A DNA stretch of 64,000 bases, taken from positions 34,095 to 98,094 of the forward strand of contig MFNS01000006.1 of the NCBI GenBank assembly GCA_001783805.1, in the 5' to 3' direction. The stretch comes from Candidatus Levybacteria bacterium RIFCSPHIGHO2_01_FULL_40_16. Lineage in GTDB: Bacteria > Patescibacteriota > Microgenomatia > Levybacterales > UBA12049. Positions within the stretch are counted from its first letter, which is position 1. Each line of letters opens with the position of its first letter. The position numbers and the translations under genes were made by a program. Positions 1-64,000 of this stretch are shown here, piece by piece. The notes beneath the pieces are model-generated. The model worked only from the letters and a program-made list of their open reading frames with translations. It was not told the origin of the DNA and searched no databases.

Positions 1-1
1 A

Positions 2-574
2 AAAAGAGTCAGAGGGAATAAAATGTATGGAGGGCAGTCTACTCATCTTCCGCTCAGAGTCAATCAGGCAGGAGTAATTCCAATAATCTTTGCTGTTTCC
101 CTGGTTCTTCTGCCTTCAATCGTTGCAAATTACCTAACCGCTTCTTCAAACAAACTGTTAAGCTCAATAGCGGTTACGGTTACCGGATTGTTTAATCCAT
201 CGGGGCCGTTCTATAACAGTCTTTATTTCTTGTTAGTTGTAGGTTTTACCTATTTCTATACGGCTGTAATATTCTCTCCCAAAAAAATCGCAGAGGAAAT
301 TCAAAAATATGGAGGATTTATCCCGGGAATTAGACCGGGAACTCCGACAGCCAGCTATTTAAATTATGTGTTAACACGTATAACCTTGGCCGGTGCAACT
401 TTTTTGGGTATTATCGCAATTTTTCCAACTATCGCTAAGGCCTTTACAAATATTCAGACGCTTTTATTAGGAGGAACAGGAATTCTCATCGTTGTTTCGG
501 TAGTTTTGGAAACTATTAAAGCAGTTGAGGCGCAGTTGGTAATGAGAAACTACGAAGGATATAATAAAAGGTAG
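2..574 (+). CDS. secY: preprotein translocase SecY, C-terminal part (gene begins upstream of window)
   Basis: Frame open to window edge; SecY C-terminal TM segments (GGQSTHLPLRVNQAGVIPIIFA, GGTGILIVVSV); followed by adk as in spc operon. Confidence 0.85.
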   Translation, partial: KRVRGNKMYGGQSTHLPLRVNQAGVIPIIFAVSLVLLPSIVANYLTASSNKLLSSIAVTVTGLFNPSGPFYNSLYFLLVVGFTYFYTAVIFSPKKIAEEIQKYGGFIPGIRPGTPTASYLNYVLTRITLAGATFLGIIAIFPTIAKAFTNIQTLLLGGTGILIVVSVVLETIKAVEAQLVMRNYEGYNKR

Positions 575-578
575 TCTT

Positions 579-1121
579 ATGAAGATAATCTTGATTGGGA
601 TACAGGGTTCAGGAAAATCGACTCAAGGAAATTTGCTTTCCGAAAAACTTTCTATTCCCTATCTGTCGACAGGGCATATTATTCGAGAAATGGCAAAAGA
701 AAAGACAACGATGGGCAGGTATATTAAGGAAACAACTTATTCCGGTCTTTTAATTCCGGATGACATTATGATTCCTATAGTTGCTGATTATTTAGCCAGA
801 AAAGAATACCAAAATGGTTTTATTCTGGATGGATTTCCAAGGACTATTGAGCAAGCCGAAAAATTTCCTGCGCATATAGATAAGGTAATTTATCTAAGCG
901 TCTCGGATAAAGAAGCCCTTTGGAGGTTAAGCGGACAGAATGGCAACGGCGAACGTCATGATGATACGCTTTCTGCAATAAGAAAACGCATTGAGTTATT
1001 TCATAAGCTTACCGAACCGGTGCTTGATTTTTACAAAAAGAAAGGTCGCTTGGTAGAAATTGACGGAGAAAAACCCATTGAGGAAATTTTCAAAGAGATT
1101 TTGAAGAAGGTAAAAAGCTAA
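579..1121 (+). CDS. adk: adenylate kinase
   Basis: P-loop GIQGSGKSTQ; short-lid adenylate kinase layout; conserved position after secY. Confidence 0.9.
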   Translation: MKIILIGIQGSGKSTQGNLLSEKLSIPYLSTGHIIREMAKEKTTMGRYIKETTYSGLLIPDDIMIPIVADYLARKEYQNGFILDGFPRTIEQAEKFPAHIDKVIYLSVSDKEALWRLSGQNGNGERHDDTLSAIRKRIELFHKLTEPVLDFYKKKGRLVEIDGEKPIEEIFKEILKKVKS

Positions 1122-1123
1122 GC

Positions 1124-1702
1124 GTGTTAATACATAAGCCTCTTATTATCGGGATCACAGGAGCATTTGGAAGCGGTAAGTCAACGACCGCGGATTTTCT
1201 CAAAAGTCTTGGATTTACAAAAGTGAGCCTTGCGCAATTTTTGGAAGAGGAATTAAGAGATCGGGGAGAAAAAAAGATTACCCGTAAACTTCTTCAAGAT
1301 CTGGGAAATGCTTGGCGAGAAAAATACGGAGCAGGAATTCTCGCCAAAAAAGCGCTGGGGCTAATTGAGAAAAAAGCCATGCAAAAAGTAGTCGTTGAGG
1401 GTTTTAGGAATAGTGCAGAGATTGACAAATTCCGCAAGCAAGGCAATTTTAAATTAATTGGTATTGTTGCAAACCGGAGAATCCGTTTCGGACGGCTCAA
1501 AAAATTAGACAGGAGAGAAAAATTAAATTGGGAGCTGTTTAATGAACTCGACAATCGGGATTTGGGGATCGGGGAAGAAAAGAATGGATTACAAGTGGCA
1601 ATTTGTCTGGCCTTATCCGACATCTTTATTGAGAACAACCGTGGTTTGGAAGAGTTTAAAAATAAAATTAAAAAAGCAATTAAAGAGAAAATTAATGACT
1701 AA
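1124..1702 (+). CDS. P-loop nucleotide kinase (dephospho-CoA kinase-like / NMP kinase family)
   Basis: GTG start; Walker A GITGAFGSGKST near N-terminus; 192 aa; sits between adk and cmk. Confidence 0.4.
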   Translation: MLIHKPLIIGITGAFGSGKSTTADFLKSLGFTKVSLAQFLEEELRDRGEKKITRKLLQDLGNAWREKYGAGILAKKALGLIEKKAMQKVVVEGFRNSAEIDKFRKQGNFKLIGIVANRRIRFGRLKKLDRREKLNWELFNELDNRDLGIGEEKNGLQVAICLALSDIFIENNRGLEEFKNKIKKAIKEKIND

Positions 1703-2399
1703 TAAAAATATTTCAATCGCAATAGACGGTCCGGTTGGAGCCGGCAAAGGGACGCTGGCAATAACGCTGGCAAAAAAACTAAATGCTCTTTATGTCTATA
1801 CGGGCGCAATGTACCGGGAGCTTGCTCTTGCGTGTTTGAGAGAAAAAACAGATATTAAGGATGAAGAAAAAGTTTTTGAAGTGCTCAATAAAATTTCTAT
1901 TGAATTTAAGCCTACGAATGAAGGAATAAAGGCATTTTTAAATGGTGAGGATGTAGCAGACGAAATCTTTAAACCATATGTTGGTAAAGCAGTGTCGGTG
2001 GTAGCCGCATTTCCAAAAGTTAGGAAAGAAATGGTTCTAAGACAAAGAAAAATAGCTGAAGACGCAATTAAGAATGGGAAAAACGTTGTTATGGAAGGGC
2101 GAGATATTTCAACAGATGTAATTCCAAATGCCGATCTGAAAATTTATTTGACAGCGGACATCAATATAAGAGCGCAGAGACGATTTAAGCAATTGGAGGA
2201 AAGGGGGATTAAAACAAGTTTTGATGAGGTTTTAAAAGATATACAGGAAAGAGATCGGCAAGATATTCAAAGAAACGTTTCTCCGTTAAAAATAGCTGAG
2301 AATGCAATCGTGATAGATACAACAGATGATCGGATTGAGCAAACTATGGAAAAAGTTGAAAAAGCGATGGAAAAATTGAGAGAAGAAAACTTAATATGA
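1695..2399 (+). CDS. cmk: cytidylate kinase
   Basis: Internal ATG at 1695 (MTNKNISIAIDGPVGAGKGT); Cmk-like P-loop and lid motifs; 8-nt overlap with upstream gene. Confidence 0.85.
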   Translation: MTNKNISIAIDGPVGAGKGTLAITLAKKLNALYVYTGAMYRELALACLREKTDIKDEEKVFEVLNKISIEFKPTNEGIKAFLNGEDVADEIFKPYVGKAVSVVAAFPKVRKEMVLRQRKIAEDAIKNGKNVVMEGRDISTDVIPNADLKIYLTADINIRAQRRFKQLEERGIKTSFDEVLKDIQERDRQDIQRNVSPLKIAENAIVIDTTDDRIEQTMEKVEKAMEKLREENLI

Positions 2400-3172
2400 T
2401 TAATTTAAAAACTAAAGAAGAGATTGAAATAATGCGCGCGGGCGGAAAAATCTTGGCGGATGTTTTGTTTGAAGTTCTAAAACATGTAAGAGTTGGCGTT
2501 TCAGAACTAGAGCTTGATCAATTAGCAGAAAAATTGATTTTGAATAAAGGCGGAGAGCCGGGATTTAAAAAAGTAGAGGGATACAAACATACTATTTGTA
2601 TTTCTACGAATGATGTTGTTGTTCACGGAATTCCGACTGAATATAAATTAAAAGAAGGCGATGTAATTGGTATAGATTGCGGGGTGTACTATAAAGGATT
2701 TCATACGGATATGGCGCAAACGCTTCGCGTTTCAACTCAAAACTCAAAGCTCAAAACTCAAAACTACAATAAGATCGATAAATTTTTGCAGGCTGGAGAA
2801 AAAGCGATGTGGAAGGGAATAAAAGCTGCTAAGCCGGGAAATAGGATTGGAGACATCTCCAAAGCAATTCAGGGGGTGGTAGAAGGGCAAGGCTATGCAG
2901 TCGTTAGAAGCCTAATCGGGCATGGGGTTGGAAAAGAGCTTCATGAGGATCCTGAAGTTCCGGGATTTCTGGATGATCCTGCCTTGGAAACTCCTCTTTT
3001 GAAAGAGGGAATGACGATAGCGATTGAGGCAATCTACAATATGGGTAAAAGTGACGTTGTTTATTCAGGAAATGACGGATGGACGATAAAAAGTAAAGAC
3101 GGAAGCCTATCTGGACTTTTTGAACGGACAATTGCCATTACTCGTCAAGAACCAATTATTTTAACGAAATAG
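2396..3172 (+). CDS. map: methionine aminopeptidase type I
   Basis: MetAP motifs (HGIP, GFHTD, metal ligands); ATGA overlap with cmk; carries an in-frame heptamer-repeat insert. Confidence 0.9.
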   Translation: MINLKTKEEIEIMRAGGKILADVLFEVLKHVRVGVSELELDQLAEKLILNKGGEPGFKKVEGYKHTICISTNDVVVHGIPTEYKLKEGDVIGIDCGVYYKGFHTDMAQTLRVSTQNSKLKTQNYNKIDKFLQAGEKAMWKGIKAAKPGNRIGDISKAIQGVVEGQGYAVVRSLIGHGVGKELHEDPEVPGFLDDPALETPLLKEGMTIAIEAIYNMGKSDVVYSGNDGWTIKSKDGSLSGLFERTIAITRQEPIILTK

Positions 3173-3201
3173 TTGCCCTTTGTAGGCTGGTTTGATATAA
3201 T
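3173..3201 (+). promoter_or_regulatory. candidate sigma70-type promoter for infA (-35 TTGCCC, extended -10 TGaTATAAT)
   Basis: TTGCCC, 17 nt spacer, TG-n-TATAAT about 90 nt upstream of infA ATG. Confidence 0.4.
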
Positions 3202-3210
3202 ATACAGTGT

Positions 3211-3281
3211 TAATTTCTAATTTCTAATTCCTAATTTCTAAAAATATTTAGGTCAATTAGGTCAATTAGTGATTAGGAATT
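3211..3281. repeat. heptamer tandem repeats (TAATTTC x4) plus imperfect inverted repeat in infA leader
   Basis: taatttc taatttc taattcc taatttc; aattcctaat ... attaggaatt inverted arms. Confidence 0.6.
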
Positions 3282-3288
3282 TTTTATT

Positions 3289-3507
3289 ATGGCTCATCAG
3301 GGATCTTTTGAGATAGAGGGAGTAGTTAAAGAATCGTTACCGAATACCCTTTTTAGAGTAGAACTAACAAATGGAGTGATAATTCTTTGTCATTTATCAG
3401 GCAAGATGAGGATGAATTTTATTAAAATATTGCCCGGAGACAAAGTAAGAGTCGAAATGACTCTTTACGATAAGACAAAGGGCAGAATAGTATACAGATA
3501 CAAGTGA
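3289..3507 (+). CDS. infA: translation initiation factor IF-1
   Basis: 72 aa S1-like fold with strong IF-1 similarity; classic position before rpmJ. Confidence 0.9.
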
Positions 3508-3513
3508 ATTGTT

Positions 3514-3627
3514 ATGAAAGTTCAGTCAAGTGTTAAGAAAAGATGCGTTAAATGCAGGATAATCAGGCGCGCAGGTGTTGTAAGGGTTGTTTGCGAAGTC
3601 CCCAAGCACAAGCAAAGACAAGGATAA
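3514..3627 (+). CDS. rpmJ: 50S ribosomal protein L36
   Basis: Not in ORF track (37 aa): [37 protein letters not shown]; Cys/His zinc ribbon; between infA and rpsM. Confidence 0.85.
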
Positions 3628-3632
3628 ATTAA

Positions 3633-3660
3633 GGTCATCCTGAACTTGTTTCAGGATCCC
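3633..3660. repeat. hairpin element family A (GGTCATCCTGAA-cttgt-TTCAGGATCCC), copy 1
   Basis: 8-bp perfect stem atcctgaa/ttcaggat; near-identical inverted copy at 63323..63355. Confidence 0.6.
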
Positions 3661-3722
3661 GAAAGAAATTTGGGAGATACTGAAATAAATTCAGCATGAC
3701 ATTGAAATAAGCAGGGATAAAT

Positions 3723-4124
3723 ATGAGAATTGCCGGATATAATTTACAAGATCTGAAAAGAGTTGATATTGCTTTAACTTATATTTATGGAATCGGACGC
3801 AAAAATGTTGTAAGCATCCTTAAAAAGGCAGAAGTAGAGGGTAACAAAAGAGTAAAGTCTTTGTCCGAAGATGAGCAAAAAAGAATTCAAAAAGTTTTGG
3901 AAGGATATAAGCTGGAAGGAGACTTAAGGGCTGAAGTACACGGAAACATCAAAAGATTAAAAGAAATCGGCTCTTACAGGGGCTCACGGCATAGCAAGAA
4001 CTTGCCCGTTCGCGGTCAGCGCACAAGATCAAATGCCAGAACAAAAAGAGGAAAGAGGGTTACAATCGGAGCTATCAAGAAAGAGGAAGCAGTGAAAACA
4101 GAAACGCAAAAGGAGACGAAATAA
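3723..4124 (+). CDS. rpsM: 30S ribosomal protein S13
   Basis: Strong S13 similarity (MRIAGYNL...GIGRKN). Confidence 0.9.
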   Translation: MRIAGYNLQDLKRVDIALTYIYGIGRKNVVSILKKAEVEGNKRVKSLSEDEQKRIQKVLEGYKLEGDLRAEVHGNIKRLKEIGSYRGSRHSKNLPVRGQRTRSNARTKRGKRVTIGAIKKEEAVKTETQKETK

Positions 4125-4127
4125 ACT

Positions 4128-4559
4128 ATGCCAGATTTTAAAGAAAATCCGAAAGTAAATGTTAAGTCAAATGCGACCAGCATAAAGAAAGCAAAAAAAA
4201 CTCAGGTTGCAGTATCCAGTACGGGACGCGCATATATAACCTCTACGTTCAACAACACTCTTATCACAGTGACAAACGATAAGGGAGATCCGATTGGCTG
4301 GAGCTCAGCAGGATCAGCAGGTTTTAAAGGTACGAGAAAATCTACCCCTTTTGCAGCAACTAGCGCAATGGAAGCCGTTGTTAAAAAAGCAGTTGAAAAA
4401 GGTTTGAAAACAGTTGAGGTATATGTTAAGGGTCCCGGAGCAGGCAGAGACTCGGCCCTAAGAGCAATTAAAAGCGGCGGATTATCGATCTCTTTAATTG
4501 CAGACATCACGCCGGTTCCGCATAATGGACCAAGAGCGAAGAAGAAAAGAAGAATTTAG
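4128..4559 (+). CDS. rpsK: 30S ribosomal protein S11
   Basis: S11 core ([12 protein letters not shown]...[12 protein letters not shown]). Confidence 0.9.
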
Positions 4560-4562
4560 AAT

Positions 4563-5171
4563 ATGGCTAGATATACAGGACCAAAACATAAAATAGCAAG
4601 ACGTGAGGGTGTAAATATCCTTGAAAAGGAATCTGCAAGCTTACAAAGACGTTTGAATGTTCCCCCGGGCGGACTTCATGGCAGGAAGATGAAAAGGAGG
4701 CTTTCCGAATATGGACAACAGATGCGTGAAAAGCAAAAAGCCAAAGCCATATATGGGCTCTTGGAAAAACAGTTTAGCAATTTAGTTAAAATGGTGGGCC
4801 GCAAAAAAGGCGAGACAGGAGAAATGTTGATATCCCTTTTGGAGACGAGACTTGACAATATAGTCTTTCGTTTGGGATTTGCTAAAACTAGAGCAATGGC
4901 CAGACAAATGGTCGGACACGGACAGATTCTCGTAAATGACAAAAGATTAAATATTCCTTCTTATAAAGTAGAATTGAATGATGTTGTAACGCTTACTCCG
5001 AAAGCGCAAAAAAACCCGCAAGTACTGGCACTATTGGAAGAAAAAGATAAGATTATAATACCTTTTTTAAAAAGGCAGGGAACTTCGGGAAAGCTTGTCA
5101 GAATGCCCAAAAAAGAAGATGTACAGGTTCCATTCGATTTACAGTTGATTATTGAATATTATTCCAGATAG
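4563..5171 (+). CDS. rpsD: 30S ribosomal protein S4
   Basis: MARYTGPKHKIARREG N-terminus; S4 domain. Confidence 0.9.
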   Translation: MARYTGPKHKIARREGVNILEKESASLQRRLNVPPGGLHGRKMKRRLSEYGQQMREKQKAKAIYGLLEKQFSNLVKMVGRKKGETGEMLISLLETRLDNIVFRLGFAKTRAMARQMVGHGQILVNDKRLNIPSYKVELNDVVTLTPKAQKNPQVLALLEEKDKIIIPFLKRQGTSGKLVRMPKKEDVQVPFDLQLIIEYYSR

Positions 5172-5187
5172 TGGTAAAATAACGTTT

Positions 5188-6111
5188 ATGGCTAATCCAG
5201 CGTTTAAGGTAAAAGAAGAAAAAATCGCTGAAAATCACAGCGAATTTGCAATAGAGCCTTTGGAGCCGGGATACGGTCATACCTTGGGTAATGCCTTAAG
5301 GAGAACTCTTCTTACTTCTATTCCTGGTGCAGCTGTAACATCAATAAAAATAACTGGTGTAAGGCATAGGTTCTCAACGATTCCGGGAGTTAAAGAAAAT
5401 GTCGTTGATTTCTTGCTTAATATGAAGGGCTTGAACTTTCGTCTTCTTGACGAATCAAGCAAAGGCAAAGCATCATTATCTGTAAAAGGGTCAAAGAAAA
5501 TAACTGGTGCAGATTTTGATCTTCCTGAGAATGTTGAGATTGTTAATAAAGATCACTATGTAGCATCTATTAATGACAAAAAAGCTAAGCTTGAGATGGA
5601 ATTAACAATTGAGCAGGGATTAGGGTATTCATCCGCGGAAGAAAGACGAAGCACAACGTTGGGGCTCATCCCCACAGATGCCGTATTTACCCCTGTTAAG
5701 AGAGTAAGCTATGAAGTTTCCGCTACCCGGGTCGGAAGACAGACAGATTTGGATAAATTGGTATTAAGCGTCTGGACAAATGGAATTGTTAGTCCGAAAG
5801 ATGCGCTCGTTGAGGCATCTAAAATTTTAACCGCATATTTTCTGCAGGTTTATGAGCCAAAATCTGTGATTTCTTCAGAATCAATCAGTGCAAAGCCGTC
5901 AATTGCAGACAACATTTCCAAATTGACTATTGATGAGCTAGATCTGCCAACTAGAATCTACAATAGTCTTAGAAATGGCGGAATTGAAACATTGGGTCAG
6001 CTTTTAGCTACCACAAAGAAGGACCTGATATCAATGCGTAATATGGGAAACAAATCTATAATGGTCGTTGAAGAAAAACTTAAAGAAAAAGGCGTAGCAT
6101 TAACGCAATAA
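5188..6111 (+). CDS. rpoA: DNA-directed RNA polymerase subunit alpha
   Basis: RpoA N-terminal domain (GHTLGNALRRTLL) and C-terminal domain; start taken at internal ATG after rpsD stop. Confidence 0.85.
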   Translation: MANPAFKVKEEKIAENHSEFAIEPLEPGYGHTLGNALRRTLLTSIPGAAVTSIKITGVRHRFSTIPGVKENVVDFLLNMKGLNFRLLDESSKGKASLSVKGSKKITGADFDLPENVEIVNKDHYVASINDKKAKLEMELTIEQGLGYSSAEERRSTTLGLIPTDAVFTPVKRVSYEVSATRVGRQTDLDKLVLSVWTNGIVSPKDALVEASKILTAYFLQVYEPKSVISSESISAKPSIADNISKLTIDELDLPTRIYNSLRNGGIETLGQLLATTKKDLISMRNMGNKSIMVVEEKLKEKGVALTQ

Positions 6112-6121
6112 ATTGCGTTAA
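6100..6121. terminator. perfect 10-bp palindrome spanning rpoA stop codon (TTAACGCAAT-aa-ATTGCGTTAA)
   Basis: Perfect inverted repeat read directly; no downstream T-tract. Confidence 0.35.
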
Positions 6122-6123
6122 AG

Positions 6124-6171
6124 TTCAAATCTTAAAGCTCAAAGCTCAAAGCTACAGCTCAAATCTTAAAA
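6124..6171. repeat. heptamer tandem repeat array (CTCAAAG-like, about 7 units), intergenic rpoA-rplQ
   Basis: ttcaaat cttaaag ctcaaag ctcaaag ctacag ctcaaat cttaaaa. Confidence 0.6.
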
Positions 6172-6259
6172 CTATTCTAAAAGATTTAAAGTTTTTAGAT
6201 TTAGTTTTGACTTTTGACATTTCCCCCTCTGGGGACAGGTGAGTTTTGAGTTTTTTAAT

Positions 6260-6721
6260 ATGAGAAAGAATGTTTTCGGAAGACAATTTAGCAGAGATAC
6301 GAATGAAAGAAAGTCGCTTTTTAAGAGTCTTATCTCTGCTCTAATTCTTCAAGAAAGCATTCAGACAACCTTGGAAAAAGCAAAGGCAATAAAGGGAGAC
6401 GTTGATAAAATCATAAATCAAGCCAAAAGAGGAAATGAAAGGCAAGCGATCCAACTTTTGCAACGCAGTCTTGGAGTAGAGGCACTTAATAAAGTTATAA
6501 AAGATTTGTTGCCTCGATTTAAAGATCGGACCAGCGGATACACAAGAATTATAAAATTAGGCAGGAGATTTTCGGACAATGCCGCGATGGTCGTGATGGA
6601 ATGGGTGGTAAAACCAGAAATTAAAAATGAAAAATTAAAAATGAAAAATGACGTTAAGAAATTATTAGCGGGAAAAATTGAGGAAAAACAAAAAGCAAAA
6701 GGAAAGGTTGCAAAGAAATGA
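6260..6721 (+). CDS. rplQ: 50S ribosomal protein L17
   Basis: L17 core (GYTRIIKLGRRFSDNA); Lys-rich C-terminal tail partly encoded by heptamer repeats. Confidence 0.85.
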   Translation: MRKNVFGRQFSRDTNERKSLFKSLISALILQESIQTTLEKAKAIKGDVDKIINQAKRGNERQAIQLLQRSLGVEALNKVIKDLLPRFKDRTSGYTRIIKLGRRFSDNAAMVVMEWVVKPEIKNEKLKMKNDVKKLLAGKIEEKQKAKGKVAKK

Positions 6722-7143
6722 ATCAACAGATGACAACATCAACAAAATTATCGCAAATAAGCCGCGGATGGCGTCTATTTGATGTCAATGAAAAAACTCT
6801 CGGTAGGGTCGCAAGTGAGATTGCGACAGTATTGATGGGTAAATCAAAACCGTATTTTGTCAGCAATTTGGATTGCGGAGATTTCGTTGTTGTAATTAAT
6901 GCAGAGAAAATAAAGGTGTCGGGAAGAAAAGAGCTGCTTAAGAAATATTTTCGCCATTCAGGTTATCCGGGTGGAGATATTCAAGAGTCTTTGGCGGATT
7001 TACGGAAAAGAAATCCTACAGACATAATTAAATTTGCAATTATGGGAATGTTGCCGCAGAATAAATTACAGGATAAAATGTTAACCAGACTGTTTATCTT
7101 TAAAGGCGCAGAACATCCTTATGCCGATAAGTTTAAAAAATAA
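6718..7143 (+). CDS. rplM: 50S ribosomal protein L13
   Basis: L13 similarity; overlaps rplQ stop. Confidence 0.9.
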   Translation: MNQQMTTSTKLSQISRGWRLFDVNEKTLGRVASEIATVLMGKSKPYFVSNLDCGDFVVVINAEKIKVSGRKELLKKYFRHSGYPGGDIQESLADLRKRNPTDIIKFAIMGMLPQNKLQDKMLTRLFIFKGAEHPYADKFKK

Positions 7144-7145
7144 TT

Positions 7146-7586
7146 ATGGATAAAACAGAAGAAAAAAATTTTGTTTTTGCGATTGGCAGACGTAAGTCTT
7201 CAACAGCAGAAGTTCATCTATATAAAAAAGACGCTACGGTTTGGGGAGGAACAGCTGTTAAAAAAGGAGAATTTTTTGTCAATAACAAGCCGGCTTTAGA
7301 ATATTTTGGTAAAAGTTTTGAAAAGACTTACAGAGAGCCTTTGGAGATTACAGGAATGCAGGATAAGCTGGCCGTATCCGTTCAGGTTCGAGGCGGAGGG
7401 AAAATGGGTCAGCTTGAAGCGGCGATTTTGGCCATAGCCAGAGCTTTAGATAAGATCGATCGGGAAAAATTTCACTCTATTCTTAAGAAAAAGGGGATGT
7501 TAACCCGTGATCCAAGAGTTAGAGAAAGAAGGAAAGTCGGCATGGGTGGAAAGTCCCGCAGAAGAAAACAATCTCCAAAGAGATAA
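7146..7586 (+). CDS. rpsI: 30S ribosomal protein S9
   Basis: S9 C-terminus (GGKSRRRKQSPKR); follows rplM. Confidence 0.9.
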   Translation: MDKTEEKNFVFAIGRRKSSTAEVHLYKKDATVWGGTAVKKGEFFVNNKPALEYFGKSFEKTYREPLEITGMQDKLAVSVQVRGGGKMGQLEAAILAIARALDKIDREKFHSILKKKGMLTRDPRVRERRKVGMGGKSRRRKQSPKR

Positions 7587-7589
7587 AGT

Positions 7590-8135
7590 TTATCTTACGA
7601 ACTTTTTATAAAGTTTTAGAAATTCCTCATCTTTTTCCAGTAGCTTAGTTTCTTCTTCGCACCATAGGGAGTATTTTCCAGGATTATTTTTTACATCGTC
7701 AACAAATTCCTGCCAATTTACCCATTTAACATCTTCGACTTCGTCGCTATTCGGTTTTGGTTCTTCATCTGTGAAGGCAACCATAACCGGACAAAGTTCA
7801 TTCTCTACAATTCCGTTCATCTCCGCTTTGTAGGAAAAATCGGGTAAGATTTCCTGAACATTATCTAGATCGAGTCCTAATTCAAATTCCAATCTCCTTT
7901 TTGCCGCATCAATATTGGATTCATTTAGCATTGGGTGTCCGCAGACAGAATTAGACCATACCAATGGCCAAGTTTTCTTTTTATGACTTCTTTGTTGAAG
8001 CAATAGCTCTCCTCTTGAATTAAATAGAAAAACGGAAAAACCCCTATGTAGTGGGGTATTTACATTATGAGTTGCGAGTTTTGGGGCAGTACCTAAAACT
8101 TTATTTTGTTTATCAACAAGAACTACTTCTTCCAT
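7590..8135 (-). CDS. idi: isopentenyl-diphosphate delta-isomerase, type 1 (Nudix fold)
   Basis: Matches E. coli Idi block HRGFSVFLFN...WPLVWSNSVCGHPMLNESNIDAAKRRLEFELG. Confidence 0.7.
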   Translation of the reverse strand: MEEVVLVDKQNKVLGTAPKLATHNVNTPLHRGFSVFLFNSRGELLLQQRSHKKKTWPLVWSNSVCGHPMLNESNIDAAKRRLEFELGLDLDNVQEILPDFSYKAEMNGIVENELCPVMVAFTDEEPKPNSDEVEDVKWVNWQEFVDDVKNNPGKYSLWCEEETKLLEKDEEFLKLYKKFVR

Positions 8136-8440
8136 AATGCGATTAAAAAGTTAATTAATAAATAAATTAGTAAAGCTTGCCAAAAAAGAATTGAGATGAG
8201 AACGGTACTAAGAAAAATTGCAATTAGTTCCCTTTGTGATCCGTAAAAATCCAGTAAAAAAGCGCCAATTCTACCAAATACGAAAAAAGCGATAAGTCCG
8301 ATGATTGGAGAAAAAATTACAGGAAGAAGTATTGGGCGTCTGGTAACAAGTCTCACTGCCATAAGCGGGTGAAAAGTTAATCCGAGAAGGGTTTTACTCC
8401 AGATATATGCTACGAAAATAAGAAACGTCCTTTTTCTCAT
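8123..8440 (-). CDS. hypothetical membrane protein (3-4 TM)
   Basis: Hydrophobic ORF co-directional with and downstream of ECF sigma/anti-sigma candidates. Confidence 0.35.
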   Translation of the reverse strand: MRKRTFLIFVAYIWSKTLLGLTFHPLMAVRLVTRRPILLPVIFSPIIGLIAFFVFGRIGAFLLDFYGSQRELIAIFLSTVLISILFWQALLIYLLINFLIALWKK

Positions 8441-8670
8441 AATTTTCCGAAAATTTTTAAAATTAATTCATCGTATCTTTTTCCAAGTACGCCATGAAAA
8501 ATTAAGGTAAGAATAAAAGCCAGAGGAATTAAGATTCTCCAGGGGTGATTTCCAAACCAAAAACTGACAGAGGTAAAAAGTCTTGGCAAAAACATCCCTT
8601 TGATTATTTTTTCTTGTTCTTTAGCCCTTTCTTGAAGTTTATTAAGAAATTGCTGCTCGTTCATAAGCAA
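8437..8670 (-). CDS. putative anti-sigma factor (short cytoplasmic N-terminus + single TM)
   Basis: 77 aa, overlaps 3' end of ECF sigma gene; topology typical of anti-sigma. Confidence 0.35.
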   Translation of the reverse strand: MLMNEQQFLNKLQERAKEQEKIIKGMFLPRLFTSVSFWFGNHPWRILIPLAFILTLIFHGVLGKRYDELILKIFGKL

Positions 8671-9223
8671 GTTTAAAACTCTGCCGAGCCCTGAAGAGGA
8701 GTGACTCTGTTGCCTTGAACGACAAATTAAATAGTGCGGCCAGCGTTTTTACGGACACATTTTCTTCATAATGTAGTCTTAATATTTTTTGATATTTGGC
8801 AGAGAGACTACGGAGAGCAAGTTCGATATTGTCGCGGATTTTATTTTTCTCAAATTGGAATTCCGGTTGATTAATTTCCGATGCAACAATTTGAAGGAAC
8901 GGAACTTGAGATAAGAGTATAGATTTAATTTTTTTCTTACGATAAAAATCAACCATTTTATTGTGGGCAATTCTGTAAAGCCATGCGGAAACATTTTGTT
9001 CCCTTTCAAGGAACGAAAGAGAATCAATTGCTTCCAGGAAAACATCGTTTGTGATCTCTTGCGCGTCTTCTCGCCGCGGGAGTTTCTTAGAGAGGTAAGC
9101 TAAAATCTTTGGTGAGTAAGTCTTGTAAAATTGAATTACCGCCTTGCTATCTCCGACTAAAATCCGCTTTATAAACGATGAGGACATAGGATAGATTATA
9201 AAGCTTTTCTTATAAAAATGCAC
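8642..9223 (-). CDS. RNA polymerase sigma factor, ECF (sigma-70 region 2/4) family
   Basis: Region 2 (DAQEITNDVFLEA, AWLYRIAHN) and region 4 (LRLHYEENVSVKTLAALFNLSFKATESLLFRARQSF); start may be internal Met at 9187. Confidence 0.75.
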   Translation of the reverse strand: MHFYKKSFIIYPMSSSFIKRILVGDSKAVIQFYKTYSPKILAYLSKKLPRREDAQEITNDVFLEAIDSLSFLEREQNVSAWLYRIAHNKMVDFYRKKKIKSILLSQVPFLQIVASEINQPEFQFEKNKIRDNIELALRSLSAKYQKILRLHYEENVSVKTLAALFNLSFKATESLLFRARQSFKLAYERAAIS

Positions 9224-9245
9224 TTTCGAATGATTTTGAGAGATT

Positions 9246-9839
9246 TTGCGACTAAATTATATGACTGAGCGATTAGATCGTGGTTTATCTTCTGTTTTTT
9301 CTGCGGAACAATCCTGCAGGGTCCGCTTTGTAGAACCGAATAACAATCTGGTGGTTCCGGACAGAACAATGCATAAATCAGAGCTGTCTGATAAATTTGA
9401 CGGGTTGGACATAGAATATCTCACTCAAATTAAACTAAGAGAATTGGGGTTTGCTCCTCAAAATGATAAAGAAAAGGAAATGCTCGAGTTTTTCCATAAT
9501 CCCTTAATTCACAGATATCCAGCAGGAGATTCGCCTGCGAGATACTTTATGGAAGTAATTATGGGAAACCATGCAATACTTGCTTCATATCTTCCTCCCA
9601 ATTCGATAACCTCTAATCACAAGCACTCAGATGAATATAAAATTTTAGAAGATTACCATATAACAGGAGGTGAACCTATTCTTAAATTGGATAGTGAAAT
9701 TCACGCATTAAAGAGCGGTATGTCCGTAGAGGTGCCTCTAAATACACCTCATCAGCTTAAAACAGGGGAAAAGCCTGCTTTTACCCTGATTATTATGAAA
9801 AATGCGGGCTTGGTGGATAGAAAAAACTGGCATAGGTAA
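9246..9839 (+). CDS. hypothetical protein, possibly cupin-fold
   Basis: H..H...E...G...H-like pattern in C-terminal half; divergent from sigma gene. Confidence 0.3.
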   Translation: MRLNYMTERLDRGLSSVFSAEQSCRVRFVEPNNNLVVPDRTMHKSELSDKFDGLDIEYLTQIKLRELGFAPQNDKEKEMLEFFHNPLIHRYPAGDSPARYFMEVIMGNHAILASYLPPNSITSNHKHSDEYKILEDYHITGGEPILKLDSEIHALKSGMSVEVPLNTPHQLKTGEKPAFTLIIMKNAGLVDRKNWHR

Positions 9840-9884
9840 CTTGCTTTGGAGTTAATCTTATAGTATAATTTATCTTCCTAAGCT

Positions 9885-10667
9885 ATGAAGAACATAACAT
9901 TAATTAAGCTGGGAGGATCGGTAATTACGGATAAGGACACTCCTTACAAGGCAAAGATAAGTGTGATAAGAAGATTAGCAAAGGAAATTAAGGGTTCAGG
10001 CATAACTTCTTTGGTTATTGCGCATGGGAGCGGGAGTTTTGGGCACACATCGGCAGTCAAGTATGGGGGCAAAAAGGGATATAAAAACAAATGGGGAATC
10101 GCTAAAGTTGCCAGAGATGCGATGGAGATTAATAGAATTGTGATGGATACCCTAATTGATGAAGGATTGCCGGCCGTTTCTTTAAGACCAATGAGTATGA
10201 TGATGACAAGTAAAGGCAGGATCAAAAAAAACTTATTTGAAATCATTGAAGAAGTTTTAAATCAAGGATTAATACCGGTTGTTTACGGAGACGTGATTTG
10301 GGATAAAGCATGGAAAAGCACTATCTATTCGGGGGAGACAACTTTAAATGAAATTGGAATATATTTATCTAAGAAAGGCTATAAGGTAAACAAAATTATT
10401 CAGGTGGGGCAAACGGATGGCGTTTATGATTTACAAAAGGAAACTATACCTTTGATAAACAAAAAGAATTGGGATAAAATTAAAAAATATCTTTTTGAAA
10501 ACAAAAGAGCTGATGTAACCGGCGGAATGCAGCACAAAATAGAAAACGCTTTAAAGATCGCAAAAATAGGAATAAATACGTTTTTGATAAACGGTAATAA
10601 AGCGAAGGAGTTATCAAACGCCATTTTGGGAAAATCGGTTAAGGGAACGATTATAAGAAAGAATTAA
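9885..10667 (+). CDS. isopentenyl phosphate kinase (amino-acid kinase family)
   Basis: IKLGGSVIT, HGSGSFGH (catalytic His region), PVVYGDVI, DVTGGM, FLINGNKA blocks align with archaeal IPK. Confidence 0.7.
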   Translation: MKNITLIKLGGSVITDKDTPYKAKISVIRRLAKEIKGSGITSLVIAHGSGSFGHTSAVKYGGKKGYKNKWGIAKVARDAMEINRIVMDTLIDEGLPAVSLRPMSMMMTSKGRIKKNLFEIIEEVLNQGLIPVVYGDVIWDKAWKSTIYSGETTLNEIGIYLSKKGYKVNKIIQVGQTDGVYDLQKETIPLINKKNWDKIKKYLFENKRADVTGGMQHKIENALKIAKIGINTFLINGNKAKELSNAILGKSVKGTIIRKN

Positions 10668-10672
10668 GTATT

Positions 10673-11353
10673 ATGAATAAAGAAATTATAGTTCCAGGCA
10701 ATGAAAAATTGTTCTCAGCAAGACAAACAATAGAGTCAGAGAAAAGGCCGAGTGCAGGAATAGCGATGGTGATCATTGGAATAGATCCAAATAAGAATGG
10801 GGAAAATATTAATAGTCCAGTTCTATGGACTAACATTGAAAAGAAGCCCAAGCTTGAAACAGATAGGCTTGCAGGGCAGATTTCTTTTCCCTCTGATACG
10901 CGAAAAATTGGAGAAGATAAACTTTCCAATATGTTAGGAACGCTACCAGAGTTCAGTGGAAACGATGGGTTAATAAGGAGTTTATCTTTTACGTCATCAT
11001 CTTATATAAATGAAGCAATTAAAATAAAAGAGAATCATTATGATCTGATGATAGTATTTTTGAATGGATTTCTGGCTACCCCAATTATCCCCCTGGATGG
11101 GAATGAGGTTAGTGCTAATGGTTGGATGCGATTAGAGGAATTACGTAAACTGCAAAAAGAAAATCCTTCCATGCTGAGAAGTTTTGTAGAGCAAATTATA
11201 GGCGGAGAGCTTATTGGTAAGGCGGTTGATGATTATTTTAGATTTCCGAAAGAGAGGATTCCTTTCTCTACTATTTTGCCACGTAATTTTTCTATAGCTA
11301 ATTTTTATAAAGTAAGAGAAAAATTGCCCGATGTGATTGGGCGCTCTCAATAA
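10673..11353 (+). CDS. hypothetical protein (co-transcribed with IPK)
   Basis: 226-aa ORF 5 nt after IPK stop; no motif I can name confidently. Confidence 0.45.
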   Translation: MNKEIIVPGNEKLFSARQTIESEKRPSAGIAMVIIGIDPNKNGENINSPVLWTNIEKKPKLETDRLAGQISFPSDTRKIGEDKLSNMLGTLPEFSGNDGLIRSLSFTSSSYINEAIKIKENHYDLMIVFLNGFLATPIIPLDGNEVSANGWMRLEELRKLQKENPSMLRSFVEQIIGGELIGKAVDDYFRFPKERIPFSTILPRNFSIANFYKVREKLPDVIGRSQ

Positions 11354-12046
11354 TCATTTTCCGAACCTTCTTTGGCGGCGGGAATATTCTTCAATGGCGT
11401 TTTCAATATCTTTATCATTAACGTCCGGGAAATGTTTTTGGAGGAAAATGTATTCTGCATAAGCCGCCTGCCAAATCATTAGTCCCGAAGTTCTTTGTTC
11501 TCCGGATGTCCTAATAATTAAATCCGGATTGGGATAGGGTTGATTTGCAGTGTCCAAATAATTGTTAAATTGCTCAATTGTTAAATTGTTAATATTCTGT
11601 CGAGATATTTTTTTAATTCCGCGAATCACTTCATCTTGTCCGCCGTAGTCAAGGGCGATATTTAAAATATAATTTTTAAAATTTTTTGTTTTTTCTTCGG
11701 AATCTTGAATTTTCTCCAGTAATTTTTTTGAAATCCTGTCTTTTCTTCCCAAATGAATTATTCTGATTTTTTCTTTTAACGCTTGTTTAAGATTCCTCTC
11801 AATAAATGTTTCGTACATTTTCATTAAATACGCAACTTCTTCTTTACTCCTATTCCAATTTTCCGTAGAAAATGCCCACATAGTCATAGTGTGAACACCA
11901 AGGGAACGGATTTTTTTCCCGATTTTTACCGCAACATCAAAACCTTTCCTATGTCCTTCAAAACTCGGAAGTCCATGCTCTTTCGCCCAGCGCCTGTTCC
12001 CGTCGGGGATGATAGCAACATGATTTGGGATAGTTGAAACTGCCAT
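11354..12046 (-). CDS. uppS: undecaprenyl diphosphate synthase
   Basis: HVAIIPDGNRRWA, MWAFSTENWNR, LIIRTSGEQRTSG motifs; start taken at internal Met. Confidence 0.85.
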   Translation of the reverse strand: MAVSTIPNHVAIIPDGNRRWAKEHGLPSFEGHRKGFDVAVKIGKKIRSLGVHTMTMWAFSTENWNRSKEEVAYLMKMYETFIERNLKQALKEKIRIIHLGRKDRISKKLLEKIQDSEEKTKNFKNYILNIALDYGGQDEVIRGIKKISRQNINNLTIEQFNNYLDTANQPYPNPDLIIRTSGEQRTSGLMIWQAAYAEYIFLQKHFPDVNDKDIENAIEEYSRRQRRFGK

Positions 12047-12081
12047 TTGCACATTATACCATCGGATGTTATAATACCAAA

Positions 12082-12759
12082 ATGCCAGTAAAGAAAAGTC
12101 AAAGGTCAAAGGTCAAAAATCAAAAGTTATCAGCAGTAATCGCGGTGCCGAAAGCAATTAACACCTCCATTAAAGATAAATTGAAACAACCGAAAAACTT
12201 TATTCCATTAATAATTATTGCGTTAATAATTATTGCATTTTCATTGAAAGGATTATTTGTTGTAGCTTTGGTCAACGGAGAGCCGATTGCAAGAATCGCT
12301 GTTGTCTCCGAATTGGAAAAACAGGGAGGAAAACAAGCTCTTTCATCTTTGGTAAATCAAACTCTTATTTTACAGGAAGCAAGGAAGAAGAATATTCAAG
12401 TTAGCCAAGCGGAAATTGATGCGGCAGCAAAGCAAATCGAAGACAGTCTTAAAAGCCAGGGGCAAAATTTGGATACGGCGTTAGCGATGCAGGGAATGAC
12501 CAGAAAAGATTTATCAACGCAATTAAAATTAAGAAGTCTGGTTGAAAAATTGCTTACAGATAAAGTCAAAGTTACAGACAAAGAAGTTGCGGATTACATT
12601 GAAAAAAACAAAGACACTTTCCCGGCTGAAATGAAGGAAGAAGAAATCAAAAAAAGCGTCACGGAGCAATTAAAACAGCAAAAGTTGGGCAGTGCATCTC
12701 AAGTTTGGCTGGCGGAACTTAACAAAAACGCCAAGATCAACTACTTCGTTAACTACTAG
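12082..12759 (+). CDS. membrane-anchored SurA N-terminal-domain-like chaperone protein
   Basis: N-terminal TM then SurA_N-like helical domain; heptamer repeats encode KSQRSKVKNQK near N-terminus; start uncertain (12034 or 12082). Confidence 0.4.
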   Translation: MPVKKSQRSKVKNQKLSAVIAVPKAINTSIKDKLKQPKNFIPLIIIALIIIAFSLKGLFVVALVNGEPIARIAVVSELEKQGGKQALSSLVNQTLILQEARKKNIQVSQAEIDAAAKQIEDSLKSQGQNLDTALAMQGMTRKDLSTQLKLRSLVEKLLTDKVKVTDKEVADYIEKNKDTFPAEMKEEEIKKSVTEQLKQQKLGSASQVWLAELNKNAKINYFVNY

Positions 12760-12765
12760 AATTAA

Positions 12766-13017
12766 ATGAGTCAAAAACTTGTAGAAAGAATCGGCTGGGC
12801 AGCCTCCGCAATAGCGATTCTCATGTGGTTTTCCTTTATTGATCAAATCCGCTTAAATCTATCCGGACAAAAAGGTTCGCTACTAATCCCAATAGTGGTT
12901 ACGATAAACTGTATTTTGTGGACAATGTTTGGATTGGGGAAGAAAAACTGGCAGATAATTTCAGCTAATGTGCCGGGAATATTTCTCGGCGTCCTCACCG
13001 CGCTCACCGCGCTATAA
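12766..13017 (+). CDS. SemiSWEET / PQ-loop family small membrane transporter
   Basis: 83 aa, 3 TM; aligns with SemiSWEET (IGWAASAI...FIDQI..., LW..FGL, SANV). Confidence 0.45.
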   Translation: MSQKLVERIGWAASAIAILMWFSFIDQIRLNLSGQKGSLLIPIVVTINCILWTMFGLGKKNWQIISANVPGIFLGVLTALTAL

Positions 13018-13384
13018 TTTTTTGGCAGTTTTTACTTCCACAATTACATTTAAAATTAACAAACGCTCCGATTTTCGCATAGTCCGAAGTTACCTCTTCT
13101 CCTTTGCGAATATTTTTTAAAGCAATATCGCAATTATTTTTTACATAGGTATTTGGATCGCAAGAATGATTGACGTATCTTTCCGGAGGTTGCATTAAAA
13201 GGTATTTATTACTGTTTATTTTCTGGATATAATGTTTTTCTGTCTTCGGTAGCTTATCTATTTCGGATCTTACAATAATTTTCGGATTCCATTTAAGAGC
13301 AATCTCACCTTTTTTAAAATCTTTTACAGCAAATACGCCCTTTTTATTAATTTTTGATTTTTTAACGAGAATATGATTGCTCAT
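13004..13384 (-). CDS. SET domain protein (putative protein-lysine methyltransferase)
   Basis: NHSCDPN signature and EEVTSDY, C-terminal Cys cluster (post-SET-like). Confidence 0.7.
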   Translation of the reverse strand: MSNHILVKKSKINKKGVFAVKDFKKGEIALKWNPKIIVRSEIDKLPKTEKHYIQKINSNKYLLMQPPERYVNHSCDPNTYVKNNCDIALKNIRKGEEVTSDYAKIGAFVNFKCNCGSKNCQKIIAR

Positions 13385-13409
13385 TAATAATATACTTGTT
13401 CAAAAAGTG

Positions 13410-13480
13410 TCGGGATGCAGGGAATTGAACCCTGGCTACCGCACCCCCAGCGCGGCGTACTACCGTTATACGACATCCCG
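13410..13480 (-). tRNA. tRNA-Pro (anticodon GGG)
   Basis: Cloverleaf folded by hand: 7-bp acceptor CGGGATG/CATCCCG, anticodon loop CTGGGGG, T-loop TTCAATT; no encoded CCA. Confidence 0.8.
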
Positions 13481-13497
13481 TTCTTGCTTTGCAATTT

Positions 13498-13526
13498 GTC
13501 TTTAGTTCTTTGTCTTTAGCCTTTGG
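13498..13526. repeat. CTAAAGAC-containing repeats (inverted orientation) downstream of four-helix-bundle gene
   Basis: gtctttagttctttgtctttag; same 8-mer as upstream repeats 13882..14019. Confidence 0.5.
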
Positions 13527-13867
13527 TTGGATAAAGATTTTATCAAAGCATTTAATTCTTTTCCAACTATTTCACATTTTTCTAATGCAGTTCTTATGTC
13601 AATTTTGAATAATTTCTCAGCGATTTTTAATCCCGCAACAGTCTCGTATAGCGATTTTAAAGCTATCCTTAAGAAACTTTTGAATTCAATATCTCCTAAT
13701 GCTCCTGTTCCTTCTGCTATGTTTAAAACGATAGATGTTGTAGATCTTTTTAGTTGATTTATTAAAGCAAATTTTTCTTCAATAGGTAAATTTTCTGTAA
13801 GTCTGTATACTTCTTCGACTAAGATTAAAGCATTATGATAAACCCTCAGTTTTTCAAATCTATACAT
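13502..13867 (-). CDS. four-helix-bundle protein (TIGR02436 / Avd-like, 23S rRNA-IVS protein family)
   Basis: 121 aa, all-helical, family-typical YRLTENLPIEEKFALINQLKRSTTSIVLNIAEG region. Confidence 0.55.
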   Translation of the reverse strand: MYRFEKLRVYHNALILVEEVYRLTENLPIEEKFALINQLKRSTTSIVLNIAEGTGALGDIEFKSFLRIALKSLYETVAGLKIAEKLFKIDIRTALEKCEIVGKELNALIKSLSNQRLKTKN

Positions 13868-13881
13868 TGTTGATCTTTGGT

Positions 13882-14019
13882 CGTTAGTCTTTGGACGATA
13901 ACCTAAAGACTAATTGCTAACGACTAATTTTGATCTATTGTATTTTAACATAAATATACTACAATAATTATGCTTTTTTAGTTAGCTAAAGACTAATTGC
14001 TAACAACTAAAGACTAATT
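13882..14019. repeat. direct/inverted repeat cluster (CTAAAGACTAATTGCTAAC x2 perfect, plus partial and inverted copies) immediately upstream of recA
   Basis: 19-nt perfect direct repeats at 13903-13921 and 13986-14004 bracket a TTGATC..17..AATATA promoter-like sequence; ends at recA ATG. Confidence 0.55.
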
Positions 14020-15090
14020 ATGGGCAGGACTCCGGCATCTCAAAAATCTATTCCCAATAGTCACACGGAAGCCTCCGGCAAACTCGCTGCAGTGAATCTG
14101 GCCATGGAGCAAATCGAGAAACAATATGGTCGTGGTTCGATCATGCGCTTTGGCGAAGTCGGTCAAAAGTTCGACATCTCGGTTATCTCCACAGGCTGTC
14201 TTCCCCTGGATCTGGCGCTTGGAGTAGGCGGAGTGCCAAGGGGCAGAATCATCGAAATCTACGGTCCGGAAGCCTCGGGAAAAACCACGATTTGCCTTTC
14301 CATTATTGCGCAAGCGCAAAAGCATGGAGGTGTCGCAGCCTTTATTGATGCGGAGCACGCGCTTGATCCCTTGTGGGCAGAAAAATTAGGAGTAAAACTT
14401 GATAATCTTTTGATTTCTCAACCGGATACCGGTGAGCAGGCTTTGGAAATTGCAGAAAGTTTAATTAGGAGTGGCGGAGTTGATGTTTTGGTAATCGATT
14501 CGGTTGCTGCTCTAGTTCCCAGAGCGGAAATTGAAGGGGAAATGGGAGACTCAATGATGGGGCTTCAGGCGCGTCTCATGTCCCAAGCTCTTAGAAAATT
14601 AACCGGTGTTATTTCCAAATCAAAAACAGTTTGTATATTTACAAACCAATTGCGTCAAAAAATCGGAATAATGTTTGGCAATCCCGAAACTACCACCGGA
14701 GGTTTGGCTCTCAAATTCTATGCCACAATGAGAATGGATGTTCGGAAAATTGAAACCTTAAAAGACGGCGATCGAGCAATTGGGTCCCGTCATCGGGTAA
14801 AAGTGGTAAAGAATAAGGTCTCGGCTCCATTTAGAATTGCAGAGTTTGATGTAATGTCGGACGGGATTTCCAGAGAGGGTGGGATCGTGGATGTCGGAGT
14901 GGAAATGAACGTAATTGAAAAATCCGGAGCGTTTTATAAATATGGAGATTTGATGTTGGGACAAGGAAAAGAAGCGACAAAGATATTTCTTAAAGAAAAG
15001 CCTGATGTCTCCAAAAAAATCGTTGACGAGATTTTAAAAATAAATAAATCCGGCGGCACCCCAGTCGAAGTCGGCGTAGAAGAAAAATAA
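14020..15090 (+). CDS. recA: recombinase RecA
   Basis: Walker [11 protein letters not shown]1/L2 loops, canonical RecA throughout. Confidence 0.9.
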
Positions 15091-15099
15091 CCTCCACAA

Positions 15100-15588
15100 A
15101 TGGATAATTTTGAAAAATTTTACAATAAGGCACTGGAGTTCTTGTCTTATCGTCCACGGTCGGAGAAAGAAGTGAGAGACCGTTTGAAGCTCAAAACTCA
15201 AAAGTCAAAGCTCAAAAGTTCAACTCAAAACTCAAAATTAATTGATAGTATTGTTGAAAAACTTAAGGAAAAGAAGTTTATTGATGATGAAGGGTTTGCT
15301 AAGGGATGGGTTGAAAGCAGGTTAAGATTTAAGCCGCGAAGTTTACGTTTAATACAATTGGAATTAAAACAGAAAGGCATAGATCAAGAAATAATTAACA
15401 ATTTACAGTTAACAGATGACAGCGATTTGAAATCCGCAAAACAGCTTGTTGGAAAGAGGATTGAGAGACTGAAGGGCTTACCAAGGCAAAAAATCTATGA
15501 AAAATTGGGTAGATATTTGGCTTCAAAAGGATTTAACTGGGATACGATCAAAAAGAGTATTGACGAGATATTGGACAAAGGAGTATAA
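15100..15588 (+). CDS. recX: RecA regulator RecX
   Basis: RecX-like helical repeats, directly after recA; contains in-frame heptamer-repeat insert (LKTQKSKLKSSTQNSKL). Confidence 0.7.
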   Translation: MDNFEKFYNKALEFLSYRPRSEKEVRDRLKLKTQKSKLKSSTQNSKLIDSIVEKLKEKKFIDDEGFAKGWVESRLRFKPRSLRLIQLELKQKGIDQEIINNLQLTDDSDLKSAKQLVGKRIERLKGLPRQKIYEKLGRYLASKGFNWDTIKKSIDEILDKGV

Positions 15589-15699
15589 TAGTCTAACGTA
15601 GACAAGAGGTTAATCTATGAAGAAAAGTATTCTTATTCCCTCTTTCAGGGTGTAAATCTCCTTTTAAGGTAGATTATCTTCTCGCGTCTATGGATTATT

Positions 15700-16965
15700 A
15701 TGAATCAAACACAGGATTTGCTCGGACTTGAAAAAAAACTTCTTGAAAGAGAAGAAAAGCTCGATTCGGAAAAAGAACGGCTTGAAAAAGAAAAAGAAGA
15801 GCTTAATAAGAAGCAAGAAGAATATTCCGCAAAACTCCAAAAAGTTTCCGGCCTAACTGCCGAAGAAGCAAAAAAACAACTTCTCAAAGAAACTGAAACA
15901 AAAGAAACACAGGCAATTGCCAGAATTATCAAGGAGAAAGAAGAAGATGCCAAAAGAACCGCTGCCAAAAAATCCCAGGAAATTTTGTTGGACAGCATGA
16001 AACATGGGGCGTTGGATTTTATTGCAGAATATACTGTCTCAACAGTTAAGGTAGATGATGAGGAAATAAAAGGAAGAATTATCGGCAAGGAGGGGCGCAA
16101 TATTCGGGCTTTTGAACAAGCAACGGGGGTAGATGTTGATCTGGATGAAGAAGGAATAATCCGGCTTTCCTGCTTTGATTCCGTCCGGCGCGAAACTGCC
16201 AAGAGGGCACTTGAGAAACTTCTCAAAGATACCAGAATCCAGCCATTCAGAATAGAGGAAATTGTTAATCAGACCAAGCAAGAGTTGGAAAAAGTTATGC
16301 TTGAGGAAGGCGAAAAAATTGCCCATGAAGTTGGGGTTTTCAATTTGCCGGTAGAGCTCCTGTCTATTTTGGGACGTTTCAGATTCAGAACTTCATATGG
16401 GCAGAATCTGATTGTTCATACGCTGGAGGAAACAAAAATCGGAATCCATATTGCCTCGGAAATCGGCGCAGATGTAAATATCGTCAGGCTTGGCTGTCTT
16501 TTCCATGACGTCGGTAAAGTAGTTGAGGGAGAAGGAAGTCATGTTAAGCTTGGAGTAGATCTTTTGAAAAAATTCAATATTCCGGAAAAAATTGTTAATT
16601 GTGTTGCCGAACATCATGAAGATAAACCCTTCTCATCTATGGAATCAGTAATAGTTTCTATCGCAGACTCGATTTCCGGAGCACGTCCGGGAGCGCGGTT
16701 TGAAGATATTGAAGGATATGCAAAAAGATTGAGGGATATGGAAGAAATTGCTAAAAAATATGAGGGCGTGGATGACGCATATGCTTTTGAGGCGGGTCGG
16801 GAACTGCGGGTGATCATCAATCCGGGAAGACTCGACGATGCTCAAACGACAATTACCGCAAATAAGATTAGAGAAGAAGTCAGTAGTGCTCTGGCAGTTC
16901 CGGGAGAAGTTAAAGTAACTGCAATCCGCGAATTCCGCGCCGTCTCTTCAGAATCTTCGGTTTAA
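15700..16965 (+). CDS. rny: ribonuclease Y (KH + HD domains)
   Basis: KH motif IGKEGRNIR and HD domain HDVGK...HHE; position after recA/recX as in Firmicutes. Confidence 0.8.
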   Translation: MNQTQDLLGLEKKLLEREEKLDSEKERLEKEKEELNKKQEEYSAKLQKVSGLTAEEAKKQLLKETETKETQAIARIIKEKEEDAKRTAAKKSQEILLDSMKHGALDFIAEYTVSTVKVDDEEIKGRIIGKEGRNIRAFEQATGVDVDLDEEGIIRLSCFDSVRRETAKRALEKLLKDTRIQPFRIEEIVNQTKQELEKVMLEEGEKIAHEVGVFNLPVELLSILGRFRFRTSYGQNLIVHTLEETKIGIHIASEIGADVNIVRLGCLFHDVGKVVEGEGSHVKLGVDLLKKFNIPEKIVNCVAEHHEDKPFSSMESVIVSIADSISGARPGARFEDIEGYAKRLRDMEEIAKKYEGVDDAYAFEAGRELRVIINPGRLDDAQTTITANKIREEVSSALAVPGEVKVTAIREFRAVSSESSV

Positions 16966-16976
16966 GTCTTCAATAA

Positions 16977-17037
16977 ATCCTGCACTTTTTTGAGCATTTA
17001 ATTATTTTACGTTTACATTTTTTCTAAAGTGCAGGAT
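16977..17037. terminator. 12-bp perfect inverted repeat (ATCCTGCACTTT ... AAAGTGCAGGAT) after rny, followed by A/T run
   Basis: Perfect arms with 37-nt loop, 12 nt after rny stop. Confidence 0.4.
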
Positions 17038-17052
17038 AAAAAATTTGATATC

Positions 17053-17081
17053 TTGACTTATTGTTGAATACATTGTATTTT
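17053..17081 (+). promoter_or_regulatory. candidate promoter for hup (-35 TTGACT, 17 nt, -10 TATTTT)
   Basis: Consensus-like hexamers about 50 nt upstream of hup TTG start. Confidence 0.35.
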
Positions 17082-17127
17082 TAAGCTAAACATAGAAAAT
17101 TTTTGCCCGGATTGGTGGTGAATTAAT

Positions 17128-17400
17128 TTGACAAAAAGAGAATTAATAGAAGTTGTTGCTAAAAAAGCAAATTTAACCAACAAAGCAGCCAGGGATGCTG
17201 TTCAAGCGGTTATAAACTCCATTAGAGATTCTTTGAAACGGGGAGAAAAAGTAGTGATTACAGGATTTGGAACTTTTTCTGTCCGCAATAGAGTTGAGAG
17301 AGTCGGTCGCAATCCGAAAACCGGAGAGAAAATAACCATCGCAGCCAGAAAAGCGCCAGGATTTACTCCAGGCAAAACGCTCAAAAAAGTAGTCAGATAA
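17128..17400 (+). CDS. hup: DNA-binding protein HU
   Basis: TTG start; HU signature GFGTFSVRNRVERVGRNPKTGE. Confidence 0.85.
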   Translation: MTKRELIEVVAKKANLTNKAARDAVQAVINSIRDSLKRGEKVVITGFGTFSVRNRVERVGRNPKTGEKITIAARKAPGFTPGKTLKKVVR

Positions 17401-17448
17401 ATCCGGATAAACTTGTTTTTAAGTCGTAGATGTATTAAAATACACCTG

Positions 17449-17872
17449 CTCTAGGAAGAAGATCCGTTACCCCCTCTTTCTTAAAGAAAGAGGGGGAGGA
17501 AAGTCCAGACAGGCGTAAGGACGGGGATGGAGCGTAAGCTCCGACGCGAAAGCGCTAGTGTTTATACTCTTTGCCCGCATATAGAGTATAAAACAAGTTT
17601 TGAATTAACAAAACTTGAGAGTAACAGAGACGAGCGGGAGTGAAACGCGACAATCCTACCTGCTGCAACTTTCGAACGACACGTTTGAGCATCTTTACGC
17701 AAGTGTCAAAGAAAGGCATCCCGATCGAATCGGGACGTATGTGACTAATTATCACAAACGAGATAGATTACGGCATTGCCTCGCTGAAGCTTCAGCGAAA
17801 GCGGGGATAAAACTCGCCTTCGTATAACTTCGGCGAAGTGAAACAGAATCTGGCTTACTTTCTTCCTAGAGC
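17449..17872 (+). ncRNA. rnpB: RNase P RNA (bacterial type A-like)
   Basis: P1 pairing CTAGGAAGAA/TTCTTCCTAG; P4 strands AGGAAAGUCCAGAC and ACAGAAUCUGGCUUA; GNRA loops (GCGAAAGC, CUUCGG); 424 nt with no credible ORF. Confidence 0.7.
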
Positions 17873-17899
17873 ATTTCTAATTGGTATTGCAGAGCCAAG

Positions 17900-20761
17900 T
17901 CAGACTTGGCAGAGGATTTTGTATTCGCAGTTAATACACAGAACGCTCTTACTGCATTTGAAATCGCTTTTTTCAATCTCGGCAATTTTTTCAATTAATT
18001 CACTTTCCAATTTATCCAAATCTTTTTTCTCAAAGCTCATGGTTTTTTTAGTATTTCCGTCAAGAAAATGCAAAGTTAAAGTTATATCTTTGGGATTTCT
18101 GTTTAAAATTTTATCTTTGACGCGGGTGGCTGCCAAAGCGTAAATTGCCAATTGGAGTTCGTGCGCGGTTTCGGCTTTGGGATTTTCTCCTCCTGTTTTA
18201 TAATCAATAATTTCAATCCCTTTGCCTTTTTTGTCAATGCGGTCAATTTTTCCAAAGACTTTTACCCCGTTTTTTAAAATAAAATTAAACGGGTATTCTA
18301 ATTGCAAGGGTTTTGTCGGTTTACTGCAGTCTGTCTTATAAAATTCTTCCAAAAGTTTGATGCCTTGTGCGAAGCGTTCCTCTTCATGTCTTTTCCCGCT
18401 ATACCCTTCGCTCATCCATTCTTCTTTAAAAATTTTAAGCAATTGCTTAAGAGATGGGGTAGCTCTTTCGCTAATTTGTTTATAAAAATTATATAAAGTA
18501 TTGTGGATAGAGATTCCAAAACTTTGTACAGCCGCAGGTGGGGTGGGAAGATTAAAAATCACTTTAGCTTTATAATGCAGCGGGCAGATATCAAACATTT
18601 GCAAGTTGGAAAAAGTAACATAGCTTATTTTCAAAGGGGGTTTTTCTTCTTGTCCTGCAGTTTCTTCCCGATAAACAGACAGAACTTCAGGAAGAGATAA
18701 TTGTTGAGTCTTGCTCTCAAGTTTCTCCTCCAAAAGATTGGGGAGTGCGTCATAAATAAATGGGGACAATTTTCTTATCCGTTTTCCGGTTCCATAATAG
18801 TCTGCAGCGGTGAAATATAATCTTTCTTTTGCCCTGGTTACACCGACATAAAAAAGCCTGCGTTCTTCTTCCAGATGAAAATCACTTTCCGAGAGGATAT
18901 TCTCTTTGAGAATTCCGTCAGGAAGCGGAATTTTTTCACTTCTTTCCCGGGAAGGGAAACGGTCGGAAACCAGATTTACCATAAAGACAACTTTGAATTC
19001 CAATCCTTTGGAAGAATGTACTGTTAGAATATTTACTACATTTTTGTCTTTAATATCCACATCCGCAGCCGTGGGGCTGTCTCCCATTTGCAGCATCAGA
19101 TTGAGCCATTCGTAAAGAATGAAGATATTGGCATCCGGACGCTCGGTTTCAAAACTTTTTATTCTGTCGAAAAACTTAGCAATATTTTGGACTCGGCGTT
19201 CTTCTCCAATAGAGTTAGAAGAACTAAGTATCTCAAAAAGTTTTGAGTCTATTAAAAAATAATATAGAATCTGTCCGGCTGAATCCTTCTTGCTCTTTTC
19301 CAGATGTCTTACGGCCATCTCTCTAAACCTTATCAATTTTTCTTGGGTGGCTGGCTTTAGGAATGATTGTTCGACATTAAAAAGTGTCTCAAAAAGAGTC
19401 AGATTTTTCCTTTTGGCAAAATTTAAGAGATAATTAAGTTCGACATAAGGAATCTCGAAAACGTCCATGGAAAGAACCCTAAAAAGAGAAACCGAATCAG
19501 AAAGATTGGTGAGAAAAGCAAGATAAGCAATTAAATCTTTGATTTCTTCCTGTTGGAAAAGATACCCCGGGCCCAAGAATTGAAAAGGAATTCTGTGACG
19601 TTGTAAAGCGGTAGTAATCAGTGACGCGTGATTATTTGCTCTGACCAAAATCGCAAAGTCTTTATACTCGTATTTTTTCTCTGTTAAATCCTTAATTGTT
19701 CTGGCTATTTTATCTGCTTCGTCTTCAGATCGTATCTCATGGATTAATTCGATATCTTTTTCAGAAGCAGGAGAATGGCTTTTAAGTTTTTTGTCGATAC
19801 CCTCTACTACTTCCAGACGATTAGGGTTATTATGTTGAATTAATCGGTAGGCAGCATCCAGAATTGGCTGGGTAGATCTGTAGTTATTATTTAGAGTGAC
19901 AACTTTTGCCTTGGGGAAACTTTTTTTAAACTGCAGGACATTTGAAACAGCCGCTCCCCTGAACCTATAAATTGACTGATCATCATCCGCAACAACGGTA
20001 ATATTTTTATCATCTCCGGCCAAAAGTATTGCCAGTTCGTTTTGTGCGTAGTTAGTGTCTTGAAATTCATCAACCAAAATAAATTTGAATTGCTTTTGAT
20101 ATTTCTTTAAAATATTTTTTCTTTTTCGAAATAGCAATAAAGTATTGGAAATAAGATCGGAAAAATCCATCACTCCTTCTTTAATTTTTAGTTCTTCATA
20201 TTTTTTATAAGAATTTGCCAGCTCTAAATATTGCTGTGTTTCTTCTCCCGATTTTTGCTTTTTGACCCATTCAAGATATTCTTTGGGCGAAACGTCCTCG
20301 TCTTTGAGTCTGGAAAAGTGAGTAAGAAGGGCATCTAAAAATTTCGTAGGATTGCCAAGCGGTCTAAAAAGATTGAGTCCGATATTAAAAATGTTTTGAC
20401 GCAAAAGCAATATGGATTCGGCTTCGGAAATTAATTTATATCCCGGATCAAGCCCGATTGCATGCGCGTCCTGACGTAAGATCCTATCGCAAAAAGCATG
20501 AAAAGTGGAAATCCACATCTGGGTATAGCCATAAGGCATGGCAATATCCACACGCTCTTCCATTTCGCGCGCCGCCTTATCCGTAAAAGTTAAAGCCAAA
20601 ATTTGCGAGGAAAGGATATTTTTTTTGAGAATTAAATACTTTATTCTTTCAGTTATGACTGTAGTTTTGCCGGTTCCCGCGCCGGCAATAATTAATAATG
20701 GCCCCTGAAGATGCTTAATCGCTGCAATTTGTTGGGGATTCAAAGCTTTATTCTCCGTCAT
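17900..20761 (-). CDS. UvrD/PcrA-family helicase fused to C-terminal Cas4/RecB-like PD-(D/E)xK nuclease with Fe-S Cys cluster
   Basis: Helicase motifs (GAGTGKTT, DEFQDTN, VGVTRAK); C-terminal DICPLHY ... IDYK ... CINCEYKILC (C-x2-C-x5-C). Confidence 0.75.
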   Translation of the reverse strand: MTENKALNPQQIAAIKHLQGPLLIIAGAGTGKTTVITERIKYLILKKNILSSQILALTFTDKAAREMEERVDIAMPYGYTQMWISTFHAFCDRILRQDAHAIGLDPGYKLISEAESILLLRQNIFNIGLNLFRPLGNPTKFLDALLTHFSRLKDEDVSPKEYLEWVKKQKSGEETQQYLELANSYKKYEELKIKEGVMDFSDLISNTLLLFRKRKNILKKYQKQFKFILVDEFQDTNYAQNELAILLAGDDKNITVVADDDQSIYRFRGAAVSNVLQFKKSFPKAKVVTLNNNYRSTQPILDAAYRLIQHNNPNRLEVVEGIDKKLKSHSPASEKDIELIHEIRSEDEADKIARTIKDLTEKKYEYKDFAILVRANNHASLITTALQRHRIPFQFLGPGYLFQQEEIKDLIAYLAFLTNLSDSVSLFRVLSMDVFEIPYVELNYLLNFAKRKNLTLFETLFNVEQSFLKPATQEKLIRFREMAVRHLEKSKKDSAGQILYYFLIDSKLFEILSSSNSIGEERRVQNIAKFFDRIKSFETERPDANIFILYEWLNLMLQMGDSPTAADVDIKDKNVVNILTVHSSKGLEFKVVFMVNLVSDRFPSRERSEKIPLPDGILKENILSESDFHLEEERRLFYVGVTRAKERLYFTAADYYGTGKRIRKLSPFIYDALPNLLEEKLESKTQQLSLPEVLSVYREETAGQEEKPPLKISYVTFSNLQMFDICPLHYKAKVIFNLPTPPAAVQSFGISIHNTLYNFYKQISERATPSLKQLLKIFKEEWMSEGYSGKRHEEERFAQGIKLLEEFYKTDCSKPTKPLQLEYPFNFILKNGVKVFGKIDRIDKKGKGIEIIDYKTGGENPKAETAHELQLAIYALAATRVKDKILNRNPKDITLTLHFLDGNTKKTMSFEKKDLDKLESELIEKIAEIEKSDFKCSKSVLCINCEYKILCQV

Positions 20762-20781
20762 GTGGCTATTCTAACACAAAG

Positions 20782-21750
20782 TTATGCTTCTAAGCTTTTG
20801 GTGGAATTAATCTTCTGACCGATTTGAGAAAATCCGGTATTAACATTATTGAATTGCGAAGAAGTATTATTGATATGTTTTCCCAAGACCACCATGTTTT
20901 CTTCAACTTTATGAAAATCCACTTGCAGAGCCCGGAGCATTTTAAAAAGATCACGGGATCTGCTTTCTATTTTTTTACCCTCAAAAGCCAAAAGGATTGT
21001 TTGCAGATGCGCGTACAAAGTGGTCGGAGAGACAACGTACACGCGGGATTGTTTGGCAAAATCCATGACATCTAACATGTTAACTAACTCATAATAAACC
21101 GATTCGCTTGGTACATACATGAGGGCAAAATCCATAGTACCTTCTTCGGGTAAGATATATTTTTTGGCGATGTCAGAGATATGTTTTTTAACATCTTTGC
21201 CAAATTCTTTCTGCAAAGCAGAATACTCAGCGCTTTTTACATCGCCTTTTGCCATTCGTTGGAAATTTTCCATTGGGAATTTTGAGTCAATCGGCAAAAT
21301 TCCCGCATCCGTCTGAATTGCCGCATCAACTCTCTCACCGGATTTAAATTGATATTGGATGTGGAAACTATTTTTGGGGAACATCTGGGAAATTAAATCT
21401 TTCAGAACCTGCTCGCCGATATTGCCGCGGAGTTTCGGACTTTTCAAAAAATCTTGAAGTTCTTTCATGCTTCTCCCAATTTCGCTCATTTGCCCGACTT
21501 CTTTTCCCACATCGCGGATCACGGTTGCCGCTGTATCCAAACGTTGGTTAAGTTGTTTGGAATTTTCCTGCAAAGTCTTGACCATGTGAGTTGAGGAAGA
21601 ATCTATACTTGATTGCATGGTCTTGAGCCATTCCAAAAGCGCTCCGTCCGGTTTATTTTTCTGCAAATCCGACAGTTTTTTGTTGAAAAAAAATAAAATG
21701 AGGATAAACCCTAAAATTAAAACCCCAATAACTAAAGGTTCAGCTTGCAC
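20782..21750 (-). CDS. rmuC: DNA recombination protein RmuC
   Basis: N-terminal TM, coiled coil, RmuC core (LRGNIGEQVL, IDSKFPMENF). Confidence 0.7.
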   Translation of the reverse strand: MQAEPLVIGVLILGFILILFFFNKKLSDLQKNKPDGALLEWLKTMQSSIDSSSTHMVKTLQENSKQLNQRLDTAATVIRDVGKEVGQMSEIGRSMKELQDFLKSPKLRGNIGEQVLKDLISQMFPKNSFHIQYQFKSGERVDAAIQTDAGILPIDSKFPMENFQRMAKGDVKSAEYSALQKEFGKDVKKHISDIAKKYILPEEGTMDFALMYVPSESVYYELVNMLDVMDFAKQSRVYVVSPTTLYAHLQTILLAFEGKKIESRSRDLFKMLRALQVDFHKVEENMVVLGKHINNTSSQFNNVNTGFSQIGQKINSTKSLEA

Positions 21751-22026
21751 CCTCTCATTCTACCACAAAATATTTCTTTGAAAATTTCCACCCCAACAAC
21801 TAACAAGTTATTGGCATTCTAATGATAAATATCATTAACGTGTCATGTCGGGAAATAACGTTGATGTCTGCATCGTAGGGATGAATTAGTTTCAATGTTT
21901 TAAAAGATTAAAACCAATTCATTTCTATAGAGAGAGAAATATTTGCAGGTATTAAGATAAAGAATATTATTTTTGCAAGGCGTCCCCTTGCGAAGCTGGG
22001 AAAAATTGGAGTTTGCCTTAGTAATA

Positions 22027-23157
22027 TTAGTCGAAATAGAGCTCTGGGTTAGCAATGATTTTATTCCATGACATTTTTTCCGGGTGGAAGCAAGCATATG
22101 AGCCGATCATCGCGGCATTATCGGTACACAAACTTTTTTCAGGATAAAAAAGTTTAATTTCCAATTTCAAATTTCCAATTTCAAATTTCAAATGATCGCG
22201 GAGCTTTTGATTGCAAGCGACACCGCCGCCCAAAAGAATTGATTTTACCTTGTATTTTTTCGCTGCCCTGATAGTTTTGCGGACGAGAACTTCAATAATT
22301 GATTTTTGGACGCAGGCGCAAATGTCTGCAATGACAGCTTCTTTAAGTTGGGGTCCTGCCGCCAGTTTCCCTCCCGCCAGTGCTCCTTCCAAGCGTTCAG
22401 TCCGCGCTGTCGGGAGCCCTTCCTCTGGCGTCACCCCTCTTTTTAATTTGTTAACTTCGCGCCAGACTGCTGCTTTAAGACCAGAAAAAGAAAAATCAAA
22501 ATCTTTTGAGCCAATCATCGGCCGTGGGAACGTAAAGCGACTAGCAATGCCACGTTCTGAAAGCTTTTCGATTATTGGACCTGCGGGATAAGGTAGATTT
22601 AAAAGCCTGCCGATTTTGTCAAAAGCTTCCCCTGCCGCATCATCTCGGGTTCCGCCCAGCCACTCAAAGTTATTGTAATCTTTCATTAATAACAAATCAG
22701 TGTGTCCTCCCGAAACTAGTAATGTAATTGCCGGAAATTCAATTTTTGATTTTTGATTTTTGATTTTTGATTTTTCGCTAACGAAGTTAGCGAATATGTG
22801 TCCGAGTAAATGATTTACAGGAATTATGGGTTTTTTCCAAAGATAACCTAAAGTTTTTGCAGTTTCAACTCCAATCAGAAGCGATCCAATGAGTCCCGGG
22901 CCTTCGGTTACAGCAATTGCGTCAATGTCTTTAATTTTTAATTTAGAATTATCAATTGCCTTTTCTACTACCGGAATAATGAATTTCAATTGTTCGCGGG
23001 CTGCGATATCGGGAATAATTCCGCCGGTTTTTGCATGGAAAGTTAAGGATGACGCAACAACATTTGCTAAAACTTTAACGTAATTTTCTTTGGGATTTTT
23101 GGAAACGACAGCGGCTGCGGTTTCATCACAACTGGTTTCAATTGCCAAGATTTTCAT
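22027..23157 (-). CDS. tsaD: tRNA N6-adenosine threonylcarbamoyltransferase TsaD
   Basis: MKILAIETSCDETAAAV, HxxGH metal site, Kae1/TsaD fold; two in-frame heptamer-repeat inserts. Confidence 0.9.
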   Translation of the reverse strand: MKILAIETSCDETAAAVVSKNPKENYVKVLANVVASSLTFHAKTGGIIPDIAAREQLKFIIPVVEKAIDNSKLKIKDIDAIAVTEGPGLIGSLLIGVETAKTLGYLWKKPIIPVNHLLGHIFANFVSEKSKIKNQKSKIEFPAITLLVSGGHTDLLLMKDYNNFEWLGGTRDDAAGEAFDKIGRLLNLPYPAGPIIEKLSERGIASRFTFPRPMIGSKDFDFSFSGLKAAVWREVNKLKRGVTPEEGLPTARTERLEGALAGGKLAAGPQLKEAVIADICACVQKSIIEVLVRKTIRAAKKYKVKSILLGGGVACNQKLRDHLKFEIGNLKLEIKLFYPEKSLCTDNAAMIGSYACFHPEKMSWNKIIANPELYFD

Positions 23158-23620
23158 ATTTTACTTTGTCGCCATTTTTAAATTTATATTTTTCAGAGAG
23201 ACCGGCCTGAATTTCTAAAACTTTGTCTGACGGTCCTACCGGAGTATAAATTATTGGACTTTCCTTATTATCTTTTGGAGGTTGAGCATTGTTTTTTATT
23301 TCAACTATCGTGTCGGTCTTAATATAAATTATGTCAATTGGAAATTTCATATTCTTCATCCAAAAAGAATAATAGTCGGGCTTATCGAATAGAAAAATCA
23401 TTCCCTGATCCTGTTGAAGTTCTTTGGTTTCGGACAAGCCTATTTCCCGCTCTTGCTGCGATGCTGCTGCAATTACTCTAAAACTATGGCCAGCGATTGT
23501 TACGGTTGGAGTTTTTTTAAAAAGAGATAATGATCCGCCGCCGGTTAGGTAGTTTTGAGTAAAATACATGGCTCCGGCAACGATAAGCAAAAGCGCAAAT
23601 ACCAATAATACTTTTTTCAT
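23138..23620 (-). CDS. DUF192 family protein
   Basis: Signal/TM then GMIFLFD...FWMKNMKFPIDIIYI, typical DUF192. Confidence 0.55.
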   Translation of the reverse strand: MKKVLLVFALLLIVAGAMYFTQNYLTGGGSLSLFKKTPTVTIAGHSFRVIAAASQQEREIGLSETKELQQDQGMIFLFDKPDYYSFWMKNMKFPIDIIYIKTDTIVEIKNNAQPPKDNKESPIIYTPVGPSDKVLEIQAGLSEKYKFKNGDKVKYENLGN

Positions 23621-24102
23621 TAATTCACATTAATTAATTTCATGTATTTAGTTGTTGAGTGGTTTTGAATTTTTTTGACTGCATAAATAACTTTGCCCTG
23701 AACTAATTTTGCCTGTCTTCTTTTATGTCTCACATATGGGTCGCCTTGGGTAGTCGCAATTATGTCAGGGCGTATTTCGACCATGAGTTTATCATACAGA
23801 TCATTATTTGTCATGTTTTTAAGCATGATTATATAACTAACACTTTCAAGGGAAGATAAGACTTTCGCGCGGTCTTGCTGGGAATTTATTGGCCGGTGTT
23901 TACCTTTTTCTCTTGCGGCTTTACTGTCATCCTCCAGTAATAAGAAGAGATAGTTGGCATATTTTTTTGATTTTTCCAAAAACTTGATGTGGCCTAAATG
24001 CAATATGTCAAAAAATCCGCCAACAACAACAATTGTTTCGTTTAATTTTCTAATTTTTTTTGCGATTTCGATAGCTTCTTTTATATCTAAGATTTTTTTC
24101 AC
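23620..24102 (-). CDS. cytidylyltransferase-like protein (RfaE domain II / heptose-1-P adenylyltransferase-like)
   Basis: GTG start; GGFFDILHLGHIKFL (HxGH) and KGKHRPI blocks. Confidence 0.5.
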   Translation of the reverse strand: MKKILDIKEAIEIAKKIRKLNETIVVVGGFFDILHLGHIKFLEKSKKYANYLFLLLEDDSKAAREKGKHRPINSQQDRAKVLSSLESVSYIIMLKNMTNNDLYDKLMVEIRPDIIATTQGDPYVRHKRRQAKLVQGKVIYAVKKIQNHSTTKYMKLINVN

Positions 24103-24159
24103 AATTTTTAATTTTCAATTTTTAATTTTCATTGAAAATTTTAAATTTCAAATTTCAAA
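24103..24159. repeat. A/T-only heptamer-like repeats with 8-bp palindrome (AATTTTCA-tt-TGAAAATT) between convergent genes
   Basis: aattttc aattttt aattttc attgaaaatt ttaaatttcaaatttcaaa. Confidence 0.5.
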
Positions 24160-25611
24160 TTAGTTTTCCTTTGTACCCCTAAGAAAAATAGATTGCCAGG
24201 GAGCGTAATTTGAAATAAAGGTCTCCGAGATAATTTTTTTACCATTTTTCATTACTTCCCTTGCGAAAGAGGCTCTTGATCCTTCCGCACTGAAATCTAT
24301 TTGTTTTACTGTTCCCTTTGGCAGGGTTGGATCATCTTGGTATAGATCCGGGGGCGGCGGAACTCGGTTGGTAATTACCGGCTGAGTCAGGGTAACTTCT
24401 CTTCCGTCTTTAGTACCATAAAGAAAAACTGAGAGTCTTTGCTCTTCCAGATCGATTTGAGTTTGTACAAGGATGTAGTTACCGGTATCATTTTTGAATT
24501 TTAAGTCGACGCTCGGGACAAAAACAGTAGCATCCAGTCCTGGCAGACTGTCCTGCTCATAATACCCAACCCGATACGCGTGAGCATGCCTCTCCGTAAT
24601 TGGAACCCCCGCATTGAGAATTGCTCTGAAGAAAGTGGTTGATACTTGACAAATACCTCCTCCATCACCAAGCACTGTTTTGCCATTTTGGATAATATAG
24701 GCTTGTTGGTAGCCTGTAAAGGAAGAAACATCGCCCAAGGCTTTGGCAAAAGAAAATTCTTCATTGGGGGCAATTAGAACTCTATTTATTCTGGATGCGG
24801 CCAGGGTAATGTTGAATATTCTCTGAGGTATTGAATGCTGAAAAAGAGAAGTTCCCGTTCCAATCAATTCTTTTATGCCCAAATTGTTTGCTTTATCCGT
24901 AGTTATTTTAGGCGAAAAAGTTTTGATGGTAACCGGAATAACTATTTCTTGAGTTTTTTGTACTAACAATACCTTTTCAAATTGAGCTCTCAAATCTTGC
25001 TTAACTTTCTCCATATCAACCGCTTTGCCTTCTTCAGACGGTTTGAATGCCAGGACTTTTCCGTTTTGAAAAGTGAAAAGCGCATCAACGGGTTCCTTAT
25101 TCACCTTTTCTATAAATGGGGTCAAGGTTTTATTCAGCATGTCTTCGGAATAGCGGTATGCCGGCTGCAAATTTAATCCATTAAAGTATGCCTGAAAAGC
25201 AATGCTAATATTAGAGAGAAATTCATGGGATTTTCCCAAGCCTATTGCCTGCTGAGCAATGAGCTTTTCATCATAGCCAAACTTCAAATCTTTAGCTGAA
25301 ATTGTCGCTATATTCTCCGAAAGTGAAAATGTAAATTGAGTATTTTCAATAGTCTCGTTTCTCTTAGCAAACAATTCCTCGACTTCCTTTTGAGTAGATC
25401 CTCCTACGTAGATGTTATTAAACGTTATTCCCGGATAAACAACGCCGGCGTTCACCTTTTCATAGATAATAAATGTAAAACTTGCAAATAAAAATGCTGC
25501 CAAGACTGCTCCGGTAATAAACCAAAAGCAGGCTTTCATAATGCGTGTAATAATTTTTTTCCGGATTTTTAATTTTTTAGTTTGCTTCATTTGATATACT
25601 ATAGCTGACAT
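24160..25611 (-). CDS. VanW family protein (membrane-anchored)
   Basis: N-terminal TM; VanW core GDGGGICQVSTTFFRAILNAGVPITERHAH. Confidence 0.65.
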   Translation of the reverse strand: MSAIVYQMKQTKKLKIRKKIITRIMKACFWFITGAVLAAFLFASFTFIIYEKVNAGVVYPGITFNNIYVGGSTQKEVEELFAKRNETIENTQFTFSLSENIATISAKDLKFGYDEKLIAQQAIGLGKSHEFLSNISIAFQAYFNGLNLQPAYRYSEDMLNKTLTPFIEKVNKEPVDALFTFQNGKVLAFKPSEEGKAVDMEKVKQDLRAQFEKVLLVQKTQEIVIPVTIKTFSPKITTDKANNLGIKELIGTGTSLFQHSIPQRIFNITLAASRINRVLIAPNEEFSFAKALGDVSSFTGYQQAYIIQNGKTVLGDGGGICQVSTTFFRAILNAGVPITERHAHAYRVGYYEQDSLPGLDATVFVPSVDLKFKNDTGNYILVQTQIDLEEQRLSVFLYGTKDGREVTLTQPVITNRVPPPPDLYQDDPTLPKGTVKQIDFSAEGSRASFAREVMKNGKKIISETFISNYAPWQSIFLRGTKEN

Positions 25612-25631
25612 ATTATACTAGATATTGCCTT

Positions 25632-27089
25632 ATGGATGAAAATATGATCTTCAAGCCCATTAATACTGTCCCTCAAGAGGCGGACATTCAGCCTGCCCGC
25701 CAGAGCCTTGCTCAGGCAAGTGCAGGCGGGCCTGAGATTCCGCCAAATAATCCAGTTATTGCACCAGTTCCATCTGAATTACAAAGTAGTCCTCCTCCGT
25801 CAATACTATTTAGGATTTTGAAAATTTTATTGGGAATAGCGATTGTTCTTGGCATTATTTTCTTCGTCTACAATATAATTTTGCCTAAGTTTTTTCCTTC
25901 CAAAATCAATCAGGCAACATTGACATATTGGGGATTGTTCGAAGATGCTTCAGTAATCGCTCCGATTATTGTAGATTTTGAAAAGGAACATCCGAATATT
26001 AAAATAGAGTATACCAAGCAAGACCTGGATCAATATAGGGATAAATTGGTAACCCGTTCTAATAATGGTAATGGTCCGGATATCTTTAGGTTCCACAATA
26101 CTTGGGTTCCTCAGCTTTCAGAGCTACTTTTGCCTCTTCCTCAGAGCGTTATCTCAAAAGAAGATTTTTCTAAAAATTATTATCCGGTCGTTAAGACAGA
26201 TCTCATAAAAAATGGGGCTATTTACGGTGTGCCTTTGCAAATAGACACCCTGAACCTTTTTATAAATAGAGATCTTTTTCAAGCAGCCGGTCTCAAGCCG
26301 CCTGGCACCTGGATAGAATTCGTAAAATACGCGAGACAACTGACTGTCAAGGATGGAAATAACAATATAAAAACAGCCGGAGCCGCAATGGGAACATTCA
26401 GCAATATAACTCATGCTCCCAATATAATCTCAATGCTTTTTGTCCAGAATGGCGTGAATCTCAATGATATATCCTCCAATCTTCCGGCTGCAGCTGAGGC
26501 CTTAAATTTTTACTCCTCCTTTGCCTTGCCCGCAGAGAACGTCTGGGATGATACCCTAGATGAATCAATTAAACTCTTTGCTTCGGGCTCCCTAGCCATG
26601 TATTTTGGTTATTCGGGAGATTTTTTTACAATAAAATCCATGAATCCAAACCTTTCATTTGACATTTATTCGGTACCGAGTTTGCCGGGGCAAAATGCAA
26701 CGATTGCCAGTTACTGGGCTGAGGGAGCATCTGTCAAAAGTAAACATCAAAAGGAAGCACTTCTTTTCCTGCAATATCTTACCCGAAAAGAAACAGCGCA
26801 AAAATTATTCACAGAAGAGTCAAAAACGAGAAATTTCGGTGAGCCATATGCCAGAGTTGATTTAGCAGATAGCTTGAAGGATTCCATTGCTTATCCTTTT
26901 GTCGGAGCAGCGCCCTCTGCGGTTTCTTCTTTCTTTGTTGACGGGACGTTTGACAACGGATTAAATTCCCAGATGAATAACAATTTAAGCAGTGCGGTAG
27001 ATTCTATGCTGAAAGGAACATCCCCGCAAACAGCTGCCGAAACTCTTTCTGCGGGAGTTTCGACAGTCCTAAAGCAATATGCCCAATAA
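25632..27089 (+). CDS. extracellular solute-binding protein (ABC transporter SBP family 1-like), membrane-anchored
   Basis: Pro-rich N-terminus, TM, SBP_bac_1-like fold; no adjacent permease or ATPase. Confidence 0.55.
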   Translation: MDENMIFKPINTVPQEADIQPARQSLAQASAGGPEIPPNNPVIAPVPSELQSSPPPSILFRILKILLGIAIVLGIIFFVYNIILPKFFPSKINQATLTYWGLFEDASVIAPIIVDFEKEHPNIKIEYTKQDLDQYRDKLVTRSNNGNGPDIFRFHNTWVPQLSELLLPLPQSVISKEDFSKNYYPVVKTDLIKNGAIYGVPLQIDTLNLFINRDLFQAAGLKPPGTWIEFVKYARQLTVKDGNNNIKTAGAAMGTFSNITHAPNIISMLFVQNGVNLNDISSNLPAAAEALNFYSSFALPAENVWDDTLDESIKLFASGSLAMYFGYSGDFFTIKSMNPNLSFDIYSVPSLPGQNATIASYWAEGASVKSKHQKEALLFLQYLTRKETAQKLFTEESKTRNFGEPYARVDLADSLKDSIAYPFVGAAPSAVSSFFVDGTFDNGLNSQMNNNLSSAVDSMLKGTSPQTAAETLSAGVSTVLKQYAQ

Positions 27090-28113
27090 CCTAATTGTCT
27101 GTGGAGGAACATTTGACCATTTTCACAAGGGACACGAAGCATTTTTGAATTATGTTTTTTCTGTTGGCAAAAAATATCTTGTTGGAATAACCAGCGATAA
27201 CTACGTAAAAAATTCAAAATTTAGAATTCAGAATCCAGAATTTATTGAACCTTTTGAAAAAAGAAAAGAATCAGTTTTGGAGTTTGTAAAAAAAGAAAAA
27301 GCTTTAAATAAAGTTGAGATCATTAAAATAGAGGATTTGTTTGGGCCCACTCTTTCTAAAGATCTAGTGATTGATGCAATTGTTGTGTCACAGGATTCAA
27401 AAGATGGAGCAGACATCATTAATCAAAAAAGAAAAGAGCTCAAGTTGGCTGCGCTTAAGGTCTTTGTTGTTCCTCCTGTTAATTCTGAGGACGGAAAGCT
27501 TATTTCGTCCGCGAGAATTAGGAACGGCGAAATAAATAGAGCAGGCAGACTCTATGTAAAACCGGTATGGCTTCAAAAAGATTTAATTCTCCCAAAAGAT
27601 TTAAGAGAAGAGTTTCATAAACCGTTTGGTGGATTATTTAAAGCTATTACAGATTCGAATATTCTCAAAAAGTCTTTGATAATTGCAGTCGGTGACGAAA
27701 CATCCAGAAATCTTAATAAGTTAGCTGTCAATCAAAGGCTCTCTGTGGTAGATTTTAAGGTTGCGCGAAAGAAAAAATTTTCCTCATTCCTAGATCTTGG
27801 TTTCTCAGGAAATGAGAAAGTTGTATTTGCAAATAATCCTGCAGGCCACATGACGCATGATCTTTTCTCAAAAATCTTAGATATTTTTAAATTCAGTTTT
27901 AGCAAGAGGATAATCTTAAAAATAGCAGGAGAAGAAGACCTTGCGGTTTTACCCTTAATCTTGGCAGCGCCTCTGGACACTGTCATTTATTATGGTCAGC
28001 CCCCACTTCGCTCTGCGAGCTACGCGGGGCAGGCAGGCATTATAAAAGTGGTAGTTACAGAACAAAGTAAAGAGCGCGCTTATGATCTAGCCTCAAGACT
28101 AAAGCCTATATAA
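27079..28113 (+). CDS. archaeal-type phosphopantetheine adenylyltransferase fused to DUF359-like (GTP-dependent dephospho-CoA kinase-like) domain
   Basis: N-terminus CGGTFDHFHKGH (cytidylyltransferase HxGH); C-terminal half resembles DUF359 (IAVGDETSRNL...VVDFK). Confidence 0.45.
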   Translation: MPNNLIVCGGTFDHFHKGHEAFLNYVFSVGKKYLVGITSDNYVKNSKFRIQNPEFIEPFEKRKESVLEFVKKEKALNKVEIIKIEDLFGPTLSKDLVIDAIVVSQDSKDGADIINQKRKELKLAALKVFVVPPVNSEDGKLISSARIRNGEINRAGRLYVKPVWLQKDLILPKDLREEFHKPFGGLFKAITDSNILKKSLIIAVGDETSRNLNKLAVNQRLSVVDFKVARKKKFSSFLDLGFSGNEKVVFANNPAGHMTHDLFSKILDIFKFSFSKRIILKIAGEEDLAVLPLILAAPLDTVIYYGQPPLRSASYAGQAGIIKVVVTEQSKERAYDLASRLKPI

Positions 28114-28129
28114 CTAATACTAGAGGTTA

Positions 28130-28158
28130 TTGACAAATATCCCCTAATATTATATATT
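28130..28158 (+). promoter_or_regulatory. candidate greA promoter (-35 TTGACA, 17 nt, -10 TATATT)
   Basis: Consensus hexamers upstream of leader hairpin. Confidence 0.5.
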
Positions 28159-28171
28159 TTTCATGCTAACA

Positions 28172-28205
28172 ATCCCTCGACACTAAAAATTTGAGGGATT
28201 TTTTA
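28172..28205 (+). terminator. intrinsic-terminator-like hairpin in greA 5' leader (ATCCCTC...GAGGGAT + T6)
   Basis: 7-bp stem, 13-nt loop, TTTTTT; ends 14 nt before greA ATG. Confidence 0.5.
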
Positions 28206-28218
28206 AGTATTAAAGGCT

Positions 28219-28689
28219 ATGGATACAAAAAAGATTTACTTAACAAAAGAAGGATTGGCAGAGCTCAAAAAAGAGTACGATGAGATTGTCAATGTAAAAA
28301 GACCGAATGTTTTGGCACGCGTTACTCAAGCCAGAAACATGGGTGATTTGTCGGAAAATGCGGAATATGTTGCCTCCCGCGAAGAACTGACTTTCATAGA
28401 CGGAAGAATAGACGAGTTGGAGATTATTCTTAAGCAAGCAGTGATTATAAGGGATAATGTTAAGGCGGCAAATCATGCGGTAAAGCTAGGATCTACGGTT
28501 ACATTGACCGTTAATGGCAAAAAAGAAATTTTCACAGTTGTTGGAGAGTGGGAAGCGGATCCGGAAAACAAGAAAATCTCGCATGAATCACCGCTTGGGA
28601 AAATGCTAATTGGTAAGAAAGTGGGAGATAAAGTTCAGGTTGAAGCTCCTGCCGGCAAAATCACTTACGCTGTCATCAGCGTAAAATAG
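28219..28689 (+). CDS. greA: transcription elongation factor GreA
   Basis: N-terminal coiled coil with acidic tip (DLSENAEY) and FKBP-like C-terminal domain. Confidence 0.85.
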   Translation: MDTKKIYLTKEGLAELKKEYDEIVNVKRPNVLARVTQARNMGDLSENAEYVASREELTFIDGRIDELEIILKQAVIIRDNVKAANHAVKLGSTVTLTVNGKKEIFTVVGEWEADPENKKISHESPLGKMLIGKKVGDKVQVEAPAGKITYAVISVK

Positions 28690-28690
28690 C

Positions 28691-29338
28691 CTAATTAAAT
28701 AGGGATTTAAGTATAGAAAAAGCCTTATTTACATCTTTATCCTCAAGTATCAAAGTGAATTCGGAAGCAGTGGAAACAATCTCAATAATATTTACTCCTT
28801 CCCAAGCAAGGGACTTTAAAAAAAAGTAGAATATTCCAGGAGTAACTACCGATTGATCAGGTAAATTTATTGTAATTGAAGACAGATTGTTGAATTCAGA
28901 AATTGTTTTTTCATGCTTAAGAATCTCTTTTATCTGACTTGCTATGTCATTGCTTGCGATTATTGTCGATTCAGATATTCCCTTTGAGAATGTTAAAAAG
29001 AATTTTTGTCCTCCGTTGAAGCTTAAAATTTGAGAGTATTTAGTTATAAGAGCTTCAGAGTTTATAAGGTTTATCTCGAAAAGATTCGACCTGATTATAA
29101 TAGTTGGTTTAGTTTTAAAAATATTTTTATATTTGGATTGTGGCTTCAAGTTTTTCTGCAGCCTATTAAGAGCCATAATCACGGATGATATATTAATTTC
29201 TTTAAGTAGCATTTCTTCGAGCTCAGGTTTGATGTATCGGGCGAGAGAGGAATTATTAATAAATCCTTTAGACATAGCCTCCGTAAGGTATCTGGATCTT
29301 TTAATTATGGTATTCGTAGCTTCAGGAACAGTAATCAT
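28691..29338 (-). CDS. hypothetical protein (ACT-like domains?)
   Basis: 215-aa ORF with alternating beta-alpha pattern; weak call. Confidence 0.3.
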   Translation of the reverse strand: MITVPEATNTIIKRSRYLTEAMSKGFINNSSLARYIKPELEEMLLKEINISSVIMALNRLQKNLKPQSKYKNIFKTKPTIIIRSNLFEINLINSEALITKYSQILSFNGGQKFFLTFSKGISESTIIASNDIASQIKEILKHEKTISEFNNLSSITINLPDQSVVTPGIFYFFLKSLAWEGVNIIEIVSTASEFTLILEDKDVNKAFSILKSLFN

Positions 29339-29442
29339 GTTTAAATTTTAACATAATATATAGTTTTTGTGAATATTTTATTAAAATTTGACACAGTAAT
29401 TAACCCTATTATAATTGTTTTGAAAGTTAATTTAATGATATA

Positions 29443-30375
29443 ATGTTAGAAGTGGAAAATACTGCGATGAAAAATGAAGGAAGAAACCCGCATCCTAAAA
29501 GAGATGATTTTCTTGAAAAAAGAATAAGAGGCCTAATAAGTGATCAGGCCTATTCGACGGAAATGGGCAGACGAATGTTTGCAGACGCTCGAAGACTTCA
29601 GGTAGATTATTTTAAAGATAGCTTATTGCATATAGATAATCCTAATTTAATCCACAAAAGCACCCAAAAATTACTGCACGATTTAGCAATAACTACGAAT
29701 GCTCATATAGTTGAAGGAGAAGAAATATTGAAGAAATTGCCTAAAGGCAGACCTATTTTTACAGAAACGAATCATTATAGTGGTTATAAATTAACGGCTA
29801 TAGATCAGTCAGAACTAGGCGTTAATTACCCTGAGATAGATGAGATTTTTCCATTCCCATTTTTCTATGCGCCTATGATTCCAGTAGCCGATGTGTTGGG
29901 GAATTATCTGTACGATGCGCATCTAGTGCTACCGGGAGAACTTAGGAAAATTCAAGAAGGAGCAGGTCTTTTAATTGTTCCGGAAGATGATGGCTCTTTT
30001 AATTCAATAAAGAGAGAAACAGAAAAAATGATTTCTCGACATCCTAATTCCTTGATAGTGATTTTTCCAGAAGGTGGCACATCCGGAAAAAGAAATATGG
30101 GTGGGCCATATGATATGGATCATTTTCATGGAGGATCGTTGGCTATTGCCGAAGCTTTAGGCGTTCCAGTTATTCCTGTTTATCAACGTTTTAATCCATA
30201 CAGTGGATTTGAAATAGGAATTTTAGAACCCGTTGATTTTAGTCATGCACCCAAGACCGAAGATTTGGGAGTAAAAAAAGCTTATTTTGCTGAATTAGCC
30301 GAAACTACCAGAGCAAAAATGCAGCAACATCTTAGTCAGAGAAAGCAATCTGCGGACGTTCCCTCCAATTCCTGA
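29443..30375 (+). CDS. hypothetical protein, acyltransferase-like (FPEGG motif)
   Basis: LIVIFPEGGTSGKRN resembles PlsC-family motif III; HxxxxD motif not clear. Confidence 0.3.
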   Translation: MLEVENTAMKNEGRNPHPKRDDFLEKRIRGLISDQAYSTEMGRRMFADARRLQVDYFKDSLLHIDNPNLIHKSTQKLLHDLAITTNAHIVEGEEILKKLPKGRPIFTETNHYSGYKLTAIDQSELGVNYPEIDEIFPFPFFYAPMIPVADVLGNYLYDAHLVLPGELRKIQEGAGLLIVPEDDGSFNSIKRETEKMISRHPNSLIVIFPEGGTSGKRNMGGPYDMDHFHGGSLAIAEALGVPVIPVYQRFNPYSGFEIGILEPVDFSHAPKTEDLGVKKAYFAELAETTRAKMQQHLSQRKQSADVPSNS

Positions 30376-30387
30376 TCTACTGCAATT

Positions 30388-31938
30388 TTGAGTGACAGCC
30401 TGTATAATATTGATATGTTTTGGGTGGATAGCGTAGCTGCAGAATTAAAAAAGAGAAAATTATCTCTGGAGTGGGTAGATGATATGAAAACCCCATCCGG
30501 CAGAATCCACGTTGGCGCTCTACGCGGTGTAGTAGTCCATGATTTGGTTTTCAAAGCATTAAAGGAGTTGGGTGTTAAGACAAAATACACTTATATTTTT
30601 GACAATCACGATCCAATGGACTCTCTGCCCGTATATCTTCAAAAAGAAAAATTTGAAAAATATCTGGGAATGCCGCTTTTTAAAATCCCTTCTCCAGCTG
30701 CTGGATTCAGCGACTATGCCCAGTATTATGCAAAAGAATTTATGGAAGTTTTTAATAAAATCGGCTGCCATCCTGAAATTTTATGGTCAACGGATTTATA
30801 TAAAAGCGGAAAAATGAACCCCCTGATAAAAGAATGTTTAGATGAGGCTTCCGAAATAAGAAAAATTTATGAAGATCTTTACAAGAAAAAAATTGACAAA
30901 AAATGGTATCCTTTTCAGCCGTATTGTCCAAATTGCAGTAAGGTTTCGACGACAAAAGTTTATAACTGGGATGGGGAAAAAGTTTCATTTACATGCGAAA
31001 TAGACGCTGTTGTCTGGACAAAAGGATGCGGATTTAAGGGGAAAATGTCACCTTTTAGTAATGAAAAAGGAATTGCAGGCAAGCTTTCCTGGAAAGTGGA
31101 GTGGGCTGCGAAATGGAAAGTTTTAGGCATAACCGTTGAAGGAGCAGGCGAAGATCATATGAGCAAGGGCGGATCGCATGATTTGGCAAGCCTTATCTGC
31201 GAAAGAGTGATTAATTATCCTGTTCCGTACCCTTTGCCTTATGCGTTTTTTTTAATAGGAGGCAGAAAGATGTCTTCTTCGAAAGGCCGCGGGTCGTCCG
31301 CTCCTGAAATGCTTGAAATTTTACCGCCGGAAATCCTGCGCTTCTTAATGGTAAAAACAAAAGTCAGTCAACAGATTAATTTTGATCCCAGCGAAGACAC
31401 TGTACCCAAACTTTTTGATGATTATCAAAAAGCAGCCGAGGCATATTTTGAAAAGAAAGATGAGAACCTAGCAAGGATTTTTAAATTATCGCAAATAGAT
31501 AAAGTAAAAAAACCACCGAGCATTAGATTCTCCGTTTTGGCACAATGGGTGCAAATGCCCAACATGGAAAAAGAAATAAAGAAGGAAAGTCTTGAGGAAT
31601 GGGAGTCTTATGCAAAAATTTGGGTTGAAAAATATGCTCCAAACGAAATTAAATTTTCTATCCAAGAAAAAATACCAGAGGCTTCTAAAAAACTTTCTCA
31701 AAAACAAAAAGAATATTTGCTTAAAGTCTCCTCATTTTTAGATAATAATTGGGACGCAGAGGAATTTCAAAAGAAACTTTATGAATGGGCAAAGGAGATA
31801 AGCTTATCCCCTACAGAAGCATTCCAAGCATTATATGTGTCGCTTATTGGTAAAGATTACGGACCAAAAGCAGCATGGCTAATTTTAAAACATAAAGATT
31901 TTGTAAAAAAACGGTTTCTTGACGCCGCTAATTCATGA
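30388..31938 (+). CDS. lysK: lysine--tRNA ligase, class I (archaeal type)
   Basis: Class I signatures: HVGALRG (HIGH-like) and KMSSSKG (KMSKS). Confidence 0.85.
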   Translation: MSDSLYNIDMFWVDSVAAELKKRKLSLEWVDDMKTPSGRIHVGALRGVVVHDLVFKALKELGVKTKYTYIFDNHDPMDSLPVYLQKEKFEKYLGMPLFKIPSPAAGFSDYAQYYAKEFMEVFNKIGCHPEILWSTDLYKSGKMNPLIKECLDEASEIRKIYEDLYKKKIDKKWYPFQPYCPNCSKVSTTKVYNWDGEKVSFTCEIDAVVWTKGCGFKGKMSPFSNEKGIAGKLSWKVEWAAKWKVLGITVEGAGEDHMSKGGSHDLASLICERVINYPVPYPLPYAFFLIGGRKMSSSKGRGSSAPEMLEILPPEILRFLMVKTKVSQQINFDPSEDTVPKLFDDYQKAAEAYFEKKDENLARIFKLSQIDKVKKPPSIRFSVLAQWVQMPNMEKEIKKESLEEWESYAKIWVEKYAPNEIKFSIQEKIPEASKKLSQKQKEYLLKVSSFLDNNWDAEEFQKKLYEWAKEISLSPTEAFQALYVSLIGKDYGPKAAWLILKHKDFVKKRFLDAANS

Positions 31939-32549
31939 AAAAGCTGCTTGTTGCTACGAGAAATGTTGGAAAATTAAAAGAAATTTCTAATTTTCTTTCA
32001 GACTTATCACTTAAAATTGTTTCACTTGATGATGTTGGGATTATTAAAGATATTGAAGAGAATGGAAAAACTTATGAAGAGAATTCTCAAAAGAAAGCCT
32101 TATTTTTTGCTAAGATTTCCAAATTGCCAACAATTGCGGATGATGGCGGAATAGAAATTTCAGCATTAGGCGGCGCGCCAGGAATAAAAAGCAAAAGATG
32201 GTTGGGAAAAGACTCAACAGATCAGGATATCATCAATCACATGACAAAAGTTGCAAAAGAATTACCCGACGACATTAAGGAAGCAAAGTTTAAAACCGTG
32301 ATCAGTTTAGCACTGCCAAATGGCAAAGTTTGGAGCGTTAACGGAGAAGTCAAGGGGATTATTGCCCAAAAACCATATTTAAGAGCGCTCAAGGGCTACC
32401 CTTATCGGTCTTTTTTCTATTTACCCAAAATAAAAAAGTATTACCATGAAGATCAATTGACCCAGGAGGAGGAAAAAGAATATAATCATAGATATAAGGC
32501 AGTTCAAAAATTAAAACCAATCCTTAGGAATGTATTAAGTATTATGTAG
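31935..32549 (+). CDS. rdgB: non-canonical purine NTP pyrophosphatase (RdgB/HAM1)
   Basis: MKKLLVATRNVGKLKE and SALGGAPGIKSKRW motifs. Confidence 0.8.
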   Translation: MKKLLVATRNVGKLKEISNFLSDLSLKIVSLDDVGIIKDIEENGKTYEENSQKKALFFAKISKLPTIADDGGIEISALGGAPGIKSKRWLGKDSTDQDIINHMTKVAKELPDDIKEAKFKTVISLALPNGKVWSVNGEVKGIIAQKPYLRALKGYPYRSFFYLPKIKKYYHEDQLTQEEEKEYNHRYKAVQKLKPILRNVLSIM

Positions 32550-32561
32550 CAAGTATTAAGC

Positions 32562-33857
32562 ATGATAGATTTAAACTTTTTAAGAAATAATCCGCAATTA
32601 ATTCAAAAGGCAGCGCTTGATAAAAATATTGACATTAACATTAATCATATTTTGGAAATAGATAAAAAGTACAAAGAATTGTCAATTTCCGTTCAGAAAC
32701 TCCGGGAGGAAAGGAATGTGCTAACGGAAAAAATTAAAAGAGATCCCAAGCAATTTGATAGAAAAGGCGCACAGAGCTTAAAGCAAAAATTAGAGAAAGA
32801 AGAAAAAGCACTTTCTGCAGTTTGGGAAGAATTAAAAATAGAATTACTTAAAATTCCAAATGTCCCAGCAGTAAATACGCCCATTGGTCCCAATAGTAAA
32901 TTCGATAAAGAAATTCGTAGGTGGGGAAAAATACCAAAATTTGATTTTCCAATAAAAAATCATATAGAAATTGGAAAGAATTTAGATATCTTAGATTTTG
33001 TTGCTGGGGCTAAAGTTTCCGGTTTTCGCGGTTATTATTTAAAAAACGAGGGGGCTTTATTACATTGGGCAGTTCTAAATTTTGCCTTTGCGAAAATGAT
33101 CTCACATGGATTTACCCCCATGGTTCCTCCGACCTTAATTCACGAATTCGTTTTGGTGGGAAGCGGTCATTTTCCATTTGGCAAACGAGATATTTATCAG
33201 ATTGCCAATCCCGGGAAATTAGAAAGCGGTGAGGAAATTAAAAACCCTATTTATTTAGGTGGAACTTCCGAACCTGCACTTCTGGCTTATTTTGCAGATA
33301 AAATTTTAACAGAAAAAGAATTACCTATTAAGATTTGTGCCCTTACCCAATGTTATCGGTCTGAGGTTGGGGATTACGGTAAAGATGTTAAAGGCTTATA
33401 TCGTATACACGAATTTACTAAAGTTGAACAAGTCGTAATTTGCAGGAATGATTTGAAAGAGTCAGAAAAACTACACCAGGAAATGCAGTCTATTTCGGAA
33501 GAGATTTTGCAAGAATTAGATCTTTCTTATCATGTTGTGCAAAATTCAACCGGAGATATGGGTGCAGGTAAATATAAAATGTTTGATATTGAAACTTGGA
33601 TGCCTGCACGAAATAATTACGGAGAAACTCATTCAAATTCTAATTTAACTGATTGGCAAGCACGCAGACTTAATATGAAATTTAAAGATCGAAAAGGAAT
33701 TGTTAATTATTGTTATACTTTAAACAATACAGTTATTGCTTCTCCAAGAATATTGATTGCAATCTTGGAAAATTATCAAAAGGCCGACGGAAGTGTTTTA
33801 ATTCCAAAAATTTTACAAAAATATTTAAACATAGAAAAAATAACTCCAAGTAAATAA
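32562..33857 (+). CDS. serS: serine--tRNA ligase
   Basis: N-terminal coiled coil; class II motifs (FRSEVG, GDYGKD). Confidence 0.9.
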   Translation: MIDLNFLRNNPQLIQKAALDKNIDININHILEIDKKYKELSISVQKLREERNVLTEKIKRDPKQFDRKGAQSLKQKLEKEEKALSAVWEELKIELLKIPNVPAVNTPIGPNSKFDKEIRRWGKIPKFDFPIKNHIEIGKNLDILDFVAGAKVSGFRGYYLKNEGALLHWAVLNFAFAKMISHGFTPMVPPTLIHEFVLVGSGHFPFGKRDIYQIANPGKLESGEEIKNPIYLGGTSEPALLAYFADKILTEKELPIKICALTQCYRSEVGDYGKDVKGLYRIHEFTKVEQVVICRNDLKESEKLHQEMQSISEEILQELDLSYHVVQNSTGDMGAGKYKMFDIETWMPARNNYGETHSNSNLTDWQARRLNMKFKDRKGIVNYCYTLNNTVIASPRILIAILENYQKADGSVLIPKILQKYLNIEKITPSK

Positions 33858-33858
33858 A

Positions 33859-33879
33859 TTTTCAATTTTTAATTGAAAA
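33859..33879. terminator. palindrome TTTTCAATT-ttt-AATTGAAAA just after serS stop
   Basis: Perfect 9-bp inverted repeat 2 nt after TAA. Confidence 0.4.
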
Positions 33880-34020
33880 ATGTTATTTTTTTGCCATCAT
33901 TTTTTTTGCTTGATTAACGCCCCAAACATTTATTTTTGAAGCAGAGCATTTTACTTGACAAATAAAAAAAAATTACTCAGGATAATAATTAGTATTTATA
34001 AAAAAGGAGGTGAATTCACA

Positions 34021-34071
34021 ATGGCAAGAAAAAAAGCAAAGAGAAAGAAGAGAAAGAAGAGAAAGAAGTAA
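34021..34071 (+). CDS. 16-codon poly-Lys/Arg small ORF (MARKKAKRKKRKKRKK) with strong SD; leader peptide or tiny basic protein
   Basis: AAAAAGGAGGTG 7 nt upstream of ATG; followed by terminator hairpin and then secA. Confidence 0.35.
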   Translation: MARKKAKRKKRKKRKK

Positions 34072-34112
34072 TTGGTAAGCAATTTGGAGTATTACCAATT
34101 GATCAGTTGGTA

Positions 34113-34150
34113 TCCCCTCTTTCTTAAAGAAAGAGGGGATTTTCTTTTTG
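34113..34150 (+). terminator. intrinsic-terminator-like hairpin (CCCCTCTTTC-ttaaa-GAAAGAGGGG + T-rich) 19 nt before secA ATG
   Basis: 10-bp perfect stem plus ATTTTCTTTTTG; 25-nt core identical to rnpB P3 hairpin (17471-17495). Confidence 0.55.
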
Positions 34151-34168
34151 TTGTGATAAAATAAGTAT

Positions 34169-36832
34169 ATGTTTAATTTCATTGGTAAAATTTTTGATTC
34201 TAACGAAAAAGAAATAAATAAATTAAAACCAATTGTTTCGGAGACTAATTCATTTGAAGAAAAATTTAAAAAATTAAAGGACAAAGACTTTCCTTTAAAA
34301 ACAAAAGAATTTAAGGAGAGAGTAAGGGACGGAGAATCTTTGGATCTCTTGTTACCCGAAGCATTTGCAATCGTTCGCGAGGCATCGAGAAGATCTATCG
34401 GGCAGCGGCATTATGATGTTCAACTAATGGCAGGAATAACACTGGCGAGCGGAAAAATTGCAGAACAAAAAACAGGAGAGGGAAAAACCCTCTCCTCAGT
34501 TCCGGCATTATATCTACATAGTCTAACTGGCAAAGGTACTCATTTGGTTACCGTCAATGATTATCTGGCCCGCCGTGATGCGGGATGGATGGGTCCGATA
34601 TTTAATCTTCTTGGAATAACGGTTTCTTCAATTATCAATGATACATCTTTTATCTTTGATCCAAATTTTGTCAATAAAGACGCGCAAGATCCCAGACTTT
34701 CTCACTTAAGACCAATTACCCGAAAAGAAGCTTACGGGGCAGATGTTACTTATGGAATAAATTCGGAATTTGGTTTTGATTATCTTCGAGATAATATGGC
34801 TCAATCGATAGAGGAAACAGTGCAGCGGGGATATTATTATGCGATTGTTGATGAAGTTGACTCAGTTTTGATCGACGAAGCGCGAACTCCACATATAATT
34901 TCTGCTCCGGACGAATCTCCAACGCAAAAATATTATGAATATGCAAAGTTGGTTGATAACTTAAATCCGGACATAGATTATAAAATTGACGAAAAATTAA
35001 GAACTGCCCATCTGACAGATCATGGTATCGGAAAAATTGAAAAACTTTATGGAATTAATAATATTTATGAAAAAGATTTTAATACTGTTTATCATTTGGA
35101 AGCGGCATTGAAAGCCCGGACATTATTCAAAAAAGAAAAAGATTATATCGTGAAAGATAATCAAGTCATTCTGGTTGATGAATTTACCGGGCGGCTCATG
35201 ATAGGCAGAAGACTTTCCGAAGGATTGCATCAGGCAATAGAAGCAAAAGAAAATGTTTCGATACAACGGGAATCAAAGACAATGGCAACGGTATCTTTGC
35301 AAAATTATTTTAGAATGTATGAAAAATTAGCAGGAATGACGGGAACGGCTGTTACGGAAGCACGCGAATTTCATAAAATCTATAATCTTTCGGTTGTTGT
35401 AATTCCCACAAATAAATTAATGATTCGATGCGATCATCAGGATTTAGTTTATAAAACCGGACGGGCTAAATTATCTGCGGTTGCCAACGAAATTGAAAAA
35501 ACTCACAAAACCGGACAACCTATTTTAGTTGGTACAACATCAATAGACAAAAATGAATTGATATCGGAACTTTTAAGGCGTCGCGGAATTAAGCATGAGA
35601 TTTTGAATGCTAAAAATCACGAACAGGAAGCAAGAATAATTGCTATGGCCGGAGAAAAAGGCGCTGTAACTGTGGCAACCAATATGGCAGGCCGGGGTGT
35701 GGATATTATTTTGGGCGGAGAAACACCTTCTGCAGGTGAGAATTCAGGTTTATTTAAAAAATGGCAAAAAGAACATGATGAAGTTGTGGGGCTTGGCGGA
35801 TTATATGTAATTGGTACCGAAAGACATGAGTCCCGAAGAATAGATAATCAGTTGCGGGGAAGATCGGGTCGTCAGGGAGACCCGGGAGCATCCCGATTCT
35901 TTGTTGCGTTGGATGATGAAATAATGAGGCTTTTTGGCGGAGATACAATATCGGGAGTCATGACACGATTTAATATGCCTGAAGATGTTCCGTTACAGCA
36001 CATGATTGTTTCCAGGGCAATTGAGCAAGCGCAGACAAAAGTTGAAGGATTTAATTTTGATATTAGGAAACATCTGGTTGATTATGATGATGTCCTAAAT
36101 AAGCAAAGGGAAATAATTTACAAAAGACGAAGAGTAGTTTTGGAAAATAAAGAATCTCTGGAAAAAGAAATAATGGAAAAAATCGATACGTCTTTAGCAA
36201 CTATTGTTAATATTCATACAGCTCAAGTGGGCGATGATAAACCTATTGATGAAAAAATAATTGATGATTTTACTACAATACTTCCTTTCGATGAATCTTC
36301 CAAAAAGCAATTAATAAAACAATTAGAAGTAGCAGTGGGTATAGAGCAGAAAATAACCTTTTTGACCAGCATTGCTCGCGATATTTATAATCAGCGGAAA
36401 AAACAATTGGGAGAAGAGATGATGAAGCAAATTGAAAGATATGTGATGTTATCGGTTAGCGATACGCTTTGGATGGATCATTTGGATGCGGTTGAAAATC
36501 TAAGGGGGGGAATTGGGCTTCGGGGCTATGGGCAAAGAGATCCGCTGGTTGAGTACAAGAATGAAGCTTATGCGATGTTTGAACAGTTAATTAATGCAAT
36601 AGATGATGAAATCGTGCATAGAATTTACAGAATTCAGATACAGCAGGCTCCGCAAATGCATCAACACGTAAGAGAACAGGCAGCCGGTTCAGCAGTTGGC
36701 ATTTCTGAAACTTCAATTAATAATAAAAAATCCACAACAAGTAATCCCGTAGATAAAAAAAAGATTGGGCGCAATGATCCTTGTTATTGCGGATCGGGAA
36801 AAAAATACAAAAAATGCCACTACCCTAATTAG
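34169..36832 (+). CDS. secA: preprotein translocase ATPase SecA
   Basis: DEAD motor, PPXD, C-terminal zinc-binding CYCGSGKKYKKCH. Confidence 0.95.
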   Translation: MFNFIGKIFDSNEKEINKLKPIVSETNSFEEKFKKLKDKDFPLKTKEFKERVRDGESLDLLLPEAFAIVREASRRSIGQRHYDVQLMAGITLASGKIAEQKTGEGKTLSSVPALYLHSLTGKGTHLVTVNDYLARRDAGWMGPIFNLLGITVSSIINDTSFIFDPNFVNKDAQDPRLSHLRPITRKEAYGADVTYGINSEFGFDYLRDNMAQSIEETVQRGYYYAIVDEVDSVLIDEARTPHIISAPDESPTQKYYEYAKLVDNLNPDIDYKIDEKLRTAHLTDHGIGKIEKLYGINNIYEKDFNTVYHLEAALKARTLFKKEKDYIVKDNQVILVDEFTGRLMIGRRLSEGLHQAIEAKENVSIQRESKTMATVSLQNYFRMYEKLAGMTGTAVTEAREFHKIYNLSVVVIPTNKLMIRCDHQDLVYKTGRAKLSAVANEIEKTHKTGQPILVGTTSIDKNELISELLRRRGIKHEILNAKNHEQEARIIAMAGEKGAVTVATNMAGRGVDIILGGETPSAGENSGLFKKWQKEHDEVVGLGGLYVIGTERHESRRIDNQLRGRSGRQGDPGASRFFVALDDEIMRLFGGDTISGVMTRFNMPEDVPLQHMIVSRAIEQAQTKVEGFNFDIRKHLVDYDDVLNKQREIIYKRRRVVLENKESLEKEIMEKIDTSLATIVNIHTAQVGDDKPIDEKIIDDFTTILPFDESSKKQLIKQLEVAVGIEQKITFLTSIARDIYNQRKKQLGEEMMKQIERYVMLSVSDTLWMDHLDAVENLRGGIGLRGYGQRDPLVEYKNEAYAMFEQLINAIDDEIVHRIYRIQIQQAPQMHQHVREQAAGSAVGISETSINNKKSTTSNPVDKKKIGRNDPCYCGSGKKYKKCHYPN

Positions 36833-37215
36833 TCTTCGATTTTGAGGACTTCTTTAACCCTATCAACAATTCCCTCCAGCTTTATATCCGATTTTACCAA
36901 ATAGTAAGCAGGTTGATTCCTGAGAACAGAATTAATTACATAGCTGGAATTTGGATTTACATTAGTAAGAATAATAACCGGGACTGTTCTTCCCCATTCA
37001 TCATGCCTTAGCTTTTGAAGCATGATCATTCCATCCATTTTTGGCATGAGAATGTCCAAAAGGATAAGATCAGGACGTTCCTTCAAAGAGATGGCCAGTC
37101 CTTGTTCTCCGTCAGTTGCGGTAAGAGTTGTAAACTCCTGATTTGTAAGGGCTTGCGAAATAGCGTCTAACATGGCTTCTTCGTCCTCAATTATTAAGAT
37201 TTTTTTGTTGTCCAT
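36829..37215 (-). CDS. response regulator, receiver domain only (CheY-like)
   Basis: ILIIEDEE, ILLDILMP (phospho-Asp), SSYVINS (Thr/Ser), K near C-terminus; AGGAGG SD before ATG at 37215. Confidence 0.75.
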   Translation of the reverse strand: MDNKKILIIEDEEAMLDAISQALTNQEFTTLTATDGEQGLAISLKERPDLILLDILMPKMDGMIMLQKLRHDEWGRTVPVIILTNVNPNSSYVINSVLRNQPAYYLVKSDIKLEGIVDRVKEVLKIED

Positions 37216-37257
37216 TGCCTCCTTATTGTAAACAAGCTCAGGGACATTTGCAACACT

Positions 37258-37323
37258 TAAGCGGGCAGGCCCGCCTGCCATCGCTACCAGCCCGGACTAG
37301 CCCAGGCATGGCAAGGCAGACGC
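37258..37323 (-). other. GC-rich structured island (about 66 nt) between histidine kinase stop and response-regulator start
   Basis: gcgggcaggcccgcctgcc... with alternative overlapping stems; about 65-70% GC in a roughly 35% GC genome. Confidence 0.4.
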
Positions 37324-38064
37324 TCAGGCATTAGCGGGCAGGGAAATGGAAAACGTTGTACCCGTGTTCTCTTCGGACTTAAAATTAATATTCGCCCGTA
37401 GTTTCTTTAAAATTAGCCTGACCAGATACAAGCTAAAACCCATATCTTTAAAATTAACAGAATCTGCCAATATTTTTGACCTTTTTTCTTTGGGGATTCC
37501 ATAGCCGTTATCTTTTATTTCAACTAGCAATCTCTTGTTTAAAAAATCTGCTTTAATATCAATATTTCCGTTTTCCGGGGTATATTTGACTGCGTTTTCA
37601 ATAAGACTTTGAAAAGCAATGCTTAAGAGCTTTGAATCTGTCTGAATTGAGACTTCCTGTTCTGCAGGATAAACCTCCTGTAAATGAAGTTTACGCCTTT
37701 CAATTCTAAATTGTAACTTTCGGATAATTCTTCCGATTAAATCTTTTATGTCAACCCTTTCGATTTTGACAGTGAGATTGTTAGATTGTAACTGCAAAAG
37801 GACAATTAAAGACTCAATAGTCTCGTTCAATTTTTCGCTGGCATTGTAAATTTCCGTAAAATATTTTTCTTGCTTATCATTGAGATTTCCAACTGATTTA
37901 TCAGACAATAGTTCTATATACCATTTGATAATAGAAATTGGAGATCTGAATCTATGCGCCATGACATGAAAAAACTCAATTTTATCCTTCTCTTCCCTAG
38001 ATAATATAAGAAAGAAAACTAACGTTATTAATACTAGGACTAAGAATAATGTAAAAACCGGCAT
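37324..38064 (-). CDS. sensor histidine kinase (TM + HisKA + HATPase_c)
   Basis: H-box MAHRFRSPISII, N-box ENAVKYT, G-boxes DNGYGIP / GTTFSISLP. Confidence 0.75.
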   Translation of the reverse strand: MPVFTLFLVLVLITLVFFLILSREEKDKIEFFHVMAHRFRSPISIIKWYIELLSDKSVGNLNDKQEKYFTEIYNASEKLNETIESLIVLLQLQSNNLTVKIERVDIKDLIGRIIRKLQFRIERRKLHLQEVYPAEQEVSIQTDSKLLSIAFQSLIENAVKYTPENGNIDIKADFLNKRLLVEIKDNGYGIPKEKRSKILADSVNFKDMGFSLYLVRLILKKLRANINFKSEENTGTTFSISLPANA

Positions 38065-38114
38065 ATTTTCACTATACTATATTTACGGATAAATGTGTAA
38101 AATAAATATAAATA

Positions 38115-38150
38115 GGATAAATCCAGCACCGAATCGGTGCTGGATAAAAC
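38115..38150. repeat. hairpin element family B copy 1 (ATCCAGCACC-gaatc-GGTGCTGGAT) in HK / RlpA-like divergent intergenic
   Basis: Perfect 10-bp inverted repeat flanked by GGATAA ... AAAAC; degenerate copy at 46562..46594. Confidence 0.55.
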
Positions 38151-38154
38151 TGCC

Positions 38155-39024
38155 ATGACCAATTCACACTACAAAAAATTAAGCGAGAGATGGAGAGCCC
38201 GGCACCAGGACTTACAAAGAAAACTTTGGAGTAAACATGATGAAGCTCTAAAATGGCTATCCAACAACTATCGGCAATTGGCTTCGGGATCTTTGGGGGG
38301 GTTAATGCTTTTAACAGGACAAATCTCCAATCCTTTCCCCTCTTCGAATGTTGTCAATGCTGCAGCTCCAATAGCTCGGAAAGTGGACAAAAAAGTATTT
38401 TTAGTAGCGGATCTGACTCGTATTTTGCCCAAAGATGTAATTCCGTTGGAGAGAGCGGATGAACAGAAAATCTCAGACATATTATCTAGGACTTTTAGCA
38501 TCAAAGTCACGCCGGAACTGAAGGGTAAAAGACTCAATAGGAATTATGGACTGATTGGGGCGGAGCAGCATTTGGCCCGTTATCCGGGAGACACATTAGG
38601 CACTCATTTTGACTCCCAAGACGACATGAGAGTTTATTGGCAGCAAGGTATGGCTCCGGGATTGGGCGCCTGGAGCTATTTTGCCCCCTCAAAAGAAGCG
38701 CTAACTAAGGAAGATATAGACAGAGAAAAATATTATATTGCTGTTCCCACATTTTTATCAAAAGATTTTAATAGTAGATTTGCGGAATACCGTGATTTTT
38801 ATAAATACAGAAAAATGCTAGTCGTAAATCCTAACAATGGAAAAGCTATTGTTGCGGATATAGCGGATGCAGGGCCCGCTACCTGGACAGGTAAACATTT
38901 GGGCGGTTCTCCCGAGGTTATGCATTATCTGGAGCGAGTTGACGGATCGTTAAGGGGTCCGGTACTCTACTTTTTTATTGACGATCCTGATGATAAGATT
39001 AAATTAGGCCCGATTAGCGTTTAA
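38155..39024 (+). CDS. RlpA-like double-psi beta-barrel domain protein (secreted/membrane)
   Basis: C-terminal KMLVVNPNNGKAIVADIADAGP...HLGGSPEVMHYL resembles RlpA/DPBB; ATG at 38155 preferred over GTG at 38137. Confidence 0.4.
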   Translation: MTNSHYKKLSERWRARHQDLQRKLWSKHDEALKWLSNNYRQLASGSLGGLMLLTGQISNPFPSSNVVNAAAPIARKVDKKVFLVADLTRILPKDVIPLERADEQKISDILSRTFSIKVTPELKGKRLNRNYGLIGAEQHLARYPGDTLGTHFDSQDDMRVYWQQGMAPGLGAWSYFAPSKEALTKEDIDREKYYIAVPTFLSKDFNSRFAEYRDFYKYRKMLVVNPNNGKAIVADIADAGPATWTGKHLGGSPEVMHYLERVDGSLRGPVLYFFIDDPDDKIKLGPISV

Positions 39025-39029
39025 AAGCT

Positions 39030-39356
39030 ATGAGAAGAAAATATTTTTATACTCACATTGTGGATACGTCTACGCTCTCTTTAAAGTTAGGCGACATGGA
39101 TTTAACTCCAAAGGAAAGACTGCATTTAATTTCTCTGATTAATTCTAATATTCACCACGAGATTTTGGACCTAGTTTTATCAGAACTTAATCCGATAGAT
39201 AAAGAAACATTTTTGGCTAGCCTTGCTTCGGAGGATCACGCTAAAATTTGGAAATTGCTAAATGCCAAGGTAGAGAATATCGAAGAAAAAATTAAGAAAA
39301 CCGCGGAGGATATAATAAAAGAATTACACAAAGATATAAAAGAGGTTGCGGGTTAG
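39030..39356 (+). CDS. hypothetical protein
   Basis: 108-aa helical ORF, no recognisable motif. Confidence 0.3.
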   Translation: MRRKYFYTHIVDTSTLSLKLGDMDLTPKERLHLISLINSNIHHEILDLVLSELNPIDKETFLASLASEDHAKIWKLLNAKVENIEEKIKKTAEDIIKELHKDIKEVAG

Positions 39357-39595
39357 TGTTTTTCTTTGAGATATCTTTGCTCAATTTTTTTTAATTTATC
39401 CCCAACTGCTCTTTCTACATCCACTCCTGCCGCGATGGCCAATTGCATAGCGGTTATGATAACGTCTGCAAATTCTTCGTACATATTGTGTTTGTCAAAG
39501 TTTTGCAATTTTGCGCGCCGCTGAAGTTTGAGAATCGAAAGGATGTCATTACATAATTCTCCTACTTCCTCATTGAGTTTTACGGTTTTTGTCAA
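39353..39595 (-). CDS. MazG-like nucleotide pyrophosphohydrolase domain protein (small)
   Basis: EEVGEL ... EEFADVIITAMQLAIAAGVDVERAV pattern. Confidence 0.45.
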   Translation of the reverse strand: MTKTVKLNEEVGELCNDILSILKLQRRAKLQNFDKHNMYEEFADVIITAMQLAIAAGVDVERAVGDKLKKIEQRYLKEKH

Positions 39596-39628
39596 AATCT
39601 CTTTTTCGATTGGTGAATAAAGCTTGTA

Positions 39629-40159
39629 TTGAGGCTTTGTTTTTTTCGTTTAATAATTTTATTTTTTCCTGCAGAGATTTTAGATTCATGCTACCATTGT
39701 AACATAATGTTGAATATATTCATGATTTTTTTGGCAAAATACTTGTATTTGTTTGTTATTTTTATAGCAGTTTTATTTGTAGTCAAAGAAAAGACACGAA
39801 GAATGCGTATTTTGATTTTTTCAGCTGTTATTCTGCCTTTTATCTTTATAATTTCTCAAATTACAGGTAAAATTTATTATAATCCGGGGCCATTCGTAGT
39901 TGAACGTTTTATTCCGCTTGTTGCTCATGGCGCAAATAATGGTTTTCCGTCAGATCATTCATTAATAAGTTTTGCTTTGGCATCGATCATTTTTTTATTT
40001 AACAAGAAATGGGGAATAGTTTTATTTATTCTCTCTTTTCTAGTTGGTTATAGCCGCGTATACGTTGGCATACATCATCCAATTGACATTTTGGGAAGTT
40101 TCTTGATTAGCGTTATAGTTACTAAAATCTGTGCTACAATAGCCTCATGGAAGAAGTAG
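39629..40159 (+). CDS. PAP2 family phosphatase (undecaprenyl-diphosphatase-like)
   Basis: PAP2 motifs PSDHS and SRVYVGIHHPID; multi-TM; true start probably an internal Met. Confidence 0.65.
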   Translation: MRLCFFRLIILFFPAEILDSCYHCNIMLNIFMIFLAKYLYLFVIFIAVLFVVKEKTRRMRILIFSAVILPFIFIISQITGKIYYNPGPFVVERFIPLVAHGANNGFPSDHSLISFALASIIFLFNKKWGIVLFILSFLVGYSRVYVGIHHPIDILGSFLISVIVTKICATIASWKK

Positions 40160-40521
40160 ATACGCAAGAGTCTTGGAATAAAAAGCGAATTTTTATTGCT
40201 GTTTTTTTATTTATATTATTAATCGCCGGGGGATACCTCTTCAAAATCCGTTTTCTTGATGAATATTTATCCCAGCAGGCAAAATCGGTTAAGGGAGTTG
40301 GTACGGCAGAAAAAATTACAGAGCCCGCGTTTAAAACGAACATTCAAGAAGCGTTGAAAGAAAAAATCAATAACCTTAAGCAGGAAGTCTCCGGCTTGAA
40401 TATTTCGGAGATTGCGTCCTCTTCTCCCCAAGTACAAAAAATACTTAAGGACATTAAGTCTTTGGAGCAATATCCGACTAATCAAATAAAAGAAATTTGT
40501 AGAAAAATTTGCGGTTTATAG
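40147..40521 (+). CDS. hypothetical membrane-anchored coiled-coil protein
   Basis: N-terminal TM then helical region. Confidence 0.3.
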   Translation: MEEVDTQESWNKKRIFIAVFLFILLIAGGYLFKIRFLDEYLSQQAKSVKGVGTAEKITEPAFKTNIQEALKEKINNLKQEVSGLNISEIASSSPQVQKILKDIKSLEQYPTNQIKEICRKICGL

Positions 40522-40524
40522 AGT

Positions 40525-41529
40525 ATGGACGAAATAAAAGATAGGGCAAATAAATTATTGGCGAAATTGGATAGCGATAAAAAAAGGCAAGAGATAAGAT
40601 TAATTGAGGCGGAAAGCTTAAAGCCCAACTTTTGGCAAAATCATCAAAATGCAGCAATCAAGATGAAGGAAATGTCTGATCTTCAGACGGAAGTTGCCAA
40701 AGCGGAAGTTCTGCAGAGCAGAATTCAGAGCGGAGATTGGGGTGGAGCGAAGGAATTGTTGGAAGAGCTTGAGGTTTTTCTTTATTTATCCGGTCAATAT
40801 GATAAAAATTCGGCAATTTTGGCTATTCACGCAGGTCAGGGCGGAGTTGAGGCAATGGATTGGGCGCAAATGCTATTTAGAATGTACACGAGGTATTGTG
40901 AGAGAAAAAGATTCAAGTCGGAAATAATTGATGAAACCTACGGTGAAGAAGCGGGATATAAAAGTGTTGTGATAACAGTTAGCGGCAAATATGCTTACGG
41001 ATACCTGAAGGGTGAGGCTGGAGTCCATCGTTTGGTAAGGCTCTCGCCTTACAATGCGGATAACCTCCGTCAGACATCCTTTGCCCTGGTTGAAGTGCTG
41101 CCGGATATTGGCGATAACGGCGATATAGAAATAAAAGAGGACGATTTGGAATGGAATTTTTTCCGCGCGGGAGGGCACGGAGGACAAAATGTCAACAAAG
41201 TTTCCACCGCTGTCAGACTCAAGCATAAACCTACGGGAATTATAGTAACGGCTCAAACGGAAAGATTTCAGGCGCAAAATAGGGAATACGCCTTAAAGAT
41301 CTTGCGGGCAAAACTTTGGATTCTGAAAGAAGAAGAGCGAAAAAAGGAGGAAAAGAAATTAAAAGGAGGGTATAAAACTCCGGGATGGGGAAATCAAATC
41401 CGTTCCTACGTTTTACATCCTTACCATATGGTAAAAGATCTTCGGACAAATTTTGAAACAGGCAATACGGATGCGGTTCTGGACGGGGATCTGGACGAAT
41501 TCATTGATGAGGAATTACGCAAACTTTAA
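40525..41529 (+). CDS. prfB: peptide chain release factor 2 (no programmed frameshift seen)
   Basis: GGQNVNK motif; RF2-type tripeptide region reads SPY (SPF expected). Confidence 0.75.
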
Positions 41530-41577
41530 CATTTGCCAAAAACCGCATTTTGTGCAATACTTTGAGTAGATAAAGCT

Positions 41578-42063
41578 ATGGAAAAGAAGGGAAAAGCATT
41601 GGAAGCAAATAAGTCAACAGAACAACCGCTGGTTCATAATTTCAATAACAACATAAATAATTCCATCTTCACGAAAAATCTATTTATTTTTCTTATTGTT
41701 ACGGCAATTATGGGGACGATGACGGGATATATATTAAGCAATAGAGATGGTGCCGGCGGAAATACGCTTACATCAGGCACAATAGATTCATCCAAAGTAT
41801 CAAAAGGAGTTATTGTGGGGTCCAATGATATCAAAACATTTAAGGACACTGCCAGCGGGACTTTAAAAAATGGGGGAATTAATGGAGAGGGACAATTCCA
41901 TCTGGTTAGAACCGGAGGAGATAGTCAAAACGTTTACCTCACTTCTTCAAGCGTAGATTTGTCTGTCTTTGTTGGTAAAAAAATAAAAGTGTGGGGCGAA
42001 ACGCAAAGGGCACAGTACGCGGGATGGCTCATGGATGTGGGGCGGGTAGAAGTAGCGGAGTAG
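41578..42063 (+). CDS. hypothetical membrane-anchored protein
   Basis: N-terminal TM, Gly/Ser/Thr-rich extracytoplasmic part. Confidence 0.3.
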   Translation: MEKKGKALEANKSTEQPLVHNFNNNINNSIFTKNLFIFLIVTAIMGTMTGYILSNRDGAGGNTLTSGTIDSSKVSKGVIVGSNDIKTFKDTASGTLKNGGINGEGQFHLVRTGGDSQNVYLTSSSVDLSVFVGKKIKVWGETQRAQYAGWLMDVGRVEVAE

Positions 42064-42082
42064 TCCTAATAAAACCTCTAAT

Positions 42083-42853
42083 ATGATACAACTAAGCAAA
42101 GTTTCAAAACAATTTCGTACTGGAGTTTTTGCACTTTCCGATATTAGTTTTGAAGTGGAAAAAGGGGAATTCGTTTTTTTGGTAGGCCCAACTGGAAGCG
42201 GAAAAACCACAATTTTTAGACTGCTTACCCGCGAAGCGCTTCCCACAACAGGTGAAGTAATTGTAGATAATTGGGATGTTGTAAAACTGCCAAACAATAA
42301 AATATCTCATCTTCGGAAAAAGATAGGTGTGGTATTCCAGGATTTGAAACTTTTAATGGACAGGACAATTTTTGAAAATATTATTCTGCCTCTTGAGGTT
42401 TCCGGGATAGATACTTTGCCCGCTGCTAAGATTGTCGAGGACGTCATGGGAAAGGTTGGAATTTTGAGTCATCGGGATAAATTTCCGATCCAGCTTTCCG
42501 GAGGAGAATTGCAAAGAGCGGCAATTGCCAGAGCGCTTATCCTTGAGCCGGATATCTTATTGGCAGATGAGCCAACAGGCAATTTGGACTCTCAAACAGC
42601 GATGGAGATTGTCAGGCTATTGGAGAATATTAATAAAAAAGGTACAACTGTAATTATGGCAACCCACAACGAAGATGCTATAAAAACGCTTTCGAAAAGA
42701 ATTATTGCTTTGGATAAAGGACAGCTGGCGGGAGAAAGCGGCAAGAAATCAAAAACGCACACAGAGCATTCTGAGAAAAAATCAGCTATTATAAAGAAGG
42801 AGGAGAATCCTTCGACGAGCTCAGGATTAAGAAAAGAAGATGAAGAATTTTAA
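42083..42853 (+). CDS. ftsE: cell division ATP-binding protein FtsE
   Basis: Walker A GPTGSGKTT, signature LSGGELQR, Walker B; followed by ftsX. Confidence 0.8.
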   Translation: MIQLSKVSKQFRTGVFALSDISFEVEKGEFVFLVGPTGSGKTTIFRLLTREALPTTGEVIVDNWDVVKLPNNKISHLRKKIGVVFQDLKLLMDRTIFENIILPLEVSGIDTLPAAKIVEDVMGKVGILSHRDKFPIQLSGGELQRAAIARALILEPDILLADEPTGNLDSQTAMEIVRLLENINKKGTTVIMATHNEDAIKTLSKRIIALDKGQLAGESGKKSKTHTEHSEKKSAIIKKEENPSTSSGLRKEDEEF

Positions 42854-43706
42854 AACGACCTGGCGAAATATTAGGAGGTCTCCGTATCAGGCTTTTGCTG
42901 CGGTTTTCGTGATGACCTTAACTTTTTTATTCATCTCCCTTTTTACATTTTTGCTTTTCGGATCAACAAAAGCGATTAGTTATTTTGAGTCCCGCCCTCA
43001 GGTTACCGCGTTTTTCAAAAATGAAGTAAAGCAAGAGGATATAGATAATCTTAAGAACGAATTAATGGCAACCAATAAAGTTGCCAACGCAAAATTTGTT
43101 TCCAAACAGGATGCTCTGAAGATTTATAGAGAGCAGAATAAGGATGATCCCCTACTATTAGAGCTGGTAACTGCTGATATTCTGCCTGCTTCTTTGGAAA
43201 TCTCAACAATAAAAATTGAAGATTTGTCGGTAATAAATGATAAGCTTAAAGATTCTCCTTTGGTCTCGGAAGTGGTTTTTCAAAAAGATGTAGTTTCTGT
43301 TTTAACATCCTGGACAAACGCTTTGCGAACTATTGGACTGGGATTGATAATTGTTTTATCTTTAGTTTCGATTTTTATTATGGTAATTATAATCGGAATA
43401 AAAATTTCGCAGAAAAAAGAAGACATAGAAATTATGAGATTAATCGGAGCCGATAGATGGTATATCCGGTGGCCATTTATTTTTGAGGGAATTTCTTATG
43501 GAGTCGTGGGAGCATTCTTAGGATGGTTAATCTCAACCGGCGCATTATGGTATGCTACTCCATTTCTGTCGTCCTTTCTTAAAGGAATGCCAATTTTTCC
43601 TATCCCTCTCACTTTTTTCTTCGGTTTGTTAGGCGCAGAGTTATTGGTGGCTATAGTTTTGGGAACAGTTTCCAGTTTCCTGGCAGTACTCAGATATCTT
43701 AAGTAA
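42840..43706 (+). CDS. ftsX: cell division permease FtsX
   Basis: 4 TM with large extracytoplasmic loop; FtsX-like C-terminus. Confidence 0.75.
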   Translation: MKNFKTTWRNIRRSPYQAFAAVFVMTLTFLFISLFTFLLFGSTKAISYFESRPQVTAFFKNEVKQEDIDNLKNELMATNKVANAKFVSKQDALKIYREQNKDDPLLLELVTADILPASLEISTIKIEDLSVINDKLKDSPLVSEVVFQKDVVSVLTSWTNALRTIGLGLIIVLSLVSIFIMVIIIGIKISQKKEDIEIMRLIGADRWYIRWPFIFEGISYGVVGAFLGWLISTGALWYATPFLSSFLKGMPIFPIPLTFFFGLLGAELLVAIVLGTVSSFLAVLRYLK

Positions 43707-43713
43707 AATATGT

Positions 43714-44967
43714 ATGTTTTTTTCAAAGAAAAAAATAATATTTATACTTTTTCTTCTTAGCCTATTAGTTCTTTCTAAATACTTCTCAATAATTGTTTAT
43801 GCCGCGGATTGTGATGATAAGAATGGTCAAGAAAAAGTTGACTGCCTACAGAATAAAGTAAATGATCTTAAGGGTCAAGCCAAAACACTTTCGTCCCAAA
43901 TTTCCATAATGGATAGTCAAATTAGATTAACAGAGGCAAGAATAGAGACAAACAAAAGGCAAATACTCGATTTAACACTAGACATTGATACGACAACGAA
44001 AAAAATTTCCTCTCTCCAGGACTCTTTAAATAAAATTACGGAAGTATTGCTAAATAGAATTGTTGCAACATATCAGGCAGGGAGAGTTCAGCCGTTTGAA
44101 ATGCTTTTATCCTCTCGGGACGCTTCCAATTTGCTGGCGAGACTAAATTATTTAAGGATTGCACAAAACCATGATAAAAGACTTATCTACGATGTCCAGC
44201 AAGCAAAAAATGACTACACAAATCAAAAAGATATTTACGAGGCAAAGAAGAAAAAAGTAGAGAATCTCAAAAAACAACTCGAAGCATATACTGTTCAATT
44301 AAATCAGGAAAAAGTAAATAAGCAAGATTTGCTTAGTCAAACAAGGGGAAGTGAGGCGACATATCAATCCCTTTTGGCGCAAGCCAGAGCTCAGTTGGCC
44401 GCCTTTTCTAATTTTGCAACTTCTACCTTTGGAACATCATTGGTTCCCCATAAAGAATTGTCTGATGAATACGGTAAATATTATAATCAAAGGGATAGTC
44501 AATGGGGCAATTTATTAGTCAATAATGATAGCAGCAATTGTAGGGGTGGTCCCTGTACCTTAGCTAGAATTGGTTGTCTGATAACTTCTTATGCGATGGT
44601 GGCTTCTCGTTTTGGAAGCTCAATAAATCCCGCAGACGTAGCGGTAAACTCCAGTAACTTTTGGGGCGGTAGCGCTGATTTTATGAAGCCGGGTCCCTCG
44701 GCAAATGGGCATGCGGTAAGTTATGTAGCTGATCCATCCATACAGCAGTTAAGAGACGCATTAAGCTCTGGTGCAGCTGTAATTGCTGGTTTATCAATCA
44801 ATGGCGGTCCATCCTCAACTCATTATTCTGATCACTGGGTTGTTTTAAGGTCGGTTGATGGTGAAAGCTTTAAGATAAATGATCCTGCTTATCAAGACGC
44901 AATGAACGTTTCCTTGAATGACCATTATTCTAGCTGGACAATAATTGAAGCAAGAATTTATAGATAA
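43714..44967 (+). CDS. PcsB/EnvC-like coiled-coil protein with C-terminal papain-like (C39/CHAP-like) cysteine peptidase domain
   Basis: Signal/TM, about 200-aa coiled coil, C-terminal Cys (CTLARIGC) ... His (HYSDHWVVL); directly after ftsEX. Confidence 0.5.
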   Translation: MFFSKKKIIFILFLLSLLVLSKYFSIIVYAADCDDKNGQEKVDCLQNKVNDLKGQAKTLSSQISIMDSQIRLTEARIETNKRQILDLTLDIDTTTKKISSLQDSLNKITEVLLNRIVATYQAGRVQPFEMLLSSRDASNLLARLNYLRIAQNHDKRLIYDVQQAKNDYTNQKDIYEAKKKKVENLKKQLEAYTVQLNQEKVNKQDLLSQTRGSEATYQSLLAQARAQLAAFSNFATSTFGTSLVPHKELSDEYGKYYNQRDSQWGNLLVNNDSSNCRGGPCTLARIGCLITSYAMVASRFGSSINPADVAVNSSNFWGGSADFMKPGPSANGHAVSYVADPSIQQLRDALSSGAAVIAGLSINGGPSSTHYSDHWVVLRSVDGESFKINDPAYQDAMNVSLNDHYSSWTIIEARIYR

Positions 44968-44974
44968 ATATTAA

Positions 44975-45847
44975 ATGAGAGCAATAATTGTCCTTATTGC
45001 GGTTTTATTTCTTCTGCATTTTGCGAATCCTGTTTCTGCAGCAACTTTTACCTTCGAAGGATCTCTGGCAGAGATCCATGATGATGAATCTTTTACTATC
45101 AATGTTTTACTTTCTATAGCCAGTTCGAAGGGAAAAAGCTATTACATTCGACCTGGATTCTTCCAGCCAGAAAAAACTCCACGTTCTTATTTCGGCTATA
45201 TCAAAGATAATGCAGGTGATTGGGCTAACGGGGGATCACCGATAGATAAAACACAGTTTTATAAAATTACTATGAATGACAATAACGAATGGGTAGGCAG
45301 CCTTATTATAAAGGCTGATCTAGAGGCTTCCGGATTCAATGGATCGGGAAATTACAATTTTATAATTGGTAGGTATACAGAATCCGGGAGCACAGTAAAT
45401 TGGTGCGATGGCGATTCCACTCCATGTTCCACTTCCATTATTACAATTAATCAAGCACCAACGCCTACGTCTACCCCGACGCCTGTTCCAATAAATATTC
45501 CTACTTCAACGCCAACCCCTACGCCAACTCCAACATCTTTGCCGGCGCCGACGAAAACGCCAACGCCTACTCCAAGCCGTACACCTACGCCTATTTTAAG
45601 ATCCTCGTTATCGCCTGCGCCAGAAGAAGTTTTGGGAGAAAGTACGGAAACTGGGGAAATTGTTTCCGCTACTGACACAGAATCTTCTAATGAAGACGCA
45701 CTGGCTTCAAATAAATCCAAAAGCACAAATAACAATTGGTTTCAAAAATTTTTCATTTGGATTGGCGGAATTCTTTTAATTGCTTGTGCTATACTATCTT
45801 TTCGAGTTTATATTAAAAATAAAAAACCGGATTCCGAAACAATATGA
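44975..45847 (+). CDS. secreted protein with Pro/Thr-rich linker and C-terminal TM anchor
   Basis: Signal peptide; APTPTSTPTPVP...TPTPTPS low-complexity linker; C-terminal hydrophobic anchor. Confidence 0.45.
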   Translation: MRAIIVLIAVLFLLHFANPVSAATFTFEGSLAEIHDDESFTINVLLSIASSKGKSYYIRPGFFQPEKTPRSYFGYIKDNAGDWANGGSPIDKTQFYKITMNDNNEWVGSLIIKADLEASGFNGSGNYNFIIGRYTESGSTVNWCDGDSTPCSTSIITINQAPTPTSTPTPVPINIPTSTPTPTPTPTSLPAPTKTPTPTPSRTPTPILRSSLSPAPEEVLGESTETGEIVSATDTESSNEDALASNKSKSTNNNWFQKFFIWIGGILLIACAILSFRVYIKNKKPDSETI

Positions 45848-46323
45848 AAATTAAAGAAAAAGTTTTTGTTACAAATAATTTCGAAGAGACACAAAAACTA
45901 GGAGAGAATTTTGCAAGGTCTCTCCTTGCAAGTCCGCAAGGAGAGACCTCAAATGTGATTACTCTCTATGGGGAGTTGGGAAGCGGCAAAACAACTTTTG
46001 TTCAGGGGTTAGCGGCTGGCCTTGGAATTAAGAACAGAATTATTTCCCCTACATTCATAATAGTCAGAAGCTATAAATTAAGGATTAAGGATAAAGGATT
46101 AATGATAAATGACTTTTATCATATAGATTTGTATAGGGTGGAGAGCGAGAGGGATCTTGAGGGTTTAGGGATTGAAGAAATTGTAAATAATAAAAATAAT
46201 ATTGTGGTAATTGAGTGGGCGGAAAAATTAAAAAAATACTTGCCTCAAAAAAGAATAGACATAAAATTTTCATATGAAAAAGACAACATAAGAAAAATTA
46301 TGTTTGGATCTTCAAATCAATAA
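45844..46323 (+). CDS. tsaE: tRNA threonylcarbamoyladenosine biosynthesis protein TsaE
   Basis: LYGELGSGKTTFVQG P-loop, SPTFII, HIDLYR; contains heptamer-encoded insert KLRIKDKGLM. Confidence 0.75.
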   Translation: MKIKEKVFVTNNFEETQKLGENFARSLLASPQGETSNVITLYGELGSGKTTFVQGLAAGLGIKNRIISPTFIIVRSYKLRIKDKGLMINDFYHIDLYRVESERDLEGLGIEEIVNNKNNIVVIEWAEKLKKYLPQKRIDIKFSYEKDNIRKIMFGSSNQ

Positions 46324-46379
46324 GCATCGTTTGACAATTGCCTTACTTGTGTGGTATATATTGTCCACTGCCTCACAAG

Positions 46380-46577
46380 ATGAATTACAATATCCAGACA
46401 AATTTTTTCAATGTTAAAGAAGTTTCAGTATTTTTAAAATTAAGCGCACTAACAGTTTACAAATATATCTCGGAGAAAAAAATTAAAGCAATACAGTTTG
46501 GCGGACGTTACCTTATCGATAAATCCTCACTTAATAAATTTGTGAAAGAGAGAAAATTAAGTAAATCCAGCACCTGA
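46380..46577 (+). CDS. helix-turn-helix (excisionase/MerR-like HTH_17) DNA-binding protein
   Basis: VKEVSVFLKLSALTVYKYISEKKIKAIQFGGRYLI pattern; start may be 46338. Confidence 0.45.
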   Translation: MNYNIQTNFFNVKEVSVFLKLSALTVYKYISEKKIKAIQFGGRYLIDKSSLNKFVKERKLSKSST

Positions 46578-46594
46578 TTGGTGACGGATAAAAC
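46562..46594. repeat. hairpin element family B copy 2 (degenerate: ATCCAGCACC-tgatt-GGTGACGGAT), overlaps HTH stop, upstream of tsaC
   Basis: Shares TAAATCCAGCACC and GGATAAAAC with copy at 38115..38150. Confidence 0.5.
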
Positions 46595-46627
46595 CTCTTG
46601 GAACCTTCTAATTGATATAATTACAAT

Positions 46628-47206
46628 ATGGATAAGGTTAAAAAAGCAATTGAAGTTTTAAGGCAGGGCGGAATAGTTATTTTTCCAACAGATACGGCTA
46701 TCGGCATTGGCTGCAGAGTAGATGATAAAAAAGCAGTAGAAAGATTATTTAAAATCCGCAAAAGACCTGAAAATAAACCAATGTTAATATTGGTTAATTC
46801 GATTGAGATGGCTCAAGATTATTTATTACCAATTTCTCAAGAAATTAAGAATAAGCTGATTAAACGCTATTGGCCGGGAAAGCTTACAATTATTCTGCAA
46901 AGCAAAATTGATAAGGTGCCAAATTTGGTAAGAGGCGGAACAAATACTCTTGGCGTTAGATTTCCCGATAGTAAAAATTTGTTAAAATTAATTAGCGGAG
47001 TGGGCGTACCAGTTGTTGCGCCATCTGCAAATTTTGCAGGCGAGAAAACACCGTTTAGATTTGAAGATCTAAATCCAAAACTTATAAAACAAGCGGATTA
47101 TGTTTTAAATGAAGAAATAAGTTTGGAAAAAAATGTTTCAACTATAATTGATTGTACGGTTACGCCCTGGAAGGTTATCAGAGAAGGAGCGGTAAAGATA
47201 AATTAA
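46628..47206 (+). CDS. tsaC: L-threonylcarbamoyladenylate synthase (YrdC/Sua5 domain)
   Basis: YrdC motifs (FPTDTAIGIG, VRGGTNTLGVRFP, PSANFAG). Confidence 0.8.
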   Translation: MDKVKKAIEVLRQGGIVIFPTDTAIGIGCRVDDKKAVERLFKIRKRPENKPMLILVNSIEMAQDYLLPISQEIKNKLIKRYWPGKLTIILQSKIDKVPNLVRGGTNTLGVRFPDSKNLLKLISGVGVPVVAPSANFAGEKTPFRFEDLNPKLIKQADYVLNEEISLEKNVSTIIDCTVTPWKVIREGAVKIN

Positions 47207-47208
47207 AA

Positions 47209-47565
47209 ATGAAAAATGAAAAATTAAAAATTATTTTGGTACTAGATACTGCAGATAGTCAAGAAATTACAGTAGGTTTGATTATTGATGGCCGGAAAGA
47301 CATTCAAACCAAAAAGGTTATTTTCAATAAGACACAAATTATCCTGCCAATGGTTGATAAGATTCTAAAAAAACATTTATTAGCGCCAAAAGATTTATCG
47401 GAAATTCAAATTAACCTCGGGCCGGGATCATTCACAGGCTTACGGATTGGTCTTGCCATTGCCAATGCTTTGTCTTTTGTTCTCAAAGTTCCGGTTAATG
47501 GAAAAAAAGCCGGAGAAATAATTTTGCCAATATATTCCTCCTCCGCGAAAAGCAAACAGCATTAG
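47209..47565 (+). CDS. tsaB: TsaB (YeaZ)-like protein, N-terminal domain only (short form)
   Basis: ILVLDTA ... GPGSFTGLRIGLAIANAL; only about 119 aa from ATG at 47209. Confidence 0.55.
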   Translation: MKNEKLKIILVLDTADSQEITVGLIIDGRKDIQTKKVIFNKTQIILPMVDKILKKHLLAPKDLSEIQINLGPGSFTGLRIGLAIANALSFVLKVPVNGKKAGEIILPIYSSSAKSKQH

Positions 47566-47654
47566 ACATGTAAAGTTATTGTTATTTCGCTTCGGCGGAT
47601 TTAAGCTCTGGTAACGTTGAATAATATAATTGGCAGAGCTTCAAAAGTGATATA

Positions 47655-48512
47655 ATGAAGAAAATGAAAGATTTCCTGTTTCATCTTTTCATCCCAAGAG
47701 AATCTAATAATCACCGGGCAAAAGTCTTACACCATACAAATTTATTCCTAACAATAGTTTTTCTCTTCTTAGCAAGCTTTCTGATACAAAGAATAAGTGT
47801 AAGTTATCCGGCTGTTCTAGGCATAAATGCAGATATCTCCTCGGATCAACTTTTGTTTTTAACCAATCAAGAAAGACAAAATGCAGGCGTTAATCCATTA
47901 GCTTTTAATGAACAACTTTCCCAAGCAGCTTCAAAAAAAGCTCAGGATATGCTTGACTATGGTTATTGGGCGCATAATTCTCCGACCGGCAAAAGCCCAT
48001 GGGTTTTTATTAGATCATCAGGATACAATTATGTTTATGCGGGAGAGAATTTGGCAAGGGGATTTGCGACTGCAGATAGCGTAATGAAAGCATGGATGGC
48101 AAGTCCGGATCATCGGGCAAATGTGCTCTCGGCAAACTACGAAGATGTTGGATTTGCAGTAAAGTTGGGAAAATTAAATGGCGAAGAGACAGTCCTGATT
48201 GTAGAGGAGCTTGGTAGCTTGCATATGCCTATTGCCAAGAGTAAGGTTCAGGATATTGCAGCAGGGAATACAAACGTCCTTACTAAGAATGTTCAAGTGG
48301 TTAGCAAACAATCGCTTATCAATATTTCGTCTCTATCTTCAAATATTTATTACATATTTATTCTAGTATTTATTGCGGCCCTTTTGTTGGATATGATTAT
48401 TGTAGAAAAGAAGAAAGTTATGCGTTTCGTTGGGCACAACATTGATCATATACTATACCTATTGCTGATATTAGTTTTAATTGGTATCTGGGGTAAGGGG
48501 GTAATAATTTGA
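47655..48512 (+). CDS. CAP (SCP/PR-1-like) domain protein, membrane-anchored
   Basis: N-terminal TM, CAP core (NQERQNAG, YWAHNSPTG, GENLARGF, WMASPDHRANVLS), C-terminal TM. Confidence 0.65.
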   Translation: MKKMKDFLFHLFIPRESNNHRAKVLHHTNLFLTIVFLFLASFLIQRISVSYPAVLGINADISSDQLLFLTNQERQNAGVNPLAFNEQLSQAASKKAQDMLDYGYWAHNSPTGKSPWVFIRSSGYNYVYAGENLARGFATADSVMKAWMASPDHRANVLSANYEDVGFAVKLGKLNGEETVLIVEELGSLHMPIAKSKVQDIAAGNTNVLTKNVQVVSKQSLINISSLSSNIYYIFILVFIAALLLDMIIVEKKKVMRFVGHNIDHILYLLLILVLIGIWGKGVII

Positions 48513-48781
48513 TGTTAAAAAGGATATCGGAACATGCCGCCTACTACACGTCGCTGATTGCTATACTTAGTCTTAGTTTTTTACTGGCGTACAGCAGTTC
48601 GGATAGGAGTTTTCAAATTGGCGTTATTGTTGCCACTACCTTTTTCTATGTATTGTGGGGCATTCTGCATCATCTGATAAATCATGATTTACATACAAAA
48701 ATTGTGATAGAATATATACTTATTGGTACCTTTGGTTTGACAATTATATTTTTTCTTTTGAGTGTAAGTGGCAACTATTAG
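48509..48781 (+). CDS. hypothetical small membrane protein
   Basis: 90 aa, 3 predicted TM. Confidence 0.3.
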   Translation: MMLKRISEHAAYYTSLIAILSLSFLLAYSSSDRSFQIGVIVATTFFYVLWGILHHLINHDLHTKIVIEYILIGTFGLTIIFFLLSVSGNY

Positions 48782-48791
48782 GAGATAATTT

Positions 48792-49520
48792 ATGAAAGGT
48801 GTTGTTTTGGCGGGGGGTCTTGGCACAAGACTCTATCCCTTAACCCATGTAACTAATAAGCATCTGCTTCCAGTTTATAATAAGCCAATGATTTTCTATC
48901 CTATTCAGACTCTGGTGAATGCAGGAATAACGGAAATCTTAATTGTTACTTCAGGACCTCATGTTGGTGATTTTCTGGGAGTGCTTAAAAATGGAAAGGA
49001 TTTAGGGGTAACACATTTGGAATATGCTTATCAGGAAAAACCGGATGGCGGAATTGCGGACGCGCTTTCTCTGGCAGAGGCTTTTGCGGATGGAGATTCG
49101 ATTACGGTTATTTTGGGAGATAACACTACGGATGCAGATATTTCACAGGCGGCTAGAAGATTTAAGGATGGAGCAGTTGTTTTTCTTAAAAAAGTTCCGG
49201 ACCCAAAGCGTTTCGGAGTACCCCTATTTGATCCTAAAAATCCAAAAAATATAATCAAAATTGAGGAAAAACCAAAAGAGCCTAAATCTGATTATGCCGT
49301 TACAGGTATCTATATTTACGATAATAAAGTTTTTGAGTACGTTAGGAAATGCGATCCGAATTTTGCCGGAAGAGGAGAATTAGAGATTACAGAGGTAAAT
49401 AATTACTATATTAACGAAAAAAAACTCAGATGGGAAGAGCTAAATGGATATTGGAGCGATGCCGGAACTTTTGATAGTCTTTTTAAATCCAGCAGTTATT
49501 GGGCCACCCAAAAAAAATGA
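48792..49520 (+). CDS. rmlA: glucose-1-phosphate thymidylyltransferase (short form)
   Basis: MKGVVLAGGLGTRLYPLT nucleotide-binding motif; RmlA-like. Confidence 0.8.
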   Translation: MKGVVLAGGLGTRLYPLTHVTNKHLLPVYNKPMIFYPIQTLVNAGITEILIVTSGPHVGDFLGVLKNGKDLGVTHLEYAYQEKPDGGIADALSLAEAFADGDSITVILGDNTTDADISQAARRFKDGAVVFLKKVPDPKRFGVPLFDPKNPKNIIKIEEKPKEPKSDYAVTGIYIYDNKVFEYVRKCDPNFAGRGELEITEVNNYYINEKKLRWEELNGYWSDAGTFDSLFKSSSYWATQKK

Positions 49521-50059
49521 GCCAATGGAAAATTATTTCTCAAAAATCCATACTTAAAGCGAAACTTTTTGACGTTAAACAAATAGATTTTGAAAATAAA
49601 TCTGGAAAGAAAAAGACGCATCGTGTGGCGGAAAGAGTTCCAATTGTTTCAGTTTTTCCCCTGACCGACTCATACGAAATTTATTTGCTTTCCGAATATA
49701 GATACATGCTGAAGAAAACAATTATAGAAGCTGTAGCTGGGCATATGGAAAAAAAAGAAACTACAATTGCCGCAGCAAAAAGAGAACTAAAAGAAGAGGC
49801 AGGCATAGAGGCTCAACAGTTGGAAGAAATAGCCAGAATTGAAATGTCGGGCAGCGTTTTTAAGAGTAAAGTCCACCTTTTTTTGGCAAAAGGATTGGAA
49901 ATAGGAGATAATAAACCTGATGATGACGAAGAGATATCTGTTATTAAAATGCCTTTAGCGCTGGCCGTAGAAAAAGTTATGTCGGGAGAAATTAATCATG
50001 CCTCAAGCGTGATAGGTATATTAATGCTTGATAATTTAAGAAGAGAGAAAAAATTATAA
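49517..50059 (+). CDS. Nudix hydrolase
   Basis: Perfect Nudix box GHMEKKETTIAAAKRELKEEAGI; embedded between rmlA and rmlB. Confidence 0.7.
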   Translation: MSQWKIISQKSILKAKLFDVKQIDFENKSGKKKTHRVAERVPIVSVFPLTDSYEIYLLSEYRYMLKKTIIEAVAGHMEKKETTIAAAKRELKEEAGIEAQQLEEIARIEMSGSVFKSKVHLFLAKGLEIGDNKPDDDEEISVIKMPLALAVEKVMSGEINHASSVIGILMLDNLRREKKL

Positions 50060-50061
50060 TT

Positions 50062-51075
50062 ATGAAACTTCTAGTTACGGGTGGAGCAGGATTTATAGGA
50101 TCCAATTTTATTCTTTATTGGATGAAGAATTATCCGCAAGATAGAATTGTTAATTTGGATAATCTTACTTACGCGGGGAATTTGGAAAATCTTAAAGAAG
50201 TTGAGAAGAATCCCAACTATAAATTCATTCATGGAAACATTTGCAATTTAAATATTGTAGGCGAGGCAATGAGGGGTATAGATACGGTTGTGCATTTTGC
50301 TGCAGAAAGCCATGTCGATAGGTCAATCCTGAAGCCATCCGATTTTATTGTGACAAATGTTGTTGGCACCCAAGTCTTGTTGGATAGCGCCTTGAAGCAT
50401 AAGGTGAAGCGTTTTCACCATATTTCTACAGATGAAGTTTATGGAAGCCTTAAACTTAATGATCAGAGTAAATTTAATGAACGAACAAATTATAATCCCA
50501 ATAGTCCATATTCGGCAAGTAAAGCCGGGTCAGATCATTTAGTTAAAGCGTATAGCGAAACTTATGGTCTTCCAATTACAATTACTAATTGCTCAAACAA
50601 TTTTGGTCCGTATCAATTCCCGGAAAAATTTATTCCATTGGCAATAACAAATATTTTAGAGGACAAAAAGGTTCCGGTATACGGAGACGGGCTGTATGTA
50701 AGGGATTGGCTCTATGTGATTGATCACTGCAGAGCAATAGATCTAGTTTTAAATAAGGGCAAAGTTGGGGAGACATATTTGGTAGGCGGAATGACGGATG
50801 ACATCTCTAATCTGGAGGTGGTTAAAAAAATTCTGAAGATTATGGGTAAACCGGAAAGCTTTGTAGAGCATGTTAAAGATAGACTCGGACATGACCGTCG
50901 TTATGCGGTTAATTGGTCAAAAATAGAAAAAGAATTAGGCTGGAAACCCCTTCACGATTTTGATGAGTGGCTTGAAAAAACTATTGCTTGGTATAAAGAA
51001 AATGAAAAATGGTGGAAGGATGTAAAATCAGGCGATTACAAAAAATACTATCAAGAGCAATATGGAAAATTATGA
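50062..51075 (+). CDS. rmlB: dTDP-glucose 4,6-dehydratase
   Basis: TGGAGFIGSNF, YSASKAGSD (YxxxK), RmlB-like throughout. Confidence 0.9.
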   Translation: MKLLVTGGAGFIGSNFILYWMKNYPQDRIVNLDNLTYAGNLENLKEVEKNPNYKFIHGNICNLNIVGEAMRGIDTVVHFAAESHVDRSILKPSDFIVTNVVGTQVLLDSALKHKVKRFHHISTDEVYGSLKLNDQSKFNERTNYNPNSPYSASKAGSDHLVKAYSETYGLPITITNCSNNFGPYQFPEKFIPLAITNILEDKKVPVYGDGLYVRDWLYVIDHCRAIDLVLNKGKVGETYLVGGMTDDISNLEVVKKILKIMGKPESFVEHVKDRLGHDRRYAVNWSKIEKELGWKPLHDFDEWLEKTIAWYKENEKWWKDVKSGDYKKYYQEQYGKL

Positions 51076-51938
51076 AAATTTTGGGAACGGGACTAGATGG
51101 GCTTGTTGGGTCAAGAATAATTGAGCTTTTAAGCGGTAAGCATGAGTTTGAGAATCTCAGCCTCAGTACGGGAGCGGACATTACGGATAGGAATGCAATT
51201 CTCCAAAAAATCAAAAACTCGGATGCTCAAATCATGCTTCACTTAGCCGCGAAAACCGATGTTGATGGATGCGAATTGGATAAGCCATTAGGAGAAAAAG
51301 GAGATGCTTGGAAAATTAATGTGTTTGGAACACAAAACGTAGTTGACGGATGTTCGGAGAGTAATAAAAAAATAATTTATATTTCTACGGATTTTGTTTT
51401 TGATGGAACAAAAGAAGCTTATTCGGAAGAAGATGCTCCAAATCCGCTCAGCTGGTACGCCAAAACAAAATATGAGGGAGAAAAAATCGTCCAAACTTCA
51501 AAAATTCCCTGGATCATTGTCCGTATTGCCTCTCCCTATAGGGCAGTATTCAAAAAATTAGATTTTACTCGCGCGATTCTTAAGCGTTTACAAGAAGGAC
51601 TTTCTGTAGTAGCGGTTAAGGATCATATTTTTACTCCGACATTTATTGACGATATTGCCTTGGCAATCGACGTTCTGATTGCAGATAATTTACAGGGCAT
51701 ATTCCATGCCGTTGGGAGTCAGAGCTTAACACCTTTTGCTGCCTCTATTCTGATAGCAAAAGAATTTAGTTTGGATTCATCTAAAATCACTGAAACTAGA
51801 AGAGCTGAGTTTTTTAATAATCGAGCGCCCAGGTCTTTCCAACTGGCGCTGAAAAATGATAAAATACAAAGATTAGGAGTAAAAATGAAGACGTTTGAAG
51901 AAGGACTGAGAGAGATAAAAAAACAAGGGATAATTTGA
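51072..51938 (+). CDS. rmlD: dTDP-4-dehydrorhamnose reductase-like (RmlD family)
   Basis: ATGA overlap with rmlB; LGTGLDGLVGSRI Rossmann motif, YAKTKYEGE (YxxxK). Confidence 0.7.
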   Translation: MKILGTGLDGLVGSRIIELLSGKHEFENLSLSTGADITDRNAILQKIKNSDAQIMLHLAAKTDVDGCELDKPLGEKGDAWKINVFGTQNVVDGCSESNKKIIYISTDFVFDGTKEAYSEEDAPNPLSWYAKTKYEGEKIVQTSKIPWIIVRIASPYRAVFKKLDFTRAILKRLQEGLSVVAVKDHIFTPTFIDDIALAIDVLIADNLQGIFHAVGSQSLTPFAASILIAKEFSLDSSKITETRRAEFFNNRAPRSFQLALKNDKIQRLGVKMKTFEEGLREIKKQGII

Positions 51939-52034
51939 AATTTTAAATTTGCAATTTTCAATCAAATCTAAATTTTAAAATTAAAACATTAAAAATTCAT
52001 TAAAAATTAAAAATTTTAAATTGAAAATTAAGTT
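51939..52034. repeat. 96-nt A/T-only low-complexity heptamer-like repeat tract (AAATTTT/AAAATTA units) filling rmlD-ugd intergenic
   Basis: Essentially G/C-free; periodic aaatttt, aaaatta, aaaattc units. Confidence 0.5.
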
Positions 52035-53327
52035 ATGACAATAACTTTTGTAGGACATGGGTATGTAGGTTTGGTAACCGCTTCTGTTTTTGCAGATCTC
52101 GGCAACACAGTTTGGGTTATCGGACATACCAAAGAAAAGATTGAAAATCTCAAAAAAGGCATATTACCCATTTATGAACCGGGACTTGAAGAAATTGTCA
52201 GAAGGAATGTTAAAGCAAAAAGACTATTGTTTACTCTGGATTATAAAGAATCTGTTCCAAATTCAGATGCTGTTTTTATAACAGTTGGTACCCCTCCAAA
52301 ACCGACAGGCGAAGCTGATTTGTCGATTGTTTTTGAAGTCGCCAAGAAAATCGGAGAGAATCTGGATGGATATACCGTGGTCGTAACAAAAAGTACGGTA
52401 CCGGTTGGAACAAATAAAATAATCAATGAAATAATTGCTGCGGCAAAACCCGCAAAAGCAAAGTTTGACATCGCATCTATTCCTGAATTCTTAAGAGAAG
52501 GACAAGCCATATCGGATACGCTTCATCCAGATAGAATTGTAATCGGTACCAATTCCAAGCCCGCAGAGAAATTACTGATTGAACTTCATAAGTCTATCGA
52601 TGGAAGCTATGTATTGACCAATATCGAAACTGCGGAAATGATTAAGTATGCTGCCAACTCATTTCTCGCCACAAAGATTTCTTTTGCGAATGCAATTGCT
52701 CATCTGTCAGAGCTAACCGATGCGGATGGATCAAAAGTTTTAGAGGCAGTGGGGCTTGATAAACGGGTTGGCAGTCAATTCTTGCTTGCGGGAGCAGGAT
52801 ATGGAGGAAGCTGTTTCCCAAAAGATGTAAAAGCCATGATAACAATTGCAAAAAGATCAGGATACGATTTTTCCCTTCTTAAAGCTGTTGAGGAAATTAA
52901 CCAACAGGCAATGCATGGTATAGTTGAAAAAGCAAAGAAGATGTTGGGCGGGAAGGTAAAAGACAAAACGATTGGGATACTTGGCTTATCCTTTAAGCCC
53001 GACACGGACGATATGAGAGATGCTCCTTCAATCTTTATCATAAATAGCCTTCTTAGAGAAGGCGCAAAAATAAAAGCTTATGATCCTATTGCGATGAATA
53101 ACGCAAAAAGAATTCTAAGAAATGTTGATTTTCAACCTGATTCTTATTCTGTTGCCCAAGATTGCGACATTCTGATTATAATAACCGAATGGAATGAATT
53201 TAGACAACTTGATCTAAGGGAAATAAAAAAGTATATGAGCAAACCTGTCCTTCTGGATGGAAGAAATATTTATGATCCCCGGAAATTAAGAGAAATGGGA
53301 TTTATATATACTGGAGTTGGTCGATGA
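52035..53327 (+). CDS. ugd: UDP-glucose 6-dehydrogenase
   Basis: VGHGYVGL NAD motif, catalytic GGSCFPKDV. Confidence 0.85.
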   Translation: MTITFVGHGYVGLVTASVFADLGNTVWVIGHTKEKIENLKKGILPIYEPGLEEIVRRNVKAKRLLFTLDYKESVPNSDAVFITVGTPPKPTGEADLSIVFEVAKKIGENLDGYTVVVTKSTVPVGTNKIINEIIAAAKPAKAKFDIASIPEFLREGQAISDTLHPDRIVIGTNSKPAEKLLIELHKSIDGSYVLTNIETAEMIKYAANSFLATKISFANAIAHLSELTDADGSKVLEAVGLDKRVGSQFLLAGAGYGGSCFPKDVKAMITIAKRSGYDFSLLKAVEEINQQAMHGIVEKAKKMLGGKVKDKTIGILGLSFKPDTDDMRDAPSIFIINSLLREGAKIKAYDPIAMNNAKRILRNVDFQPDSYSVAQDCDILIIITEWNEFRQLDLREIKKYMSKPVLLDGRNIYDPRKLREMGFIYTGVGR

Positions 53328-54295
53328 ATCCTTCCATGAAAAAAGTTTTAATAACAGGAATTACCGGGTTTGCAGGAAGTTATCTTGCGCAACACCTCCT
53401 CTTGACCAAAAAATATAACATCAGCGGGACTTACCTATTTGGAAAAAGTTTAAGTAACGTTGAATATGCAGAAGGTAAATTAAACCTAATAAAAGCAGAT
53501 TTGTCTGAAGAAAAAAACGTGCTTGATATTATTCAAGATGTTTCTCCGTCAATAATTTTCCATTTAGCCGCACTAACGTCTCCGGCAGACAGTTTTAAAA
53601 ATCCAACGACAGCTATAACCAACAATATCTCCCTACAGGTAAATCTACTGGAGGCAGTAAGAAAGCATAATCTATCCAACACAAAAATTTTGATTGTTTC
53701 ATCGGCAGACATCTACGGACGGGTTGCAAAAAACAATTTACCTATTGACGAAGAAACGCCTTTGATACCAACCAGTCCCTACAGCGTGTCTAAAATAGCG
53801 CAGGATTTTTTAGGTCTTACCTATTTTTTGACCTACAAACTTAAGATAATAAGAGTAAGGCCCTTTAATCATATTGGACCCAGACAATCTCCGAATTTCG
53901 TTGTTTCCGCGTTTGCCAAACAGATAGCTGAAATAGAGAAAGGTATAAGAAGGCCGGTTTTGAAAGTCGGCAATCTTCAAGCAAAAAGAGATTTTACGGA
54001 CGTAAGAGATATGGTTAATGCATACATTTTAGCTGTTGAGAAGGGGGAAGATGGAGAAGTTTATAATATAGGATCGGGTATCTCTTATAAAATATCTGAT
54101 ATTTTGAATAAATTAATTTCCATGTCTTCTTCTAAGATAAAGATAGAAAAAGACGAAACTTTATTTAGACCAAGCGATAATCCTGATCTGGTATGTAATG
54201 CTGGTAAATTTATTAGCCTTACAGGCTGGAAACCTCAAGTTCCTATCGAAACGACTCTCAAGGAAACTCTGGACTATTGGAGAAATATAATTTAA
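53324..54295 (+). CDS. GDP-4-dehydro-6-deoxy-D-mannose reductase-like (Rmd / GMD-family SDR)
   Basis: ITGITGFAGSYL, YSVSK (YxxxK), PFNHIGPRQ; adjacent to gmd. Confidence 0.5.
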   Translation: MNPSMKKVLITGITGFAGSYLAQHLLLTKKYNISGTYLFGKSLSNVEYAEGKLNLIKADLSEEKNVLDIIQDVSPSIIFHLAALTSPADSFKNPTTAITNNISLQVNLLEAVRKHNLSNTKILIVSSADIYGRVAKNNLPIDEETPLIPTSPYSVSKIAQDFLGLTYFLTYKLKIIRVRPFNHIGPRQSPNFVVSAFAKQIAEIEKGIRRPVLKVGNLQAKRDFTDVRDMVNAYILAVEKGEDGEVYNIGSGISYKISDILNKLISMSSSKIKIEKDETLFRPSDNPDLVCNAGKFISLTGWKPQVPIETTLKETLDYWRNII

Positions 54296-54313
54296 AATTA
54301 AATAGGTACTTTT

Positions 54314-55279
54314 ATGAAGAAAGCTTTAATAACAGGAATTACGGGACAAGACGCATCATACCTTGCGGAATTTCTGCTTACAAAAGGATATAAAGTTTTT
54401 GGAACAACAAGAAGATCCAGCACGGTTAACAATGAGAGAATAGAACATATCCAGGATAAAATTACTATTTTACAAGGAGACTTGTTGGATCAGGGGTCGT
54501 TGTCTTCAGCGCTTTTGGAGTCTGAACCTGACGAAGTTTATAATTTAGCAGCTCAATCTTTTGTTCAGACATCTTGGAATCAGCCTGTTTTGACTGGAGA
54601 ATTTACCGCTTTGGGAGTGACCAGGTTGCTTGAGGCAATCAGAACTGTAAATCCCAAAATAAAATTCTATCAAGCATCCAGTTCGGAAATGTTTGGTAAA
54701 GTAACGGAGACTCCGCAGAAAGAAACGACAAGATTCCATCCAAGAAGTCCTTACGGTGTGGCCAAAGTTTACGGCCATTACATAACGATGAATTATCGAG
54801 AAAGTTTTGGTATTTTTGCCTGTTCGGGTATGATGTTTAATCATGAATCTCCCCGCAGGGGTTTGGAATTTGTGACCAGAAAGATAAGCCATGCAGTTGC
54901 GAGAATAAGCCTTAAAAAGCAGGAGCATCTTGAACTTGGAGCGCTGGAGCCAAAGAGAGATTGGGGATTTGCAGGTGATTATGTTGAGGCGATGTGGCTC
55001 ATGCTTCAGCAAGAGAAAGCAGATGATTATGTAGTAGCAATGGGAGAAAATCACAGCGTTAGGGAATTTTTGGATTTGGCTTTTAAAACAGTTGGAATTT
55101 CGGATTGGAGTAAGTATGTTGTCTCCAATAAAACGTCTCACATGCGGCCTGCAGAAGTTGACTATTTAATAGGGGATGCGAGCAAAGCCAAAAAAGTATT
55201 GGGATGGAAACCGAAAACAAGCTTCAAAGAACTGGTTGAAATGATGGTTAAAGCCGATTTGGTGCTGGAGAAGAAGTAG
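54314..55279 (+). CDS. gmd: GDP-mannose 4,6-dehydratase
   Basis: [38 protein letters not shown]: near-canonical GMD. Confidence 0.85.
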
Positions 55280-55337
55280 AAATAAATCCCGCACCAACCC
55301 CATCGTTTAGTTCCAAGACAAGATTTAATATAAAATT

Positions 55338-56312
55338 ATGGATAAATCAAGAAAAAGAGTATTGGTAGCAGGTGGTGCGGGATTTATTGGTTCGCATTTA
55401 TGCAAAAGTTTATTAGACGGGAATTACAAAGTAATCGCAATAGACAATCTTCTGACAAGTACTAAAGATAATTTAAAAGATCTTCTAAAAAATCCTGAAT
55501 TCACATTTTTAGAGCATGATGTTACCGACCAAATTTCAAATTTCAAATTTCAAATTTCAAATTTGGACTATATCTTCCACTTGGCAAGTCCTGCATCCCC
55601 AAATCAAAAAAGCGCAAGGAGTTACATAAATCATCCAATAGAAACTTTACTTGCAAATTCACTTGGAACATATAATCTTTTGGAATTAACCCGTCAATTT
55701 AACGCTAAATTTTTATATGCTTCTTCATCCGAAGTTTACGGAGATCCCGCAATATCTCCTCAAAAGGAAGATTATTTTGGTAGTGTAAATCCAAATGGAA
55801 TAAGATCTGTGTATGATGAGGGAAAAAGATTTGGAGAAGCAATTACATCTGGGTACGTACGGAAATATGGTTTGGATGCTCGCATAATTCGTATTTTTAA
55901 CACTTACGGACCAATAATGCTGGCTGATGATGGAAGGGTGGTGTCTAATTTCATTAACCAGGCAATAGAAAATAAGCCGATTACAGTTTATGGAAAAGGT
56001 ACTCAAACAAGAAGTCTTTGCTATGTTGATGATATGGTTTCCGGAATAAAACTGGCAATGCTGACTCCGAATACCAAGGGAGAAGTTTTTAATTTAGGTA
56101 ATCCGGATGAGCGAAGCATTCTAGATATTGCAAAGCTTATTAAGAGTCTGACCAATTCAAAATCAAAAATTGTTTTTGAAGATTTGCCTATCGATGATCC
56201 AAAATCCAGAAAGCCTGATATCGCCAAAGCAAAAAGAATTTTAGGGTGGGAACCAAAAGTCTCAACAGAGAGAGGCTTACGAAAAACCATAGATTATTTT
56301 AGAAACATATGA
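55338..56312 (+). CDS. UDP-glucuronate decarboxylase (UDP-xylose synthase, UXS/ArnA-decarboxylase-like SDR)
   Basis: GGAGFIGSHL, HLASPASP, YDEGKR (YxxxK), RIFNTYGP; carries heptamer-encoded insert ISNFKFQISN. Confidence 0.7.
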   Translation: MDKSRKRVLVAGGAGFIGSHLCKSLLDGNYKVIAIDNLLTSTKDNLKDLLKNPEFTFLEHDVTDQISNFKFQISNLDYIFHLASPASPNQKSARSYINHPIETLLANSLGTYNLLELTRQFNAKFLYASSSEVYGDPAISPQKEDYFGSVNPNGIRSVYDEGKRFGEAITSGYVRKYGLDARIIRIFNTYGPIMLADDGRVVSNFINQAIENKPITVYGKGTQTRSLCYVDDMVSGIKLAMLTPNTKGEVFNLGNPDERSILDIAKLIKSLTNSKSKIVFEDLPIDDPKSRKPDIAKAKRILGWEPKVSTERGLRKTIDYFRNI

Positions 56313-57436
56313 AAATAGTGATCATCCCCGCAACTTACAATGAAAAAGGCAATATTGAACGATTGATTACGATTCTCGAAACAGAAGTTTTTCCAAAGCT
56401 CAAGAATCACGATATGTATATTTTGGTGGCTGATGACAATTCTCCGGATGGGACCGCGGATGAAGTAAAAAAGTTGATGAAAAAATGGGCGAATATCGGT
56501 ATCTCAAGTGGCATAAGGAATGGATTGGGAGCAGCCTACATTAGGGGGATGACGTATGCGGTTGAAAAATTAGGCGCCGATGTAATGTTTGAAATAGATG
56601 CGGACTTACAGCATGATCCACACAAAATTCCTGAATTTATTAAAAAAATTGAACAAGGATACGATATGGTTATAGGAAATCGGTACAGTGATGGCGGTTC
56701 GATTCCTGAGAATTGGCCTCTGATTCGAAAAATATTTTCAATTGCTGCCAATCTTTTTGTCAGAACTGTCTTTACGAAATTTTCCGTGCATGATTGGACA
56801 GGCGGATATAGGGCTTTAAAAAAGGAGGTTTTTCTTAAGGAGAAACCTAGGCTTACTAATTTCAGGGGATACATATTCCAAATTTCTTTTTTGCATAAAG
56901 CCGTAAGAGACGGATTCAAAATTGGAGAAGTTCCATTTCATTTTAGCGATAGGACTTTGGGCAGTTCCAAAATTGCCCCCTTAGGGTACATACTAGATGT
57001 AGTTGAATATGTGGTTATTTCAAGAATTAAGGAGTTGATTTTTGGAAAATTCGGAAAATTTTTAGTGGTTGGAGGATTGGGATTTGTTATAAATGCCGGT
57101 TTGTACGAGGCGTTGGTAAGGAATACCAATCTTCCTCTTGCGGTTTCTAATTTGATAGCCGCCCAATTTGCAATCTTTTCAAATTTTAACTTCAACAACG
57201 CATGGACATTTAAAACCCAAAAGGCAAACAGCATCTTTTCCTACTTCAGGAAAATGATAGGTTTTTTTACAACATCAAATATAGGAGTGATCCTTATCCA
57301 ATCGGGAATAATTCAGCTTGGAGATGTATTATATGGTGAAAAATATTACAGAATTTATTTTCTCATTGGAACATTTTTTCTCTTAATTTGGAATTTTACA
57401 ATGTATAGTAAGATCATTTGGAAAAAGAAGACCTAA
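56309..57436 (+). CDS. polyprenyl-phosphate glycosyltransferase, GT2 (DPM1/ArnC-like) fused to GtrA-like C-terminal domain
   Basis: N-terminal GT2 (VIIPATYNE, DDNSPDGT, DADLQHDP); C-terminal 4-TM GtrA-like. Confidence 0.7.
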   Translation: MKIVIIPATYNEKGNIERLITILETEVFPKLKNHDMYILVADDNSPDGTADEVKKLMKKWANIGISSGIRNGLGAAYIRGMTYAVEKLGADVMFEIDADLQHDPHKIPEFIKKIEQGYDMVIGNRYSDGGSIPENWPLIRKIFSIAANLFVRTVFTKFSVHDWTGGYRALKKEVFLKEKPRLTNFRGYIFQISFLHKAVRDGFKIGEVPFHFSDRTLGSSKIAPLGYILDVVEYVVISRIKELIFGKFGKFLVVGGLGFVINAGLYEALVRNTNLPLAVSNLIAAQFAIFSNFNFNNAWTFKTQKANSIFSYFRKMIGFFTTSNIGVILIQSGIIQLGDVLYGEKYYRIYFLIGTFFLLIWNFTMYSKIIWKKKT

Positions 57437-57461
57437 GGCCTCAATCTTAATTCAAAATAAT

Positions 57462-59015
57462 ATGTTTTTACGAATTTGGAAATTATTAACAAATAATAAA
57501 GTTGTATTTTTTTTCATACTTATTCTTGCTGCGTTTTTAAGACTTTATAAAATTGATGATTACATGACTTTTCTTGGAGATGAGGGGAGAGACGTTCTTA
57601 TTGTAAAGGGTATTTTGGAAGGACATTTTACTCTCTTAGGGCCTAGGGCTTCGGCTGCAGATTTCTTTACGGGACCTATCTATTATTATTTTATGGCACC
57701 ATTTTTGTGGTTATTTAATTTAGATCCGGTAGGTCCGGCTGTTGGAATTGCCCTTTTAGGAATAGCAACGGCATATCTGGTTTATCGTATCGGTAAATAT
57801 TTTTTTGGGGCACCAGCCGGGCTTTTTGCAGCAGCACTTTATGCAGTATCTCCAGTGGTCATTAGCTATTCACGTTCCTCTTGGAATCCAAATCCAATGC
57901 CGTTTTTCTCGTTGTTGATACTCTTTTTTCTATACAGATCAATTATGGATAAGTCATGGAAAATATTATTTTTTACGGGACTCCTTTTTGGCATTGCAAT
58001 GCAACTGCATTATATAGAGGTGTTTTTGGGGATTACGATTTTTCTCTTTATAATAATCTCAACCTATATATTGGAAAATAAAAAAAGAATAAAGATATGC
58101 GCCATGCGTTATGCGGAGTTTTTATTAGGATTTCTAATTGGTTTTTCTCCATTTCTTGCATTTGAGATTCGTCATGGGTTTCCAAATACTAAGACGATAT
58201 TAAATTTTATTTTTCATCAGGATCTTTACATTAAAGAGGTAGTTCGTACATCACCTATGCAAATTGTAGGGGATGTTTTTTTTAGATTGTTTGCGCGCTT
58301 ACTTACAAACTATCCTCCGCTAGATCGGCTGCATGATGGGACATTGATATTTACGTTGTGGCAACTAGGGGTAGTTATATTAGCGGTTGCGTCAATAATC
58401 GCACTGCTTAGGATAAAAAACAAAATTGCTTTATTATTATTTTCCTTATGGCTTTTTATCGGAGTATTAAGTTTCGGATTCTATAAAAAACCTATTTATG
58501 ATTATTATTTTGAATTCATGTTTCCATTGCCTTTTTTATTGATTGGAAATTTGTTTCACCAGCTTTATAAAAGCGAAAGAATGCATATCTACGGTAAAAT
58601 TATCTCGATTGGTTTATTCACGACTCTATTTTTATATAATTTATACTGGATGCCTTTTAAATTTGCCCCAAACAAACAAAAAGATCAGGTAAAATCAATT
58701 GCTGAATTTGTAGTTTCTAAAACAAATAGTAAGCCTTTTAATTTTGCTTTAATTGCCGCGCAAAATTCCGATCATGCTTATCGTTATTTCTTTAATGTTT
58801 GGAAGAGAGATCCAATTACGATAGAAAATGAGATTGTGGATCCGAAGAGGAAGACGGTTGCCAATCAGCTGCTGGTCATTTGCGAAGATAGGAATTGTGC
58901 ACCGCTAGGAAATTCTCTTTGGGAAATAGCAGGATTCGGCCGGGCAGAAATTGCTCAAGAATGGAATATCTCCGTTGTCAAAGTATTCAAACTTGTCCAT
59001 TATGAGGGAGTTTAA
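57462..59015 (+). CDS. GT-C glycosyltransferase, family 39/83 (ArnT/PMT-like)
   Basis: Multi-TM; N-terminal DEGRD-containing loop typical of ArnT/PMT GT-C enzymes. Confidence 0.6.
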   Translation: MFLRIWKLLTNNKVVFFFILILAAFLRLYKIDDYMTFLGDEGRDVLIVKGILEGHFTLLGPRASAADFFTGPIYYYFMAPFLWLFNLDPVGPAVGIALLGIATAYLVYRIGKYFFGAPAGLFAAALYAVSPVVISYSRSSWNPNPMPFFSLLILFFLYRSIMDKSWKILFFTGLLFGIAMQLHYIEVFLGITIFLFIIISTYILENKKRIKICAMRYAEFLLGFLIGFSPFLAFEIRHGFPNTKTILNFIFHQDLYIKEVVRTSPMQIVGDVFFRLFARLLTNYPPLDRLHDGTLIFTLWQLGVVILAVASIIALLRIKNKIALLLFSLWLFIGVLSFGFYKKPIYDYYFEFMFPLPFLLIGNLFHQLYKSERMHIYGKIISIGLFTTLFLYNLYWMPFKFAPNKQKDQVKSIAEFVVSKTNSKPFNFALIAAQNSDHAYRYFFNVWKRDPITIENEIVDPKRKTVANQLLVICEDRNCAPLGNSLWEIAGFGRAEIAQEWNISVVKVFKLVHYEGV

Positions 59016-59020
59016 CTTCT

Positions 59021-59056
59021 AAGAAAAACCCCACACCATGCAGTGAGGGGTTTTTG
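59021..59056. terminator. bidirectional intrinsic terminator (A-tract, CCCC-AC ... GTGAGGGG, T-tract) between convergent genes
   Basis: AAGAAAAACCCCACACCATGCAGTGAGGGGTTTTTGC. Confidence 0.5.
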
Positions 59057-59110
59057 CTTTGTTCTTGAAGGAATATTGCTAATCCATCAAGAAAAGTATC
59101 CCCAACAAAT

Positions 59111-59254
59111 TTAGGCTTTTCCAATTCTGTACATTCCTGTTCCACAAACTGGGCATTTGCCTTTCATTGCCGGTTTACCGTTTTTCATTGTAACTGCTTG
59201 AGCGCTTGGGTCTTCTCTCTTCGCTCTGCATTTTACGCAGTACATTGATGCCAT
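59111..59254 (-). CDS. small zinc-ribbon protein (47 aa; CxxC...CxxC), not in ORF track
   Basis: MASMYCVKCRAKREDPSAQAVTMKNGKPAMKGKCPVCGTGMYRIGKA; strong SD GGGAGGTG 7 nt upstream; terminator downstream. Confidence 0.5.
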   Translation of the reverse strand: MASMYCVKCRAKREDPSAQAVTMKNGKPAMKGKCPVCGTGMYRIGKA

Positions 59255-59278
59255 ATTTATTTTCACCTCCCTTCCTAG

Positions 59279-59542
59279 CTAATAATTTAAATTTGGTATT
59301 GAAAGAATGTGTCTTTTAAGAAGAAAGAAGAGAATAATCTGTGCCGCAATGATAGAGCAAGTTAATATTCCTGTCTTCGAAACGTCTTTTAAGACGTGCG
59401 TATTGAAATAAGAATTTTCATTAATTGAAATAGCGAGGGGAGAATTATTGGGAGGCGTATTCTTATTTTTGAAAATATAAACCTGATGACGATAATCTGC
59501 AATAATTTTTTCTTTACGGGTCTTTTTGTGCTTATGCTTCAT
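59279..59542 (-). CDS. hypothetical protein (basic N-terminus, C-terminal TM)
   Basis: ORF only; immediately upstream of zinc-ribbon gene. Confidence 0.25.
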   Translation of the reverse strand: MKHKHKKTRKEKIIADYRHQVYIFKNKNTPPNNSPLAISINENSYFNTHVLKDVSKTGILTCSIIAAQIILFFLLKRHILSIPNLNY

Positions 59543-59602
59543 AATAGCAAAAGACTACACTATTGACACGAGCCTGTCAAGAGGCTAAGATAATTAATAT
59601 CT

Positions 59603-60061
59603 ATGACGTCCAATTTTATCCTCTTAGGATTTTCAATAATTAGTTTATGGCTCTTCATCGTTTCAATTTTTCTCTGGAAGGCTTTGTCTCATTACAATAA
59701 ATTGGGACGGGGGTTAAAGGATAAAGATTTCAAATCGATTATGGAGGCCCTTTTGGAAGATACGCGTATTGCCAAAAAAGATATTAATGGTTTAAAGTTA
59801 TATTGTGACAAGATACAAAAAGACGGTTTTTTACATATTCAAAAGATAGGTTTGGTCCGTTTTAATCCATTTAAAGATACGGGAGGCGACCAAAGTTTTA
59901 TCCTGTCTCTGGTCGATGGAAATGATACGGGGGTCATAATCTCCGGTTTGTATGCCAGGTCAGGTACGAGATGGTATGCGAAAAGAGTCGTAGAGGGTAA
60001 ATCATTGGAACATGAGCTGTCTGACGAAGAGAAAAAAGCTCTCAAAGAAGCAAGGGCTTAG
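59603..60061 (+). CDS. DUF4446-like membrane-anchored protein
   Basis: N-terminal TM; GLVRFNPFKDTGGDQSFILSLVDGNDTGVIISGLYARSGTRWYAK block. Confidence 0.4.
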   Translation: MTSNFILLGFSIISLWLFIVSIFLWKALSHYNKLGRGLKDKDFKSIMEALLEDTRIAKKDINGLKLYCDKIQKDGFLHIQKIGLVRFNPFKDTGGDQSFILSLVDGNDTGVIISGLYARSGTRWYAKRVVEGKSLEHELSDEEKKALKEARA

Positions 60062-60066
60062 AAGAT

Positions 60067-61230
60067 ATGAGCAAAAATAAATTATTCAGTACTATATTGG
60101 TTGTAATTATCTATTTAATTTCTACCGGCACATCGTATATATTTTTTTCGGTAAATGCAGCATCTAGCGTTAAAACTACCTTGCCTACGGTTGGGACATC
60201 AGATAAGCTTACTTTTGACGAAACTCTTCCCAGGACAGAACCATGCCCAATGAATGGAACGCTTTACTCAAAACAACAAAAAGACTGGTGGGAAAAGCAT
60301 AGGCCCCTGGGAATAATGGTAGAAAACCATGCGGAGGCTCGTCCTCAATCGGGCTTGTCTTCTGCAGATGTCCTATATGAAGCGGTTGCGGAAGGCGGCA
60401 TAACTAGATTCCTGTCTATTTTTTATTGTCAGTCAGCTGAAGAAGTCGGACCAATCAGGAGCGCCCGCACATACTTCTTAGATTTTATTTCAGAATATGG
60501 GGTAAGTCCATTGTATGCTCATGTCGGAGGAGCCAATCAGGACGGTCCAGCAGACGCCTTGTCCCAAATTGAAGATTATGGTTGGGCAGGAGTCAACGAC
60601 ATGAATCAATTTTCTATTGGTTTTCCAACATTTTGGAGAGATTATGATCGATTAGGACATCCTGCGGCAACAGAACATACAATGTATTCAACAACAGAAA
60701 AACTTTTGCAATTTGCCGCTACTTCCAGGAAGTTAACAGCTGAAGATGAGAATGGAATAACTTGGACAAAAGGTTTTGTTCCTTATAGTTTCAAAGAAGA
60801 TGCTCCGGTGTCCCAGAGGCCTCCAAAGCAGACAATTCATTTAGAGTTTTGGGCAGAGGATCCTGCTTATGCTGTAGATTGGATATATGAGCCAATTGCA
60901 AATATATATAAAAGGAATAACAGAGAAGTTGCGCAGATCGATCGAAATAATAGTCAGCAACTAACTGCAAAAAATATAGTAGTATTATACATGTTTCAGA
61001 CTAATGCAAATGATGGGTATCAGGACAATCAGCATTTATTGTACAAAACAAAAGGAGTAGGGCGTGCAAATATTTTTATGGACGGGAAACAGATTACCGG
61101 TACTTGGAGAAAAGATAGTAGGACAGCCCGAACCCTGCTTTTTGATAACACGGGGTTACCAATAAAATTTGATCGAGGAACAATTTGGTTCGAAATTCTG
61201 CCTATAGGTGGAATATTGACTGTTAAATGA
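60067..61230 (+). CDS. DUF3048 domain protein (secreted/membrane-anchored)
   Basis: N-terminal TM; RPQSGLSSADVLYEAVAEGGITRFLSIFYCQ typical of DUF3048 (YerB-like). Confidence 0.55.
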   Translation: MSKNKLFSTILVVIIYLISTGTSYIFFSVNAASSVKTTLPTVGTSDKLTFDETLPRTEPCPMNGTLYSKQQKDWWEKHRPLGIMVENHAEARPQSGLSSADVLYEAVAEGGITRFLSIFYCQSAEEVGPIRSARTYFLDFISEYGVSPLYAHVGGANQDGPADALSQIEDYGWAGVNDMNQFSIGFPTFWRDYDRLGHPAATEHTMYSTTEKLLQFAATSRKLTAEDENGITWTKGFVPYSFKEDAPVSQRPPKQTIHLEFWAEDPAYAVDWIYEPIANIYKRNNREVAQIDRNNSQQLTAKNIVVLYMFQTNANDGYQDNQHLLYKTKGVGRANIFMDGKQITGTWRKDSRTARTLLFDNTGLPIKFDRGTIWFEILPIGGILTVK

Positions 61231-61355
61231 TGTATGCCACTACGCAATTATTTCAAGAATTCGACATATACCTACCGTAGCTTTCAAAATGATAATTAGG
61301 CTATTAAAATTGCTCAATTTGTTAGAATAATTGCTTCGTTAGGCATTATACTTAT

Positions 61356-61385
61356 TTGCATTTTGAAAACAAAGGGGTATATAAT
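61356..61385 (+). promoter_or_regulatory. candidate promoter (-35 TTGCAT, 18 nt, -10 TATAAT) with very short leader before 61400 gene
   Basis: Consensus hexamers; -10 ends about 15 nt before ATG. Confidence 0.4.
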
Positions 61386-61399
61386 CAGAGCAAGAGTTT

Positions 61400-61975
61400 A
61401 TGTTGTCTGATTTAATCACTTCGCAATCCAGAATAAAACTATTAAATGTCCTGTTGGCCGAGCCTACGGAAATGCTTCATGTTAGGGAGCTGGTAAGAAG
61501 AACGGGGGACGAAATTAACGCAGTCAGACGCGAACTTTTGTTTTTAGAAAAAAAAGGAATTCTCACCCGAGAACCTCGCGCCAATAGAGTATATTATTCA
61601 TTATCTAAAAATTATCTTTTTTATTTCGATCTTTTAAGAATGGGTGCAAAAATAGTAGGCCTAGGGGATGCGATATTAAAAAACCGCGTTAAGATTGGGA
61701 AAATAAAATATGCAATGTTTTCCGGAAAATTTGCAAGAAGAATGGAAAAAAGACCGACAGATGTTGACTTTATCATTGTCGGAACAATTGTACTGCCTGA
61801 ATTGGCGGTTCTGATCAGGGACGAAGAGAAAAGATTGGGGAGAGAAATTAATTATACAGTGATGACAGAGGAAGAATTTTCATTCAGAAAGAAAAAAAGA
61901 GACCCATTTATACTGTCCGTTCTCTTAGGATCTAGAGTCATGCTCTATGGGGACGAGGAAAGTATGCTAGCATGA
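61400..61975 (+). CDS. winged-helix transcriptional regulator-like protein
   Basis: N-terminal wHTH (LHVRELVRRTGDEINAVRRELLFLEKKGIL); C-terminal domain unassigned. Confidence 0.4.
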   Translation: MLSDLITSQSRIKLLNVLLAEPTEMLHVRELVRRTGDEINAVRRELLFLEKKGILTREPRANRVYYSLSKNYLFYFDLLRMGAKIVGLGDAILKNRVKIGKIKYAMFSGKFARRMEKRPTDVDFIIVGTIVLPELAVLIRDEEKRLGREINYTVMTEEEFSFRKKKRDPFILSVLLGSRVMLYGDEESMLA

Positions 61976-63333
61976 AAAAGAGTCCTCAATTTCTTCTTTG
62001 GTTTATTATTTTATTAACAATTTTGGGCATTGTTGTTAATCTTCCTTCAAAAGGTTTTCTTTCTTTCACAAAATCTTTATCCTTTAAGGAAGGATTGGAC
62101 CTTGCGGGAGGTACGAGTTTAACCTTGAAAGCGGACATGAAAAGCATAGATCAAGCTCAAAGAGGTAAAGCTTTAGAGTCGGCAAAAACAGTGATAGAGC
62201 AAAGAACAAACTATTTTGGAGTATCAGAACCCATTGTCCAAACCGCGGTTAGCGGAAATGATTATCGTGTAATTGTGGAATTGCCGGGTGTTAACATAGA
62301 TCAGGCAAAAAACATCATTGGTACAACCGCACAACTTTCTTTCTGGGAGGGAACAGCAACCAGCTCATCCGTTTCAGTTAAAACGCAGGCGGACATTCAA
62401 TTGCTTGTTGCAACCCAATCTGCGTATCCGCCTAGCGTAGTGTTAGCCTTAGGAACATATCCTAGTAAAACAGATCTTAGCGGAGCAGATCTCAAAGAAA
62501 CAAGCGTTGGATTTGACCAAAATAGTGGTAAACCCGAAGTGCAATTAAAATTTACATCTCAAGGCGCAAAGAAGTTTGCAGATATTACAAGTCGAAATGT
62601 TGGTAAAATCGTCGCAATTGCCTTGGATAATCAGGTCATCGAGGCGCCCCGCGTGAATCAGCCAATACTAACTGGAGATGCAGTAATAACGGGGGGATTT
62701 ACTACACAGACTGCAAATGCGGTGAGTAAATCGCTTAATGCAGGAGCGTTGCCGGTGCCTCTTGTGTATTTACAGCAGCATGGTGTGGAAGCAACTTTAG
62801 GCAGAGAATCCTTATTGAAAAGTCTTTTTGCAGGAGTATTGGGAATACTGATTATCATTATTTTTATGACTGTTTTGTACGGAAAATTGGGAATTATTGC
62901 AAGCGTTGCCTTAATAATTTATACCTTACTGGTTGCTTCGATTCTTAAAATTAGCAGCGTTACTCCGTACGCAATAACGCTGACGCTCTCAGGAATAGCG
63001 GGATTTATTCTATCAATCGGTATGGCGGTTGATGCGAACATTCTGATTTTTGAGAGAATGAAAGAAGAAAGAAGAAGTGGTCGGTCATGGCATGAATCAT
63101 TGGAATTAGGATTTACAAGAGCTTGGACATCAATCCGGGATTCGAATATCTCAAGTCTAATAACTTGCTCCGTTCTATATCAATTTGGAACGGGTTCTGT
63201 CAAAGGATTTGCGCTAACTCTGGCAATTGGAGTTTTGGTCTCTATGTTTTCGGCAATCGTTGTAACGCGAACATTATTAAATGTCATGCTGAACTCGTTT
63301 CAGCATCCGGTTCCTAAAGAGACGGGATCCTGA
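61972..63333 (+). CDS. secD: protein translocase subunit SecD
   Basis: N-terminal TM, periplasmic domain, C-terminal 5-TM SecD/F block; followed by secF. Confidence 0.85.
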   Translation: MKKSPQFLLWFIILLTILGIVVNLPSKGFLSFTKSLSFKEGLDLAGGTSLTLKADMKSIDQAQRGKALESAKTVIEQRTNYFGVSEPIVQTAVSGNDYRVIVELPGVNIDQAKNIIGTTAQLSFWEGTATSSSVSVKTQADIQLLVATQSAYPPSVVLALGTYPSKTDLSGADLKETSVGFDQNSGKPEVQLKFTSQGAKKFADITSRNVGKIVAIALDNQVIEAPRVNQPILTGDAVITGGFTTQTANAVSKSLNAGALPVPLVYLQQHGVEATLGRESLLKSLFAGVLGILIIIIFMTVLYGKLGIIASVALIIYTLLVASILKISSVTPYAITLTLSGIAGFILSIGMAVDANILIFERMKEERRSGRSWHESLELGFTRAWTSIRDSNISSLITCSVLYQFGTGSVKGFALTLAIGVLVSMFSAIVVTRTLLNVMLNSFQHPVPKETGS

Positions 63334-63355
63334 AATAAATTCAGGATGACACGGG
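63323..63355. repeat. hairpin element family A copy 2 (CGGGATCCTGAAA-taaa-TTCAGGATGAC), overlaps secD stop
   Basis: 28 of 32 nt identical to reverse complement of 3631..3661. Confidence 0.6.
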
Positions 63356-63362
63356 AGAAATT

Positions 63363-64000
63363 ATGAATATTATCGGACATAAAAATTGGTATTTTGGTTT
63401 ATCTTTATTGGTTATCATTACGGGACTTATTGCAATTTTCCTGTGGGGATTAAATCTTTCCATTGAATTTACCGGTGGCTCTAGGCTGACCTTAGCTTTT
63501 AATGATGTGGTTGGCGATAAACAGATTAAAATAGTTGACGAAGCTTTGAAAGCGGAAAAGATAAAAATAGCCAGTATTGAGAAATCAAACAAATTGATTT
63601 TCGTCAGAACGTCTCCGATAGATCAAAATCAAAATAATAAATTTATAAATACGCTATCGAAGAATTTTAAAGACGTTAAAGAGCGGGAGTTTGAGACAAT
63701 AGGTCCGGTAATAGGGCAAGAAACAACCTTTAATGCTTTAAAGGCAATTATAATAGCGTCGGTTTTGATTATTCTTTATATAACCTGGTCATTCAGACAG
63801 GTTCCCAAGCCTGCCAGCAGTTTCCGGTTTGGGGTCTGCGCAATTATTGCCTTAATTCATGATGTGCTGGTGGTAGTCGGGGTTTTTGCAATTCTAGGAC
63901 ATTTTTTTGGAGTTGAAATAGATTCTCTTTTTGTGACCGCCATTCTAACAGTAATTGGTTTTTCAGTTCACGATACAATTGTTGTTTTTGATAGAATCCG
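63363..64000 (+). CDS. secF: protein translocase subunit SecF (N-terminal part; continues past window)
   Basis: ATG at 63363; MNIIGHKNWYFGLSLLVI...; open to window end. Confidence 0.8.
   Translation, partial: MNIIGHKNWYFGLSLLVIITGLIAIFLWGLNLSIEFTGGSRLTLAFNDVVGDKQIKIVDEALKAEKIKIASIEKSNKLIFVRTSPIDQNQNNKFINTLSKNFKDVKEREFETIGPVIGQETTFNALKAIIIASVLIILYITWSFRQVPKPASSFRFGVCAIIALIHDVLVVVGVFAILGHFFGVEIDSLFVTAILTVIGFSVHDTIVVFDRI

Follow-up and report, generated by a model that had tools for sequence, protein, structure and literature searches.

The locus described here raises the question of whether a bacterium can carry out the last two steps of CoA synthesis with one polypeptide built from two enzymes of archaeal type. 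It lies in a 64-kb (64,000-nucleotide) stretch, below called the window, of a contig from a Candidatus Levybacteria bacterium (CPR/Patescibacteria) with a tiny genome. A first-pass annotation had proposed that an ORF in the window fuses an archaeal-type phosphopantetheine adenylyltransferase (PPAT) to a domain resembling DUF359, the GTP-dependent dephospho-CoA kinase (DPCK) family. The ORF and all of the motif blocks cited for it were located: the gene is uninterrupted, starts with ATG and encodes 344 amino acids followed by a stop (ORF list), with CGGTFDHFHKGH at aa 8-19, IAVGDETSRNL at aa 202-212, and VVDFK at aa 223-227 (Table 1). Judged by its sequence, it very probably encodes a bifunctional CoA synthase made from two archaeal-type enzymes. 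The N-terminal domain would adenylylate 4'-phosphopantetheine with ATP to dephospho-CoA (EC 2.7.7.3), and the C-terminal DUF359 domain would convert dephospho-CoA to CoA by phosphorylating its 3'-OH (EC 2.7.1.237). The phosphate donor in the second step is probably GTP, by analogy with TK1697 of T. kodakarensis, the one archaeal enzyme for which a preference for GTP and specificity for dephospho-CoA as acceptor have been demonstrated, and the substrate may possibly be channelled between the domains. Both activities of the bacterial protein are predicted from homology.

Table 1. Position of the fused gene, its domains and key residues, and of other features discussed in the text (window coordinates).
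Feature	Position	Strand	Basis
P-loop kinase ORF, 192 aa, GTG start, P-loop GITGAFGSGKST	1124..1702		
Sigma-70-like promoter match, 10/12, ahead of the SBP-fusion pair	25591..25619	+	Consensus scan
Membrane-anchored solute-binding protein (SBP) gene (SBP_bac_1/8), upstream of the fusion	25632..27089	+	Pfam, sequence
Fused PPAT-DPCK gene	27079..28113	+	ORF list; both Pfam domains in one polypeptide
N-terminal domain, aa 1-164, archaeal/eukaryotic-type phosphopantetheine adenylyltransferase	27079..27570	+	
CGGTFDHFHKGH, aa 8-19, contains the HxGH nucleotidyltransferase motif (H16, G18, H19)	27100..27135	+	
ISSARIR, aa 142-148, second nucleotidyltransferase-fold motif, ISSTxxR type	27502..27522	+	
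C-terminal domain, aa 165-344, DUF359 / GTP-dependent dephospho-CoA kinase family	27571..28110	+	
D206 codon (GD motif), counterpart of TK1697 catalytic D48	27694..27696	+	Alignment to 8jvc
D225 codon, counterpart of TK1697 catalytic D67	27751..27753	+	Alignment to 8jvc
D287 codon (within GEEDL), counterpart of TK1697 D125	27937..27939	+	Alignment to 8jvc

The N-terminal half belongs to the archaeal/eukaryotic-type PPATs (COG1019), as had been proposed. PF01467 matches aa 7-149 with 47.3 bits (cutoff 21), and NF001985, the model for archaeal-type PPAT, gives 146.8 bits against a curated cutoff of 104, aligning aa 6-159 with profile positions 7-153 of 157. Both motifs of the fold, H16-K-G-H19 of the (T/H)xGH type and I142-SSARI-R148 of the ISSTxxR type, are invariant or nearly so in homologs. 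The HxGH-bearing CGGTFDHFHKGH does not vary across 43 homologs, and H16 is kept in 147 and H19 in 146 of the 148 divergent fused representatives, at most about 50% identical, that were used for conservation counts; S144 and R148 are invariant (alignment A1). ISSARIR aligns with ISSTRIK of 3do8, the solved PPAT of A. fulgidus, which is matched at 1.5e-18 by sequence and at 2.8e-25 with a 43-sequence profile. Further relatives of the same type are TK2128 and the PPAT of P. abyssi.

The same scores bear on the possibility that the two domains act on another adenylylated cofactor than the CoA intermediates, for instance as an FMN/FAD- or NMN/NAD-type adenylyltransferase with a kinase. NF001985 is the sole subfamily model above its curated cutoff, at least 100 bits over any non-PPAT model, and the nearest structure is by a clear margin an archaeal PPAT and not another nucleotidyltransferase. 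In addition, consecutive steps are joined likewise in archaea and, with an unrelated kinase, in the eukaryotic CoA synthase COASY. The chance that another cofactor is the substrate is therefore considered very small.

For the C-terminal half, the match to DUF359 is likewise well above threshold, PF04019 covering aa 208-340 with 70.3 bits against a cutoff of 25 (profile positions 1-124 of 126). The solved DPCK 8jvc is matched at 2.5e-13 by sequence and at 2.1e-26 with the 43-sequence profile, which covers nearly the full length of both the 3do8 and the 8jvc chains. The fold of this half is that of the solved DPCK. Mutagenesis of TK1697 has shown that D48A impairs function in T. kodakarensis, and D67A and D125A have phenotypes as well (PMC6650551). 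All 148 fused representatives have the three corresponding residues, D206, D225, and D287, and the same is true for each of G205, G284, E285, L288, Y305, and G306. An AF2 model of the whole protein has a mean pLDDT of 89.2 and a pTM of 0.86. The fusion suggested by the first-pass annotation is thus borne out, with both domains above curated HMM thresholds in one ORF.

The equivalog models built for Thermococcales gave low scores, NF041125 (DPCK) 66.5 bits against a cutoff of 300 and NF041124 87.6 bits, far under its cutoff of 290. This is expected for such narrow models, and strict orthology is consequently not certified by them. Since NF041125 is lineage-specific, its result excludes equivalence at the level of Thermococcales, not membership in the family. 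Nor is the host archaeal, as might be demanded of a DPCK family member, for the window carries bacterial housekeeping genes; the bacterial host represents a wider known range of the family and is no bar to membership.

It might be argued that the PPAT half alone is catalytic, the DUF359 half having turned in these bacteria into a module for regulation or ligand binding (a sensor of CoA or dephospho-CoA, say), and that DPCK activity really comes from a P-loop kinase like the one encoded near the start of the window. The fused protein is often named just "pantetheine-phosphate adenylyltransferase", and the P-loop ORF, which the first-pass annotation had called CoaE-like, does exist with its P-loop and does show some similarity to CoaE (Pfam CoaE, PF01121, 24.2 bits; T. 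thermophilus CoaE, 1uf9, 1.6e-4). The CoaE likeness is weak, however. PF01121 has a cutoff of 27 (E 3e-5 for this match) and is covered only at profile positions 1-72 of 180, TIGR00152 gives 20.4 bits against a cutoff of 65.55, and the similarity is limited to the P-loop end (aa 7-90), so the ORF falls below both thresholds and does not qualify as a bacterial CoaE. Its best PDB relatives are the archaeal UPF0200/AdkA-like proteins 3lw7 and 3h0k (7e-11), and the gene sits between adk and cmk. Judged by its sequence, it belongs with the archaeal UPF0200/AdkA-like proteins and is no canonical CoaE. T. kodakarensis has two CoaE-like proteins without DPCK activity. In the DUF359 half, the three catalytic aspartates and the GD, NPxG, GEEDL, and YGQP motifs hardly vary, if at all, among the 148 sequences, which points to selection on catalysis. 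A catalytic role for the PPAT half only is accordingly given a small chance, and the DUF359 half is taken as the probable kinase.

That the two domains were merged from adjacent genes by a sequencing or assembly error, or that an archaeal contig was mis-binned in a bacterial genome, also needs consideration, as MAG data are prone to error and the taxonomic labels of several related MAGs are plainly wrong. The same continuous ORF is found in hundreds of independent assemblies, though, and a complete Levybacteria chromosome of 762 kb (L009, CP066685.1) carries it as well. The genes surrounding the fusion are bacterial housekeeping genes (SecY-Adk-Map, RpoA with a bacterial CTD, RecA, GreA, SecA, and FtsEX). 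The linker between the domains is conserved, with W164, L169, and L171 invariant among homologs, and well modelled by AF2, and the GC content of the gene resembles that of the window (36.4% vs. 37.4%). A search against a 90%-clustered database gave 556 matches, the top 120 of which are fused; clustering at 50% identity gave 627 clusters at E <= 1e-30, and among the best 150 representatives 147 have both domains in the same order (PPAT before DPCK) in one ORF and three are fragments. The fusion is therefore no gene-calling or assembly artefact, and an error of either kind has virtually no chance of accounting for it.

The 147 fused clusters among the best 150 place the same fusion across the Microgenomates group of the CPR, and at least two archaeal lineages have it too. 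The homologs bear the names Levybacteria or Patescibacteria, and full-length matches were obtained in 48 species-representative genomes from Levy-, Gottesman-, Roizman-, and Beckwithbacteria as well as unclassified Patescibacteria. In neighbour-joining trees without support values, used solely to compare clades between the domains and not to read the direction of transfer, the PPAT and DUF359 domains give the same clades, and a fused protein from Micrarchaeota clusters with a Gottesmanbacteria clade in both. A concatenated query of the L049 PPAT and the L056 DUF359 domain served only to retrieve archaeal two-domain proteins, and its scores are meaningless. Throughout Levybacteria the fused gene is a housekeeping gene, conserved and inherited vertically, and it occurs in other Microgenomates-group lineages. 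A literature search turned up no paper that treats DUF359/DPCK in CPR or Patescibacteria.

The gene neighbourhoods lend no support of their own to a CoA function. The stop of the SBP gene overlaps the start of the fusion by 11 nt, which makes co-transcription of the pair probable. The promoter match ahead of the pair is weak evidence, as shuffled sequence contains at least as many such matches as the region does. Synteny of the blocks RmuC-TsaD-DUF192-NT-VanW and SBP-fusion-GreA is kept across Levybacteria. The SBP was considered as a marker of a precursor-uptake operon and rejected: its adjacency to the fusion is restricted to Levybacteria, one or two unrelated genes lie between them at L007, L009, and L042, and no permease or ATPase genes adjoin. 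A functional link between SBP and fusion is probably absent. In other Microgenomates lineages the neighbours are TrpRS/TyrRS, LeuRS, BipA, transketolase, Rpe, or DUF2207, and none is CoA-related. Among the about 60 ORFs of the 64-kb window, Pfam searches found no other CoA gene (PanK, CoaBC, CoaD, CoaE, PanBCDE, PoK, or PPS). A second cytidylyltransferase fold, encoded at 23620-24102, is RfaE-domain-II-like and not a PPAT. The window also encodes a class I LysRS.

The fused enzyme may be the main or only CoA route of the organism. A wider reading, tentative and somewhat doubtful, is that Microgenomates-group CPR lack bacterial CoaD and CoaE as well as the upstream CoA pathway, that a single archaeal-derived, GTP-dependent fused enzyme turns 4'-phosphopantetheine, taken up from hosts or surroundings, into their CoA, and that transfer of the fused gene has taken place between DPANN archaea and CPR. 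If so, an enzyme taken for a pan-archaeal signature would belong to the core genes of a large bacterial radiation, and salvage of CoA precursors a defined and testable dependency of CPR symbionts. The two-step route suggests such salvage as a concrete dependency on a host or community.

In GenBank the exact protein is a "hypothetical protein" (OGH24356.1 / OGH45985.1) and most of its relatives bear only the PPAT name, with the result that metabolic reconstructions of CPR will overlook the DPCK step and take CoA synthesis to be incomplete. Assignment of the fused protein corrects this annotation in practice, and it shows that the "archaeal" DPCK family has a conserved, housekeeping place in a large bacterial group. 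The fusion, along with the class I LysRS and the UPF0200-like kinase of the window, adds to the archaeal-flavoured genes of CPR. A mesophilic, naturally fused enzyme would also lend itself to work on donor specificity and possible channelling in a poorly studied kinase family.

TK1697 of Thermococcus kodakarensis, a known counterpart of the kinase half (EC 2.7.1.237; PDB 8jvc, 8jvf, 8jvg), is a standalone, hyperthermophilic protein of 177 aa, whereas the domain described here is fused, is about 25-27% identical to it and has a 7-aa loop insert following YYGQP (aa 309-316). It was PPAT-arCOG04076 fusions in uncultured archaea that gave the clue to the archaeal DPCK (Shimosaka et al., 2019, mBio; PMC6650551). 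In that study the family was described as pan-archaeal and found in archaea only, PSI-BLAST retrieving nothing beyond arCOG04076. The fusion as understood there, one ORF with PPAT N-terminal to DUF359, is what is seen here (aa 1-164 and 165-344). The archaeal fusions, such as AIF21550.1 from marine group II/III Euryarchaeota (PMC6650551), combine the same two domain families in one polypeptide and would serve the same last two CoA steps, and the archaeal proteins of the P0303 group and P0348 have PPAT followed by DUF359 at a similar length (313-326 aa). They differ in host, which here is a bacterium of the CPR, and identity is only about 30-40%. The PPAT-DPCK fusion itself is thus not new; its bacterial host range is less appreciated.

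The bifunctional PPAT/NTP phosphatase of Thermoplasmata (NF002250, PRK01170; about 320-350 aa) likewise starts with an archaeal-type PPAT, and the PPAT half of the fused protein matches its model at 104 bits, but it has a different C-terminal partner, and the fused protein falls short of the 489 bits required over the full length. At locus L050, too, the C-terminus is other than DUF359. COASY, the eukaryotic CoA synthase, is a bifunctional PPAT-DPCK that performs the same two consecutive reactions with the domains fused in the same order. Its PPAT domain is of the archaeal/eukaryotic type, as in the fused protein. Its kinase, C-terminal to PPAT, is a P-loop DPCK of the CoaE type, whereas the C-terminal half of the fused protein shows neither a P-loop nor a CoaE match and has the unrelated DUF359 fold, a relative of thiamine pyrophosphokinase. 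COASY and the fused protein of Levybacteria are therefore analogous and not homologous, the products of convergent fusion.

The ORF in which the first-pass annotation had proposed an archaeal-type PPAT fused to a DUF359-like, GTP-dependent dephospho-CoA kinase (DPCK) lies exactly where it had been placed, and the motifs quoted for it were located at aa 8-19 (CGGTFDHFHKGH), 202-212 (IAVGDETSRNL), and 223-227 (VVDFK). It starts within the upstream gene, with an 11-nt overlap at that gene's stop, and its G+C content (36.4%) matches the 37.4% of the window. By Pfam, aa 7-149 match CTP_transf_like (47.3 bits against a cutoff of 21) and aa 208-340 match DUF359 (70.3 bits against 25). The N-terminal half belongs to the archaeal-type PPAT subfamily NF001985 of NCBIfam (146.8 bits against 104). 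The C-terminal half aligns with the full length of NF041125, the Thermococcales model for GTP-dependent DPCK, and of four related PRK01160 models, but scores far under their narrow equivalog cutoffs (66.5 vs 300). The top PDB matches are the Archaeoglobus fulgidus PPAT (3do8, 1.5e-18) and the GTP-dependent DPCK of Thermococcus kodakarensis, TK1697 (8jvc, 2.5e-13). A profile of 43 fused homologs matches residues 3-145 of 148 in 3do8 (2.8e-25) and 5-171 of 177 in 8jvc (2.1e-26).

Features of the window discussed in the text (positions in nt)
Feature	Coordinates	Strand	Description
Fusion ORF	27079..28113	+	ATG start, 344 aa
P-loop kinase	1124-1702	+	between adk (579-1121) and cmk
Second cytidylyltransferase-fold protein	23620-24102	-	160 aa, RfaE domain II-like (heptose-1-phosphate adenylyltransferase)
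greA leader	28130-28204	+	promoter match and hairpin ahead of greA start at 28219
Class I (archaeal-type) lysyl-tRNA synthetase	30388-31938	+	PF01921, 310.7 bits
SET-domain protein and '23S rRNA intervening sequence protein' family genes	13004-13867	-	126 aa and 121 aa
tRNA-Pro(GGG)	13409-13480		the window's only tRNA; flanked by the SET-domain and '23S rRNA intervening sequence protein' family genes

An AlphaFold2 model built on the 43-sequence alignment has a mean pLDDT of 89.2 and a pTM of 0.86, with aa 312-316 as the sole disordered stretch. In a Foldseek comparison with the PDB the model is closest to 8jvc/8jvg (E 1e-14, target TM 0.79-0.82), with 3do8 next (TM 0.79-0.83), so the C-terminal half is predicted to have the fold of TK1697 rather than some other fold. 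The in vivo function of TK1697 is impaired by D48A and D67A, and more weakly by D125A (Shimosaka et al., PMC6650551). In the 8jvc alignments these residues correspond to D206 (IAVGD), D225 (VVD), and D287 (GEED) of the fusion. All three, as well as G205, G284, E285, L288, Y305, G306, and R62, are found in 148/148 sequences (the query and 147 cluster representatives with ~35-52% identity to it), and the HxGH histidines H16 and H19 in 147 and 146 of them, respectively. The linker is modelled with confidence, and its residues W164, L169, and L171 are invariant in the 43 sequences, which suggests that the two domains may be held in a fixed arrangement.

In the loop that follows the conserved YYGQP (window 28003-28026, aa 309-316), the protein carries seven inserted residues, LRSASYA, that the consensus of the 43 homologs lacks. 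This region is the only one with pLDDT <50, and the insert is presumably also found in the closest relatives. A longer variant of the family, P0290 (501 aa), has ~165 extra residues ahead of PPAT, and in P0366 (407 aa), P0377 (423 aa), and P0308 a ~100-aa insert separates the two domains. In P0299 (487 aa) DUF359 is joined to PF02397 (bacterial sugar transferase), not to PPAT.

PanK, CoaBC, CoaD, CoaE, and the pantothenate-synthesis enzymes were not found among the roughly 60 window ORFs scanned. Scavenging of 4'-phosphopantetheine by this bacterium is plausible from the general biology of the CPR. The P-loop kinase is a poor DPCK candidate; it falls below both CoaE thresholds, the solved structures closest to it are those of archaeal UPF0200/SSO1041 'AdkA-like' proteins (3lw7 and 3h0k, 7e-11), and its position between adk and cmk suggests a nucleotide kinase. 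Its specificity had fairly been called uncertain. It also matches two NCBIfam models, PRK08356 (65 bits) and, in the N-terminal kinase portion of the model, the 'anti-phage dCTP deaminase' NF041025 (58 bits). Both CoaE-like proteins of T. kodakarensis lack DPCK activity. The listed cmk ORF (1542-2399) begins inside the kinase gene, but since the Cmk domain begins only at aa 59, the true start is probably near 1700. The second cytidylyltransferase-fold protein was rejected as a PPAT, as it scores 99.8 bits with TIGR02199 (below the 181.5 cutoff) against just 35 bits with PPAT; its gene is conserved within the Levybacteria syntenic block.

The window is bacterial, as seen from its housekeeping genes (SecY-Adk-Cmk-Map, L17, L13, S9, RecA/RecX, RNase Y, GreA, RpoA with the bacterial C-terminal domain, SecA, FtsEX, RF2, TsaD/E, and Sua5). 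The class I lysyl-tRNA synthetase is another archaeal-flavoured housekeeping gene of this bacterium. The exact fusion protein clusters with GenBank OGH24356.1/OGH45985.1, 'hypothetical protein [Candidatus Levybacteria bacterium]'. A 90%-clustered database gave 556 matches, both Pfam domains being present in all of the top 120; where names are given, they are mostly just 'pantetheine-phosphate adenylyltransferase'. When 1.84 billion 50%-identity representatives were searched exhaustively, 627 clusters reached E <= 1e-30, and 147 of the best 150 contain both domains with PPAT first, the other three being fragments. Full-length matches were found in 48 genomes among the GTDB species representatives, labelled Levy-, Gottesman-, Roizman- or Beckwithbacteria, Microgenomates group or Patescibacteria group.

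In Levybacteria the gene is native and vertically inherited, as its neighbourhood (RmuC-TsaD-DUF192-nucleotidyltransferase-VanW and SBP-fusion-GreA, where SBP is a solute-binding protein) is conserved there. MAGs titled 'uncultured Gammaproteobacteria' (L001, L005, L010, L012, L014, L021, L022, L030, L048, and L055) have a dozen syntenic housekeeping genes in common with the window at ~50-90% protein identity and are therefore mislabelled Levybacteria; these loci come from third-party assemblies ('binchicken' and SRP-numbered co-assembly isolates). L045 and protein P0334, labelled 'Pseudomonadales', are probably mislabelled likewise. Two more distant Levybacteria have a conserved ORF of ~300 aa that separates the SBP gene from the fusion (L009:9084-9992, L007:9130-10011), begins MGSNISKNILKTILYSDLFDYPL, has no Pfam match, and is missing from the window. 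In one Microgenomates clade (L033:11063-14167; also L035, L037, L041, L046, and L053) a LeuRS gene lies directly downstream of the fusion, and aa 465-639 of this LeuRS, past its editing domain, are an inserted alpha/beta-hydrolase (Ser_hydrolase). Downstream of the window fusion, the greA leader contains a strong sigma-70-like promoter match (28130-28158; TTGACA, 17 nt, TATATT; 11/12) followed by a 10-bp hairpin (28171-28180 paired with 28191-28200) and a T-run (fold z-score -3.2). The hairpin could terminate the SBP-fusion transcript or attenuate greA, much as in the E. coli greA leader (GraL).

The PPAT-DUF359 fusion is not new, and the window protein is a bacterial (CPR) member of a described archaeal family. 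Fusions of arCOG04076/DUF359 to PPAT are found in many uncultured archaea (Makarova et al., PMC6393860; Shimosaka et al., PMC6650551), and this observation led to the prediction, and then the proof, that standalone TK1697, whose preferred phosphate donor is GTP, is the missing archaeal DPCK (PMC6650551). PSI-BLAST in that 2019 paper found no homologs outside archaeal arCOG04076 (PMC6650551). The databases already recognise the family in the CPR, since the name 'GTP-dependent dephospho-CoA kinase family protein' is in use at NCBI for one fragment from Patescibacteria and 'UPF0218 family/phosphopantetheine adenylyltransferase' at JGI for some relatives, whereas the literature searched is silent, no discussion of DUF359/DPCK in the CPR being found there. 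To retrieve archaeal fused proteins, two single-domain proteins from archaea were joined artificially into one query, which served for retrieval only. The P0303 group (adjoining XPF/ERCC4-HHH and DUF460) and P0348 (labelled Micrarchaeota; adjoining RadA and Mre11/Rad50) are archaeal by gene context, and both have PPAT first, as in the window. Rough neighbour-joining trees, one for each domain and without support values, recover the same clades; the Micrarchaeota protein groups with a Gottesmanbacteria clade, and the P0303 group sits beside archaeal standalone DPCKs. These groupings are consistent with the fusion having been inherited as one piece and hint at exchange across the domains of life.

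The domain HMMs, the modelled fold, and the catalytic residues support the first-pass reading that one polypeptide might perform the last two steps of CoA synthesis, and a two-step CoA synthase is the most likely function. The PPAT domain would convert 4'-phosphopantetheine and ATP to dephospho-CoA, which the DPCK domain would convert to CoA using an NTP, probably GTP; these activities, like the donor and any channelling, are predicted from homology. The interest of the protein lies in its host range, the correction of its annotation, and the implications for CoA salvage in the CPR. It would be analogous to the two-step eukaryotic enzyme COASY, but with a kinase fold unrelated to that of COASY.

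Follow-up and report, generated by a model that had tools for sequence, protein, structure and literature searches.

The secA locus of the Levybacteria window

Levybacteria of this kind are uncultured. In the window (the whole stretch of DNA analysed, 64,000 nucleotides) a micro-ORF lies upstream of secA, and the following features, all on the forward strand, make up the locus:

33934..33943, + strand: conserved TTTTGAAGCA box, at a fixed spacing before TTGACA in most related loci
33955..33960, + strand: -35 hexamer TTGACA of the micro-gene's own putative promoter, conserved in relatives
33981..33986, + strand: tentative -10-like box GATAAT, 20 nt after TTGACA
34003..34013, + strand: full Shine-Dalgarno (SD) site AAAGGAGGTGA, with 7 nt between GGAGGTGA and the ATG
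34021..34071, + strand: micro-ORF of 16 sense codons plus TAA, encoding MARKKAKRKKRKKRKK
34072..34098, + strand: hairpin H1, with arms TTGGTAA (34072-34078) and TTACCAA (34092-34098)
34093..34112, + strand: hairpin H2, TACCAATT-GATC-AGTTGGTA, which abuts the terminator and is unique in the window
34112..34150, + strand: intrinsic terminator of the micro-gene, stem 34112-34140 followed by TTTCTTTTTG
34152..34162, + strand: extended -10 box TGTGATAAAAT of a predicted leaderless secA promoter, ending 6 nt before the ATG
34169..36832, + strand: secA (887 aa), the neighbouring gene, outside the micro-gene's transcription unit

The start codon ATG (34021-34023) and the stop codon TAA (34069-34071) of the micro-ORF were read directly. 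A first-pass annotation of this DNA had described a 16-codon basic ORF with a strong SD, followed by a terminator and by a secA gene that has no SD, and direct reading confirmed each of these elements, including the 7-A run inside the ORF (34029-34035) and the strong hairpin with its T-tract. The encoded peptide is strongly basic, as described, but the reported count of 14 Lys/Arg codons has to be corrected to 13 of 16 (9 Lys and 4 Arg, the rest being Met, Ala and Ala). The terminator begins 40 nt after the stop codon and consists of a 13-bp stem with 6 G-C pairs and a TAA loop of 3 nt (-19.9 kcal/mol). Downstream, the secA product harbors all five Pfam domains (SecA_DEAD, SecA_PP_bind, P-loop_SecA, SecA_SW and SEC-C) and its N-terminus aligns from residue 1 with those of relatives, the ATG being at 34169. 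The identical locus is also contained in the ENA assemblies ERZ27254791 and ERZ27254767. The micro-ORF is absent from the gene calls in public records at this locus, and an exact-sequence look-up of long variants and of a 38-aa TTG-extended frame in a collection of 15 billion proteins found none present. A synthetic standard for the micro-ORF peptide is ARKKAKRKKRKKRKK; trypsin would destroy the peptide.

The module is conserved upstream of secA

The module has a conserved order, comprising a TTGACA promoter, the GGAGGTGA SD, an M-A/P-(K/R/A/T)n ORF, H1, H2 and the terminator. Of ~75 evaluable GTDB species genomes, 55 have it directly upstream of secA, as do ~58 of 72 metagenome matches, and more than 100 independent related loci show the full arrangement at this position. 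The orthologous ORFs span 9-51 codons, with most copies encoding 9-16 aa. Adjacency to secA is invariant across the module loci, even where serS is more distant, and the module is found almost nowhere else in ~1 Mb of related sequence; neither further copies nor a repeat family were found in the 64-kb window or off-position in the related loci. The strict adjacency in every locus leaves room for a functional link to secA. Two close relatives, L014 and L028, lack the module and have a serS-secA gap of 50-63 nt; the module is thus dispensable. The first-pass annotation had made its proposal depend on conservation of the ORF and hairpin before secA in relatives, and both the ORF and the hairpins proved to be strongly conserved. 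To judge by this recurrence, the micro-ORF is a conserved, never-annotated tiny gene of Levybacteria, a lineage of the candidate phyla radiation.

Putative promoter and SD site of the micro-ORF

Most of the 55 genome loci have the sequence (C/A)TTGACAA ahead of the tiny ORF, and the TTGAAGC core of the TTTTGAAGCA box begins 19 nt before the first base of the -35 hexamer. A consensus promoter scan left the TTGACA at 33955 unlisted because of its non-standard spacer. Relatives carry a (G/T)ATAA(T/A) box at a constant 20-nt spacing from TTGACA, and we tentatively assign GATAAT as the -10 box of the micro-gene.

The predicted SD:anti-SD duplex of the micro-ORF, calculated against the canonical 16S 3' end, has an energy of -17.7 kcal/mol; among the 65 large ORFs of the window, the best value is -9.6 and the median -2.1 kcal/mol. 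The site had been called the best SD in the region and is indeed the strongest of the window, jointly with that of one other small gene. The GGAGGTGA(T) sequence is conserved in relatives 7-8 nt before the start codon, and 47 of the 67 sites in 971 kb of related loci that combine GGAGGTGA with a start belong to this tiny ORF. The other SD-led genes in these loci encode small proteins, Hsp20-like, YeaQ/GlsB-like and DUF5679. A GGAGG before the start was found in none of the 65 large ORFs of the window, and initiation without an SD is the rule in this genome, a full SD being very rare. The lack of an SD at secA, which had been pointed out before, is therefore real and also normal here. No second SD-led, K/R-rich short ORF was found on either strand of the 64-kb window. 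Because the ORF is the only one of its kind in the window, forms so strong an SD duplex and recurs in more than 100 loci, the arrangement is far beyond chance.

The micro-ORF is under coding constraint

We compared 44 unique ORFs, together 632 codons, which encode 392 Lys, 90 Ala, 52 Thr, 48 Arg, 26 Val and 14 Pro residues. Asp, Glu, Asn, Gln, Gly, Ile, Phe, Tyr, Trp and Cys do not occur in any of the 632 codons, and the peptides contain no hydrophobic residues beyond Ala and Val. The codons GAA, CAA and AAT are one step from AAA, yet Glu, Gln and Asn are absent from the ORFs. Starts are ATG, GTG or TTG only and stops are TAA or TAG, while the other two frames are full of Glu, Gln and stop codons. 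In a coding-phase test on the same ORFs, G was distributed over the three codon positions as 116/49/236 (chi-square p = 7e-30). With its conserved frame, start and stop and its constraint at the amino-acid level, the micro-ORF is, by these comparisons, under coding constraint and has the properties of a translated small ORF.

Arg-rich versions such as MARKRAKRRKRR are found at the same site as MAKKKKKKK, and Ala, Thr and Val are tolerated. The comparison shows that high positive charge is the only conserved property of the predicted product, which starts with M-A/P and continues with Lys/Arg and some Ala, Thr and Val. AAG accounts for 57-62% of the Lys codons in the micro-ORFs compared to 24% genome-wide, and the longest A-run per ORF has a mean of 6.0 and a maximum of 8 compared to an expected 12.6, the observed value being reached in 0 of 2000 simulations. 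Thus, A-runs are selected against in the micro-ORFs. The excluded residues, the free replacement of Lys by Arg and the capped A-runs together favor a polycationic peptide over sensing of Lys codons or poly-A.

The 16-aa peptide of the window is shorter than the minimum of profile tools, and the family searches cover the variants of 20-51 aa. Eight such syntenic variants matched no ribosomal family in hmmscan searches against Pfam and NCBIfam at E <= 10, and one 23-aa variant had no phmmer match among PDB sequences. Literature searches turned up no relevant account of poly-lysine small ORFs from the candidate phyla radiation.

Hairpins, terminator and the predicted secA promoter

In the window H1 directly follows the stop codon, and in 55/55 group-1 sequences it begins 0-1 nt past it; its loop varies among relatives. 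Its arms repeat those of H2; a second group of loci has a corresponding hairpin (H1') whose arms copy the center of H2 instead. In the window and most relatives the 3' arm of H1 is also part of H2, so that the two hairpins are mutually exclusive, whereas about one third of relatives carry the arm twice and can form both.

H2, with its GAUC loop, is the most sequence-conserved element of the module. Its 48 matches in 1.03 Mb of loci all (48/48) lie between the tiny ORF and secA. In the commonest H2 variant a U.G wobble preserves the pairing, an indication of an RNA hairpin on the + strand, and the forms in loci L041 and L042 are compensatory. A role of H2 as a DNA operator was rejected: in the commonest variants the DNA palindrome is broken while RNA pairing persists through G.U, and H2 lies anywhere from ~45 to ~100 nt from the secA -10 box. 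Of 105 loci, 99 have the terminator, in 81 different hairpin versions that show compensatory changes of pairs; covariation was assessed by anchored pair counts because of the common arm of H1 and H2 and the differing terminator lengths. With Rfam, cmscan at E <= 1 on 33000-35000 yielded nothing but sub-threshold chance matches of microRNA models to the terminator hairpin, and a scan of the whole window at gathering thresholds gave one tRNA only.

After the terminator, a TRTGnTAARAT box (TGTGnTAAAAT) is found in nearly all loci. The distance from this -10 box to the secA ATG is 6 nt in 28 of 92 unique loci, 6-7 nt in 38 and 6-10 nt in 57, and TGnTAnnAT followed by 6 nt and a start is also found at five other genes of the window. 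Since the conserved box lies past the terminator, and often 6 nt from the ATG, secA appears to have its own, probably leaderless, promoter. The secA mRNA is most likely leaderless, with the -10 element 6-7 nt from the start and no SD. Pairing of the module RNA with the 5' end of the secA mRNA was considered and rejected, as the TTGGTAA copy at 34182-34188 is found in only 5 of 93 relatives.

A probable polycationic micro-gene

The feature is probably a micro-gene in its own right, expressed strongly, rather than a chance ORF or a leader of secA. The conserved TTGACA-type promoter would start a transcript of ~150 nt, and the sequence constraints suggest that the full SD drives translation of a frame of 9-16 codons (up to 51) into a product whose sole conserved trait is positive charge. 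The transcript would end in the conserved structure of H1 and the GAUC-loop H2 stacked against the strong intrinsic terminator, and secA would be transcribed separately from its extended -10 promoter, its mRNA beginning at the ATG. After Met removal, the AKKKKKKK-like peptide would most likely be a trans-acting polycation that binds RNA, ribosomes or DNA, in a mode that may resemble that of bS22/eL41/bL37 or of lysine-rich H1-like nucleoid proteins, without homology to them. H1 and H2 probably stabilize the 3' end and, more speculatively, may respond to ribosomes terminating atop H1. The first-pass annotation had raised, as its second choice, a real tiny and extremely basic protein, possibly associated with the ribosome or nucleic acids, and it is this alternative that the coding constraint and conservation favor.

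Against the micro-gene reading, peptides of 9-12 residues may be degraded fast. The length range of 9-51 residues and the lack of a motif beyond charge argue against a defined pocket like that of bS22/eL41. The conservation of H2 and the position of H1 exactly at the stop codon go beyond a simple peptide gene and hint at a function at the RNA level.

A more specific version of the micro-gene reading, which we regard as a long shot, is that the Levybacteria oligolysine peptide (8-15 residues after Met removal) is an abundant dedicated polycation, either a ribosome-bound micro-peptide or a stand-in for polyamines or nucleoid proteins. If it binds ribosomes, its SD-dependent synthesis could report ribosomes with a free anti-SD tail, by analogy with bS21/rpsU in Flavobacteriia; as a stand-in, it would give these reduced genomes a genetically encoded replacement for polyamines or nucleoid proteins. 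The mRNA itself would carry, in the GAUC-loop hairpin, a feedback or translation-gated element.

Alternative explanations

The conserved 3' structures bear on a different reading, that of a dual-function small RNA in which H1, H2 and the terminator are the main element, for example as a protein-binding or base-pairing RNA, translation ending atop H1 toggles H1 and H2 and thereby gates this activity, and the peptide is secondary. The outstanding conservation of H2 and its restriction to the module, the maintenance of its pairing in variant forms, the placement of H1 at the stop codon and the copying of H2 arms, or of the H2 center, into H1 and H1' are all consistent with such an RNA. We nevertheless consider it unlikely, as the strong constraint at the amino-acid level would be needless for a mere ribosome landing pad and no switch is called for where the arm is duplicated; moreover, the TTGGTAA copy in the secA coding region of the window is poorly conserved, no target was found and there is no Rfam match.

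A second reading starts from the SD. A ribosome-bound micro-peptide might be made in proportion to anti-SD availability, with only ribosomes that have a free 16S tail translating full-SD mRNAs. The genome hardly uses SD sites, this ORF holds most of the GGAGGTGA-plus-start sites in the related loci, rpsU of Flavobacterium johnsoniae provides a precedent (PMC9976891, PMC13000453) and tiny basic ribosomal peptides exist (PMC10618245, PMC10085706). However, the other SD-led genes encode ordinary small proteins, so SD use is not exclusive to the ORF, and peptides of 9 residues and of variable length fit a defined rRNA pocket poorly. Replacement of bS21 was rejected as well: there is no evident vacancy, since among Microgenomates bS21 is reported missing only in Collierbacteria (PMC9297842). 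On balance we judge such coupling distinctly improbable.

The leading proposal of the first-pass annotation was a ribosome-mediated, translation-coupled attenuator of secA, in which stalling or sliding on the poly-basic and poly-A codons would set terminator formation and read-through. The layout resembles leaders of the his/trp type (promoter, strong SD, short ORF with a codon run, hairpins, terminator, gene), the common arm of H1 and H2 in most loci allows alternative folds, the module always adjoins secA, and the terminator of the window has a pyrimidine-rich 5' arm with which the purine-rich ORF can base-pair (-7.6 kcal/mol). When the nascent RNA of 83 unique loci was folded up to the terminator loop with the 3' arm withheld, however, no conserved antiterminator emerged: upstream pairing of the terminator 5' arm gave a median gain of -2.6 compared to -18.6 kcal/mol for the terminator, the gain was ~0 in many relatives and the -7.6 kcal/mol of the window is idiosyncratic. 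H2 borders on the terminator without overlap, H1 and H2 can form together where the arm is duplicated, and the distance from the stop codon to the terminator (30-72 nt, mode 40) is beyond the reach of a terminating ribosome. The conserved -10 box at leaderless spacing between terminator and secA also speaks against attenuation. Poly-A sliding and Lys-tRNA sensing do not fit, because A-runs are selected against, being shorter than expected and never longer than 8, and Arg substitutes freely for Lys, so that no single tRNA would be sensed. A Lys-tRNA sensor tied to the nearby class I LysRS gene (30388-31938) is excluded by the Arg-rich orthologues; this lysK lies upstream. The lack of a conserved antiterminator, the distant stop, the predicted promoter of secA itself and the free exchange of Lys and Arg make the attenuator very unlikely, and the poly-A sliding proposed with it fails on the A-run data.

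Finally, the chance is slim that the module acts on secA at the DNA level, with termination of the upstream unit modulating the secA promoter by occlusion or polymerase hand-over and the ORF only stabilizing the RNA: most loci do have a gap of 1-20 nt between the terminator T-tract and the secA -10 box, and secA adjacency is invariant, but compact genomes routinely set terminators next to promoters, and the amino-acid-level constraint, full SD and conserved H2 would be left unexplained.

Implications

If the peptide is made, the micro-gene would be a bacterial gene conserved at lengths down to 9 codons, with positive charge as its sole conserved property, invisible to all standard gene callers, and would add a new type beside the tiny basic peptides bS22, bL37, eL41 and Thx, which were found only by cryo-EM. 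If the oligolysine reading is true, it would be among the shortest conserved genes known. The locus also illustrates an expression layout in a lineage of the candidate phyla radiation in which most transcripts appear to be leaderless or to lack an SD and only a handful of small genes have a full one, and the role of the anti-SD in SD-poor bacteria becomes testable in a second lineage besides Bacteroidia. It further advises caution, in that a promoter, ORF, hairpins and terminator beside a gene can mimic an attenuator without being one.

Comparison with known systems

The module shares with the hisL/trpL/pheL attenuators a promoter, a strong SD, an ORF of ~16 codons with a codon run, hairpins with a shared arm and an intrinsic terminator between leader ORF and gene. 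In contrast to these leaders, it has no antiterminator and no single sensed amino acid, a predicted promoter lies downstream of its terminator, and secA is not an amino-acid biosynthesis gene. Like SecM-secA, MifM and VemP, the micro-ORF is a short ORF directly upstream of a secretion-machinery gene, but its peptide contains neither a signal or transmembrane segment nor a specific arrest motif, a terminator and a predicted promoter separate it from secA, and, as secA lacks a ribosome-binding site, a stall would have none to unmask.

SR1/SR1P, RNAIII/delta-haemolysin and SgrS/SgrT are dual-function sRNAs, which encode small peptides. The micro-gene RNA would resemble this kind in being short and independently transcribed, with a tiny ORF and a conserved structure that ends in an intrinsic terminator; it differs in lacking a base-pairing target among those sought and an Rfam family, and in its homopolymer-like polycationic peptide. 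The Hc1/Hc2 H1-like proteins are similar in composition to the longest syntenic variant, L080 (51 aa, with KKxVKK repeats), and also to the unrelated metagenome matches L090, L097 and L120. L080 is the only variant that scores against the Hc2 profiles, and does so far below their cut-offs (PF07382, 17.9 bits compared to 40; NF038052, 15 compared to 135), and the usual micro-ORF forms are 4-10 times shorter.

In Flavobacterium johnsoniae, rpsU (bS21) is the lone strong-SD gene and is autoregulated by anti-SD sequestration (PMC9976891, PMC13000453). The micro-gene is likewise a gene for a small basic protein with an extended SD in an SD-poor genome; it differs in that the peptide has no homology to bS21, other small Levybacteria genes also carry a full SD, and anti-SD sequestration is only hypothetical here.

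Ribosomal peptides that are tiny, very basic, unannotated and encoded by abundant transcripts have been described in Cutibacterium, which has bS22 and bL37 (PMC10085706), and in Borrelia, where bS22 is 61% Lys/Arg (PMC10618245). Together, bS22/eL41/bL37 are found in Actinobacteria, Bacteroidota, Borrelia and eukaryotes, have 24-33 aa with ~60% Lys/Arg and bind rRNA by charge (PMC10618245, PMC10085706). The Levybacteria copies differ in being mostly 9-16 aa, variable in length and without a motif; the variants of at least 20 aa gave no profile match to bS22/eL41 (Pfam COX24_C/Ribosomal_L41) or bL37 and none in the PDB, and ribosome association is putative. What the Levybacteria peptide has in common with bS22, eL41 and bL37 is that it is very short, strongly basic and of a kind usually missed by annotation.

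A Shine-Dalgarno-led micro-ORF in front of secA

Direct reading of the sequence from 33400 to 34600, together with a consensus scan for terminators, placed the following features at the secA locus.

33934–33943, TTGA(A/G)GC-type box, the first base of its TTGAAGC core 19 nt upstream of the first base of the micro-gene TTGACA
34003–34013, plus strand, Shine-Dalgarno (SD) site AAAGGAGGTGA of the micro-ORF, a 7-nt spacer separating GGAGGTGA from the ATG
34021–34071, plus strand, micro-ORF, ATG at 34021, 16 codons, then TAA
34029–34035, plus strand, 7-A run inside the micro-ORF
34112–34140, plus strand, stem of the intrinsic terminator (13 bp, 6 G-C pairs, loop of 3), followed by TTTCTTTTTG
34169, plus strand, ATG of secA (887 aa, all SecA Pfam domains, no SD)

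The micro-ORF (ATG GCA AGA AAA AAA GCA AAG AGA AAG AAG AGA AAG AAG AGA AAG AAG TAA) encodes MARKKAKRKKRKKRKK and is the only SD-led K/R-rich short ORF on either strand of the window, while the terminator is the only one returned by the scan between 33700 and 34400. The first-pass annotation had described a short K/R ORF with an SD, a 7-A run, a terminator and an SD-less secA, all of which are present in the sequence; its count of 14 Lys/Arg among the 16 residues is corrected to 13.

Translation signals in the window and in related loci

The window was assigned to Candidatus Levybacteria (Microgenomates, Patescibacteria/CPR) through its SecA relatives. None of its 65 ORFs of at least 120 aa carries GGAGG 4–12 nt before the start, and any SD is absent from most other window genes. 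When the 22 nt upstream of each start were paired with the 16S 3′ end, assuming the canonical 16S sequence, the predicted SD:anti-SD duplexes of these large ORFs had a median of −2.1 kcal/mol and reached −9.6 kcal/mol at best; that of the micro-ORF is predicted at −17.7 kcal/mol. Intergenic GGAGGTGA-plus-start sites occur only twice in the 64 kb, at the micro-ORF and at a DUF5679 gene, and in six genes, secA among them, TGnTAnnAT ends exactly 6 nt before the start codon.

59111–59254, minus strand, DUF5679 zinc-ribbon gene of 47 aa, full SD GGGAGGTGA at about 59263–59270, duplex −17.5 kcal/mol
20761 (−), 21750 (−), 29338 (−), 34169 (+), 40147 (+) and 46628 (+), starts with an extended −10 box (TGTGnTAnAAT), 6 nt and ATG/GTG
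13409–13480, minus strand, tRNA-Pro(GGG), the sole RNA gene that either Rfam or ARAGORN finds in the window

The 47-aa protein (MASMYCVKCRAKRED...CPVCGTGMYRIGKA) matches Pfam DUF5679 at 7e-18, and its gene has its own terminator at about 59027–59050. A start at 38064 (−) is also listed under the recurrent −10 architecture, with TAGTATAGT. Elsewhere, similar A/T-rich repeats (aaaattgaaaattaaaaatt) lie at 24103–24152, upstream of 23620–24102 (−), and at 51985–52034, upstream of 52035–53327.

TGnTAnnAT followed by 6 nt is the signature of leaderless mRNAs, and its recurrence implies leaderless transcription for many genes of this Levybacterium. Because window genes hardly use an SD and this signature recurs, a secA without an SD is ordinary for this genome; the unusual point is the perfect SD of the micro-ORF. 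Across 971 kb of related loci, 47 of the 67 GGAGGTGA-plus-start sites belong to the poly-K ORF. The remaining full-SD sites (related loci L001–L080) mostly precede small proteins of 71–165 aa, among them, judged from N-terminal sequences only, an Hsp20-like protein (L011 9440) and YeaQ/GlsB-like membrane proteins (L004 11120, L019 13132). This clade may keep SD-led translation for a small class of genes.

Conservation and distribution of the module

We surveyed 80 loci, one genome per GTDB species, about 75 of them with enough upstream sequence. Conservation of the ORF before secA, a check that the first-pass annotation had named beforehand, was observed in 55 of the about 75 loci, as an SD-led K/R-rich ORF of 9–30 codons lying 86–290 nt upstream of secA. 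Typical products are MAKKKKKKK, MAKKKKRKKK, MARKRAKRRKRR, MPAKKKAKKKKK and MPVKKRKVAKKKVAAKRKTKKRK, and the form in one relative (L080) has 51 codons. When all loci, about 1 Mb in total, were scanned on both strands, such ORFs proved to be almost confined to the position upstream of secA, and a search of 241 million metagenome records with GGAGGTGA-N6-9-ATGGCN(AAR)6 returned 72 stretches, about 58 of them with the serS / micro-ORF / secA arrangement. The serS-secA synteny is kept among related loci, and where serS is more distant (L034, L072, L075, L099, L149) the module stays beside secA; its adjacency to secA is invariant. The module is clade-specific and dispensable: more distant Microgenomates lack it, as do two close relatives (L014, L028; serS-secA gap 50–63 nt).

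Outside Levybacteria, metagenome contigs with unrelated gene contexts also hold a few SD-led tiny poly-K ORFs of 9–14 aa (L087 767–796; L129 1868–1912, with its own terminator; L131 712–753, adjoining repeated small K-rich proteins) and K/A-rich ORFs of 36–63 aa (L090 2462–2653, L097 2136–2258, L120 739–849). No secA, serS or H2 hairpin (described below) lies near any of these six, which shows that poly-K and K/A-rich frames can exist as stand-alone genes.

Coding constraint on the micro-ORF

Codon statistics were compiled from 44 unique ORFs with 632 codons. The residues are K 392, A 90, T 52, R 48, V 26, P 14, S 6, H 3 and L 1, with zero occurrences of D, E, N, Q, G, I, F, Y, W, C and internal M; GAA/GAG, CAA/CAG, AAT/AAC and ATA are one step from AAA/AAG, yet go unused. 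G at codon positions 1/2/3 numbers 116/49/236 (p = 7e-30), position-1 G being confined to Ala and Val codons, and the other two frames contain many E, Q and stop codons. The ORFs start with ATG, GTG or TTG and stop with TAA or TAG, and the second residue of the product is A or P, which would permit Met removal. At the sequence level, these constraints match those of a coding frame. Since Arg-rich and Lys-rich versions share one site, the conserved property is charge and not the Lys codon.

AAG makes up 57–62% of Lys codons in the micro-ORFs versus 24% in the window's genes. The longest A-run averages 6.0 (maximum 8), against an expected mean of 12.6 under genomic codon usage and 6.8 with the observed codons permuted, and in each test none of 2000 simulations came down to the observed mean. 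Homopolymer slippage is therefore avoided, the opposite of what the poly-A sliding sensor proposed in the first-pass annotation would need.

Putative promoter, hairpins and terminator

In relatives the upstream order of a TTTTGAAGCA box, (C/A)TTGACAA, 20 nt and a (G/T)ATAA(T/A) box is conserved, and we read the TTGACA and ATAA boxes as the module's own putative promoter, with a non-standard spacing of 20 nt. The micro-gene 5′ UTR measures 25–70 nt, with a hairpin inside it in many relatives, and the SD GGAGGTGA(T) lies 7–8 nt before the start codon in related loci. In many relatives a TTGA(A/G)GC box, or its complement GCCTCAA/GCTTCGA, is found about 8–12 nt upstream of the secA −10 box, with similar boxes between the terminator and the secA −10 in L008, L016, L025, L030–L032, L044, L046, L060, L072 and L080; it could be a promoter-associated element or factor-binding site.

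Two small hairpins, H1 and H2, separate the micro-ORF from the terminator. In each of the 55 group-1 sequences, H1 (arms TTGGTAA / TTACCAA) starts 0–1 nt past the stop codon; its loop is variable and in some holds an inserted hairpin. H2, (T)TACCAATT-GATC-A(A/G)TTGGTA(A), has 48 matches in 1.03 Mb, all within the module. Its commonest variant (CAGTTGG) keeps pairing by a U·G wobble, L011 and L134 carry the mirror-image G·U, and L041 and L042 a compensated stem, CCAAAGAAT-GATC-ATCTTTTGG; the loop GAUC is self-complementary and is replaced by UGCA in L104 and L127. Because these variants lose DNA dyad symmetry yet keep plus-strand RNA pairing, we read H2 as a plus-strand RNA hairpin and not as a DNA operator. 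The same 7-mer is reused in H1 and H2, so that the hairpins compete for one arm in most loci, while a duplicated TTACCAATTA in about one-third of loci allows both to form together. Of 105 loci, 99 carry the terminator, in the form of 81 distinct hairpins (median stability −18.6 kcal/mol), whose pairs 4–9 show four to six pair types each and almost no mispairs.

The −10 box of secA, TRTGnTAARAT, is located after the terminator. Among 92 unique loci its end lies 6 nt from the secA ATG in 28, 7 nt in 10 and 6–10 nt in 57. The other lineages have, between this box and secA, a structured leader of 80–170 nt that may be a separate regulatory leader. Such long-leader, not leaderless, secA genes were seen in L021, L022, L027, L029, L041, L042, L045, L046, L049, L050, L061, L065, L072, L073 and L075, with several strong hairpins, e.g. 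CCTGGCTTGTCCAGG and CCCTGACTTGATCAGGG.

A probable micro-gene rather than an attenuator

The micro-ORF is most likely, judging from its sequence features, an independent, strongly expressed micro-gene whose product would be a short polycation. A real, tiny, basic protein, the fallback of the first-pass annotation, is the best-supported reading. We favor a simple peptide-gene mechanism with some reserve, mainly because H2, with its self-complementary loop, is strongly conserved in sequence, H1 sits right on the stop codon, the two hairpins share a 7-mer and in most loci compete for one arm, and the adjacency to secA is invariant. These features leave some room for a translation-gated RNA function of the module, which we consider improbable.

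The annotation's leading proposal, a translation-coupled attenuator of secA, found no support. With the RNA folded to the terminator loop, pairing with upstream sequence brings the 5′ arm of the terminator only −2.6 kcal/mol (median). The −7.6 kcal/mol gained in the window reflects the chance sequence of its arm, CCCCTCTTTCTT, a pairing partner for the purine-rich ORF, and in relatives with CCCCTCAC or CCCCGCC arms the gain is about 0. H2 abuts the terminator without overlap and can coexist with H1 where TTACCAATTA is duplicated, the stop codon lies 30–72 nt (mode 40) from the terminator stem, the conserved secA −10 box is downstream of the terminator, and the sensed amino acid is not defined. 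Trans-acting pairing with secA was likewise rejected: the fourth TTGGTAA copy, at 34182–34188 where secA encodes I-G-K, could pair with the TTACCAA arm that H1 and H2 share, but it is present in only 5 of 93 relatives and is probably a coincidence.

Identity and precedents

No known family fits: Pfam and NCBIfam returned nothing for the 20–30-aa variants, and the 51-aa form resembles H1-like Hc2 in composition only, below the score threshold. A PDB sequence search with a 23-aa variant and an Rfam scan of the locus also returned no family, a collection of 15 billion proteins does not contain the long variants, and public gene calls at the exact window locus place no gene between serS and secA. 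We found no description of this feature in the literature searched; the module is a previously undescribed, clade-wide Levybacteria feature and is worth experimental follow-up.

In Flavobacteriia, the lone gene with a strong SD in an otherwise SD-blind genome is rpsU, which is autoregulated via anti-SD availability (PMC9976891, PMC13000453). By analogy, an rpsU-like parallel for the micro-gene is suggestive, and is weakened because the other SD-led genes in related loci encode ordinary small proteins. Within Microgenomates, only Collierbacteria are reported to lack bS21, and the reported absences of uL30 and bL9 are more widespread (PMC9297842). The closest functional precedents of the poly-K product are bS22/eL41 and bL37, tiny basic ribosomal peptides of about 60% K/R that were cryo-EM finds and are often unannotated (PMC10618245, PMC10085706). 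Another near parallel is offered by lysine-rich nucleoid proteins.

Follow-up and report, generated by a model that had tools for sequence, protein, structure and literature searches.

A sugar-nucleotide supply cluster beside a GT-C enzyme and a likely polyprenyl-phosphate mannose (possibly D-rhamnose) synthase in a Candidatus Levybacteria genome

The actinobacterial synthase Ppm1 is DPM1-like and feeds lipid-linked mannose to GT-C enzymes acting outside the membrane (Pmt, MptA, and MptB); Ppm1 and MptA/B use polyprenyl-phosphate mannose. The ArnA/ArnC/ArnT pathway starts from Ugd-made UDP-GlcA and likewise employs a GT2 polyprenyl-phosphate transferase, ArnC. In the three-component systems GtrB/GtrA/GtrC, CsdA/CflA/CsdB, and CsbB/GtcA/YfhO, a GT-A enzyme makes the C55-P-sugar, a GtrA-family protein flips it, and a GT-C enzyme transfers the sugar outside (PMC9574508); in these systems the GT-A gene lies next to that of the GT-C, the component that varies most. 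The type-III DPMS of Pyrococcus furiosus (PfDPMS; PDB 5mlz, 5mm0, 5mm1, and 9ep0), whose carrier is dolichol, combines a GT2 domain, interface helices, and a four-helix GtrA-like domain, and its residues binding GDP-Man and Dol-P have been assigned (PMC5526996). Strict type-III DPMS enzymes, which are found only in hyperthermophilic archaea, display 89-DADxQHPP-96 (x = L, F, or Y), R117 (SRY), R131, S135, and K178 (KIL); their membrane domain carries N248 and N277 in a polar pocket and F338 as a gate, and a crystallographic study has proposed that the GtrA-like domain of DPMS can flip the product (PMC12992685). For a pentose carried on a lipid, the closest systems described are the GT136 pentofuranose systems of Citrobacter youngae O antigens, in which a GT-C and a flippase work with a lipid-linked pentose donor to add side chains extracytoplasmically (PMC11127046).

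The window analyzed here, i.e., the whole 64-kb stretch of DNA, comes from an uncultured Candidatus Levybacteria bacterium. It contains a co-directional sugar block that starts at 48792 with four genes (rmlA-like, NudE-like Nudix, rmlB, and rmlD-like) and ends at 59015, the final part of which (52035-59015) comprises six plus-strand ORFs. The features are:

11354-12109, minus strand: uppS, undecaprenyl-diphosphate synthase, carrier-lipid supply (Pfam Prenyltransf, 8.7e-71)
44975-45847, plus strand: secreted protein, anchored in the membrane at its C terminus and containing a long Pro/Thr-rich linker (from its translation)
48792-49520, plus strand: rmlA-like glucose-1-phosphate thymidylyltransferase, short at 242 aa (Pfam NTP_transferase, 9e-53)
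49499-50059, plus strand: NudE-like Nudix hydrolase (Pfam NUDIX)
50062-51075, plus strand: rmlB, dTDP-glucose 4,6-dehydratase (TIGR01181, 480 bits against a cutoff of 365)
51009-51938, plus strand: rmlD-like dTDP-4-dehydro-6-deoxyhexose reductase (Pfam RmlD_sub_bind, 4e-53)
52035-53327, plus strand: ugd, UDP-glucose 6-dehydrogenase (three UDPG_MGDP_dh domains)
53324-54295, plus strand: rmd-like GDP-4-keto-6-deoxy-D-mannose reductase of the SDR type (best PDB match 2pk3)
54314-55279, plus strand: gmd, GDP-mannose 4,6-dehydratase (TIGR01472)
55338-56312, plus strand: uxs, UDP-glucuronate decarboxylase (UDP-xylose synthase; human UXS1, 4gll)
56309-57436, plus strand: DPM1/DPMS-like polyprenyl-phosphate GT2 fused to a GtrA-like four-helix membrane domain (Pfam GT2 and GtrA_DPMS_TM)
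57462-59015, plus strand: GT-C fold glycosyltransferase of an uncharacterized PMT_2-type family

The identities that the sequence-only reading had given to the six co-directional genes are borne out by the ORF check and by domain and family matches; its prose was loose as to their order, which is ugd, rmd, gmd, uxs, GT2-GtrA, and GT-C.

The GT2-GtrA protein shows the features of the polyprenyl-phosphate GT2 class, viz., a GT-A fold, a DAD motif, interface helices, and membrane helices. Its best solved relative by sequence is PfDPMS (5mlz; 135 bits, 2.8e-38, residues 1-316, compared with 40 bits for ArnC and 38 for GtrB), with the alignment continuing from the GT2 into the GtrA-like membrane domain at 28% identity across both. 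Foldseek likewise places PfDPMS on top (E ~1e-18 versus 5e-13 and 1e-11 for ArnC and GtrB), the best 25 matches all being PfDPMS, ArnC, or GtrB. The motif reads DADLQH, as opposed to DADLQN in ArnC and DADLQD in GtrB, and the protein retains G68-L69, which stacks on guanine, where ArnC has G-Q. Of the two likenesses that the sequence-only reading had named (ArnC/DPM1-like), the enzyme thus shows that to DPM1/DPMS, not to ArnC; the ArnC family model NF007986 yields 39 bits against a cutoff of 529. Besides G68-L69, the residues assigned in PfDPMS (PMC5526996) that are kept in the window protein include E12, D38/D39, D89-A-D91-L-Q93-H94, R117, R131, S135, R202, and K208. Nearly all of them persist in 78 orthologs (R117, R131, and S135 in 78/78), the exceptions being Q93 (Q in 49/78) and H94 (72/78). 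N248 and N277 correspond to N262 and N292, of which N292 is invariant and N262 lies outside the columns listed as at least 90% conserved, in an alignment that stops short of the gate residue F338. The window protein departs from strict type-III DPMS (PMC12992685) at three motif positions, with DADLQHDP for DADxQHPP (seven of eight positions), NRY for SRY, and Ile (IFQ) for K178 of KIL; among the orthologs x and Q of the first motif vary. The position of K178, which in PfDPMS contacts mannose O4/O6 and the phosphoester oxygen, is Thr, Ile, or Ala in the orthologs, and R117, the second O6/O4 contact, is invariant. The ligand of the conserved R117, R131, and S135 is the acceptor phosphate rather than the sugar, and sequence is an unreliable guide to donor specificity in GT2 polyprenyl-phosphate transferases. 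As the window protein is bacterial, its carrier is presumably of the undecaprenyl type.

The GT2 and GT-C genes sit side by side in 78 of 79 Levybacteria loci and also in all seven of the less closely related Microgenomates loci. Relatives that are more remote still have this GT-C fused to a GT2: such GT2::GT-C fusions account for seven of eight tested relatives with an N-terminal extension of ~225-250 residues. The pairwise identities of GT2 and GT-C co-vary with r = 0.60. The adjacency and the fusions uphold the earlier notion of a lipid-carrier scheme, in which the GT2 loads polyprenyl phosphate and the GT-C transfers the sugar outside. The three functions of the three-component systems, i.e., synthase, GtrA-like protein, and GT-C, are accordingly found linked in two adjacent genes, with the same logic; however, the synthase and GtrA-like domain are fused in the window, the synthase is DPM1-type and probably uses a GDP-sugar, unlike the UDP-sugar type GtrB/CsbB, and the GT-C belongs to a distinct family.

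We think it reasonably probable that the locus pairs a sugar-nucleotide supply cluster with a module made up of a GT-C and a synthase that loads mannose, possibly D-rhamnose, onto polyprenyl phosphate. We propose that this two-gene, three-function module at the 3' end of the block would mediate glycosylation outside the membrane. The GT2 domain would transfer a sugar at the cytoplasmic face from a nucleotide sugar, most likely a GDP-sugar (GDP-mannose in the first place, GDP-D-rhamnose in the second), to polyprenyl phosphate, for which UppS, encoded in the same window, could supply the carrier lipid. The fused GtrA-like four-helix domain would then hold, and possibly flip, the lipid-linked sugar, and the GT-C would transfer it to an acceptor outside the membrane via the acidic D40-E41 of its first external loop. 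This would amount to a surface-glycosylation system of an ordinary kind in an unusual organism.

The uxs gene lies directly 5' of the GT2 gene with a 4-bp overlap, and its product is a genuine UXS: it matches human UXS1 (4gll) at 8.9e-95 and 320 bits, versus 150 bits for the next non-UXS structure, 125-141 for GalE-type enzymes, and 85-89 for ArnA. Its motifs GGAGFIGSH, SSEVYGDP, YDEGKR, and GTQTRS align with ASTSEVYGDP, YDEGKR, and GSQTRA of hUXS1, and it has the GxxGxxG NAD site, the S/T-Y-K residues with the adjacent Glu, and the Arg of QTR, whose roles are presumably those of their hUXS1 counterparts. The grouping with UDP-glucose 4-epimerases (GalE), which the sequence-only reading had named as refuting its proposal, was thus not observed; the ArnA C-terminal decarboxylase was rejected (NF005998, 105 bits against a cutoff of 777), the formyltransferase domain being absent. 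A real UXS invites the reading proposed earlier, namely an Arn-like pathway dispensing with ArnA and ArnB, in which Ugd and UXS make UDP-Xyl, the GT2-GtrA protein loads the polyprenyl phosphate, and the GT-C transfers xylose or a derived pentose. The loss of the K178 contact to O4/O6 in favor of small or hydrophobic residues could suit a sugar without C6, and UXS adjoins GT2 in 64 of 71 Levybacteria loci. However, the block as a whole keeps its synteny, housekeeping genes included, which makes adjacency within Levybacteria weak evidence, and little can be read into an overlap of 4 bp when ugd and rmd, from different pathways, overlap identically. Further, seven of the 71 Levybacteria loci have no UXS but show GT2 active-site motifs of the same range, and UXS is missing too from six of the seven other Microgenomates loci that keep the GT2/GT-C pair; these counts pertain to the locus, and UXS could be encoded elsewhere in those genomes, one of which is complete (OZ246394.1). 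UXS is thus dispensable at the locus, its identities co-vary poorly with those of the GT2 (r = 0.28), and the GT2 is far nearer to the GDP-Man enzyme than to ArnC. We therefore regard a lipid-linked pentose as quite improbable. The window has no ArnA, ArnB, or ArnD, and ArnT is undetectable by sequence. Relative to the GT136 systems, in which the donor derives from PRPP via a polyprenyl phosphoribose synthase and a MATE flippase is used, the window is without such genes and its GT2 is a nucleotide-sugar enzyme. Given the position of UXS abutting GT2, a recruitment of UDP-Xyl within Levybacteria is possible, but the sugar that the GT2/GT-C pair brings to the cell surface is most likely mannose or a near relative of it, not xylose.

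Among close relatives of mannose, D-rhamnose is 6-deoxy-D-mannose, and a DPMS-type GDP-sugar site could therefore accept it. Gmd and the Rmd-like reductase would then make GDP-D-Rha, the GT2 polyprenyl-phosphate D-rhamnose, and the GT-C would transfer D-rhamnose. Four of the seven non-Levybacteria loci (L083, L087, L088, and L089) have the order Ugd-Rmd-Gmd-GT2GtrA-GT-C with the gmd stop overlapping the GT2 start by 4 bp, the UXS-less Levybacteria loci share the Rmd-Gmd-GT2GtrA-GT-C arrangement, and the K178 contact is not conserved. Against this, the other O6/O4 contact, R117, is invariant, and the pair is kept in loci lacking rmd (L005 and L055) or gmd (L030). Moreover, L084 and L086 lack all four sugar-nucleotide genes, gmd and rmd included, but retain GT2(+GtrA) and GT-C, which fits a primary donor such as GDP-Man. 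We know of no polyprenyl-phosphate D-rhamnose donor described as such, and consider this reading unlikely. The favored donor, GDP-mannose, is implied to be made by the cell from the presence of gmd; no mannose-1-phosphate guanylyltransferase was seen within the 64-kb window.

The GT-C has ~13 TM helices, the multi-helix membrane fold of solved GT-C enzymes, and a C-terminal α/β domain with a conserved Cys pair. The acidic residues D40-E41 (FLGDEGRD), just past TM1 in the first external loop, are invariant in 67/67 aligned homologs; the lack of such a motif would have undermined the sequence-only reading. Its closest folds are ALG12 and ArnT. In Pfam it matches PMT_2 alone, with no match to MptA_B or, even at E <= 10, to PF02366 (PMT), and a PDB search with the family profile retrieves no chain at E <= 1, hence neither PMT nor ArnT. 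Assignment to GT39 PMT was rejected on these grounds, the D-E motif notwithstanding, as was that to GT83 ArnT. Relative to the actinobacterial enzymes, the GT-C has the D-E motif as in GT39, and MptA_B-family genes occur beside the pair in sister Microgenomates loci, but it matches neither of those families and the phylum differs (Patescibacteria). In sister lineages the GT2/GT-C pair is followed by a second GT2, an MptA_B-family gene, and more PMT_2, YfhO, and PTPS-related GT-C-type genes. Because the same pair thus stands at the head of multi-GT-C clusters, which point to glycopolymer assembly, we favor a cell-wall glycopolymer or lipoglycan as the acceptor.

A Pro/Thr-rich surface protein is a possible acceptor too. 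The candidate suggested earlier, encoded at 44975-45847, 12 kb upstream, is indeed unique among the ORFs of the window in having 25 successive residues with at least 60% P+T; its product has no Pfam match, and its gene lies outside the co-directional sugar block, which leaves it a speculative candidate. It would be a possible substrate were the GT-C a PMT-like protein O-glycosyltransferase modifying Ser/Thr in such linkers. The invariance of D40-E41 is consistent with this, as GT39 enzymes require the D-E motif of the first external loop (PMC11727336), and some fused relatives of the GT-C match PF02366 as well. Nevertheless, with the window enzyme itself matching only PMT_2, its nearest folds serving glycan and lipid acceptors, and the sister clusters indicating glycopolymer assembly, a protein O-glycosyltransferase appears doubtful.

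In the supply block, the rmlA-like, rmlB, and rmlD-like genes are predicted to yield a dTDP-6-deoxyhexose, ugd to yield UDP-GlcA, uxs to yield UDP-Xyl, and gmd with the rmd-like gene to yield GDP-D-rhamnose. Most of these products are probably used by glycosyltransferases of the cytoplasm whose genes lie in other parts of the genome. Ugd (TIGR03026, 450 bits versus a cutoff of 190; TuaD-like, 531 bits) and Gmd (TIGR01472 equivalog, 424 versus 415) exceed their cutoffs. The Rmd-like SDR reaches no curated NCBIfam equivalog model in the family-model search; its best solved relative is 2pk3, a GDP-6-deoxy-D-lyxo-4-hexulose reductase (8.6e-71, 242 bits), while a heptose 4,6-dehydratase (7us5) scores 180 bits and Rmd (6x3b, 8e-50) 173 bits. 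The rmlA-like (TIGR01207, 231 bits, cutoff 361), rmlD-like (TIGR01214, 172 bits, cutoff 224), and Nudix (NF008736 NudE, 90 bits) products fall below theirs. The rmlD-like match begins at residue 23, and DNA homology to relatives begins at 51072, near which its real start probably lies. In place of the NudE-like gene some relatives carry a cupin of the FdtA or RmlC type (FdtA in L081, dTDP_sugar_isom in L083). Two small convergent ORFs lie 3' of 59015.

In this window of a Candidatus Levybacteria genome (Microgenomates, Patescibacteria), the island comprises six ORFs, all of which lie on the + strand at exactly the coordinates that the sequence-only reading had assigned to them:

52035-53327, +: ugd, first in order
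53324-54295, +: rmd-like SDR gene, second
54314-55279, +: gmd, third
55338-56312, +: uxs (UDP-xylose synthase), fourth
56309-57436, +: GT2 fused to the four-helix GtrA_DPMS_TM domain, fifth
57462-59015, +: GT-C membrane transferase (Pfam PMT_2), last

They belong to a co-directional sugar block that opens at 48792 with an rmlA-like gene, continues with a NudE-like Nudix gene, rmlB, and an rmlD-like gene, and ends at 59015, after which come two small convergent ORFs. A Pfam scan of 46 ORFs of the window (a set without many of the short ORFs outside the island) detected no further glycosyltransferase. A gene for carrier-lipid synthesis, uppS, is found at 11354-12109. Promoter and terminator sites between 47000 and 61500 are no more numerous than in shuffled sequence, and hence yield no operon boundaries; the sole Rfam match in the window is a tRNA outside the island. 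In the public record, the UXS is a ‘NAD-dependent dehydratase’ and the rmd-like, GT2-GtrA, and GT-C products are each a ‘hypothetical protein’; OGH24389.1 and related entries are 100% identical to the GT2-GtrA protein.

The best solved relative of the GT2-GtrA protein by sequence is the dolichyl-phosphate mannose synthase (DPMS) of Pyrococcus furiosus (PfDPMS, PDB 5mlz; E=2.8e-38, 135 bits), with the match covering residues 1-316 inclusive of the membrane domain. The same search gave 40 bits for ArnC, on which score an ArnC-like identity was rejected, and 38 bits for GtrB. The predicted structure (pLDDT 81) ranks the folds in the same order, viz., PfDPMS (E~1e-18, 28% identity), ArnC (~5e-13), and GtrB (~1e-11). 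In PfDPMS, guanine is contacted by D39, G68, and L69, the metal and diphosphate by D91 and Q93, the mannose O2/O3 by D89 and H94, O6/O4 by R117 and K178, and the lipid phosphate by R117, R131, and S135, while R202 and K208 belong to the gating loop (PMC5526996). All these residues are kept in the window GT2 save K178, which is replaced by Ile, and most are kept in 78/78 Levybacteria orthologs; Q93 varies (Q in 49/78), and H94 is kept in 72/78. The window GT2 also shares with DPMS the DADLQH motif, as against DADLQD in GtrB and DADLQN in ArnC, and a G-L where ArnC has G-Q. The strict definition of type-III DPMS calls for DADxQHPP, SRY, KIL, N248, N277, and F338 (PMC12992685); in the aligned part, which ends short of F338, N248 and N277 align with N262 and N292, of which N292 is invariant among the orthologs and N262 is not among the columns conserved at >= 90%, but the first three motifs are represented by DADLQHDP, NRY, and IFQ, and for this reason the protein is best called a bacterial DPM1/type-III-DPMS-like enzyme rather than a strict member. 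Enzymes closely related in architecture to the archaeal type-III DPMS thus occur in bacteria.

On these grounds, we assign the GT2-GtrA protein as a putative polyprenyl-phosphate mannose-type synthase. The GtrA-like domain has been proposed as a possible flippase of the product (PMC12992685), and the fused protein may accordingly flip what it makes. In described three-component systems the synthase (GT-A), the flippase (GtrA), and the transferase (GT-C) act in turn (PMC9574508); the logic is the same here, except that synthase and GtrA are fused in one protein. The lipid-carrier scheme for the GT2-GtrA/GT-C pair is well supported.

Among the sugar-nucleotide enzymes, the product of uxs matches human UXS1 with 320 bits (8.9e-95) in a comparison with solved structures, where the best of the non-UXS structures reaches 150 bits, epimerases of the GalE type 125-141, and ArnA 85-89. 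Its alignment retains GGAGFIGSH, SSEVYGDP, YDEGKR, and QTR. These scores and motifs bear out the earlier identification of this SDR as a UXS and dispose of both a GalE-type epimerase and an ArnA-type decarboxylase. The gmd product scores 424 bits, above the equivalog cutoff of 415, and the closest relative of the rmd-like protein is the Aneurinibacillus GDP-6-deoxy-D-lyxo-4-hexulose reductase (2pk3, 8.6e-71).

We compared 80 related loci from species-representative Levybacteria genomes (L001-L080), with each ORF named after the window protein that it matched best by BLASTP. Their conserved order is CAP, a small DUF5656-like ORF, RmlA, (Nudix), RmlB, RmlD, Ugd, Rmd, Gmd, and UXS, followed by GT2GtrA, GT-C, DUF4446, DUF3048, a hypothetical gene, and SecD. 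As this order includes housekeeping genes, it is largely inherited and constitutes weak functional evidence. In 78/79 loci, GT-C lies next to GT2. Upstream sequence suffices for judging UXS in 71 loci: it adjoins GT2 in 64 and is cleanly missing from 7, in most of which Gmd lies beside GT2 instead; loci with and without UXS show the same GT2 motif variants. Pairwise identities co-vary between GT2 and GT-C (r = 0.60) and between DUF3048 and GT-C (0.67), only weakly between UXS and GT2 (r = 0.28), and poorly even between the sugar-nucleotide genes Ugd and Gmd (r = 0.05).

Beyond the Levybacteria, a second search, seeded with a 41%-identical representative, recovered seven contexts from other Microgenomates lineages (L083-L089; SDRs typed by BLASTP), one of which, carrying a protein listed at NCBI under Candidatus Curtissbacteria, is probably of that lineage. 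Four of these (L083, L087, L088, L089) show the order Ugd-Rmd-Gmd-GT2GtrA-GT-C without UXS, with a 4-bp overlap of the gmd stop and GT2 start, and L085 has Ugd-UXS-Rmd-like-GT2GtrA-GT-C. The remaining two combine a DPM1-like GT2, GtrA (separate in L084, fused in L086), and GT-C, and lack Ugd, UXS, Gmd, and Rmd. Thus, the GT2(+GtrA)+GT-C core occurs in 7/7, Gmd in 4/7, and UXS in 1/7 of the non-Levybacteria loci; the pair is a conserved Microgenomates feature. UXS looks like a Levybacteria-lineage insertion into the interval between gmd and GT2. Independent ‘Rosetta stone’ evidence that the GT-C family acts with a GT2 comes from distant relatives found among 1.84 billion cluster representatives: of eight tested with an N-terminal extension of ~225-250 residues (about 710-740 aa long, with 31-44% identity in the matching part), seven (P0287, P0295, P0315, P0321, P0323, P0354, and P0388) fuse a GT2 to a GT-C of the FLGDEGRD type. 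Their GT2, 28% identical to that of the window, is of another Pren-P-GT-like type (Pren-P, polyprenyl phosphate), with a DSDGQ motif and no GtrA domain. Such a fusion would unite the cytoplasmic synthase of the lipid-linked sugar with the extracytoplasmic transferase in one chain.

These observations uphold the components and the lipid-carrier logic of the sequence-only reading, which had likened the island to the Arn pathway with a pentose as the carried sugar. The pentose itself is not supported, given the DPMS-like GT2 and the absence of UXS from 7/71 Levybacteria and 6/7 other loci. In weighing donors, we use our own estimates, which need not sum to unity and in which ‘another sugar’ is no scored rival. 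The DPMS-type site, the persistence of the module without any other island gene, and gmd, which indicates that GDP-mannose is made, together give GDP-mannose about an even chance of being the donor. GDP-D-rhamnose, to which the conserved Rmd-Gmd-GT2 arrangement points, would be an unlikely though credible donor, and UDP-xylose an improbable one; other sugars take the remainder. That the module carries one of the rarer island sugars and not mannose, i.e., polyprenyl-phosphate D-rhamnose or polyprenyl-phosphate xylose, we regard as a tentative proposition. Were the sugar xylose, the Levybacteria-specific uxs insertion between gmd and GT2 would mark a donor switch. We know of no polyprenyl-phosphate donor for D-rhamnose described biologically, and our literature search returned no paper with terms for lipid-linked xylose; if real, either product would count as a new lipid-linked donor of a sugar, from a phylum with essentially uncharted envelope chemistry.

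The only Pfam match of the last island protein is PMT_2, with PF02366 absent even at E <= 10; it is a genuine GT-C, yet the proposed GT39/GT83 membership cannot be demonstrated, and we tentatively assign it to a new family. Since a family profile found no chain among PDB sequences, the fold was predicted with AlphaFold from a 67-sequence alignment (pLDDT 90.7, pTM 0.89). Straight after TM1 lies F37-L-G-D40-E41-G-R43-D44, which is invariant in 67/67 homologs and whole in 7 homologs of only 38-43% identity, so that the enzyme does not lack the DE/DD motif whose absence would have spoken against the sequence-only reading. Counted as representatives of 50%-identity clusters, the family comprises 491 proteins at E <= 1e-30 and 2757 at E <= 1e-10. 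A scan of viral contigs retrieved no relatives, and thus gives no hint of phage-borne serotype conversion.

As to the acceptor, the region 3' of GT-C in L083-L089 codes for a second GT2 of ~250 aa, an MptA_B-family protein, 2-4 PMT_2 proteins, YfhO, and a PTPS-related membrane protein, often with an OTCase and a methyltransferase. MptA and MptB are mannosyltransferases that depend on polyprenyl-phosphate mannose. The window lacks such a cluster, with DUF4446, DUF3048, and SecD in the equivalent position. The organization of these multi-GT-C clusters suggests glycopolymer assembly outside the membrane, and by analogy with these sister lineages we favor a wall glycopolymer or lipoglycan as the likely acceptor. 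The D-E motif and the PMT analogy would alternatively fit a possible protein O-glycosylation enzyme, in which case the PT-rich anchored protein encoded at 44975-45847 is a candidate acceptor. Patescibacteria (CPR) are uncultured and, to our knowledge, almost nothing is known of their surface glycans, which probably mediate host attachment and phage recognition; a literature search on Levybacteria/CPR glycosylation returned nothing relevant. The present analysis sets right the hypothesis of a carried pentose, which is attractive but poorly supported, and provides a concrete, testable annotation for a conserved Microgenomates envelope module formerly recorded as ‘hypothetical protein’ genes.

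Certain further features of these loci deserve mention. The loci with the closest flanks to the window (L047, L055, L065, L068; 79-82% protein identity) have GT-Cs that share ~70% mutual identity and only 51-53% with the window GT-C, whose nearest relative (68%) is in L001, although the L001 flanks are only 44-79% identical to the window. Identity to the window correlates between flanks and GT2 (r = +0.60) and not between flanks and GT-C (-0.18). This suggests that the GT-C allele has been replaced; no sharp DNA recombination boundary was found around GT-C, with ~70-78% identity throughout against the closest relatives. Relative to the window copies, RmlA falls into two identity classes (about 45-52% and 70-87%), as does RmlB (about 50% and 70-85%); in nine loci, Gmd lies on the minus strand and is only 45-52% identical, and pairwise identity hardly co-varies among Ugd, Gmd, UXS, and RmlB (r = 0.05-0.24). 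Judged by these identities, the sugar-nucleotide genes of L001-L080 have mosaic histories.

The dTDP-sugar genes at 48792-51938 do not include an RmlC 3,5-epimerase, and the product may therefore be other than L-rhamnose, unless rmlC sits elsewhere. The NudE-like Nudix gene between rmlA and rmlB lies in the region where relatives have a cupin; the cupins there are FdtA (L081) and dTDP_sugar_isom (L083, L087, L088). The longest rmlD ORF (51009-51938) overlaps rmlB by 67 nt, but its family match sets in at residue 23, relatives share DNA homology only from 51072 onward, and its true start is probably ~21 codons 3' of the longest-ORF start. The 588-bp gap 3' of GT-C holds a 51-aa CxxC...CxxC zinc-ribbon ORF (59111-59266, -), in the position that DUF5679 genes occupy in L081 and L082, and an 87-aa ORF with a hydrophobic C-terminus (59279-59542, -). 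At 42083-45847, FtsE, FtsX, and a PcsB-like coiled-coil protein with a C39-like peptidase domain precede the PT-rich ORF, which has a signal peptide, a C-terminal anchor, and no Pfam match; together, these look like a cell-division hydrolase module with a surface partner of unassigned role. Just 5' of the sugar block (45844-47565) are the t6A tRNA-modification genes for TsaE and Sua5/TsaC, with a 137-aa short ORF, possibly TsaB, that partially matches the TsaD family; the full TsaD is encoded at 22027-23157 (-).
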